Shown in pieces: positions 1 through 24,000 of a stretch of 24,000 nucleotides of DNA. The notes beneath the pieces are model-generated. The model had not been told where the DNA came from, searched no databases, and saw nothing but the letters and a program-made list of their open reading frames with translations. The DNA lies in assembly GCA_963756785.1 (NCBI GenBank), contig CAVWPF010000007.1, positions 21,117 to 45,116 of the forward strand. Direction: 5' to 3'. Source of the DNA: an uncultured Actinomycetota bacterium (GTDB lineage: Bacteria; Actinomycetota; Actinomycetes; Sporichthyales; Sporichthyaceae). Both the position numbers and the translations under genes were made by a program. Every line of letters starts with the position of its first letter. Position 1 is the stretch's first letter.

Positions 1-247
1 CCACCAGGTCGACGGTGATGGACAGCTCGCGAGCGGGTTCCGGGAACACCAGGCGCGCGGCGTGGTTGCCGTACACGTCCTGCTGCCAGTTCAGGAAATG
101 CGCGTCCGGCGTGACCGTGAGGGAGTACCCGAGGATCGGCGTGCGGCAGTGGGGAGCCGGCCGGAGCCGGATCAGGTGCGGGCCCAGATCGGTGGGTCGA
201 TCGAAGTGGTAGACCGTCCGGTGTTCCAGCGCGACGCGGATGGCCAC
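1..247 (-). CDS. Transglutaminase-family protein, N-terminal part only (Bact_transglu_N-type domain); gene continues beyond the left edge
   Basis: Absent from the ORF track because it has no stop in the window. Reverse-strand translation from GTG (247-245) reads VAIRVALEHRTVYHFDRPTDLGPHLIRLRPAPHCRTPILGYSLTVTPDAHFLNWQQDVYGNHAARLVFPEPARELSITVDLV. From memory, RLRPAPHCRTPI and NWQQD..GN are the conserved N-terminal blocks of large bacterial transglutaminase-like proteins. An alternative GTG start lies at 259-257. Confidence 0.7.
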   Translation of the reverse strand, partial: MAIRVALEHRTVYHFDRPTDLGPHLIRLRPAPHCRTPILGYSLTVTPDAHFLNWQQDVYGNHAARLVFPEPARELSITVDLV

Positions 248-356
248 TCGATCCTCCACAGGTAGACCGCGAGCGTATGTCTACCCACCGTGGCCTCCCG
301 CCAGGCAACGGCCGTTTCGGGGATGTGAACGTCCGGTACCGCGCACGCGGAAGGTG

Positions 357-1286
357 TCAGCTCTCGAACCGCACCGCAGGCTGCGCGCGGGTGTTCACGG
401 TGAGCGCGAACACGTCCGGCCGGGCGTAGTGACCGACCGGATCGAACATGCGGCGGTGCTTCTGCACGGTGGACGCGACGTCGATCTCCGCGACGACGAT
501 GCCTTCCTGGTCGCGCAGCGGGCCGGCGAGCATCTCGCCGCCGGGCCCGACGATCGTGCCGAGGCCGCGGCTCATCCAGTCGGCCTCCGCGGGGACGCTG
601 GCGTCGGAGTAGATCTTCCCGCGCAGCTCGGCCGGGACGTCCGCCCCCCGCAGCACGGGGGACACCCCGATCACGTAGCAGCGGCCCTCCTTCGCGATGT
701 GACAGAGCGTCGAGATCCACGTCTCGTCGTTGTCCCACGTCGGCGCCAGGTGGATCTCCACGCCGAGGGCGTACATCGCCGCGCGCGCCAGCGGCATGTA
801 GTTCTCCCAGCAGATCAACCCGCCGACGACGCCGAACGGCGTGCGGACGACGTCGAGCGTCGAGCCGTCCCCGTAGCCCCACACGGTGCGTTCGCCGCCC
901 GTGGGCATGAGTTTGCGGTGCTTGCCGGCCAACGTGCCGTCCGGCGCCAGATAGATCAGCGTGTTGTAGAGGGTGCCGCCCTCGATCTCGTTGATCCCCA
1001 TCGCGACATAGGCACCGGCCTCGCGAGCGGCCTCGCCGAGGCGGGTGACGACCGGGCCGGGTACCGCCACCGCCTGGTCGTAGAGCCGGCTCATGAACTC
1101 CCCGTCGCCCCATGCCGGCAGCCGCCATACCCAGTCCGGGTATGTCGGGACGAACGCTTCGGGGAACACGATCAGGCGGGCGCCGAGGTCGGCAGCCTCC
1201 TGAATCAGACCGCAGGCCTTCTCGACCGTGGCGTCGGTGTCGAGGAAGACGGGGGTGGCCTGGACGGCGGCGACGGTGACCTGCAC
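357..1286 (-). CDS. Nitrilase / carbon-nitrogen hydrolase superfamily enzyme
   Basis: 309-aa ORF with the Glu-Lys-Cys catalytic triad contexts IVFPEAF, GKHRKLMPT and GGLICWENYMPLAR, typical of branch-1 nitrilases. GTG start is preceded by GGAGG (ccggaggttcccGTG). The overlapping track ORFs 172..1128(-) and 240..1454(+) are Arg/Gly/Pro-rich shadows. Confidence 0.9.
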   Translation of the reverse strand: MQVTVAAVQATPVFLDTDATVEKACGLIQEAADLGARLIVFPEAFVPTYPDWVWRLPAWGDGEFMSRLYDQAVAVPGPVVTRLGEAAREAGAYVAMGINEIEGGTLYNTLIYLAPDGTLAGKHRKLMPTGGERTVWGYGDGSTLDVVRTPFGVVGGLICWENYMPLARAAMYALGVEIHLAPTWDNDETWISTLCHIAKEGRCYVIGVSPVLRGADVPAELRGKIYSDASVPAEADWMSRGLGTIVGPGGEMLAGPLRDQEGIVVAEIDVASTVQKHRRMFDPVGHYARPDVFALTVNTRAQPAVRFES

Positions 1287-1368
1287 GGGAACCTCCGGCT
1301 GGCTTCAGGAGCGTCGGGCTGCATCAGCGGCTCCCGCGCATTCTGCTCCCCTTTCGCCCGACACACGA

Positions 1369-1400
1369 ACGGCTCGCCCCGAAATTTCGGGCCGAGCCGT
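1369..1400 (-). terminator. Strong GC-rich hairpin (12-bp stem with 1 mismatch plus a palindromic GAAATTTC apex), followed by a second small hairpin CCTGAC-GCGAG-GTCAGG at 1401-1417
   Basis: ACGGCTCGCCCC (1369-1380) pairs with GGGCCGAGCCGT (1389-1400). It lies immediately 3' of the stop (1415-1413) of the orphan minus-strand ORF and upstream of the nitrilase. There is no U-tract, which would fit the tail-less (U-tract-lacking) hairpin terminators I recall as common in actinobacteria. Confidence 0.4.
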
Positions 1401-1412
1401 CCTGACGCGAGG

Positions 1413-1727
1413 TCAGGCGAGAGCGATCAGCGTTCCGTCAGCGAACGGACCTGAGCGCAGCAGGGCCGTGCCGCACGCTTCGAGCGACCCGTTCGCCACT
1501 TCGCTGCTGCGTACGGCCCCGGCGCGGATCTCGGAAGCGCCGACCGCATCGGTCGCGATGTCCTCGGCCTGACGGGTGTTCTTCCGGATGTCGACTCTCT
1601 TGATGGAGTCGTCCTTGATGTCCGCGCTGTTGATCAGATCGTTGGCGACGGTATCCGGGCTACCGCGATGCCTAGATGTACTGACCAGGCACGTTGGTCG
1701 AGAACGTGAGTGGCACGTTGCTGAGTG
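1413..1727 (-). pseudogene. Start-less orphan ORF, possibly the C-terminal remnant of a repeat-containing protein
   Basis: Open minus-strand frame from just after TAA (1730-1728) to TGA (1415-1413), with GC3 about 80%. Translation: ..GSPDTVANDLINSADIKDDSIKRVDIRKNTRQAEDIATDAVGASEIRAGAVRSSEVANGSLEACGTALLRSGPFADGTLIALA. There is no in-frame ATG/GTG/TTG until 27 codons before the stop, so it is missing from the ORF track. A hairpin follows directly. Confidence 0.25.
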
Positions 1728-1878
1728 TTACGCCGAATGGGTGACGGGCGGGACGGGGGCCACCGCGCGCACATACGCCCGGAGAAAGTCGGCCGGAGCT
1801 GTCGATTCGGCGGAGGGGCGTTCGTAGCAGGGGTGAGAGGCCGGCACCGAGCCGGTCACCACACCTCGGAGGTATCCC

Positions 1879-2289
1879 ATGACCGCCACCGTCCCCGCCG
1901 CGCTGACTACGTCCTCGGTCCGTCCGCTGGTTCGCTCCGGCCTGCTCGCCATCGCCGTTGCCTCACTCGCCACTCCGGTGGTCGCCGCTCTCGGCCACGC
2001 CGCGGGCGTCTCGCTGGACATCGCCGGCGAGCGAATCCCGCTGTGGGCCTTCGCGCAACTGACCGCGATTTTCTCCCTGATCGGGCTCGGCCTCGCCGTC
2101 GCCCTCGCCCGCCGCGCGGGGACCCCGCGTCGCACCTTCGTCCGCACCACCGGTGGGCTGACCGCGCTGTCGCTGGTCCCCGATGTTCTCGCGGACGCGA
2201 GCACCGGCACGATCTGCCTGCTGATGCTCACGCACCTGGTCGCGGCCGCGATCGTGATCCCGGCCCTGACCTCCCGACTGCCGGAGTGA
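1879..2289 (+). CDS. Small integral membrane protein, DUF6069-like
   Basis: 136 aa with 3-4 predicted TM segments. ATG is preceded by GGAGG (cggaggtatcccATG). The C-terminal MLTHLVAAAIVIPAL block resembles the conserved His-containing helix I associate with DUF6069 proteins. Confidence 0.65.
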   Translation: MTATVPAALTTSSVRPLVRSGLLAIAVASLATPVVAALGHAAGVSLDIAGERIPLWAFAQLTAIFSLIGLGLAVALARRAGTPRRTFVRTTGGLTALSLVPDVLADASTGTICLLMLTHLVAAAIVIPALTSRLPE

Positions 2290-2314
2290 CCGCGCGCCAC
2301 TACGCTGTCGGCGG

Positions 2315-2727
2315 CGACGAGCCGGCCGGACGGCCGCGCCGTGAGTCTTCCCGAGAGGCGAGCGGTGAGGAAAGTCCGGGCTCCACAGGGCACGGTGGTG
2401 GGTAACACCCACCCGGGGCGACCCGCGGGACAGTGCCACAGAAAACAAACCGCCGCCGGTTCGCCGGCGGTAAGGGTGAAACGGTGGTGTAAGAGACCAC
2501 CAGCGTCCGGGGTGACCCGGACGGCTAGGTAAACCCCACCCGGAGCAAGGCCAGGATCGTCGGGCACTTTCTTCAGCGCCCGGCGTGTGTGAGCGTTCGA
2601 GGGCTGCCCGCCCGAGCTCACAGGTAGGCCGCACGAGGCCGGCGGCAACGTCGGTCCCAGATGGATGGCCGTCAGTCGGGCCGCAAGGCCCGATTACAGA
2701 ACCCGGCTTACAGGCCGGCTCGTCGTC
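2315..2727 (+). ncRNA. rnpB: RNase P RNA, bacterial type A
   Basis: Universally conserved blocks are present. GAGGAAAGTCCGGGCTCCACAGGGCA starts at 2367 (P4 5' strand). ACAGAAAACAAACCGCC and GGTAAGGGTGAAACGGTGGTGTAAGAGACCACCAG follow. ACAGAACCCGGCTTA lies at 2696-2710 (P4 3' strand). 5' CGACGAGCCGGCC (2315-2327) is exactly complementary to 3' GGCCGGCTCGTCG (2713-2725), forming P1. A length of about 413 nt is normal for actinobacteria. Ends are accurate to a few nt. Confidence 0.92.
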
Positions 2728-2910
2728 TACCACCCTCCGTGACCTGCGGGGGAGCGGTGTTTGTGCAGTCACCGGGTCTTTCGGAAGTTCCTTCCAGTCT
2801 CGCCTAGTACTGGCGATCACCCGCTGTTTCCGGTTAGCCCGTGGGGTTGGCGTGGATTGACGCGGCGTCAGATCCCAGCATGCCGTCAGTCGCCGCCCTG
2901 GTGGCCTCAT

Positions 2911-2942
2911 CGATACGTCGGGCGCAAGTGCCCGACGTATCG
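2911..2942. other. Perfect 13-bp stem / 6-nt loop hairpin in a roughly 320-nt non-coding stretch
   Basis: CGATACGTCGGGC (2911-2923) pairs with GCCCGACGTATCG (2930-2942), loop GCAAGT. It sits between rnpB (+) and the convergent small secreted-protein gene (-). It could terminate either, or belong to an unannotated RNA. Confidence 0.35.
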
Positions 2943-3025
2943 AACGACCCGGTGATGCTGGCGTGCCCGGGGGCCTGAACGACCTTCGGGTGCTCACCGG
3001 ACGGTCATCTGTTAATCGGCCGACC

Positions 3026-3048
3026 GAAAAGACCCGGCGAGAGGCCGG
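3026..3048 (-). terminator. Possible intrinsic terminator of the 3051..3266 gene
   Basis: The minus strand reads CCGGC-CTCTC-GCCGG followed by GTCTTTTC, starting 3 nt after the stop codon. The stem is short (5 bp), so confidence is low. Confidence 0.35.
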
Positions 3049-3050
3049 CG

Positions 3051-3266
3051 TCAGCAAGATCCTTTAGCGCTTCTCGCAGGCAACCCAGTGCCCCTGACGC
3101 GGTCTACCGCGTTGCTCTGACCGAGACCGTGCGGGTACACCCCGTTCAGTTGCGTGCAGTTCTTGTACGGATACGGCGGGGCGGCGCCGGTCGCCACGGC
3201 AGGCGTGGCGAGAGAAACCATGCAAACAATGGTGAGGAGCGCGATGAGATTGGTATGAGCACGCAT
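3051..3266 (-). CDS. Small secreted protein with a YKNCTxLNxxYPHG motif
   Basis: Start re-set to the internal ATG (3266-3264), giving MRAHTNLIALLTIVCMVSLATPAVATGAAPPYPYKNCTQLNGVYPHGLGQSNAVDRVRGTGLPARSAKGSC. This has a clear Sec signal peptide. The Y-K-N-C-T-x-L-N-x-x-Y-P-H-G block is a motif I recall from the N-terminal part of actinobacterial excalibur-type secreted proteins; the excalibur DxDxDG part is absent here. Local GC is lower than the flanks. Confidence 0.55.
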   Translation of the reverse strand: MRAHTNLIALLTIVCMVSLATPAVATGAAPPYPYKNCTQLNGVYPHGLGQSNAVDRVRGTGLPARSAKGSC

Positions 3267-3285
3267 CTGCGCTTCTTTCCATTCC

Positions 3286-4095
3286 CTAGGAATAAGGACC
3301 GGGCAGTTTCTCGGGCATGCATGCTTCACCTGCGTACCCCGTAATCCAGCGATACTGCACACACTCGGGGAGGCCGAATCCGAATTCAAATCTAGCACCG
3401 ACGGGCGGTTCGCTCGCCGTACAAAATACTATTCCCACCGCCACTTCCTCACCAGGCTTAAGGGTGACGGTGAATGTTCGCGAGTCGACATCCTCGGCAT
3501 AAGTGGGCTCGGCCGCGGCGTCATCCACATCGGTGTATCGGGCCCCACGGGGCTGAATCGTCACCTCGGCCACTTCAGTGTCCGAATCATTCTGGGCCGC
3601 TATAAGTATCTCGCCGCAATTCGGCCCTTCACCGGCGGGCACGACATCCTGGCCGAAACTGAACAACACTTCACCCGCAGGGCTCCGCGGACTCGAATCA
3701 AACGTCTCACCGAAGGAAAGCACCCGAAAGTCTGTCGGGTCGGAGGCAAAATTGCTGTAGTGGACGTTGACGCAGCCCGCGGCATTCCACTCCCGTGAAT
3801 GGGCCATCCCTGCCAGGTAGAAGGCGTGACACGCCCGGTCAACCGCTTCGTTCCGGCTGATCATCGCGGCGACCCGTTCGTCCGCAGAGGAGTCCGACGT
3901 TGCGGTGGCGTCCGGAGTGGCAGTGGCGGGTGAAATCGCAGCGGCGGAGAACGAATCGACACCATCGAAGGCCGCCTGCGGAGCGGCCGCGAGGGAGGTC
4001 GGGGCGGCGTCGGTGGTCGTGCTGACACAAGCCGGAATGGCCCCCAAAGCCACCGCGGTGGCCGTCAGACCGAGTCGGCTCGACGCCGTCCGCAT
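3286..4095 (-). CDS. Hypothetical Cys-rich lipoprotein
   Basis: Start taken at ATG 4095 (MRTASSRLGLTATAVALGAIPAC) with lipobox-like A-I-P-A-C; the track start at 4113 is a TTG. The mature part has an Ala/Thr/Ser/Asp-rich linker and 7 further cysteines. I recognise no family. GC is clearly below the window average (individual 60-nt lines are 50-62%). The stop lies 19 nt before the next gene's start. Confidence 0.6.
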   Translation of the reverse strand: MRTASSRLGLTATAVALGAIPACVSTTTDAAPTSLAAAPQAAFDGVDSFSAAAISPATATPDATATSDSSADERVAAMISRNEAVDRACHAFYLAGMAHSREWNAAGCVNVHYSNFASDPTDFRVLSFGETFDSSPRSPAGEVLFSFGQDVVPAGEGPNCGEILIAAQNDSDTEVAEVTIQPRGARYTDVDDAAAEPTYAEDVDSRTFTVTLKPGEEVAVGIVFCTASEPPVGARFEFGFGLPECVQYRWITGYAGEACMPEKLPGPYS

Positions 4096-4500
4096 ACCAA
4101 GATCATCGAGCAACGGCGGCAGCTACAGCCATGCCGTGCCGGTTGTGATCATGGAAATACTTGTCCATGCGGGGCGACCGCCGAAGCGGCTACAACAGCC
4201 CGCTGCCGTGAGCGGTCTTACGATCGCGCACATCGACCCACCCGACGAGACCCGCGGCCGCCTGGCCGATCAACCGCAAGGGGCTCAACGAGGGCCTCAA
4301 GGCCGCTGTGCGACGTGCGGGTTTGCCGGGCCGGGCCGCCGTTTCGTCCAGTCACCGCCGCGACTGGGCCCGGCTCTGGACGAGGCGTTACGTTCGTCGC
4401 CGCTCAGCCGACCTGAGTCCCTCGTGGTGCCGACCACCGGCTCTTCCCGGCGGCGCTGTGGAACGCTCGGGCCACGGAATCCCGGGCGAGGAGATCAGCA

Positions 4501-4941
4501 GTGGCGATCGACGTGGAGAGTCGGGTGGTGATTCGCTGCCCGCTCGAACGGGTGGCTGCCTTCGCCGCCGACCCCGACCGGATCACCCAGTGGTATCGCC
4601 GGATCCAGTCGGTGCAGTGGCGCACCCCGAAACCGCTGGCAGTGGGCACCGAGCTCGACTTCACGGCACAGTTCCTCGGCCGCCGGCTGGTCTACACCTA
4701 TCGGGTGATCGAGCACGACCCCGGCCGGACGCTGGTCATGCGGACCACGGACGGGCCATTTCCGATGGAGACCACCTACACCTGGGAGGCAGTTGATGCC
4801 GACTCCACCCTGATGCGCTTGCGTAATCGGGGGGATCCGGCGGGCTTCTCCCGGCTCGTGGCCCCATTCCTGGGTCGGGCGGTCCGCCGTGCCAACCGGC
4901 AGGATCTACAGCGGCTGGCCGATCTTCTCCACGCTGCCTGA
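4501..4941 (+). CDS. SRPBCC-superfamily protein (polyketide cyclase/dehydrase-like, START/Bet v1 fold)
   Basis: 146 aa. GTG start is preceded by GAGGAG. The sequence VESRVVIRCPLERVAAFAADPDRITQWY....W.....L.VG......A.FLGRR..Y.Y.V.E.DPGR.LVMRT..GPFPMETTYTWE is the typical layout of SRPBCC family proteins. Confidence 0.8.
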   Translation: MAIDVESRVVIRCPLERVAAFAADPDRITQWYRRIQSVQWRTPKPLAVGTELDFTAQFLGRRLVYTYRVIEHDPGRTLVMRTTDGPFPMETTYTWEAVDADSTLMRLRNRGDPAGFSRLVAPFLGRAVRRANRQDLQRLADLLHAA

Positions 4942-5106
4942 GCACTGCGGTGAGATGAGGACGTCCGCGGGTTCCGGGCAGGGCTGCGCGGGGATCCAGG
5001 ACGAAGCCGAGCCCGCCTCCGGCGCCGAACTCGACGCTTCGGCCGCCGACGTGGACAGGGCCGTCACCATGCTGGGGGGTTAGCGGGCCATGGTGCGGTC
5101 GATCCG

Positions 5107-6489
5107 TTAGCGAGCAGGACCTGGTCCACCGGTCGTATCGTGTGCGCGCCGCCCGCCGATCTCGACGAAGAACTGGGCGGCAGCCACCTGGACGGCGCTG
5201 GACCATGTCGGGTAGGCGTGCATCGTGGCGGCGAGGCGACCGGTGAACATGCCGGTGGCGATGGCCAGGGCCGCTTCGGCCAGCATCTCCCCGGCCCGCG
5301 GGGCGACGATGGTCGCGCCGAGCAGCCGGCCTCCGCCGAGGTTGCGGAGCACGGGGCGCGGTCCGGCGATCAGTTCGATGAAGCCCGCCGTGGCGTCGTC
5401 GGTGATCGCGCGGTCGACCTCGTCCAGGGGGAGGTGCGCGATGCGGGCACCGGTGGGTGCATCGTCGCGTCCCAGGCCGACCTGCGCGATCTCCGGGCTG
5501 GTGAACACCACCCGAGGAATCACGGGCGGGCGCCAGGGCCGGGGCCGGCGCCGCAGCGCGTTCGCGGCCGCGTGCCGGCCCATGTCGTCCGCCGCGTGGG
5601 TCAGCATGGCCCGGGCGGTGACATCCCCGGCGGCGAAGATGCCGGCGGCCGCGCGCAGCGTCGGGTCGGTGACGGGCACGCCGCGGACATCGACGCGGAT
5701 CCCGGCGGCGTCGAGACCGAGGTCGGCGGTCTCGGCTCGACGACCGGTGGCGACCAGCACCCGCTCGGCCTCGACGCGGGTGCCGTCACTGAGCACAGCG
5801 CTGGCCCCGGCTGCGCCGGGCACCAGGTTCTGCACGCCGGTCGCGGCGCGCACGGTGATCCCGGCTTCGGTGAAGACGTCGGTGAGGATCGCGGCGGCGC
5901 GGGCGTCCTCAGCGGGCAGGAGCCGGGGCCCGGTCTCGACGAGGGTGACCCGGGTCCCGAAGCGGGCGAAGGCCTGCGCCAGTTCGCAGCCGATCGCGCC
6001 GCCGCCGATCACGAGCAGCGAGTGCGGTGCCGAGCGCAGTTCGAACACGGACTCGTTGGTCAGGTACGGCACGTCGCCCAGCCCGGGAATAGGCGGGAGC
6101 GCCGGGCGTGAGCCGGTAGCGAGCACAACCCGCGATGCCTGCAGCAACATCCCGTCGACGTCGAGGTGGACGGAGCCGCGGGCGTTGCCGTGCAGGCGGG
6201 CGTGGCCACGGATGACCTCGATCCCTTCCGCGCGCAGTACGTCGGCGGACTCGGCTGCGGCGACGCGGTCGATCGCGGCGTGGATCCGAGCCGTCGCCGC
6301 CGGGAAGGTCAAGCCCGCCCGGGCGGCGGCGATCAGGGTCTTGGACGGTACGCAGCCGGTGAACGTGCAGTCCCCGCCCGGTTCGCTCGCGGTGATCAGC
6401 CGGACCCGGGCGCCGCGGCGGCGGGCCTCGCGCGCCGCGCCGAGTCCGGCGGCGCCGCCGCCGATGACCACGAGGTCGACGTCCTTCAT
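5107..6489 (-). CDS. Class-I pyridine nucleotide-disulfide oxidoreductase (MerA / dihydrolipoamide dehydrogenase-like flavoprotein disulfide reductase)
   Basis: 460 aa. FAD fold DLVVIGGGAAGLGAA, redox-active disulfide GGDCTFTGCVPSK (CxxxxC), NAD(P)H fold LLVIGGGAIGCELAQAF, and a C-terminal dimerisation motif HAYPTWSSAV. Its ATG (6489-6487) overlaps the upstream gene's TGA (6488-6486) as ATGA. There is no N-terminal HMA domain and no C-terminal Cys-Cys, so it is not a canonical MerA. Confidence 0.9.
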   Translation of the reverse strand: MKDVDLVVIGGGAAGLGAAREARRRGARVRLITASEPGGDCTFTGCVPSKTLIAAARAGLTFPAATARIHAAIDRVAAAESADVLRAEGIEVIRGHARLHGNARGSVHLDVDGMLLQASRVVLATGSRPALPPIPGLGDVPYLTNESVFELRSAPHSLLVIGGGAIGCELAQAFARFGTRVTLVETGPRLLPAEDARAAAILTDVFTEAGITVRAATGVQNLVPGAAGASAVLSDGTRVEAERVLVATGRRAETADLGLDAAGIRVDVRGVPVTDPTLRAAAGIFAAGDVTARAMLTHAADDMGRHAAANALRRRPRPWRPPVIPRVVFTSPEIAQVGLGRDDAPTGARIAHLPLDEVDRAITDDATAGFIELIAGPRPVLRNLGGGRLLGATIVAPRAGEMLAEAALAIATGMFTGRLAATMHAYPTWSSAVQVAAAQFFVEIGGRRAHDTTGGPGPAR

Positions 6490-7298
6490 TTGCGCGCCAC
6501 GAACAGGCTGTACCCGAGGTGCCCGGCGCTGATCGCGGCGCGGACCTCGGCGACCACCGCGGAAACCTCATCGCGGTCGATGGCCCGGATCGCGCCGCTG
6601 CGGGCGAGTATGCCGATCATCAGCAGACGGGCTTCGACCCGCTCGACCATGGCGACGAGCGCGTCGTCGTGGGCCTCGACCGTCTCCACCTCGAACCCGC
6701 CCGCAGTCAGCAGGCGCCGGTAGTCCACAGCGCTGCCGGCGCCGCCGATGCAGGCGATCCGGGACGCCCAGGTCCGCAGCCGGGGCGGCAGCCGGTCCAG
6801 GTCGGCCGTCACGTCGCTGATCCCGACCTGCCCGCCGGGACGCAGCGCGCGGAGCATCTCGGCGACCGCGGTCTCCTGGTCGGGGAAGGTGCACAACGCA
6901 CACTCGCAGATCACGGCATCGAACTCGCCGTCACCGACCGGCAGCGCCTCCGCGTCCCCGAGGCGAAATTCGGCGCGTGCCGTGAGTCCGGCCGACTCGG
7001 CCGCGGCCCACGCGTGCTCCACATTGCGCGCCGCCAAATCCACCCCGCATACCGCGACCGGGTAGGCCGCGGCGATGGCCAGCGCGCTGGTGCCGCGGCC
7101 GCTGGCAACATCGAGCAGCCGATCGTCGGCCCGCAGATCGAGGTGCGAGATCAGACGGTGCGTCAGATCCAGCCCTCCGGGGTGGAAGGATTGCCCCAGC
7201 AGGAGCGTCATCCAGTCCGCGCCATACGCCTCGGCGCAGCAGGCCTTGAAGTCCGCGGGATTGTCGCTGGTCAGTCGGCCGGTCGCCTGACTGTTCAT
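6486..7298 (-). CDS. ArsM-like, cysteine-lined class I SAM-dependent methyltransferase
   Basis: Start re-set to ATG 7298-7296 (MNSQATGRL), which overlaps the radical SAM stop as ATGA; the track start at 7502 lies inside the upstream gene. SAM motif I is LLDVASGRGTSA. N-terminal vicinal pair: KACCAEAY....LLGQSFHPGGLDLT. DAVICECALCTF places a Cys where ArsM has its ..SNC.. As-binding Cys. WASRIACIGGAGSAVDYRRLLTAGGFE parallels the ArsM W.GC.AGA....Y...L..AGF block. The comparison is from memory of ArsM sequences. Confidence 0.85.
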   Translation of the reverse strand: MNSQATGRLTSDNPADFKACCAEAYGADWMTLLLGQSFHPGGLDLTHRLISHLDLRADDRLLDVASGRGTSALAIAAAYPVAVCGVDLAARNVEHAWAAAESAGLTARAEFRLGDAEALPVGDGEFDAVICECALCTFPDQETAVAEMLRALRPGGQVGISDVTADLDRLPPRLRTWASRIACIGGAGSAVDYRRLLTAGGFEVETVEAHDDALVAMVERVEARLLMIGILARSGAIRAIDRDEVSAVVAEVRAAISAGHLGYSLFVARK

Positions 7299-8905
7299 GG
7301 CGCCGGTCGGGTGGGGTGGGCGGCATTGCGGGAGCCGTAGGGCGAGACGGTCAGCAGCGGCGCAAGCTCGTGGGCGTTGGGCACGACCGGGGAGATCGCC
7401 ACCCCGGACATCTGGGCCCGGACCTGTTCGCGATAGCCGACGGAGTTGTAGGCACAGAACGGGATGAGCCGTCCGTCGGGGGTGATCTCCTCGACGCAGC
7501 ATTTGCGCAGCTGCTTGGTGTTAAGCGTGTAGGGGTCCTGGAAGTCCTGGACGATGATCGCGAAGACGTGATCGGTAAGGGTTCTGATGACCGCAGGCAG
7601 GTCGATCCCGCAGGCATCGTCGCAGTCGAGAGCTTCGGTGATCATCCGCAGCCGCTCGTCCGTCGGGCCGGCGCCAAGGTTGGCCGAGGCACTCCACAGC
7701 TTCTCCAACGCCTCCTGGATGGCCAGGTCGGGGATGACCCGGTTGCTGACGTAGTCCAGGTAGTCCCCGATCTCGATCAGTCGGGGGATGGGGAGTAGCG
7801 AGAAGTCGTCAGTGCCTGGGATCCCGTCGGTCAGCAGGTAGGTGATGGAGCGGCAGGTGGGGAAACAGCACGGGACGGGGAAGAAGTCGCTGGCCCGGAA
7901 CCACTCGGGCAACTGTGCGGCGATGCCGTGGATGATGTCGGGGTTGGTCAGGCGTGTCAGCGGGTCGAAGGGCACGTGGCGACCGGAATGGGTGACCGGC
8001 TGGAACGCCACCGACCGGACCGCGGGGTGCTCGAGGCCGAACCGGATGATCGCCCCGAGCTCGTGTTCGTTGACTCCCTTCTCCACCGCGGCGACCAACG
8101 TGACCGTGAGGCCGACCTCGGCGCAGTTGTCGAGGGCGCGGCGTTTGATCTCGCGCAGGTCCCGTCCGCGGATCGCGCGGCTGGTCGCCTCTTCCAGGCC
8201 ATCGAACTGCAGGTAGATGGAGAGCGGGCGCCCGGGGGTGTTGCGTTCGCCGAGTGCGGCGACGAAGCGGCGGTCCGAGGCCAGCCGGATGCCGTTGGTG
8301 TTCAGGGTGACGACCTTGATCGGGCGGGCCTGGGCCAGGTCGATGAACTCCAGGATCTGCTTGTGGATGGTCGGTTCCCCGCCGGAGAACATCACGACCT
8401 CCGGTTCGCCCTCCGCGGCCACGAAGGCGTCGAGCATCACCGCGCACTGCTCGGCGGTGATCGAGTACCCGTCGGGTTGGTGGCCCGAGTCCGCAAAGCA
8501 AATCGGGCAGTCGAGGTTGCAGCCGGTGTTCACCTCGATCAGGCCAAGACACGCGTGCTGCTTGTGGTCCGGGCACAGCCCGCAGTCCGACGGGCACCCC
8601 TCCACCACCTCGGTCTGAAAGGTGAGCGGGATCGTGCCGGGCTTGTTGAACCGCACCGAGTCCAGGTACATCTGCGCGTCGCTGTAGACCAGCGCCTCGA
8701 ACTGCCCGTGCTCGCGACACCGCTTGCGCAGGTACACCTTGTCCTCACGGATGTTTACTTCCGCGTCGATGGTCACCTTGCACACCGGGCAGATCGAGCG
8801 GGTTGCCTCCAGGAACACCTCGGGATGTTCCCGGCGCGGCGGTGTTGCAGCGGGCGGAAGAAGGTCGGTCACCGAGTTCCCTTCGGGCGGCGCGGGTGTC
8901 GACAC
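7295..8905 (-). CDS. Multi-cluster radical SAM enzyme (Tes / GDGT-MAS / class-D radical SAM methylase-like architecture)
   Basis: 536 aa. N-terminal CPVC..(21 aa)..CREH zinc-ribbon or rubredoxin-like motif. Auxiliary CPSDCGLCPDHKQHAC (Cx3Cx2Cx7C). Canonical radical SAM CNLDCPIC-F (Cx3Cx2C) and the GGE motif MFSGGEPT. C-terminal Cys motifs PVPCCFPTC and RKCCVEEITPDGRLIPFCAYN. Start is GTG 8905; an alternative GTG at 8869 is preceded by GAAGGG. Confidence 0.88.
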   Translation of the reverse strand: MSTPAPPEGNSVTDLLPPAATPPRREHPEVFLEATRSICPVCKVTIDAEVNIREDKVYLRKRCREHGQFEALVYSDAQMYLDSVRFNKPGTIPLTFQTEVVEGCPSDCGLCPDHKQHACLGLIEVNTGCNLDCPICFADSGHQPDGYSITAEQCAVMLDAFVAAEGEPEVVMFSGGEPTIHKQILEFIDLAQARPIKVVTLNTNGIRLASDRRFVAALGERNTPGRPLSIYLQFDGLEEATSRAIRGRDLREIKRRALDNCAEVGLTVTLVAAVEKGVNEHELGAIIRFGLEHPAVRSVAFQPVTHSGRHVPFDPLTRLTNPDIIHGIAAQLPEWFRASDFFPVPCCFPTCRSITYLLTDGIPGTDDFSLLPIPRLIEIGDYLDYVSNRVIPDLAIQEALEKLWSASANLGAGPTDERLRMITEALDCDDACGIDLPAVIRTLTDHVFAIIVQDFQDPYTLNTKQLRKCCVEEITPDGRLIPFCAYNSVGYREQVRAQMSGVAISPVVPNAHELAPLLTVSPYGSRNAAHPTRPAP

Positions 8906-8942
8906 CCAGACAACTCTGGTGGTCGCTCGGCCGCGACCGTGC

Positions 8943-8958
8943 TGTCAGCGTTCTGACA
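8943..8958. promoter_or_regulatory. Box 1: TGTCAG-CGTT-CTGACA perfect palindrome upstream of the radical SAM operon
   Basis: Read directly: gcTGTCAGCGTTCTGACAtc. Its centre is 45.5 nt upstream of the GTG at 8905, in the 97-nt gap between the 9003..9224 gene and the radical SAM gene. Confidence 0.7.
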
Positions 8959-9002
8959 TCCCTGGGTGCGGCAGATGAGGAGAACGAGGGTCGATGGTCT
9001 CA

Positions 9003-9224
9003 TCAGTGCGCCGCGCGAAGCCCGAGCAGCCCAGCGAGGATGAGGACGAGACCGATCACGACCAACCGCACTGAGGCCCATCGCCAGGTGAGCGTGAGCG
9101 CTGCGATGGCCAGCACCAAGAACACACTTCCCTGGATCGCCACGACGCGATCTGTAGGTGGGAGCAGGATCTCCTCCCACCACGGGCGGTCCACCGCTTC
9201 CCCCTTGCTGATCAGCTTCTCCAC
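9003..9224 (-). CDS. Small two-TM membrane protein (hypothetical)
   Basis: 73 aa (63 aa from the internal GTG preceded by AGGGGGA). Two hydrophobic helices, VVAIQGSVFLVLAIAALTLTW and LVVIGLVLILAGLLGL. GC3 is high. It has its own palindromic box upstream. I recognise no family. Confidence 0.5.
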   Translation of the reverse strand: MEKLISKGEAVDRPWWEEILLPPTDRVVAIQGSVFLVLAIAALTLTWRWASVRLVVIGLVLILAGLLGLRAAH

Positions 9225-9266
9225 AGCTCCCAGGCTGCCTGCAGGTGAAGTCCCGCGACTGGGTGG

Positions 9267-9282
9267 TGTCAGCGAGCTGACA
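9267..9282. promoter_or_regulatory. Box 2: TGTCAG-CGAG-CTGACA perfect palindrome upstream of the small TM-protein gene
   Basis: Read directly: ggTGTCAGCGAGCTGACAag. Its centre is 50.5 nt upstream of the GTG at 9224, in the 82-nt gap after the glutaredoxin-like gene. Confidence 0.7.
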
Positions 9283-9306
9283 AGGTCCGGCTCGGGTGTG
9301 CCCTAT

Positions 9307-9651
9307 TCAGCGCCCGCGCGGCAAGCGTCGGCGAAGCCACCCCACCAACCCGCGGCGACCAGCAGTGTCGCGTCCAGCCGGCAGCAGTTCCGGGGCGAGG
9401 TCGGCGACGGCGCTAAGGACGTCCCGGAGGCGGGGAGCGACCAAGGCGCGAGCGCCGATGAAGACGGTGGGCACGGTCTCGTTCCCGCCGGCCACAGCGC
9501 GCACCCGCGCCGCGCCGGCGGGCTCGGCCCAGATGTTGGTCTCGCGGGTCGGGATGCCGGTCCGCGCCAGCCCTCGACGGAGGCGGCCGCAGAAGGGGCA
9601 CGATGGGCGCCAGTACACCTCGACCACCTCGATCCTCTTGGTGCGGCTCAC
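9307..9651 (-). CDS. Glutaredoxin-like / mycoredoxin-like thiol-disulfide oxidoreductase
   Basis: Start re-set to GTG 9651-9649, which overlaps the upstream TGA (9650-9648) as GTGA. Translation VSRTKRIEVVEVYWRPSCPFCGRLRRGLARTGIPTRETNIWAEPAGAARVRAVAGGNETVPTVFIG shows a CPFC active site and the cis-Pro TVPTV block of the thioredoxin fold. The track start at 9834 overlaps the upstream gene. Confidence 0.75.
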   Translation of the reverse strand: MSRTKRIEVVEVYWRPSCPFCGRLRRGLARTGIPTRETNIWAEPAGAARVRAVAGGNETVPTVFIGARALVAPRLRDVLSAVADLAPELLPAGRDTAGRRGLVGWLRRRLPRGR

Positions 9652-10070
9652 GCGAACCGCTCCAACCAGGACGTGAGTGCGTAGAGCCCCGCGTAGGTTG
9701 CGACGGCGATCCCGATCAAACCGAGCAGCCGGGTGCGGATGCGCCGGACTCCGGCGACCGAGCAGGCGTTCTGGCGGCGCAACGACCACCAGACCAGGCC
9801 GGCCAGAACGGCGAGGCCCGCCACGCGGAACCACCAGGCGTAGCCGTCATACAGCGTGTTCCCCCAGCTCAACGCCGTTGCCCCGCTGACCACCCCGACG
9901 GCGGCCAGGACGGTGGGACCGACGCAGCACAGGATTCCGGTAACGCCGGCCAGGACGCCGATCCGCCACCGCGGCGGTGCGGGCGGGTTCGATGACGGCA
10001 ATCCCAACGGCGGACCCGTCGCGGGCCGGCGATCGCGCGTCGTGTCGGTGTTCCGCGGCGGAGGGTTCAC
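9648..10070 (-). CDS. MerT-like three-TM transporter (mercuric/soft-metal transport protein superfamily)
   Basis: Start re-set to GTG 10070-10068, which overlaps the DUF427 TGA (10069-10067) as GTGA. TM1 GVTGILCCVGPTVLAAVGVVSGATALSWGN parallels Tn501 MerT SACCLGPLVLIALGFSGAWIGN (from memory). TM2 is followed by the loop WWSLRRQNACSVAG (MerT: AWRRIYRPAQACKPGDVC), but with a single Cys. TM3 is LLGLIGIAVATYAGLYAL. Confidence 0.65.
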   Translation of the reverse strand: MNPPPRNTDTTRDRRPATGPPLGLPSSNPPAPPRWRIGVLAGVTGILCCVGPTVLAAVGVVSGATALSWGNTLYDGYAWWFRVAGLAVLAGLVWWSLRRQNACSVAGVRRIRTRLLGLIGIAVATYAGLYALTSWLERFA

Positions 10071-10390
10071 CGGCGGTTCGCGGGGTGGACTTCGCGGACC
10101 TCCACGCCGTGCCAGAAGGCGACGTAGTTCTTGATCCGGCGGGCCAACGGGGAGGGGTGCGGGTAGTACCAGGCGGCAGCCGGGTTGACGATGCCGTCGA
10201 CCTCGACGTCGTAGTAGCGCGCCTTTCCCTTCCAGGGGCACAGCGAGGTACGGGTCGAGGCCGTCAGGTGCTCCTCGCGCAGGGAGTCCGGGGGGAAGTA
10301 GACGTTGCCCTCCACTCGTCGGATCTCGCTGGATTCGGCGATCACCGTGTCGTTCCACACCGCCTGCCACGTGCTCTTCATCGAACTCAT
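10067..10390 (-). CDS. DUF427 domain protein
   Basis: 107 aa. AESSEIRRVEGNVYFPPDSL....L..S...S.CPWKGKARYYDV.....V..AAWYYP.P...A..I.NYVAFW matches the DUF427 signature I recall (EGN.YFP, CPWKG.A.YY, VAFW). ATG is preceded by GGAAGGG. Confidence 0.85.
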   Translation of the reverse strand: MSSMKSTWQAVWNDTVIAESSEIRRVEGNVYFPPDSLREEHLTASTRTSLCPWKGKARYYDVEVDGIVNPAAAWYYPHPSPLARRIKNYVAFWHGVEVREVHPANRR

Positions 10391-10473
10391 CCCTTCCGCG
10401 TACGTTCTGATCTCGACCTGAGATGGAGCCTCGCCTCAGCAGAACACCGGGCGAACCGCTCGGTCGGTGACCG

Positions 10474-10489
10474 TGTCAGTGATCTGACA
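10474..10489. promoter_or_regulatory. Box 3: TGTCAG-TGAT-CTGACA perfect palindrome upstream of the DUF427 / MerT-like / Grx-like operon
   Basis: Read directly: cgTGTCAGTGATCTGACAga. It overlaps the stop codon (10478-10476) of the CPTC membrane-protein gene. Its centre is 91.5 nt upstream of the DUF427 ATG. Confidence 0.7.
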
Positions 10490-11042
10490 GAACCTGACCG
10501 AGGCGGCACGCGGGCGGCTGCAGCCGCCGATGCAGCGCCAGCAGCAAGACCGCGAGGGCCACCACACCGATCAGCGGCTGGACCGGTGCGAACAGTGAGA
10601 GTGCGCCCCCGGTGCCCAGGGCGGCCACGGCGGCAGCGTTGCACGTGGGGCACCCGATCGCGATGAGCGAGAGCAGACCACCGCCGACCGTCTGCCCGCC
10701 GCCGGTCTCGCTCGGGACCAGCCTGGGAGAACCGCCGCCACTGCTCATGGCTGCGAACCACATGCCCATGATGACCGCGGACAAGGCCCACAGCGGATAA
10801 GCCCAGAGCGGCGCAGGGATTGGGCGGGAGTACAACGAAGTGTCGATGATCCCGGTGGGTACCCCGGACACCAGGGCCGCTGCGATCGCGCTCAGCGTCG
10901 CGATCGTCCAACGCCGCGCACTCCACGACCGCAGGACGAGGACGTCTTCGTGCAGAGCGGTTCGGTAAGCGGCGACGCTCTGGGTCCGGCGCTGCCGTGC
11001 GGCTGCGCTCGGTGGTGGTCCGGGGGGAGTGGTCGCCGTCAT
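10476..11042 (-). CDS. Integral membrane protein with an intramembrane CPTC motif (hypothetical)
   Basis: 188 aa. It has an Arg-rich N-terminal tail and 4-5 hydrophobic segments. LLSLIAIGCPTCNAAAVAALGTGGALSLFAPVQPLIGVVALAVLLLAL carries a CxxC inside a predicted helix. I cannot name a family. Confidence 0.65.
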   Translation of the reverse strand: MTATTPPGPPPSAAARQRRTQSVAAYRTALHEDVLVLRSWSARRWTIATLSAIAAALVSGVPTGIIDTSLYSRPIPAPLWAYPLWALSAVIMGMWFAAMSSGGGSPRLVPSETGGGQTVGGGLLSLIAIGCPTCNAAAVAALGTGGALSLFAPVQPLIGVVALAVLLLALHRRLQPPACRLGQVLSDH

Positions 11043-11083
11043 ACCTCAACCTTCGGGTCCGCGGCAGGCTCGGAGTGGTGAGG

Positions 11084-11099
11084 TGTCAGGGAACTGACA
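11084..11099. promoter_or_regulatory. Box 4: TGTCAG-GGAA-CTGACA perfect palindrome upstream of the CPTC membrane-protein gene
   Basis: Read directly: ggTGTCAGGGAACTGACAat. Its centre is 49.5 nt upstream of the ATG at 11042, in the 97-nt gap after the Crp/Fnr gene. Confidence 0.7.
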
Positions 11100-11139
11100 A
11101 TCGATGTGCCCGGCCCGGCCGATCGCGTGGCCTGGTGAC

Positions 11140-11799
11140 TCACGCGAGTAGGGCTGCGAGCTTTCCCCGGTCGGTAATGGTGATCCTGCGGTAGGCCAGG
11201 GAGATCAGGCCGTGGCCTGCGAGTTCCTGAAGGACCTTGTTCAGGCTGGGGCGACGGGCCCCGAGCATGGCCGCCAGGGTGCTCTGGGAGATCGTGACCA
11301 CTCCCTCGTCGTCGGCCTCGTCGAGAAGCAGCTGTGCGGCCTGTGCGGTGAGTTTGCCCCCGAGCAGGCCGATCAACCGGTTCTGACTGTGGGCCAGCCG
11401 GGCCGCGACGCTGGCCAGCCAGCGCCGTGCGATCTGGCCGTGGCCGGCGATGATTGTCTCGAAGTCCTCCGGGGAGAGGTAGAGGCACTCGGCGTGCTCG
11501 AGGGCGCGGGCGGTGTACGGCATCGGCATGCCCAGCAGCAGAGGCACATCGCCCTCGATGTCGCCCGGTCGCAGTAGCGCCAGCACGGCGCGCTTGCGCC
11601 CCGAGCCGATCGAGAGTTCCACCCGCCCCGAGCGCACCAGCCACACCCCGGCTGAGGAGGCGTCCGGGCCGAAGAGGCGCTCGCCCGGCTCCAGGCTGCG
11701 CAGCTGCAGGTGATTGGCCAGCGCTGTCACGTCGGCGGGGGTGAGCGGAACAGCCGCACCGCGACCCACGCAGCGGGCCACCCAGGCCGCATGGCGCAC
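11140..11799 (-). CDS. Crp/Fnr-family transcriptional regulator
   Basis: N-terminal cNMP-binding-like beta-roll (LEPGERLFGPDASSAGVWLVRSGRVELSIG....LALLRPGDIEGDVPLL), a dimerisation helix, and a C-terminal wHTH (ISQSTLAAMLGARRPSLNKVLQELAGHGLI). Start re-set to GTG 11799 (219 aa, normal for the family) because box 5 lies inside the 5' extension of the track ORF (11934). The exact start is uncertain; other in-frame GTGs lie within the next 30 codons. Confidence 0.82.
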   Translation of the reverse strand: MRHAAWVARCVGRGAAVPLTPADVTALANHLQLRSLEPGERLFGPDASSAGVWLVRSGRVELSIGSGRKRAVLALLRPGDIEGDVPLLLGMPMPYTARALEHAECLYLSPEDFETIIAGHGQIARRWLASVAARLAHSQNRLIGLLGGKLTAQAAQLLLDEADDEGVVTISQSTLAAMLGARRPSLNKVLQELAGHGLISLAYRRITITDRGKLAALLA

Positions 11800-11835
11800 G
11801 GCGGCGGGGTCGGGCCCGCGCCGGGGGAGGACCTG

Positions 11836-11851
11836 TGTCAGCACGCTGACA
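11836..11851. promoter_or_regulatory. Box 5: TGTCAG-CACG-CTGACA perfect palindrome upstream of the Crp/Fnr gene (autoregulation candidate) in the divergent intergenic region
   Basis: Read directly: tgTGTCAGCACGCTGACAct. Its centre is 44.5 nt upstream of the proposed GTG 11799 and about 185 nt upstream of the divergent + strand gene at 12029. Confidence 0.7.
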
Positions 11852-12028
11852 CTGTATGCCGCCGCCGGTGGGCGACGACGGGATCGTGAGGCGTGGGGGC
11901 GCCCCTTCGGGATCTTCACGTGACGCAGGTGCAATCACCACGGGCCCGGCAGCGTCCCACTCGATGGACCCGCACTCACCCGAACCGGATCTGACCGGCC
12001 AGGGGCGCGACGATGGAGAGGAACACCG

Positions 12029-12559
12029 ATGGGGACTGTGCCCGGAACCGCCACCTCGGATGCGTTGACCATGCGGCTGTTCCGCGGAGCGATCGGGGGT
12101 GTCGGCGCCGGCCTGCTGTTCATCTGGGCCACGATGTGGTTCGCCTCGGAGATGCCCGACGGCAAGTCGGAGATGCCGCTACGGATGATCTCGACGATCC
12201 TCAAGGGCGACGGCGCGATGATGGAGGGCACGACCAGCGTCGGGCAGGGCTGGGCGATTCACCTGGTCCTCTCAGCTGCCTTCGGCATCACCTTCGCGCT
12301 CCTCACCCCGATGATGAAGACCAACGGGACGGTGCTGCTGGCGGGAACGATGTACGGCGCGATGCTCTACGTCGTCAATTTCCTGATCCTCGCACCGCTG
12401 GCGTTCACCACCTTCGAGGATGCCAACCAGCCCTTCGAGTTGGTCGTGCACATCGTCTTCGGCACGGTGATGGCGATGGCGTTTCTGTCCAGCGGGCCAC
12501 GACGCAACGAACCGGTGTGCGCGATGGACAAGCCCGCCCTGCACACCGCCGGCGTCTGA
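12029..12559 (+). CDS. Hypothetical integral membrane protein
   Basis: 176 aa with four hydrophobic segments (GVGAGLLFIWATMWF, WAIHLVLSAAFGITFALL, VLLAGTMYGAMLYVVNFLILAPL, VVHIVFGTVMAMAFL). ATG is preceded by GGAGAGG. An alternative ATG at 12071 would give MRLFRG. It ends 27 nt before the ECF sigma gene. Confidence 0.6.
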   Translation: MGTVPGTATSDALTMRLFRGAIGGVGAGLLFIWATMWFASEMPDGKSEMPLRMISTILKGDGAMMEGTTSVGQGWAIHLVLSAAFGITFALLTPMMKTNGTVLLAGTMYGAMLYVVNFLILAPLAFTTFEDANQPFELVVHIVFGTVMAMAFLSSGPRRNEPVCAMDKPALHTAGV

Positions 12560-12586
12560 CGGTCTCATCCGTTTCCGGGTGCAGCC

Positions 12587-13171
12587 GTGAACTCGCCACC
12601 GGCCGGTGCCGACTTCGTCGGCACCGTGATGCCGTCGGTGGATCTGGTGCACAACCTGGCCCGCCGGCTCGTCCGTCGACCCGAGGACGCCGCGGATCTG
12701 GTGCAGGACACCCTGACCCGGGCCTGGGAGGCCTGGACCCGTGGTGTTCGGCCCGAATCGGTCCCCGCGTGGTTGTCCACCATCTGTCTCAACCTTGCGC
12801 GCGACCAGGCCCGCCGGGCGGCCCGGCGCCGCGAGACCGGCTGGGACCAGTCTCCCGAGCCGGCGGCGGAGGTCGACGTCGCCGGGGCGGCGATCGCCCG
12901 GGTCCAACGGGCACAGATCGAGGCAGCCTTGTGGGCGCTGCCCGAGGTTCAACGGATCGCGATCGTGCTGATGGACATCTGCGGGCTCAGCGCAGCGGAG
13001 GTGGGCGCGGTTCTCGACGCACCGCGGGGAACCGTCCTGGCCCGGGTTCATCGAGGGCGCAAAGCGTTGGCGGCCGAGGTGGCCCGCCGGGCCCGACGAC
13101 CCGACCCCCGACAGGCCGTAGACCGCCGAGATGCCGTAGCGGAGGACTCCGATGACCAGCCCCCCGCATGA
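12587..13171 (+). CDS. ECF-type RNA polymerase sigma-70 family factor
   Basis: Region 2 (PEDAADLVQDTLTRAWEAW....PAWLSTICLNLARDQARR) and region 4.2 (LPEVQRIAIVLMDICGLSAAEVGAVLDAPRGTVLARVHRGRKAL) are clear. The start at GTG 12587 is tentative. Confidence 0.9.
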   Translation: MNSPPAGADFVGTVMPSVDLVHNLARRLVRRPEDAADLVQDTLTRAWEAWTRGVRPESVPAWLSTICLNLARDQARRAARRRETGWDQSPEPAAEVDVAGAAIARVQRAQIEAALWALPEVQRIAIVLMDICGLSAAEVGAVLDAPRGTVLARVHRGRKALAAEVARRARRPDPRQAVDRRDAVAEDSDDQPPA

Positions 13172-13907
13172 TCCGGAGGCCGCAGCTGCGGCCTACCTCG
13201 CTGCTGACTTCAGCCCGGACGGACGAGGGGAATTCGAGGCGCACCTCCTCGAATGCGAAGCGTGTTGGGGTGAGGTTCGCAGTGCCCGGGACGGCCGCGC
13301 GCTGGCAGAAGATCTGCGCGAGAGCGCTCCCCAGGCGGCGCGGGAATTTCTGCGCACACTCGGCTCCGACACCGGTGGGGCCGGCGGGGATGCCACAGGC
13401 GTTGCCGTCAGCCGATCCGCCGGTACCGGGCAAGGGCAGCGACGATCCTGGCTCTCGATCGCGGCGGCGGTCATCGCCGGTGCCGCGCTCACCGGCGGGC
13501 TGCTGCTCGGTCCGCTGAGCGAGGGTTCCCAGGATGGCCGCGCGCAGCTCGCCGCCGCCGCCGCCCTCTACACCGACGACGCTCTCGCCGTCGTGCGCAC
13601 CGGAACACCGCCGGTTGTCCGGCTGGGGGCCCTGGGGTGGCGCGGCACCTCGACCGCATCGTTGGCCGGCCAGCCGGCCACGGTCCACCGCTACGCCGAT
13701 GCCGGAGGGCACCGGGTGCTCCTGGTCAGTTCCCTGCGCGAGTTCCCGAGGCCGAAGGACGCCCAGACGGTGCTCGGATCGAGCTGGAGCGCCCGGATCG
13801 ACGGCACCGCCATCTTCTGTGTCGATCACGGTGGTCTGTCCTGGCTGGTGATCGGTGCATCCCGTGACCTGGCGATCGAGGCCGGTCGGCAGGCGGGGCT
13901 GGCATGA
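13152..13907 (+). CDS. Membrane-anchored anti-sigma factor with a zf-HC2 / ZAS motif
   Basis: ATG is preceded by GGAGGA and overlaps the sigma gene by 20 nt. N-terminal EFEAHLLECEACW is H-x3-C-x2-C. There is a single TM, WLSIAAAVIAGAALTGGLLLG, and a roughly 130-aa extracytoplasmic domain. Its stop overlaps the next ATG as ATGA. Confidence 0.8.
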   Translation: MTSPPHDPEAAAAAYLAADFSPDGRGEFEAHLLECEACWGEVRSARDGRALAEDLRESAPQAAREFLRTLGSDTGGAGGDATGVAVSRSAGTGQGQRRSWLSIAAAVIAGAALTGGLLLGPLSEGSQDGRAQLAAAAALYTDDALAVVRTGTPPVVRLGALGWRGTSTASLAGQPATVHRYADAGGHRVLLVSSLREFPRPKDAQTVLGSSWSARIDGTAIFCVDHGGLSWLVIGASRDLAIEAGRQAGLA

Positions 13908-15094
13908 ACGCGATCGGGACGCCCTCGCGCCGGGCCGTGCTCGCCGGCGCGGGGTTGTTCGTCCTCGCCGGCTGCGGGGCCGGGTCCGGATCATCCACGG
14001 CGGGGTCCGCACCCTCCGCCGGGGACGCCGGATCCTCTGGGCAGGCCGGGGCGTCCGGGCCGTCGGCCCTGGACGACCCCCGGGCCCCCGGTCTGCCCGA
14101 CCCGCTGATCGACACCGACCGGCTAGTCTCCGGCGGCCCAGGGCCGGACGGCATCCCGTCGATCGACTCGCCACGGTTCCGCGGTCCCGAGGTCGAAGGC
14201 GATCTGGTCGACGACGAGCCGGTCCTGGCGATCGAGCTCGAGGGCGTCGCGCGGGCGTACCCGATCCGGATCATGATCTGGCACGAGATCGTCAACGACA
14301 CCGTCGCCGGCATTCCGCTGGCGATCACGTACTGCCCGTTGTGCAACTCCGCGCTGGCGTTCGAGCGTCGCGTGGACGGCCGCGAGCTGACCTTCGGGGT
14401 CTCCGGGCTGCTCTACAACTCCGACCTGGTGATGTTCGACCGCCAGACCGAGTCGCTGTGGCCGCAGATCGAGGGCCGGGCCGTCGCCGGAGTGCTCACC
14501 GGGACCGAGCTGACCCGCCAGACCGTCACCGTCCAACCCTGGGCCACCTGGCGCGAAGCGCATCCGCGCGGCGAGGTGCTCTCCGCCGACACCGGCCACC
14601 GCCGGGACTACGGGCGCAACCCCTACCCGGGTTACGACAACCCCGGGGACCGTCCGTTCCTGTACCAGGGTGAGCTCGATGATCGGCTGCCGCCGAAGGC
14701 CCGGGTGATCGCGCTCCGGGCGGCCGATGAGGATCTGGTGATCGCCTTCGACCGGGTGGAGCGCGATCGCGTCGTCACCGCGCGGATCGGCGGACGTCCG
14801 GTCGTCGTGCTCGCCGGCCCGCCGGCCGCCTCACCCCTCGACGACGACCGGATTGCCGACGGGAGACCCCGGGTCAGCGCGCGGGTCTTCGACCCGCTCC
14901 TGGACCGGCGCCGGCTGACGTTTCTCGCCGAGGGGAACGGTTATCGCGACACCGCCACGGGGTCCCGCTGGGACGCCGATGGCCACGCCCGCTCCGGTCC
15001 GCTGGCCGGCCGGTCCCTCGCGCCGGTCGAGGCCACCGAGACCTTGTGGTTCGCCTGGATCGCGTTCCGCCCCGACAGCCGCACCCTGCTCTGA
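13904..15094 (+). CDS. DUF3179 domain protein, predicted Tat-exported lipoprotein
   Basis: 396 aa. The N-terminus TPSRRAVLAGAGLFVLAGC combines a twin-arginine motif with a lipobox. DUF3179-type blocks as I recall them: GPDGIPSIDSPRF, RAYPIRIMIWHEIVND, PLAITYCPLCNSALAF and GVSGLLYNSDLVMFDRQTESLWPQ. Confidence 0.85.
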   Translation: MNAIGTPSRRAVLAGAGLFVLAGCGAGSGSSTAGSAPSAGDAGSSGQAGASGPSALDDPRAPGLPDPLIDTDRLVSGGPGPDGIPSIDSPRFRGPEVEGDLVDDEPVLAIELEGVARAYPIRIMIWHEIVNDTVAGIPLAITYCPLCNSALAFERRVDGRELTFGVSGLLYNSDLVMFDRQTESLWPQIEGRAVAGVLTGTELTRQTVTVQPWATWREAHPRGEVLSADTGHRRDYGRNPYPGYDNPGDRPFLYQGELDDRLPPKARVIALRAADEDLVIAFDRVERDRVVTARIGGRPVVVLAGPPAASPLDDDRIADGRPRVSARVFDPLLDRRRLTFLAEGNGYRDTATGSRWDADGHARSGPLAGRSLAPVEATETLWFAWIAFRPDSRTLL

Positions 15095-15137
15095 CCCGAC
15101 CATCCGCCGCGCCTCGCCGACCACCCAGGAGCCACGA

Positions 15138-15731
15138 ATGACCTTGCGCCCTCGTCCGATCCGCACCGTCCGCCCGGTCAGCGCGGCCGCGTTGGCTGCG
15201 GCCGCGCTCGTCTTCCTCGCCGGCTGTGGCAGCGGCTCGGATGCCGACGCCGCCGCGCCTGCCGCCGCGCCCGCGGCGGCGCCCGCCGCCGCGGGGGCCG
15301 GCCCGGCGACCGATGCGGGGGTGCCCCCGCCGATGCAGTTCACCGCCGCCGCGGTCGACGGCTCCAGGGTCGACGGTGCGGCCCTGGCGGCCAAGCCCAC
15401 GGTGGCCTGGTTCTGGACGCCCTGGTGCGCGATCTGCCGCGGTGAGGCACCCGAGGTGGCCGCGATGGCCGACAAGTACGCGGACCGGGTGAACTTCGTC
15501 GGGATCGCCGGTCTGGGCAAGGTCGCGGACATGAAGAGGTTCGTCTCCGACACCGGCGTGGGTGGCTTCGCCCACGCCATCGATGCCGACGGCAGCCTGT
15601 GGCGCGGGTTCGGGGTCATCGGGCAGCCGTCCTTCGCGTTCGTGCACCCGGACGGCACCGTCGAGGTCGTGCCCGGCTCCCTGTCCCCGGCCGATCTGGA
15701 GCGGCGCATCTCCGGCATGACCAATGCCTGA
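15138..15731 (+). CDS. TlpA/ResA-like thioredoxin-fold lipoprotein
   Basis: Start re-set to ATG 15138 (AGGAGC upstream). The signal plus lipobox is AAAALVFLAGC, followed by an Ala/Pro linker. Active site is WFWTPWCAICRGEAP (WCxxC). The cis-Pro region is GVIGQPSFAFV. Confidence 0.85.
   Translation: MTLRPRPIRTVRPVSAAALAAAALVFLAGCGSGSDADAAAPAAAPAAAPAAAGAGPATDAGVPPPMQFTAAAVDGSRVDGAALAAKPTVAWFWTPWCAICRGEAPEVAAMADKYADRVNFVGIAGLGKVADMKRFVSDTGVGGFAHAIDADGSLWRGFGVIGQPSFAFVHPDGTVEVVPGSLSPADLERRISGMTNA
15249..15296 (+). repeat. Imperfect 12-nt tandem repeat (x4) encoding the (AAAP)3-AAAG linker
   Basis: gccgccgcgcct / gccgccgcgccc / gcggcggcgccc / gccgccgcgggg, in frame within the thioredoxin lipoprotein gene. 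This is low-complexity coding sequence, not CRISPR. Confidence 0.5.
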
Positions 15732-15800
15732 GGGAGCATCAGAAATGCTGGGTCCAGCGGTGGAGGCTGGGATGGGGTCGAGCGTGGGTGAGGGCGCAGC

Positions 15801-16703
15801 GTGAACGAGGCCGCGCTCACCCTGGCCTTCGCGGCGGGCACCCTGGCGGCCGTCAACCCGTGCGGCTTCGCGTTGCTCCCGGCCTACCTGACACTGTTCG
15901 TGTCCGCCCCTGGTGACGGCGCGCGGCCGGGGCGGACCGCCGCGCTGCGGCGGGCCGGTGTGGCCACCGCGGCGATGACCACCGGGTTCGTCCTGGTCTT
16001 CGGCACGTTCGCGCTCCTGGTGACCCCGTTCGCTCTCTCGGTCGAGCGGTGGCTGCCGTGGGCGACGATCGTGATCGGCGTGACGCTGCTCGGACTGGGC
16101 GGCTGGCTGATCACCGGCCGCGATCTGAAGGTCCCCGGGCCGAAGGTCGGGACCCGCGGTGACCCGACCACCTCGGCGCGGGCCATGGGGGCCTACGGGG
16201 TGTCGTTCGCGGTCGCGTCGCTGTCGTGCACGGTCGGGCCCTTCCTGGCCGTGACCACCACGGCCTTCCGCGACGACAGTGCGCTCGGAGTCGTCGGGGT
16301 CTTCCTGGCCTACGCCTGCGGGATGGGTGCGGTCGTCGGTGCTCTCACCCTGGCCGCGGCGTTGTCCCGGGACACGTTGGTACGTCGCCTCCGAACTGCA
16401 TTGCCCTACGTGACCCGGGCCGGAGGAGGGCTGCTGATGCTGGCCGGCGCCTACGCGGCCTGGTACGGCTGGTACGAGGTCCGGGTGCTGCGCGGCGAGC
16501 GGGTCCAGGACCCGGTCATCGACACCGCCGTCGAGTGGCAGTCCGAGATCTCGCGCGCGGTGGCCGACCTCGACGCGGCGCAGATCCTCGGGGCGCTCGC
16601 GTTGTTGGCCCTGCTCGCCGGAGTACTCGGCCGCCGGGGCCGGCGCTCGGCCCACGAAGACCTACCGACCGGCGGGTCCAACGTCGTGACGCGGGGCGAG
16701 TGA
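15801..16703 (+). CDS. ccdA: Cytochrome c biogenesis protein CcdA / DsbD-transmembrane-domain family thiol-disulfide transporter
   Basis: 300 aa, multi-TM. The two hallmark Cys contexts are AFAAGTLAAVNPCGFALLPAYL and FAVASLSCTVGPFLAV. GTG start. It sits next to its usual thioredoxin-like partner. Confidence 0.82.
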   Translation: MNEAALTLAFAAGTLAAVNPCGFALLPAYLTLFVSAPGDGARPGRTAALRRAGVATAAMTTGFVLVFGTFALLVTPFALSVERWLPWATIVIGVTLLGLGGWLITGRDLKVPGPKVGTRGDPTTSARAMGAYGVSFAVASLSCTVGPFLAVTTTAFRDDSALGVVGVFLAYACGMGAVVGALTLAAALSRDTLVRRLRTALPYVTRAGGGLLMLAGAYAAWYGWYEVRVLRGERVQDPVIDTAVEWQSEISRAVADLDAAQILGALALLALLAGVLGRRGRRSAHEDLPTGGSNVVTRGE

Positions 16704-16710
16704 CGGCAGA

Positions 16711-16974
16711 GTGAGCGTTGTGAGCGATCCGGACCGTTCGACAGGCTGGAGCACCCGTCGCGAGGCCCTCGACCTGTTCGTCCGGGGCGCGACGGTGCGC
16801 ACCGCCGTGCCCACGGCGCTGGTGGTGGGGACGATCCTGTCGGCGGTCAACCACGGCGATGTCGTGGCCGGGGGCAGCGCCGGCCCGGACACCTGGGTGC
16901 GCATCGCGGTGAACTACCTCGTCCCGTTCCTCGTGGCCAGCATCGGTTTCCTGTCCGCCCGGCGGCGGCGGTGA
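16711..16974 (+). CDS. NrtS-family small membrane protein (annotated in databases as nitrate/nitrite transporter NrtS)
   Basis: 87 aa. VPTALVVGTILSAVNHGD.......W.RIAVNYLVPFLVASIGFLSA resembles the NrtS pattern I recall (LVVG.IL..IN.GD ... Y.VP..VS). It starts 7 nt after the ccdA stop. Confidence 0.5.
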   Translation: MSVVSDPDRSTGWSTRREALDLFVRGATVRTAVPTALVVGTILSAVNHGDVVAGGSAGPDTWVRIAVNYLVPFLVASIGFLSARRRR

Positions 16975-17059
16975 GCACAGCACCCGGGGATCACGGCATC
17001 CGGTCGAACCCCGAAGCCCCATCGTGACCGGTACGACGACGATCTGGAGAGGTACAGCG

Positions 17060-17734
17060 ATGGCGCAGCGACCCGCAGCGGTGGCGTTCGATGTGGTGGA
17101 GACCCTGATCTCCCTGGAGCCGATGGGGGACCGCTTCGCCGAGGTCGGTCTGCCGCGCGATGCGGTCTGGGCGTGGTTCCCGCGCACGCTGGTGTACGGC
17201 ATCGGGATGTCCGTCGTCGGGGACTACATCCCGTTCCCGGCCGCGGCCGCCGAAGCCCTTCGGGCACTGACCCGCTACGAGATCGCCGATGACGCGGTCG
17301 CCCACGTTCTGGCCGGAGTGGGCGAGTTGCCGGCACATCCCGACGTCGAGCCCGCGATGAGGTATCTCGCCGAGAATGGCGTGCGGATGATCTGTCTGAC
17401 GAACGGCACGGCCGCCATGACCCAGGGGTTCCTGGACCGCTGCGGGCTGGCCGGCTACATCGAGCAGGTCGTCGCGACCGCCGAACTGGACACCTGGAAG
17501 CCACCGGCCCGGGTCTACCTGCACGGCGCGGCGGCGCTCGCACTGCCGCCCGAGCAGGTGGCACTGGTCGCCGTGCACGCCTGGGACTGTCACGCCGCCA
17601 AGCGGGCCGGGCTGATGGCCGGATGGGCGTCCCGCCTCGAAGGCGGCTACGGCGGGATCTTCACCCCGGCCGACGTCGTGGGCAGCGACCTGTTGGAGGT
17701 CGCGCAGGGCTTGGTCACGCTGGACCGGGCCTGA
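17060..17734 (+). CDS. HAD-superfamily hydrolase, L-2-haloacid dehalogenase (type II) like
   Basis: Start re-set to ATG 17060 (GGAGAGG upstream). Motif I is AVAFDVVETL. Also MICLTNGT, TWKPPARVY (conserved Lys) and VAVHAWDCHAAKRAGLMAGW (motif IV-like). Confidence 0.78.
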   Translation: MAQRPAAVAFDVVETLISLEPMGDRFAEVGLPRDAVWAWFPRTLVYGIGMSVVGDYIPFPAAAAEALRALTRYEIADDAVAHVLAGVGELPAHPDVEPAMRYLAENGVRMICLTNGTAAMTQGFLDRCGLAGYIEQVVATAELDTWKPPARVYLHGAAALALPPEQVALVAVHAWDCHAAKRAGLMAGWASRLEGGYGGIFTPADVVGSDLLEVAQGLVTLDRA

Positions 17735-17788
17735 CTGGTCGCGCTTGACGGGCTCCCTGCATCGCATCGTCAGAGACGGAGGAACAGC

Positions 17789-18457
17789 GTGCGCGACCCA
17801 GATCCGAGCCCGGTAGGGCGCGGCGGTCGACCCGTCGGCTCGCGCCGGTATGCCGCGGTCGCCCGGTACTACGACCTGCTGTCGGGCGAACGGCCGGTGT
17901 ATCGGATCGGCCGGCAGATCGGGGTCCGTCAACTGCGACTCCAGCCCGGATTTCGCGTGCTGGACCTCGGCTGCGGGACCGGTCTCAGCTTCCCGCTGCT
18001 CCGGGCCGCTGTCGGCCCGGGCGGGCGGGTGGTCGGGGTGGACATGAGCTCGGCGATGCTGGAGCGCGCCCGCGCTCGGGTCTCGCACGTCGGTTGGGGC
18101 AACGTCGAGTGCATCCACGCGGATGCCGGTGACCTCGGCGCGGTGCTGAGCAGGAGCACCGACGCGTTCGACGCGGTGCTGATGGCCTACTCGCTCTCGG
18201 TCATGCCGGGGTGGGAAGCGGCCTTCGGTCAGGCCTGGCAGGCCGTGGCCCCGGACGGCCGGGTTGCCGTGGTCGACATGGCCCTTCCGGCCGGGCCCTG
18301 GCGCGTGCTGGCCCCGGTGGCCTGGTTGGCCTGCGTGGCCGGCGGCGCAGACCCGCACCGCGCCCCGTGGCGCCTGGTTGAACGTGATGCCGATGATGTC
18401 TCACACCACGTTGTGCGTGGCGGGCACATCCACGTGGTCGCCGGCACTCACCCCTGA
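17789..18457 (+). CDS. Class I SAM-dependent methyltransferase
   Basis: GTG is preceded by GGAGGA. Motif I is RVLDLGCGTGLSF, followed by VVGVDMSSAMLERAR and, at the motif II position, ADAGDL; DAVLMAYSL follows. Substrate unknown. Confidence 0.8.
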   Translation: MRDPDPSPVGRGGRPVGSRRYAAVARYYDLLSGERPVYRIGRQIGVRQLRLQPGFRVLDLGCGTGLSFPLLRAAVGPGGRVVGVDMSSAMLERARARVSHVGWGNVECIHADAGDLGAVLSRSTDAFDAVLMAYSLSVMPGWEAAFGQAWQAVAPDGRVAVVDMALPAGPWRVLAPVAWLACVAGGADPHRAPWRLVERDADDVSHHVVRGGHIHVVAGTHP

Positions 18458-18587
18458 CTAAGGCCGCGGCCTGACCCGCCACCTACCGGGAGCGGCATGA
18501 GGACGGGGCTTTCGGGCCGTGGGCGGGTCCGGGAGGTGCGTGGAGCCCACCGGATCGATGCGCCATGCTCGTGACGGTTCCGCCGAG

Positions 18588-19664
18588 ATGACGGGAGGCA
18601 AGGCCGTGCCCATCGACGTCCCGACCACGACGCCGTTGCGCCGGGTCCCGGCTGACTACGCGCCCGGGGACTCGGCACGCTGGTTCACCCTGTCCGAGGG
18701 CCCGGACGCGGGGCGCACGATCTTCTACTTCGATCACCGCACGGGCACGGGGCCGCCCGAGCAGACCGTGGTCCTGGTGCACGGCAATCCGGAGTGCTCC
18801 TACACCTTCCGGCACATCGTCCGCGCGCTGGTCGGCAGTGGCCGCTCGCTGCGCATCGTGGCGATGGATCATGTGGGCTTCGGCCTGTCGGATCAGGCCG
18901 GCTTCGAGATGGTCGACATGCACCACGCGGCGAACCTGGGTCAGCTGATCCGCGCGCTGGACCTGCGCGAGATCACGCTGGTCGTTCACGACTGGGGCGG
19001 GCCGATCGGGATCGGGGCGGTCATCGAGGAACCAGAGCGGGTCGCGGCGCTCGTCGTCCTGAACACCTCGGTGTTCCCGATGCCAGCCGCCGGTGCGACG
19101 TACCAGAACTTCCCGTACCCCTGGCTGGCGTGGTGTTGGACGCCGTTTCTGATCCCCTGGCGGCTGTGGGGCGGGCTCGCTGCCTACGTCGTGCTGCGGG
19201 CCGAGCCGCAGCGCACCGTGCCGTTCCTGATCCGGCTCGGCCGGTCTCTGCTGCGCCATGCCCGCGGCCGCTTCGCACCCGAGAGCCCGGAGGCGGTCTT
19301 CGCCGGGCAGTTCGCCACGAAGGCCAATGCGGTCGCGTCCAAGCGACACGTGCGGCAGACACCGGTGTGGGGCCACGGCTACAGCTACCGGGACCGGGTC
19401 CACGGGCTGCAGGACAACCACGAGTTCTACACCCGGATCCAGCAGAGCGTGCCCGCCGTCTGGGGTCGGGCGGGACGCCCGATCCCGGTGCTGGGCTTCT
19501 TCGGTGCCTGGGACGCCGTCGGTAAGCCCGAGGTCGTGGCGCAGTGGCAGGAAGCGCTGCCACAGCTGGCGGCCTCGACCCGGATCTTCCCGGGAAACGG
19601 GCACTTCATCGAGGAGCATCGAGGCCCCGAGATCGCGGCCGGGATTCTCGGCCTCACCGAATGA
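18588..19664 (+). CDS. Alpha/beta hydrolase, haloalkane dehalogenase-like
   Basis: VVLVHGNPECSYTFRHIV, MDHVGFGLSD, nucleophile elbow VVHDWGGPIG (Asp-Trp) and a C-terminal GNGHFIEEH (catalytic His context). Start is uncertain: ATG 18588, ATG 18558 or GTG 18519. Confidence 0.78.
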   Translation: MTGGKAVPIDVPTTTPLRRVPADYAPGDSARWFTLSEGPDAGRTIFYFDHRTGTGPPEQTVVLVHGNPECSYTFRHIVRALVGSGRSLRIVAMDHVGFGLSDQAGFEMVDMHHAANLGQLIRALDLREITLVVHDWGGPIGIGAVIEEPERVAALVVLNTSVFPMPAAGATYQNFPYPWLAWCWTPFLIPWRLWGGLAAYVVLRAEPQRTVPFLIRLGRSLLRHARGRFAPESPEAVFAGQFATKANAVASKRHVRQTPVWGHGYSYRDRVHGLQDNHEFYTRIQQSVPAVWGRAGRPIPVLGFFGAWDAVGKPEVVAQWQEALPQLAASTRIFPGNGHFIEEHRGPEIAAGILGLTE

Positions 19665-19682
19665 CCCGCGCCGGTCCTGACG

Positions 19683-20258
19683 CTACGGCAGGACGCTGCT
19701 GAGCGGCTCGATGTCGCCCACGCTGTCGGCGCCGTCGACGGGAGGGCTCACCGGCGTTAACCCACGGACGATGCGCATATCGGGGCCCGGCTCTTCGGCG
19801 CTGACGCCCCATTCGCCCCCGATGCACTCGATCCCGGCGACCGGGTCGCCGGCGGTCAGGCGGTCCAGGCCGAACCGGTCGACCAGCGCGTCCAGAGCCT
19901 CGAGGGCGGAGCCCTCCGGCGAGGGCGCTCCGGCCGCGGCCAGCATCCGGGCGGCGGCGTCGAGGAACGCCGCCTCGTCGCGAAGGTCGAAGGCCGCCCG
20001 GACATCGACGCTGAGACGGGTGAGGGGCGGGCCGTCGACGCTTTCGTCATCGTCCCAGTCGGACTCCGGCCGCGCGAACACCGGCGCATAGCGACTGCTG
20101 ACGCGCGCAATGGCCTCGTCGAGCGCGACGCCGGCCGTTCGCGCCGCCTCGGAGCGCTGCTCGATGGTCGCGTCGTCATCGTCGATCGATGTGACCGCCA
20201 GCATCCGCAACGCGGCAATGGCGAAGTCCAGGCAGCGCTCGACGTCGGACGCGGGCAT
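19683..20258 (-). CDS. Hypothetical acidic protein
   Basis: 191 aa. ATG is preceded by GGAGG. The protein is very Asp/Glu/Ala-rich (e.g. TSIDDDDATIEQ, ESDWDDDESVDG). There is no signal peptide and I recognise no family. It is convergent with the hydrolase gene with an 18-nt gap. Confidence 0.55.
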   Translation of the reverse strand: MPASDVERCLDFAIAALRMLAVTSIDDDDATIEQRSEAARTAGVALDEAIARVSSRYAPVFARPESDWDDDESVDGPPLTRLSVDVRAAFDLRDEAAFLDAAARMLAAAGAPSPEGSALEALDALVDRFGLDRLTAGDPVAGIECIGGEWGVSAEEPGPDMRIVRGLTPVSPPVDGADSVGDIEPLSSVLP

Positions 20259-20376
20259 GGGGAACCTCCGGATCGGGGTTGGCGCGAGGGTGATGCTCGC
20301 GCTGCATTACCCCGGGGCCGAGCACGCACGCGTTTTCAGCTGATCAACGGCTCGGTCTGCGACAAGTGGAGCGACG

Positions 20377-20649
20377 GTGTCCCGATTGCCACGTGTCGCC
20401 ACGATTCCGATCGGGGCGGTGAACCGGCGGTCGGGTGACCGCGTCCTCGGCGGGGACGACCACGGCGCGGCCCATGCCCCGCCGTCGAACGCCGTGTATC
20501 TGACGGCCCGTGGGGAAGGGTCCGCCTCCGACCAACTCGACGCCCTGCGGGTGGGGGCAAGGTCGCGGTCCATCAGGCCGCTGGGTACCTGCGGCGCCTC
20601 GGAGTACCAGCGTCGGATCACCGACGCCCTGTCCTTCGATCTGCAGTGA
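20377..20649 (+). pseudogene. Probable decayed C-terminal remnant of a fourth phosphodiester glycosidase paralog
   Basis: The 90-aa ORF ends ..NAVYLTARGEGSASDQL...GASEYQRRITDALSFDLQ. The paralogs downstream end ..HAVNLDGGTSTTLL...GGSFQRSVPDALTFAVP and ..SAVNLDGGGSTALL...DRDAQRAVANALAFTTD. The remnant lacks the whole N-terminal 300 aa and any signal peptide. The opposite-strand frame shares its third codon positions, so GC3 cannot decide the strand. Confidence 0.4.
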
Positions 20650-20701
20650 CCGTCCGCGCCGGAGCCTTCAGATCTGATCGCCACGGGCCGAAGGTCTCGT
20701 C

Positions 20702-21895
20702 GTGATGCTTCGCCGCAGTGCCCTGCCTGCGCTCGCCGCCACCCTCGTGATCCCGACGGCGGTGCTGACCGCCGCGCCGGCGGATGCACGTTCCTGCAAG
20801 GCCGCGACCGGGATCCTGCGGACAACGCCGGACACGACGATCTCGTTGCCCGGGGGAGCGACGGCGCGGATCTGGGACACCGGAGACCGCAAGCGCAACC
20901 TCGACGAGGTGCGCATCGTCGCCGTGCGGATCCCGCGCGGCAGCCTCATCCCGCGCGCGGTCACCTCGTCATCGCTCAGCAAGGCCGCGACCCCGAAGTC
21001 CCAGGCGCAGAGCTCCGACCGCGCGGTCGTCGTCGTCAACGGCGGCGTCTTCGACCCCAGCGGCCCGTCGATCCCGGTCCGCTCGCAGATCATCGACGGC
21101 GCCGTCCGCAAGGGCACCCGGAGCGTCGACCAGGGCATCGCCCTGTACGAGGGCACCCGCACCGCGGAGTGGACCCTGCACAAAACGGTCGGCAGCGTCG
21201 TGTCCGGCGCCCACGGCAGCCGCGACGTCGGAGCCGTGAACTGGCAGACCCTGGCCGGTAACGGCATCAGCGTCTACACCCGGTCCTGGGGCGCTTCCGC
21301 TCACCCGGCCGGGAAGCGCACCGTCGTGGTGAAGAGCGGCGAGGTGTCCAGGATCGTGACAGGGCGCAAGGCCGGGTCGCGTCGCCCCGGCAGCGGCGAG
21401 TCCTTCCTGACCGCCCGGGACGGCAGCGGCTTCGCGTCCTGGCTCGCCGGCCTGCGCGTCGGCGAGGCCGTCACGGTCCGGACCGAGCAGTCCGGCGTGC
21501 TGCCCTTCCTCGACAAGCGCCCGAGCGTGGGGAAACCGGACAGCGTGCTCGGCGTCAGTTCCGCCATGGTCCGGTACGGCGAGAATCGGGCCGGCTGCGG
21601 CTCGCGTGACGAGATGCTCCGACCGCGTTCGGGCTTGATGTGGACCGCGACGGGAGACCTGATCGTCGCCGCGGTGGCCGGTCGTCCCAACGCCGCGGCC
21701 GGCGGCGCGACCGCGCACCAGTGGGGCGAGTACATGAAGCAGCTCGGCGCGGTGCACGCGGTCAATCTCGACGGCGGCACCTCGACGACGCTGTTGGTCC
21801 GGACGAAGGTCGGCGGCCCCCTGATCCGGCTCGACCGCTCCGGGGGGAGCTTCCAGCGGTCGGTCCCCGACGCGCTCACCTTCGCCGTGCCCTGA
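20702..21895 (+). CDS. Secreted phosphodiester glycosidase family protein (NAGPA / DUF2233-like), paralog 1
   Basis: 397 aa. Signal peptide MMLRRSALPALAATLVIPTAVLTAAPADA. Family blocks: VVVVNGGVF, MLRPRSGLMWTATGDLIVAAVAGR, HQWGEYMKQLGAVHAVNLDGGTSTTLL. It shares an N-terminal domain (C....LPGGA....W.....VAVRIPRGSL.P) with paralogs 2 and 3. Confidence 0.85.
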   Translation: MMLRRSALPALAATLVIPTAVLTAAPADARSCKAATGILRTTPDTTISLPGGATARIWDTGDRKRNLDEVRIVAVRIPRGSLIPRAVTSSSLSKAATPKSQAQSSDRAVVVVNGGVFDPSGPSIPVRSQIIDGAVRKGTRSVDQGIALYEGTRTAEWTLHKTVGSVVSGAHGSRDVGAVNWQTLAGNGISVYTRSWGASAHPAGKRTVVVKSGEVSRIVTGRKAGSRRPGSGESFLTARDGSGFASWLAGLRVGEAVTVRTEQSGVLPFLDKRPSVGKPDSVLGVSSAMVRYGENRAGCGSRDEMLRPRSGLMWTATGDLIVAAVAGRPNAAAGGATAHQWGEYMKQLGAVHAVNLDGGTSTTLLVRTKVGGPLIRLDRSGGSFQRSVPDALTFAVP

Positions 21896-22074
21896 CGGTC
21901 GCGAATCCCTTGTTCTGCAGCTAATTGCCAGGTTCGATGAGCCGTCGGGGGACCGCGGTCCGCGGCAGGCCACGACTTGATCAAGGAACACCCCATCGCC
22001 CGCGAAGCCACGCCCCGAGTTCCCACACTCAGCGGCGAGGGGATCGGTGCGCGGCCGTGCGCACCGGTAGCCCG

Positions 22075-23523
22075 ATGCGGATGGGGGTTCGCATGGGCAA
22101 GGTCCGTGGGTCGCGTGGCCCGACGGTGGCGGCGGGTGCGGCGATGACGCTCATCGGCGCGTACGCCACCGCGACGGTGGGAACGTCCGATGCGGCATCG
22201 CCGGAATTGCTGGGTCTGATGCCCGGCCTTCCCGTGGAGCACACGCGTGCCCTGCCCAAGCTCAACGTGGAGGGCGGCGCCGCGGGGGTCGGTGCGTTGC
22301 TCGCCGGACTCTCGGAGCGGACGGCCGTCTCCCGCGACCCCGCGCCGGCGCTGGTGGCGAGCCCCCTCGCCGCCCCGCAGGTGCGCAACCCGGAACGGTC
22401 GCGGGCGGTGCCGGAGCGCTGCCGGCCCGCGAGCGGTCTGCTGCGCAACGACCCGGTGCGCGAGTTCGGCCTCCCCGGGGGCGCCTCGGTCTCGATCTGG
22501 GACACCGGTTCCCGCGCGAACCCGATGGACGAGGCGCGCCTCGTCGCCGTCCGCATCCCGAAGGGCACGCTGACCCCGGGGGTGCTCACGCCCTCGGCCG
22601 CGCTCGGCTCGTTGGCGACCCCGGCCAAGATGGCCGCCGGTCACGGCAAGGCCGTGGTCGTCATCAACGGCGGCGTCTACGACACCGACACCAAGATCCC
22701 GACCGGCGCGGTGCAGGTCGGGGAGCGGCCGCGCAAGGCGGACAGCCTGGGCAGCCGCGCGATCGCCATCTACGACGGGTTGAAGTCCGCGGTCGTCACC
22801 CGCACCGGGTTGACCGGTCTGGTCTCCTCCGACCGGGGCGACGTCCCGGTCGCGGCGATCAACTGGGAGGAGCTCTCCAAGGAGGGCATCACCGCCTACA
22901 CCCACAGCTGGAACGCCGCTCGTCACCCGGCCGGACCACGGACCGTCGTGGTCCGCAGCGGCAGGGTCCGCGAGGTTCTCGCCAAGGCCGCGGGCATGCG
23001 TCGCCCGGCCGCCGGCGAGACGTTCCTGACCGTCCGCAACGGCAGCAAGTACCTCGGGGCGCTGAAGGCGATGCGCATCGGCGACCGCGTGGACGTCGAG
23101 ACCGCCGTGTCCAGTGTCCGGGAGGACCACTCCGACCGGCCCGCACTCGACAAGCCGTCGGCTGTGATCGGCGTCAGCGCCGCGCTGGTCCGCTACGGCC
23201 ACGTCACCGCGCCCTGCAGTGCGCGGGACAACCAGCTGCGTCCCCGTTCGGCGCTGGCCTGGACCGCCGACGGCGACATGCTGGTCGTCACCGTCGCCGG
23301 CCGTGCCCTCGCCGGCGGGCTTCGCATGGGCGGCGCTTCGGCCTACGGCTGGGGTCAGTACCTGCAGCGGCTCGGCGCCGTCTCCGCCGTGAACCTGGAC
23401 GGTGGGGGATCCACCGCGCTGCTGGTCCGGCGCGAGGTGGGCGGGCCGCTGACCCGCCTGGACCGGGGCGACCGCGACGCGCAGCGCGCGGTCGCGAATG
23501 CGCTCGCGTTCACGACGGACTGA
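22075..23523 (+). CDS. Secreted phosphodiester glycosidase family protein, paralog 2 (with an extra roughly 90-aa N-terminal insertion)
   Basis: Start re-set to ATG 22075 (MRMGVRMGKVRGSRGPTVAAGAAMTLIGAYATATVGTSDA signal); ATGs at 22081 and 22093 are alternatives. VVVINGGVY, QLRPRSALAWTADGDMLVVTVAGR and YGWGQYLQRLGAVSAVNLDGGGSTALL are present. A 7-bp-stem hairpin GGTGCGC-GGCCGT-GCGCACC lies at 22046-22065, just upstream. Confidence 0.85.
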   Translation: MRMGVRMGKVRGSRGPTVAAGAAMTLIGAYATATVGTSDAASPELLGLMPGLPVEHTRALPKLNVEGGAAGVGALLAGLSERTAVSRDPAPALVASPLAAPQVRNPERSRAVPERCRPASGLLRNDPVREFGLPGGASVSIWDTGSRANPMDEARLVAVRIPKGTLTPGVLTPSAALGSLATPAKMAAGHGKAVVVINGGVYDTDTKIPTGAVQVGERPRKADSLGSRAIAIYDGLKSAVVTRTGLTGLVSSDRGDVPVAAINWEELSKEGITAYTHSWNAARHPAGPRTVVVRSGRVREVLAKAAGMRRPAAGETFLTVRNGSKYLGALKAMRIGDRVDVETAVSSVREDHSDRPALDKPSAVIGVSAALVRYGHVTAPCSARDNQLRPRSALAWTADGDMLVVTVAGRALAGGLRMGGASAYGWGQYLQRLGAVSAVNLDGGGSTALLVRREVGGPLTRLDRGDRDAQRAVANALAFTTD

Positions 23524-23614
23524 GTCCTTTCCGGGTTCGGCGCGGCGAGGCGTTCGAAATTCGCCATCTCCCAGGTTGGTGAAGAAGGATGGGCCCCGGG
23601 GAGGGGGTCCCGTT

Positions 23615-24000
23615 GTGAATGTTCGTTTCCGCCGCGTGCCGGCGCCGGCCGTGTCCGCAGTTCTGGTGCTCGGCGTTCTGGTTGCCGAGGGAGCGGCGAG
23701 CCCGGCCCGGCCGGCCGCTCCGCAGGACTCGGCGGCGTGCCGCACTCCGAGCACCCTTGTCCTGGAGCCGCCGAAGCGCGCCTTCGAACTGCCCGGTGGC
23801 GCCACCGCGCAGGTGTGGGAGCACCGCCTCCAGGGCAAGCGGACGAAGCGATTCGTCGCCGTGCACATCCCGCGGGGGACGCTGGTCCCGCGCGCGGTGG
23901 CGGCCTCGACGCTCAGCAAACCGTCCACGCCGGCCTCGCAGGTGAAGTCCGACCCGAACGCCGTGGTCGTTCTCAACGGAGGCGTGTACGACCCCTCGGG
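23615..24000 (+). CDS. Secreted phosphodiester glycosidase family protein, paralog 3 (5' part; runs off the right edge)
   Basis: Absent from the ORF track because it has no stop in the window. GTG 23615 is preceded by GGAGGGG. Translation: VNVRFRRVPAPAVSAVLVLGVLVAEGAASPARPAAPQDSAACRTPSTLVLEPPKRAFELPGGATAQVWEHRLQGKRTKRFVAVHIPRGTLVPRAVAASTLSKPSTPASQVKSDPNAVVVLNGGVYDPS. It is collinear with the N-terminal domains of paralogs 1 and 2. The track ORF 23619..23945 is the wrong frame. Confidence 0.78.
   Translation, partial: MNVRFRRVPAPAVSAVLVLGVLVAEGAASPARPAAPQDSAACRTPSTLVLEPPKRAFELPGGATAQVWEHRLQGKRTKRFVAVHIPRGTLVPRAVAASTLSKPSTPASQVKSDPNAVVVLNGGVYDPS

Follow-up and report, generated by a model that had tools for sequence, protein, structure and literature searches.

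The cluster of TrsS, DVU_1555 and DVU_1556 (NCBIfam models NF045646, NF045669 and NF045667) was reportedly described by Haft and Tolstoy in mSystems in 2025. Besides the DVU_1556 methyltransferase, true TrsS loci encode a molybdenum enzyme of the aldehyde oxidoreductase type, an HdrD-like protein and an AMP-binding enzyme, together with XdhC, a MocA-like NTP_transf_3-HD protein and a C-GCAxxG-C-C protein. Other systems resembling the present locus in part are the archaeal tetraether lipid synthase Tes, or GDGT-MAS (MJ0619, PDB 7TOL), the As(III) methyltransferase ArsM and its pairs with the radical SAM enzymes ArsS and ArsL, and the mercuric reductase MerA.

The window (the whole stretch of DNA analyzed, 24,000 nucleotides) contains three minus-strand genes related to these systems: a radical SAM enzyme of the Tes/TrsS superfamily (7295..8905, 536 aa), a class I SAM methyltransferase (6486..7298, 270 aa from the ATG at 7298) and an FAD/NAD(P)H flavoprotein with a CxxxxC site (5107..6489, 460 aa). 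Both junctions, read in the sequence, are ATGA start/stop overlaps: CCATGAAC at 7298/7295 between the radical SAM and methyltransferase genes, and AAATGAAG at 6489/6486 between the methyltransferase and flavoprotein genes. A preliminary description of this DNA had claimed these overlaps and quoted cysteine motifs in all three genes, which were likewise found; its observations were confirmed, its interpretation only in part. The start of the radical SAM gene is uncertain: GTG 8905 or GTG 8818, the latter giving the 507-aa product on record.

As in the TrsS cluster, a Tes-like radical SAM enzyme (zinc ribbon, N-terminal cluster, SAM cluster, C-terminal CC...C and PC(x)4C) is accompanied by a small methyltransferase, and in NCBIfam the two window proteins match TrsS and DVU_1556 best. 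However, both score under the curated cut-offs (341 vs 490 and 128 vs 155 bits), and the genes for the molybdenum enzyme, the HdrD-like, AMP-binding, XdhC, MocA-like and C-GCAxxG-C-C proteins are not found near the actinobacterial pair.

The radical SAM protein carries a rubredoxin-like 3Cys+His site, an N-terminal 3Cys+His cluster, the CNLDCPIC SAM cluster and a C-terminal CC...C cluster, thus retaining all four metal sites of Tes. The motifs C39xxC42...C63xxH66, C104x3C108x2C111x7C119 and C129x3C133x2C136 (the SAM cluster) are present, together with PCCFPTC (346-351), DCDDAC (428-432) and KCC...C (469, 470, 484). The constellations had been listed correctly before, except that the C-terminal shorthand 'CC..C and CC...C' was only approximate. 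All 20 cysteines are at least 98% conserved among 82 sequences. Pfam recognized Zn_ribbon_HMPTM and Radical_SAM domains, and Tes (7TOL) was found to be a full-length homologue (E 1.8e-72 over residues 23-498, about 35% identity), supporting the Tes/MJ0619 architecture proposed earlier.

The NCBIfam score for TrsS is slightly above that for Tes (341 and 311 bits), and both lie under the cut-offs (490 and 450 bits). Unlike Tes, the protein has an additional conserved PCCxxxC, DCxxxC, C154 and C261, belongs to a type always partnered with a methyltransferase and occurs in actinobacterial hosts. The PC(x)4C at 346/351 is missing in MjTes and found in most of the wider family, true TrsS included. 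Fusions of the radical SAM enzyme to LGT occur in the wider family and point to lipid substrates in some of its clades; fusions to a MobA-like protein also exist.

The methyltransferase contains the motifs KACCA (C20, C21), SFHPGG (37-42), DAVICECALC (127-136) and ACIGGA (182-187); C20, C21, C131, C133, C136 and C183 are invariant in an alignment of 55 sequences. Its best NCBIfam match is the DVU_1556 family, of which it is a sister, followed by ArsM-type models. It shares (L/H/R)PGG..LT, FD..xCEC, S/A-C-x-x-x-A and a C-terminal LGY..(I/V)A.K with DVU_1556, and differs in its N-terminal CC and C136. The preliminary description had drawn a parallel between its cysteines and those of ArsM. The alignment bears this out: CEC aligns with ArsM SNC and ACIGGA with GCI(A/S)GA, so that C133 and C183 fall at two arsenic-binding positions of ArsM, and the N-terminal CC aligns with ArsM ACC. 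The Cys of ArsM GCGNP has no counterpart in this alignment, also as stated before. C133 and C183 are kept from actinobacteria to haloarchaea and Desulfovibrio relatives, and also in members of the DVU_1556 family.

The protein is related to ArsM but fails the ArsM cut-off (95 vs 263 bits) and is nearer to DVU_1556. The structures that come nearest to its predicted fold (pLDDT 91.5) are methyltransferases acting on O, N or C of small molecules (AtmM, RebM, MitM, SpnF, TleD and PMT); the predicted C-terminal cap resembles the RebM/PMT type, and ArsM was not among the 50 best structural matches. Annotated plasmid tblastn matches were mostly ArsM, and JGI pipelines label some homologues 'arsenite methyltransferase'.

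The flavoprotein resembles the core of MerA in its FAD/NAD(P)H fold, its CxxxxC site (CTFTGC; C41, C46) and its dimerisation domain. Where lipoamide dehydrogenase has its catalytic His, a Tyr is found (HAYPTWSS), and the Tyr of its PYLT aligns with that of PYWT in Tn501 MerA (1ZK7). It shares the Tyr-for-His replacement with MerA and its relatives devoid of the C-terminal cysteines (PRK06370-type FAD oxidoreductases and RclA). Unlike MerA, it has neither an NmerA domain nor a C-terminal Cys pair, and it scores under the MerA cut-off (322 vs 454 bits). The earlier assignment as a CxxxxC disulfide reductase was right about the site, but with Tyr in place of the catalytic His the protein is not an ordinary disulfide reductase.

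The three genes had been proposed to act as a unit. In 77 of 80 actinobacterial loci the methyltransferase gene lies directly 3' of the radical SAM gene on the same strand, whereas a reductase gene follows immediately in only 6; the conserved unit is the pair and not the trio. Two proteins (P0208 and P0269) fuse the methyltransferase and radical SAM domains, and the pair was also found on two plasmids, one from Mycolicibacterium and one haloarchaeal. Its actinobacterial hosts, Streptomyces, Mycobacterium, Micromonospora and relatives, are aerobic genera that are not known to make tetraethers.

Among the 80 loci, MerA-related flavoproteins of four types occur near the pair in 31 and ArsR-family genes in only 8; ArsC, Acr3 and aquaglyceroporin genes occur in none. 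A true MerA with C-terminal SCCA, together with merB (read by eye), was found in three loci (L034, L055 and L058), each from a different genome, where canonical mer genes adjoin the cluster; this adjacency (3/80) could reflect clustering in islands. The recurrent neighbours of the pair include no lipid-biosynthesis families and, in the actinobacterial clade, no molybdenum enzyme, XdhC or MocA-like genes. Conserved genes beside the pair include neither a small precursor peptide nor an obvious client.

Upstream of the trio, three further minus-strand genes overlap: DUF427 (10067..10390; beta-tent fold, conserved LCPWKG), a MerT-like membrane protein (9648..10070) with a conserved GILCCVGPTVLA helix (CC) and a loop Cys, and a glutaredoxin/mycoredoxin-like protein with a CPFC site (9307..9651). 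The GTG start of the MerT-like gene overlaps the DUF427 stop (GTGA), and that of the glutaredoxin-like gene overlaps the MerT-like stop in the same way. The Pfam MerT match is under the gathering score. DUF427 occurs near the pair in 43 of the 80 loci.

The window also encodes a Crp/Fnr-family regulator (cNMP_binding and HTH_Crp_2; 11140..11799, minus strand, conserved part from GTG 11799), which has a single conserved Cys and lacks the Fnr-type Cys cluster. Exact TGTCAG-N4-CTGACA palindromes, of which 0.16 were expected, were observed five times: each transcription unit between the Crp-family gene and the radical SAM gene, these two included, has one before it, 38-84 nt 5' of a start codon. 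The putative operator of the radical SAM operon, TGTCAGCGTTCTGACA (8943..8958), lies 38 nt 5' of GTG 8905; TGTCAGCGAGCTGACA (9267..9282) lies 43 nt 5' of GTG 9224, TGTCAGTGATCTGACA (10474..10489) 84 nt 5' of the DUF427 ATG and TGTCAGGGAACTGACA (11084..11099) 42 nt 5' of ATG 11042. The fifth, TGTCAGCACGCTGACA (11836..11851), probably an autoregulation site, lies between the divergently oriented regulator and DUF1440-like genes. The motif is eight-fold enriched in loci with a regulator orthologue, where it stands 5' of radical SAM, DUF427, glutaredoxin-like, reductase, MerT-like and Crp genes. Crp/Fnr control, previously only asserted, thus gains support from these operator-like sites, and the shared palindromes tie the radical SAM trio to the second overlapping trio.

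Two further minus-strand ORFs lie near these sites: a small hydrophobic one of 73 aa (9003..9224), an uncertain gene with coding-like codon bias, and a 188-aa membrane protein with an intramembrane CPTC motif (10476..11042), which has no family match; homologues of neither were found in the 80 loci. On the plus strand, the families of the DUF3179 protein (13904-15094), the TlpA/ResA-like thiol-disulfide oxidoreductase (15138-15731) and the CcdA-like membrane protein (15801-16703) are met repeatedly in the vicinity of the pair (14 to 17 loci). That of the DUF1440-like four-helix membrane protein (12029..12559, plus strand) is found in 14 loci 3' of the methyltransferase or reductase gene on the same strand. 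An SRPBCC protein (hydrophobic-ligand-binding fold; 4501..4941, plus strand) is convergent with the reductase gene, and SRPBCC genes recur upstream of the pair, on the same strand, in about 19 loci. Selenocysteine forms of several neighbour families occur elsewhere (PMC9312934, PMC13188914), pointing to nucleophilic or soft-metal-binding cysteines.

We tentatively favour, at somewhat less than an even chance, a two-enzyme core, a Tes/TrsS-superfamily radical SAM enzyme with a Cys-pair methyltransferase, here extended by the flavoprotein and acting on thiophilic species; judged from sequence, a metal(loid) or chalcogen substrate is plausible for the pair. The soft-metal reading proposed earlier agrees with the MerT-like CC membrane protein, the MerA-core-like flavoproteins and merA/merB in three genomes. 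It does not agree with the lack of ArsC, Acr3 and aquaglyceroporin genes, nor with the nearest curated relatives, TrsS and DVU_1556, which lie in molybdenum-hydroxylase and not metal-resistance neighbourhoods. Also counted against a metal(loid) model were the recurrence of SRPBCC, the sub-threshold MerT match and the fact that, among the relatives of the radical SAM enzyme, the only one characterised joins carbons of lipids.

In a serious rival reading, which we rate as rather unlikely, the substrate of the pair is hydrophobic and purely organic, for example a membrane lipid, a polyprenyl compound or a quinone-type molecule. It would undergo C-C coupling of the Tes kind, or C-H functionalisation, by the radical SAM enzyme, and the product would then be methylated by the partner enzyme; the role of the conserved cysteines would be catalytic or structural, and the thiol-redox genes would supply electrons or answer the same membrane or redox stress. 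The full-length homology to Tes and its four retained metal sites fit this, but the Tes cut-off is missed and MjTes lacks the PCCxxxC site. The methyltransferase model is nearest to small-molecule enzymes, yet its six invariant cysteines include both ArsM positions. SRPBCC genes, in the window and elsewhere, and the LGT fusions argue for such a substrate; the lack of lipid-biosynthesis families among recurrent neighbours and the apparent co-regulation with MerT-like and glutaredoxin-like genes argue against it. Bacterial Tes homologues are regarded as candidate membrane-spanning-lipid synthases (PMC11868695), whereas in known bacterial producers of such lipids they were not found (PMC13159169).

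By analogy with TrsS, DVU_1555 and DVU_1556, the pair might mature or repair a cofactor or a Cys-rich protein, with the redox proteins as clients or helpers. The gene content of true TrsS loci, the MobA-like fusions and the slightly higher TrsS score suggest this, but it is improbable given the missed TrsS cut-off and the lack of molybdenum-related genes, precursor peptide or client beside the actinobacterial pair.

A classical arsenic detoxification or organoarsenical pair, the ArsM-ArsS/ArsM-ArsL analogy of the preliminary description, shares with this locus the pairing of methyltransferase and radical SAM enzyme and the aligned cysteines, and the JGI labels speak for it, but it is disfavoured as very improbable: the arsenosugar and arsinothricin ArsM models score far under their cut-offs (44 vs 400 and 33 vs 500 bits), the radical SAM partner is of the unrelated Tes/TrsS type and its 25 best NCBIfam matches include neither ArsS nor ArsL models, and none of the 80 loci has ArsC, Acr3 or an aquaglyceroporin.

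For action on thiophilic species, we infer the substrate class, which way the chemistry runs and what the reductase and transporter do, along the following lines. As, Sb, Se, Te, Hg or reactive sulfur would enter the cell through the MerT-like protein, and the glutaredoxin-like protein and the flavoprotein would maintain either this species or the thiols of the enzymes in reduced form. Bound by the C133/C183 pair, the substrate would be methylated from SAM by the methyltransferase. The radical SAM enzyme, by 5'-deoxyadenosyl radical chemistry and with its extra PCCxxxC site, would make or break a bond between the element and an unactivated, probably hydrophobic, carbon. The module and the flavoprotein would belong to the regulon of a Crp-family protein binding TGTCAG-N4-CTGACA, together with DUF427, the MerT-like membrane protein, the glutaredoxin-like protein and two other membrane proteins.

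The window is actinobacterial DNA of about 70% G+C. As the preliminary description had reported, three minus-strand open reading frames (ORFs) are coupled within it by ATGA start/stop overlaps at 7298/7295 and 6489/6486: a radical SAM gene (7295-8905, 536 aa), a methyltransferase gene (6486-7298, 270 aa) and a flavoprotein gene (5107-6489, 460 aa). Each of the cysteine motifs quoted there was found at its place. The radical SAM gene starts at GTG 8905 or at an alternative GTG 8818, which gives the 507-aa product of the public collections.

The radical SAM protein matched the Pfam families Radical_SAM and HMPTM (MJ0619-type) zinc ribbon. With phmmer, its residues 23-498 were aligned on chain residues 16-503 of the archaeal tetraether synthase Tes (GDGT-MAS; PDB 7TOL) with an E value of 1.8e-72. 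Tes consists of four domains, carrying a rubredoxin-like Fe site (3Cys+His), an N-terminal [4Fe-4S] cluster (3Cys+His), the SAM cluster and a C-terminal [4Fe-4S] cluster (3Cys+Met) (2026 review, PMC13459092). The counterparts C39/C42/C63/H66, C104/C108/C111/H114, C129/C133/C136 and C469/C470/C484 are aligned with these sites and at least 98% conserved, and all 20 cysteines of the protein are conserved at this level in an alignment of 82 radical SAM sequences. The full-length match to 7TOL, with the Cys/His ligands of all four sites present, bears out the Tes/MJ0619 architecture given for this enzyme in the preliminary description.

The protein scored below the cut-off of two curated NCBIfam models: 310.8 bits on the Tes model NF045702 (cut-off 450) and 341.3 bits on the TrsS model NF045646 (cut-off 490), on which true TrsS representatives reached 545-571 bits. 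More than 6,000 proteins among the candidates scored were homologues at E <= 1e-10, and a search of 1.84 billion representatives returned a wider family of 663 clusters at E <= 1e-30, in which the protein is placed with a small number of representatives (38-47% identity) that likewise fall below both cut-offs. A PC(x)4C motif at 346/351 (PCCFPTC in this protein) occurs in most of the wider family, true TrsS included, and is missing from MjTes. No NCBIfam model covering this clade was found, and the only names that the sources give to the two proteins are 'radical SAM protein' and 'class I SAM-dependent methyltransferase'.

In the methyltransferase, C20, C21, C131, C133, C136 and C183 are invariant in an alignment of 55 sequences. 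The best NCBIfam match, over the full length of the model, was the DVU_1556 family NF045667, with 128.0 bits against a cut-off of 155; members of that family adjacent to TrsS reached 206 and 234 bits. Several ArsM-type models ranked after it, the first being PRK11873/NF008823 (94.8 bits, cut-off 263), and scores were 44 bits on the arsenosugar ArsM model and 33-50 bits on the arsinothricin ArsM models. A tblastn search of plasmids with this gene gave one orthologue, the remainder of the matches being mostly annotated as arsenite methyltransferase.

The preliminary description had claimed parallels between the cysteines of this protein and those of ArsM. When the Cys-bearing segment alone was used as query, Chlamydomonas ArsM (5EVJ) was the best solved match; in the pairwise alignment, C133 falls at the Cys of SNC and C183 at that of ECLAGA. 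When the methyltransferase was aligned by MAFFT with three proteins annotated as ArsM, C133 and C183 again matched the Cys of SNC and of GC(I)xGA, which we take to be C174 and C224 in CmArsM numbering, and the KACCA segment matched the ArsM ACC. These three parallels therefore stand; the Cys of the ArsM (Y/L)GCGNP motif, already noted as missing, has no counterpart, since the region reads S(F/Y)HPGG and is Cys-less throughout the family. Genuine DVU_1556-family members and a haloarchaeal homologue also have C133 and C183. Only the actinobacterial clade has the CC pair and C136; the N-terminal CC is missing from the haloarchaeal and DVU_1556 proteins.

The AlphaFold model of the methyltransferase (pLDDT 91.5) had as its nearest solved folds AtmM, RebM, SpnF, MitM, TleD and phosphoethanolamine methyltransferases. 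ArsM was not among the first 50 structural matches of the fold search; the assignment of the protein as an ArsM was dropped on this ground and the ArsM Cys pair was retained. Taken together, the cysteine alignment, model scores and predicted fold neighbours indicate a protein that has the ArsM thiol pair and yet is no ArsM.

The flavoprotein contains Pyr_redox_2, Pyr_redox and dimerisation domains. It scored 342 bits on the PRK06370-type 'FAD-containing oxidoreductase' model and 322 bits on the MerA model TIGR02053, below the cut-off of 454. The redox-active CxxxxC of its FAD domain is as in MerA (GGDCTFTGCVPSK). Its tail, ending ...GGRRAHDTTGGPGPAR, is Cys-free and lacks the MerA C-terminal Cys pair, and the protein has no N-terminal extension, hence no NmerA domain; true MerA proteins encoded in three of the loci compared below (L034, L055 and L058) have the C-terminus SCCA(G/S). 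In an alignment with lipoamide dehydrogenase the catalytic HPT is replaced by YPT, and the Tyr of its PYLT motif is aligned with the PYWT Tyr of Tn501 MerA. The flavoprotein is more like a MerA core than like a thiol-disulfide reductase.

A scan of GTDB species representatives gave 369 matching stretches. The locus counts that follow refer to the 80 best of these 369 relatives, from Sporichthya, Micromonospora, Kribbella, Amycolatopsis, Streptomyces, Mycobacterium, Nocardia and others, in which the identity of the radical SAM protein across genera was 72-86%. ORFs were called by the GC1>GC2 rule, and the counts rest on tblastn because single-linkage clustering merged some families via overlapping ORFs.

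The methyltransferase gene lies directly 3' of the radical SAM gene, on the same strand, in 77 of the 80 loci, and two of the other three are contig ends. A reductase of the window type follows the methyltransferase immediately in only 6 of the 80. Of the trio set out in the preliminary description, the survey thus supports the pair and not the third member. Any pyridine-nucleotide flavoprotein was found within 8 kb of the radical SAM gene in 31 loci, and four types were distinguished: the window type (9 loci, the window included), an Amycolatopsis type (7 loci), a type with GGECPYW...YPTFHR (about 10 loci) and the true MerA with an SCCA end (the three loci named). Also near the radical SAM gene were DUF427 (43/80), MerT-like (15/80), regulator orthologue (13/80) and more distant Crp-family (24/80) genes. 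A DUF1440-like membrane protein gene lies immediately 3' of the methyltransferase gene in 14 loci; further recurrent families were SRPBCC, DUF3179, TlpA/ResA-like and CcdA-like, the last three in 14-17 of the 80 loci and the last two in 16-17. All five families are represented in the window as well (4501-16703). Lipid-biosynthesis families were not among the recurrent neighbours of the pair in the 80 loci, and a literature search found no function for DUF427 or DUF3179.

In L034 (5979-7884), L055 (4271-6744) and L058 (2606-6922), mercury-resistance-like genes lie directly beside the cluster of DUF427, MerT-like, radical SAM and methyltransferase genes. They were read as an ArsR-type regulator and merA, with a putative merB in L055 (by eye, from motifs); in L058, genes for a putative multicopper oxidase and an ArsR-type regulator were seen, also by eye. 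In the window, a plus-strand block at 12587-16703 contains genes for an ECF sigma factor, a zf-HC2 anti-sigma factor, DUF3179, TlpA/ResA-like and CcdA-like proteins, the TlpA/ResA-like thioredoxin (15138-15731) being of lipoprotein type with a WCAIC motif.

The pair is also carried by plasmids. In Mycolicibacterium vanbaalenii it lies near genes for CcdA, disulfide oxidoreductase, glutaredoxin-domain, AhpD-like and deiodinase-like proteins, the last two at 1835-2650 of this plasmid locus (L081), a few genes from the pair. In other organisms selenoproteins include members of the deiodinase-like, AhpD-like, DUF3179, MerT, glutaredoxin, ArsM and TrsS families (PMC13188914). A plasmid of the haloarchaeon Salinirubellus carries the pair near genes for peroxiredoxins and for DUF547, SRPBCC, AhpD-like and TauE/SafE-family proteins.

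The wider family includes two fusions of a methyltransferase with the radical SAM protein (P0208 and P0269), which are strong evidence that the two enzymes of the pair work together. The partners found across the Tes-like radical SAM fusions (P0208, P0269, P0200, P0218, P0176, P0245 and P0217) were a DVU_1556-like methyltransferase, a MobA-like NTP transferase with or without HD, LGT (prolipoprotein diacylglyceryl transferase) and DUF5714. Judging from these fusion partners, the clades of the superfamily seem to be tied to differing substrates.

The palindrome TGTCAG-N4-CTGACA occurs in the window in five exact copies, starting at 8943, 9267, 10474, 11084 and 11836, where 0.16 would be expected by chance; none of 100 shuffles reached five. 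Each copy lies 38-84 nt 5' of a start: that of the radical SAM gene, of a small hydrophobic ORF, of DUF427, of a CPTC membrane protein gene, or of the regulator gene, which is conserved from GTG 11799 onwards. A second coupled trio (9307-10390, minus strand) lies under the same motif and consists of DUF427, MerT-like (GTG 10070) and glutaredoxin-like (GTG 9651) genes, joined by two GTGA start/stop overlaps. Among the 80 loci, the density of the motif (at most 1 mismatch) was 8 times higher in those with a regulator orthologue, and in regulator-bearing Amycolatopsis, Mycobacterium and Nocardia loci it stands 5' of radical SAM, Crp, DUF427, glutaredoxin-like, reductase and MerT-like genes.

The regulator combines a cNMP-binding-type domain (PF00027, 61 bits) and a Crp-type HTH (PF13545, 51 bits). 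Inspection by eye, independently of a structure, found in it no Fnr-type N-terminal Cys cluster, a single conserved Cys (ARCVGRG) being present, and no cAMP-phosphate Arg: the RS/TA position reads YTARA, with Tyr for Arg. These two features make both cAMP and oxygen, sensed by way of an Fe-S cluster, improbable as its signal.

Four of the five palindrome spacings (44.5-50.5 nt to the start codon) fit the -41.5 position of leaderless transcripts; clean -10 elements for such starts were not found at the five sites. Sigma-70 and terminator scans of the window were uninformative at 70% GC. In loci without a regulator orthologue (Streptomyces, Micromonospora, Kribbella), a de novo search for palindromes 5' of the radical SAM gene did not yield a convincing second operator motif. 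In five Kribbella and Nocardioidaceae loci (L005, L008, L014, L029 and L032), another long palindrome, AGAAC-N8-GTTCT with an inner CGTTC-N2-GAACG, about 100-140 nt 5' of the radical SAM gene, replaces the TGTCAG motif; it may be the operator of the other Crp-type regulator present in those loci.

Elsewhere in the window, a search for Rfam elements found none in the cluster and one outside it, the bacterial RNase P RNA class A at 2318-2726 on the plus strand (290 bits), so that the minus-strand ORFs 1728-2648 and 1963-3057 are spurious. Two minus-strand ORFs had no Pfam match: one of 891 aa (21301-23976) and one of 275 aa (3286-4113), the latter with a signal-peptide-like N-terminus by eye and a local G+C dip to 0.61 from about 0.70. 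A second class I methyltransferase of 222 aa (17789-18457, plus strand), unrelated to that of the pair and outside the regulon, lies beside an HAD hydrolase and an alpha/beta hydrolase and gave a weak tblastn match to ArsM at 34% identity.

The pair was compared with three true TrsS loci (L086-L088), from a Desulfovibrio isolate, Desulfobulbus rhabdoformis and a Coriobacteriia MAG. There trsS is flanked by a DVU_1555-family C-GCAxxG-C-C gene and an AMP-binding enzyme gene, with a DVU_1556-family methyltransferase two genes 5' of it in two of the three; all three encode an aldehyde-oxidoreductase-type molybdenum enzyme and HdrD-like, XdhC and MocA-like proteins. The methyltransferase family described here is, like DVU_1556, the genetic partner of a Tes-like radical SAM enzyme, as its adjacency in the 80 loci and the fusions indicate. 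In contrast, the DVU_1555, molybdenum hydroxylase, XdhC and MocA-like genes are neither in the window nor among the recurrent families of the 80 loci. The partnership of radical SAM enzyme and methyltransferase is old and the surrounding genes are entirely different, which advises caution in inferring the substrate from either context alone. The TrsS and DVU_1556 families are curated but uncharacterised, and no literature on the DVU_1554-1557 locus tags was found; the pair is a variant of this bioinformatically defined kind.

These results show that the pair consists of conserved, co-evolving enzymes with many invariant thiols and that it is linked, in this lineage, to a regulon whose membrane proteins and thiol-redox proteins resemble mercury systems. 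The simplest reading, which we put forward tentatively, is of a pair acting on a thiophilic substrate, for which the flavoprotein and the glutaredoxin-like protein would keep thiols or substrate reduced, in the way that thioredoxin serves ArsM. The reservation is due to the TrsS context, to the fit of the methyltransferase fold neighbours and SRPBCC genes with an organic substrate, and to the lack of an ars context: ArsC and aquaglyceroporin genes were found in none of the 80 loci, and ArsR-family genes in 8.

An organic hydrophobic substrate, which these same fold neighbours and SRPBCC genes would fit equally well, seems less likely but deserves serious weight. The Tes ancestry, the ArsM thiols and the SRPBCC genes would all be accommodated if a soft element were bonded to a hydrophobic carbon. 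Here, in a pathway widespread among actinobacteria, the Tes-like enzyme would join methylated As, Se or Te, held by the ArsM-like partner, to the unactivated terminal carbon of a hydrophobic chain, yielding arsenolipid-type or selenium-alkyl compounds; alternatively, mercury or a metalloid would be alkylated independently of HgcAB, in either case under a dedicated Crp-family sensor. We regard this proposal as speculative and rather improbable. A role in cofactor or protein maturation, suggested by the TrsS context, is improbable too.

The pair is a large and strongly constrained enzyme system without an assigned role across many actinobacterial genomes. Bacterial 'Tes homologues' have been counted as markers of branched-tetraether potential (PMC11868695). 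Such counts may mislead, since a Cys-pair methyltransferase always accompanies this clade, which is co-regulated with genes of thiol/metal type. Reporter fusions to the five-site TGTCAG-N4-CTGACA operator could reveal the inducing signal. If the substrate is indeed a metal or metalloid, the pair would join ArsS and ArsL as a third type of radical SAM/ArsM-like chemistry, and could bear on unexplained aerobic metalloid alkylation.

Follow-up and report, generated by a model that had tools for sequence, protein, structure and literature searches.

Five palindromes in an actinomycetotal locus are very probably operators of the Cmr ortholog encoded beside them

Cmr of Mycobacterium tuberculosis (Rv1675c) is a redox- and NO-sensing regulator with approximately 200 binding regions in that organism, and SELEX, footprint, and ChIP data have established its consensus site as TGTCA-N6-(C/T)GACA. 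The discriminator bases 4C/13G set Cmr sites apart from those of CRP: in published mutagenesis, 4C/13G abolished binding of CRP-Mt and favoured Cmr, and residue Pro209 of the M. tuberculosis protein has been connected to the discriminator bases by its authors. The operator of the M. tuberculosis cmr gene (Pcmr), TGTCAGCGTGCTGACA, was proven by EMSA, binding being abolished when the operator was mutated, and autorepression by Cmr has been demonstrated in BCG and M. tuberculosis. Other members of the Crp/Fnr family are CRP (M. tuberculosis Rv3676, E. coli) with the site TGTGA-N6-TCACA, FNR with TTGAT-N4-ATCAA, and CooA, the CO sensor of Rhodospirillum rubrum, whose motif has been described by the authors of the motif study as nearly identical to that of Cmr. 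CO has no effect on M. tuberculosis Cmr.

The window analysed here is a stretch of 24,000 nucleotides (24 kb). A pattern scan for exact TGTCAG-N4-CTGACA returned five copies within 2.9 kb, given here without strand: box 1 (TGTCAGCGTTCTGACA, 8943..8958) upstream of a radical SAM-methyltransferase-flavoprotein operon, box 2 (TGTCAGCGAGCTGACA, 9267..9282) upstream of a small 2-TM gene, box 3 (TGTCAGTGATCTGACA, 10474..10489) upstream of a DUF427-MerT-like-Grx operon, box 4 (TGTCAGGGAACTGACA, 11084..11099) upstream of a gene for a membrane protein with a CPTC motif, and box 5 (11836..11851), a candidate autoregulatory operator. Read on the minus strand, box 5 matches the M. tuberculosis Pcmr operator in 16/16 bases. 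No further site with ≤2 mismatches to the 12-base pattern occurs in the window. From the base composition of the window, 0.00047 sites are expected per 24 kb (analytic; Poisson P(≥5) ~2e-19), and 0/100 dinucleotide-preserving shuffles of the sequence yielded the pattern. Thus, the five palindromes, the absence of other copies and the chance estimate of 0.0005 per 24 kb put forward in an earlier, sequence-only reading were all borne out. The looser pattern TGTCA-N6-TGACA with ≤2 mismatches was found 7 times in the window compared to 4.9 expected, which is chance level, the only extra sites being at 1559 and 8897. In the close relative L001, box 1 is identical, box 4 retains its arms with one change in the spacer, and box 2 is kept in 16/16 positions despite a flanking intergenic region that is only 34% identical and contains an 88-nt indel.

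By sequence comparison, the Crp/Fnr-family protein encoded next to box 5 (234 aa; 11140..11844, minus strand) is an ortholog of M. tuberculosis Cmr. In a search of solved structures it matched 5W5A/5W5B with an E value of 7e-69, over the full length of 5W5A, whereas the runner-up, CRP-Mt, reached 4e-11. The protein has the Pfam domains cNMP_binding and HTH_Crp_2, and several of its hundreds of homologs (55–67% identity) bear the name Cmr. Its only two cysteines, Cys25 and Cys120, align exactly with Cys36 and Cys131 of the M. tuberculosis protein and are invariant in alignment A1, as is the recognition helix R-P-S..N-K with the equivalent of Pro209, a position occupied by Glu in CRP. With two cysteines, an FNR-type four-cysteine [4Fe-4S] cluster is impossible. 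Differences from the M. tuberculosis protein are a shorter N-terminus (234 versus 244 aa) and an Arg-loop that is only partially conserved (G-R-K-R versus R-R-R-R). A shorter gene starting at 11799 had been proposed. However, the codon at this position reads GTC, GTA or CGA in relatives, and the 16 codons from GTG 11844 differ from L001 exclusively by synonymous changes, whereas the extension upstream of this GTG displays 7 non-synonymous changes and 1 synonymous change. The comparison thus places the start of cmr at GTG 11844, inside box 5.

All local boxes are perfect TGTCA-N6-TGACA versions carrying the Cmr-specific 4C and 13G. The previous assertion of a half-site distinct from those already known is therefore rejected, as it is the published half-site of Cmr, described as nearly identical to that of CooA. 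CRP sites share the 5-6-5 dyad and core positions 2, 3, 14, and 15 with the boxes but have G/C instead of C/G at positions 4/13, a difference that excludes CRP-Mt according to published work. Similarly, FNR is a dimeric protein acting on a dyad, and 6-bp arms with a 4-bp gap fit the FNR notation, but its half-site is unrelated. For CooA, no orthology to the local Cmr was seen in our searches, and the Cmr subfamily senses via two cysteines.

The box was then counted in 79 cmr loci across Actinomycetota (1.33 Mb), where the core box occurred 111 times compared to ~0.2 expected. Within 1 kb of the cmr start there were 0.44 boxes per kb, and the frequency was still ~100-fold over chance out to 10 kb from cmr. 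Allowing ≤1 mismatch and ≤300 nt upstream, a box was located at or upstream of cmr in 57/79 loci and upstream of DUF427 genes in 33/45 loci, many of the latter at a fixed 81.5–85.5 nt from residue 9. Radical SAM homologs were preceded by a box in 17/29 loci (22/29 at ≤2 mismatches) and flavoprotein genes in 17/42, while about 5% of random windows carried one. No box was found at operon-internal methyltransferase genes (0/33). The check for enrichment in orthologous loci proposed earlier thus had a positive outcome, as did that for conserved position, the boxes preceding the same gene families. In contrast, the suggested connection of box 5 to the ECF sigma cluster is not conserved, since none of 10 ECF sigma genes in related loci has a box; the gene conserved in divergent orientation to cmr encodes a DUF1440-like membrane protein.

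Two of the local units are translationally coupled minus-strand operons whose products were assigned by Pfam and NCBIfam. The first (5107..8872, ATGA overlap at both junctions) encodes a radical SAM enzyme related to Tes/TrsS (7295–8872; PDB 7TOL, GDGT-MAS, E 1.7e-72), an ArsM/DVU_1556-like methyltransferase (6486–7298), and a MerA/Lpd-like flavoprotein disulfide reductase (5107–6489). Its better-supported start, GTG 8872, is 78.5 nt from the centre of box 1. The second operon (9307..10381, GTGA overlap at both junctions) comprises DUF427 (10067–10381), a MerT-like membrane protein (9648–10070), and a mycoredoxin-like glutaredoxin (9307–9651). Its first ATG (10390) is ATC in L001, and from the better-supported ATG 10381 the centre of box 3 is 100.5 nt away. 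The 2-TM gene (9003..9224, minus strand; 73 aa) had no family match in Pfam, but 15 synonymous versus 4 non-synonymous codon differences to L001 indicate that it is coding. The CPTC gene (10476..11042, minus strand) is 95% identical in L001, is rare near cmr in the other loci of the set, and received no family assignment from Pfam or NCBIfam. Box centres lie 50.5 nt (2-TM) and 49.5 nt (CPTC) from the starts of these two genes, which are preceded by a box only in the window and L001; their putative membership in the regulon is thus supported by no more than two nearly identical genomes. In cmr, the distance from GTG 11844 is ~0 nt. Each box had been assigned to a gap in front of a minus-strand unit. 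The upstream placement stands, but box 3 covers the final 13 nt of the CPTC gene including the stop codon, and box 5 spans the GTG start of cmr. With the start codons corrected, the spacing of 44.5–50.5 nt claimed for four units is true for two only, and the promoter-proximal, short-leader geometry derived from it was built in part on wrong start codons.

A -10-like hexamer, TACAGT (11852..11857, minus strand), abuts box 5, and its last T precedes GTG 11844 by 7 nt. All Nocardioides-like loci have a hexamer of the TA(G/C)AGT type at the corresponding place. Among the other genera, 47/59 loci show a [TC]ANNNT hexamer that overlaps the right box arm, often with ATG or GTG ~7 nt downstream. This arrangement suggests that cmr is leaderless and autorepressed: box 5 would span both the -10 hexamer and the GTG at which the leaderless mRNA begins, so that Cmr would repress its own gene. 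Autoregulation through box 5, as predicted previously, is therefore supported by this geometry and by the identity with Pcmr. In M. tuberculosis, the operator instead lies between two transcription start sites, ~150 nt ahead of the annotated cmr start. In both organisms, cmr and a membrane or redox gene diverge from a common region that contains the own-gene operator, and redoxin-type genes (TlpA/DsbF-like) are nearby. The divergent gene in the window (12029..12559, plus strand) encodes a DUF1440-like protein whose homology to the divergently transcribed neighbour of cmr and the box extends to 11 further loci by profile comparison (E 2e-15), in addition to 9 tblastn hits. By analogy with M. 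tuberculosis rv1676, it is a probable further target, and box 5 probably also governs this membrane-protein operon.

Taken together, Cmr orthology, the 4C/13G motif, the identity of box 5 with Pcmr, and the recurrence in 79 loci make it very probable that dimeric Cmr, encoded at 11140–11844, uses the five palindromes as operators, one of them autoregulatory, in line with the initial proposal. If the mechanism of the M. tuberculosis protein, ~55–60% identical, can be transferred, reduced Cmr would bind the boxes tightly, a Cys25-Cys120 disulfide would lower DNA binding, and nitrosation of the cysteines would lower it more strongly. Thiol-oxidative or nitrosative stress would then be the signal to which the local genes respond, with thiol-reactive metals or metalloids as a possible additional cue. 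A comparison across loci revealed no shared -10 offset among the target promoters, so activation and repression are not separable from sequence; for the four units other than cmr we lean slightly towards repression that is relieved under stress. Derepression under stress is the commoner mode for genes of the thiol-repair or detoxification type, which counts against reduced Cmr being a class-II-like activator of these four units, a mode in which they would be active in cells without stress and switched down upon nitrosation or oxidation. We regard such activation as possible but the less likely arrangement. In vitro, M. tuberculosis Cmr does activate transcription from the divergent rv1676 promoter and from the downstream promoter of cmr. 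Moreover, were GTG 8905 the first codon of a leaderless radical SAM mRNA, the centre of box 1 would fall at about -45, and a -10-like hexamer, CAGAGT, would follow 24 nt after the box. However, the comparison with L001 renders a start at 8905 unlikely, the targets lack a conserved -10 spacing, and a CACGGT hexamer directly past box 1 would position the box between -35 and -10 elements.

The protein bound to the boxes might mainly be a different genomic Crp/Fnr paralog, such as a CRP/GlxR-type cAMP receptor or an FNR- or CooA-type regulator, given that motifs overlap within the family, as with Cmr and CooA, and that certain Cmr and CRP sites coincide in M. tuberculosis. This is improbable in view of the discriminator bases, of the box accompanying cmr itself in 57 of the 79 loci and overlapping its promoter, and of the window containing no second Crp/Fnr gene; the FNR-type variant is further opposed by the cysteine content of the adjacent gene product. 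Even less probable is a function in the transcript, with the boxes folding into RNA hairpins between the minus-strand genes and serving in termination, attenuation or stabilisation. Each box does sit both 3' of one gene and 5' of the next, and its 6-bp arms can pair around a loop of 4 nt. However, folding is weak (-6.5 to -10.7 kcal/mol with flanks; z-scores from -0.2 to -2.1), no T-run follows any box, and a terminator scan found none. The arms are invariant across loci, without covariation, and positions 6 and 11 are frequently non-complementary, as in TGTCAGCGTGGTGACA, a pattern that points to a factor such as a protein reading the bases themselves and not to selection on RNA pairing. We give least credence to a dispersed short repeat (a REP/MITE-like element or recombination site) clustered here by accident. 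Identical 12-base arms do occur five times, and among the matches listed the 14-base consensus appears singly in many unrelated metagenome contigs; those single occurrences span all GC contents and may be chance matches, similarity between the boxes ends at 16–17 bp, and in cmr loci from many genera the same gene families are preceded by boxes whose positions are conserved.

Beyond M. tuberculosis Cmr and its operator, the locus has four further perfect boxes, flanking the Tes/TrsS-like radical SAM and DUF427 operons and two small membrane genes, none of which is named as a Cmr target in the Cmr literature searched. We concluded that the regulator and its site are known, while the set of adjacent thiol-/metal-type genes is partly new. 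The core regulon, not described for M. tuberculosis, is conserved across Actinomycetota, which represents a modest novelty.

A scan for TGTCAGNNNNCTGACA gave exactly five matches in the 24 kb window, at 8943 (box 1), 9267 (box 2), 10474 (box 3), 11084 (box 4) and 11836 (box 5), which recovers all five palindromes listed in the sequence-only reading. At the base composition of the window 0.00047 sites are expected per 24 kb, in line with the chance estimate of about 0.0005 given there, and no match occurred in 100 dinucleotide-preserving shuffles of the window. Allowing up to two mismatches added no further site in the 24 kb. With the looser core TGTCA-N6-TGACA and up to two mismatches, only two extra sites were obtained (1559 and 8897), both at chance level. 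The latter site (8897-8912, TGTCGACACCCAGACA, two mismatches) is located 46 bp from box 1 within the probable leader of the radical SAM gene, and its arms are kept in L001, the locus of the nearest relative (Cmr 92% identical), which carries all five boxes. Being statistically at chance level, it was not counted as a further operator.

The Cmr consensus obtained by SELEX, DNase footprinting and ChIP-seq is TGTCA-N6-(C/T)GACA (PMC4705688), and C at position 4 together with G at position 13 separates Cmr sites from CRP sites (PMC5758884). Both bases are present in all five boxes, in contrast to CRP-type sites (TGTGA-N6-TCACA), which have G at 4 and C at 13; FNR sites (TTGAT-N4-ATCAA) likewise differ from the half-site TGTCA of the window. 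The operator between cmr and rv1676 of M. tuberculosis is TGTCAGCGTGCTGACA, in which a four-base mutation abolishes binding (PMC5499769). On the minus strand box 5 has the identical 16-mer, placing a TGTCA-N6-TGACA operator of 16 bp at the regulator's own gene. The half-site had been thought to be unlike known ones; it does differ from those of CRP and FNR, but since box 5 and the motif equal the published Cmr site, that statement was wrong.

The regulator encoded at 11140-11844 on the minus strand (234 aa) has an N-terminal cNMP-binding-like beta-barrel (PF00027, E 1e-16) and a C-terminal HTH_Crp_2 domain (PF13545, E 1e-13). It matches M. tuberculosis Cmr (Rv1675c; PDB 5W5A/5W5B) over residues 2-215 of 219 with E 7e-69, while the second-best characterised relative, CRP-Mt, reaches E 4e-11. 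Actinobacterial homologs at 55-67% identity number in the hundreds, and several carry the name Cmr in their source annotation. The NO/redox-sensing cysteines Cys36 and Cys131 of the M. tuberculosis protein align exactly with cysteines of the window protein, and neither varies among 17 orthologs (alignment positions C55 and C150); FNR-type regulators, in contrast, carry a four-cysteine [4Fe-4S] cluster, and the window protein has two cysteines only. The recognition helix reads ARRPSLNK compared to AQRPSINK in M. tuberculosis, with R228, P229, S230, N232 and K233 invariant in the alignment. Pro209 of M. tuberculosis Cmr, which replaces a CRP Glu, has been tied by its authors to the discriminator bases and favours 4C/13G. 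The Arg-loop that supports binding to imperfect sites (R93-R96, RRRR) is G-R-K-R in the window protein, three of four residues being basic, and has the consensus G-R-R-R among orthologs. By its full-length match, its two cysteines and its recognition helix the window regulator is a Cmr ortholog. The cAMP-independent, sequence-specific binding that marks this subfamily, lowered by oxidation or nitrosation, would be expected of it too.

The predicted start codon of cmr, GTG 11844, falls within the box 5 spacer. The N-terminus of orthologs reads M/V-V-T-Q-L-L-P, of which LLP is common to longer N-termini too. Compared to L001, the 16 codons after 11844 show three synonymous and no non-synonymous changes, and the TTG extension upstream shows one synonymous and seven non-synonymous changes. 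A start at 11799, as proposed earlier, is not tenable: the equivalent codon is GTC, GTA or CGA in four relatives, and the coding signal reaches GTG 11844. The last base of the hexamer TACAGT (11852-11857) precedes this GTG by 7 nt, and the same arrangement of hexamer and start recurs in all Nocardioides-like loci; in other genera, a [TC]ANNNT hexamer overlaps the right arm in 47 of 59 loci, and the start codon often follows about 7 nt further on. Because the hexamer lies 7 nt before a GTG within the box and recurs in relatives, the arrangement indicates a putatively leaderless cmr whose core promoter would lie under the operator, resulting in autorepression. Autorepression by Cmr is known from BCG and M. 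tuberculosis (PMC4705688, PMC5499769). The autoregulation suggested by the sequence-only reading is thereby supported, as box 5 overlaps the predicted core promoter and start of cmr.

Two further starts were reassigned. The more probable start of the radical SAM gene is GTG 8872, which has a Shine-Dalgarno-like GAAGGGA; of the four changes to L001 in the 11 codons upstream, three are non-synonymous, and the N-termini of homologs lie near residue 19-24. For DUF427, ATG 10381 is the predicted start, because the first ATG is ATC in L001. As a consequence of the corrected starts, the spacing of about 50 nt between box and start that had been noted before is kept by boxes 2 and 4 only. At DUF427, radical SAM and flavoprotein promoters, -10 hexamers downstream of the box showed no common offset: none reached 25%, other than artefacts due to divergent boxes being shared, and a scan of 8800-12100 with the sigma-70 promoter consensus gave no match. 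In the absence of a common -10 offset, activation and repression are both compatible with the promoter sequences of the non-cmr targets.

All targets of the boxes are encoded on the minus strand. Box 1 precedes an operon whose first gene, the main target, encodes a radical SAM enzyme (7295-8872; NCBIfam, PDB 7TOL) that carries an HMPTM-type zinc ribbon and is a full-length homolog of archaeal GDGT-MAS/Tes (PDB 7TOL, E 1.7e-72). Assignment as a TrsS or Tes equivalog was rejected, as the scores of 341 bits (NCBIfam cut-off 490) and 311 bits (cut-off 450), respectively, are below both curated cut-offs; the protein is related to both families only. Translationally coupled to it is an ArsM/DVU_1556-like methyltransferase with a CC motif (6486-7298), and the operon also encodes a MerA/Lpd-like flavoprotein. 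Box 2 is followed by the gene of a 73-aa protein with two transmembrane segments (2-TM), box 3 by an operon for DUF427, a weakly MerT-like membrane protein and a mycoredoxin-like glutaredoxin (Grx), and box 4 by the gene of a 188-aa membrane protein without family assignment. ATGA or GTGA overlaps at four gene junctions indicate two translationally coupled operons.

Other features of the window were also noted. The flavoprotein gene is closely followed by a gene on the other strand that has no box and encodes an SRPBCC/polyketide-cyclase-like protein (4501-4941, plus strand; PF10604, E 1.7e-16). A bacterial class A RNase P RNA at 2318-2726 (plus strand; full-length match, 289.6 bits, E 4.6e-94) implies that several long ORFs listed there are spurious. 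Downstream of the DUF1440-like gene, the plus strand encodes an ECF sigma factor (12587-13171), an anti-sigma-like protein with the H-x3-C-x2-C motif HLLECEAC (13152-13907), a DUF3179 protein (13904-15094) and a TlpA/AhpC-like redoxin within 14979-15731. This sigma-to-redoxin unit (12587-15731) is a second unit of thiol-redox flavour adjoining the Cmr regulon.

The comparison set comprised 79 loci with Cmr orthologs on contigs from one genome per species. These loci contain 111 core boxes in 1.33 Mb, compared to about 0.2 expected. Their density is 0.44 per kb up to 1 kb from the start of cmr, and still 0.02-0.08 per kb out to 10 kb. Families recurring near cmr were DUF427 (45 loci), flavoprotein (44), methyltransferase (33), radical SAM (32), MerT-like (31) and Grx (22); the radical SAM homologs are 65-78% identical and come from many actinobacterial genera. 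Positions were counted as a box with at most one mismatch up to 300 nt upstream of a gene, a pattern present in about 5% of random windows. By this count the positional conservation at orthologous loci, proposed by the sequence-only reading as a check, was clear: a box lies upstream of cmr in 57 of 79 loci and of DUF427 in 33 of 45. The flavoprotein gene has one in 17 of 42 loci and the radical SAM gene in 17 of 29, or 22 of 29 with up to two mismatches. No box was found upstream of the operon-internal methyltransferase (0/33) or of ECF sigma genes in related loci (0/10), the latter speaking against the earlier tie of box 5 to the sigma cluster. In many genera the DUF427 box lies 81.5-85.5 nt from residue 9. 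Box 2 is intact in L001 amid an intergenic region of 34% identity with an 88-nt indel. In this strongly diverged gap between the Grx and 2-TM genes (window 9225-9306, L001 12629-12794) only the box is kept, and the two genomes are otherwise 92-97% identical.

Boxes also precede genes for an AhpD/CMD-like protein, a TlpA/DsbF-like redoxin, a multicopper oxidase and, in divergent orientation to cmr, a DUF1440-like membrane protein. Two of these, the redoxin and the oxidase, recall the M. tuberculosis Cmr targets rv1676-dsbF and Rv0846c (PMC4705688, PMC5499769). In L066, a Mycobacterium relative, a perfect box precedes the multicopper oxidase gene (about 8947-9115), a parallel to Rv0846c, the second-strongest Cmr ChIP peak in BCG (PMC4705688). 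In the 111 pooled boxes, C at position 7 and G at position 10 each reach 82%, G at 6 and C at 11 reach 59%, and the flanks are A-rich at -4 and -2. This extends the Cmr motif to TGTCA-[G]-C-N-N-G-[C]-TGACA, or TGTCAGC-NN-GCTGACA. Double perfect boxes, 28-31 bp or about three helical turns apart, occur in the intergenic region upstream of cmr in L032, L035, L049, L053, L055, L059, L069, L071 and L073 (about 9820-9930 in most). These are Amycolatopsis-, Mycobacterium- or Actinophytocola-like loci, several with DUF427 divergent there. Such pairs point to a separate operator for each promoter or to a cooperative mode of binding. Three perfect core boxes at 4900, 6441 and 8278, within 3.4 kb, were also observed on L163, a metagenome contig of 56% GC in whose examined stretch no Cmr ortholog was detected; the trio may be a related regulon of another lineage, or chance.

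Binding of the boxes by another Crp/Fnr paralog is unlikely given their 4C/13G discriminator bases and their linkage to cmr. The palindromes could also work at the RNA level, as hairpins or terminators, yet the five boxes fold weakly with ordinary energies, their arms are invariant across loci without covariation, T-runs are missing, and the 8800-12100 scan contained no terminator-like site, all of which makes this improbable. Nor do the boxes resemble a REP/MITE-like dispersed repeat: in a repeat search similarity stopped at 16-17 bp without a larger unit, and the 24 kb window holds no further copy, so we regard this origin as unlikely too. A metagenome scan with the 14-base consensus TGTCAGCNNGCTGACA returned at least 120 contigs of all GC contents with a single box each, and among the matches listed one only (L187, a metagenome contig) adjoins DUF427 and flavoprotein genes. 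These matches look dominated by unrelated single sites and are silent on dispersal of the motif.

If the boxes are Cmr operators, reduced Cmr dimers would occupy all five. A Cys25-Cys120 disulfide would lower binding, and nitrosation of both cysteines would do so more strongly, by analogy with M. tuberculosis Cmr, for which Kd values of 19 nM (reduced), 220 nM (oxidised) and 510 nM (nitrosated) were reported (PMC5499769). With less Cmr bound, the four downstream units, cmr itself and the divergently transcribed membrane-protein operon would be expressed differently. The targets, comprising a disulfide reductase, a mycoredoxin, cysteine-pair membrane proteins and an ArsM-like methyltransferase, fit a response to thiol stress, NO or thiol-reactive metalloids.

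The regulator family, its motif and its autoregulation have been published, so the motif itself is not new. New are this Cmr member, the putatively leaderless operator-over-start layout and the conserved Cmr-box gene set, of which we found no description in the Cmr literature searched. Searches on TrsS function, on Tes homologs in Actinobacteria and on Cmr/Rv1675c with DUF427 or radical SAM likewise revealed no link. For annotation, three start codons (cmr, radical SAM and DUF427) are revised.

To our knowledge, Cmr has been studied almost solely as a virulence-linked regulator of the tuberculosis complex, and debate continues over which genes form its core regulon and which physiological signal it senses. 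In the present locus and its 79 relatives, perfect Cmr operators precede recurrent thiol-, metal- and radical-SAM-type operons of environmental Actinomycetota. A tentative reading, held with some doubt, is that control of a compact module for an uncharacterised thiol/NO/metalloid-stress pathway is the original role of Cmr, conserved throughout Actinomycetota, and that the DosR-linked role in tuberculosis is a later, lineage-specific addition. The module would comprise a Tes/TrsS-related radical SAM enzyme, an ArsM-like methyltransferase, a MerA-like disulfide reductase, DUF427, a MerT-like cysteine-pair membrane protein, a mycoredoxin and the DUF1440-like protein, and has not been described for M. 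tuberculosis. NO or thiol stress is predicted to alter the expression of an uncharacterised pair, the Tes-like radical SAM enzyme and its methyltransferase. The locus therefore offers a testable hypothesis on what Cmr may have controlled before mycobacterial pathogenesis.
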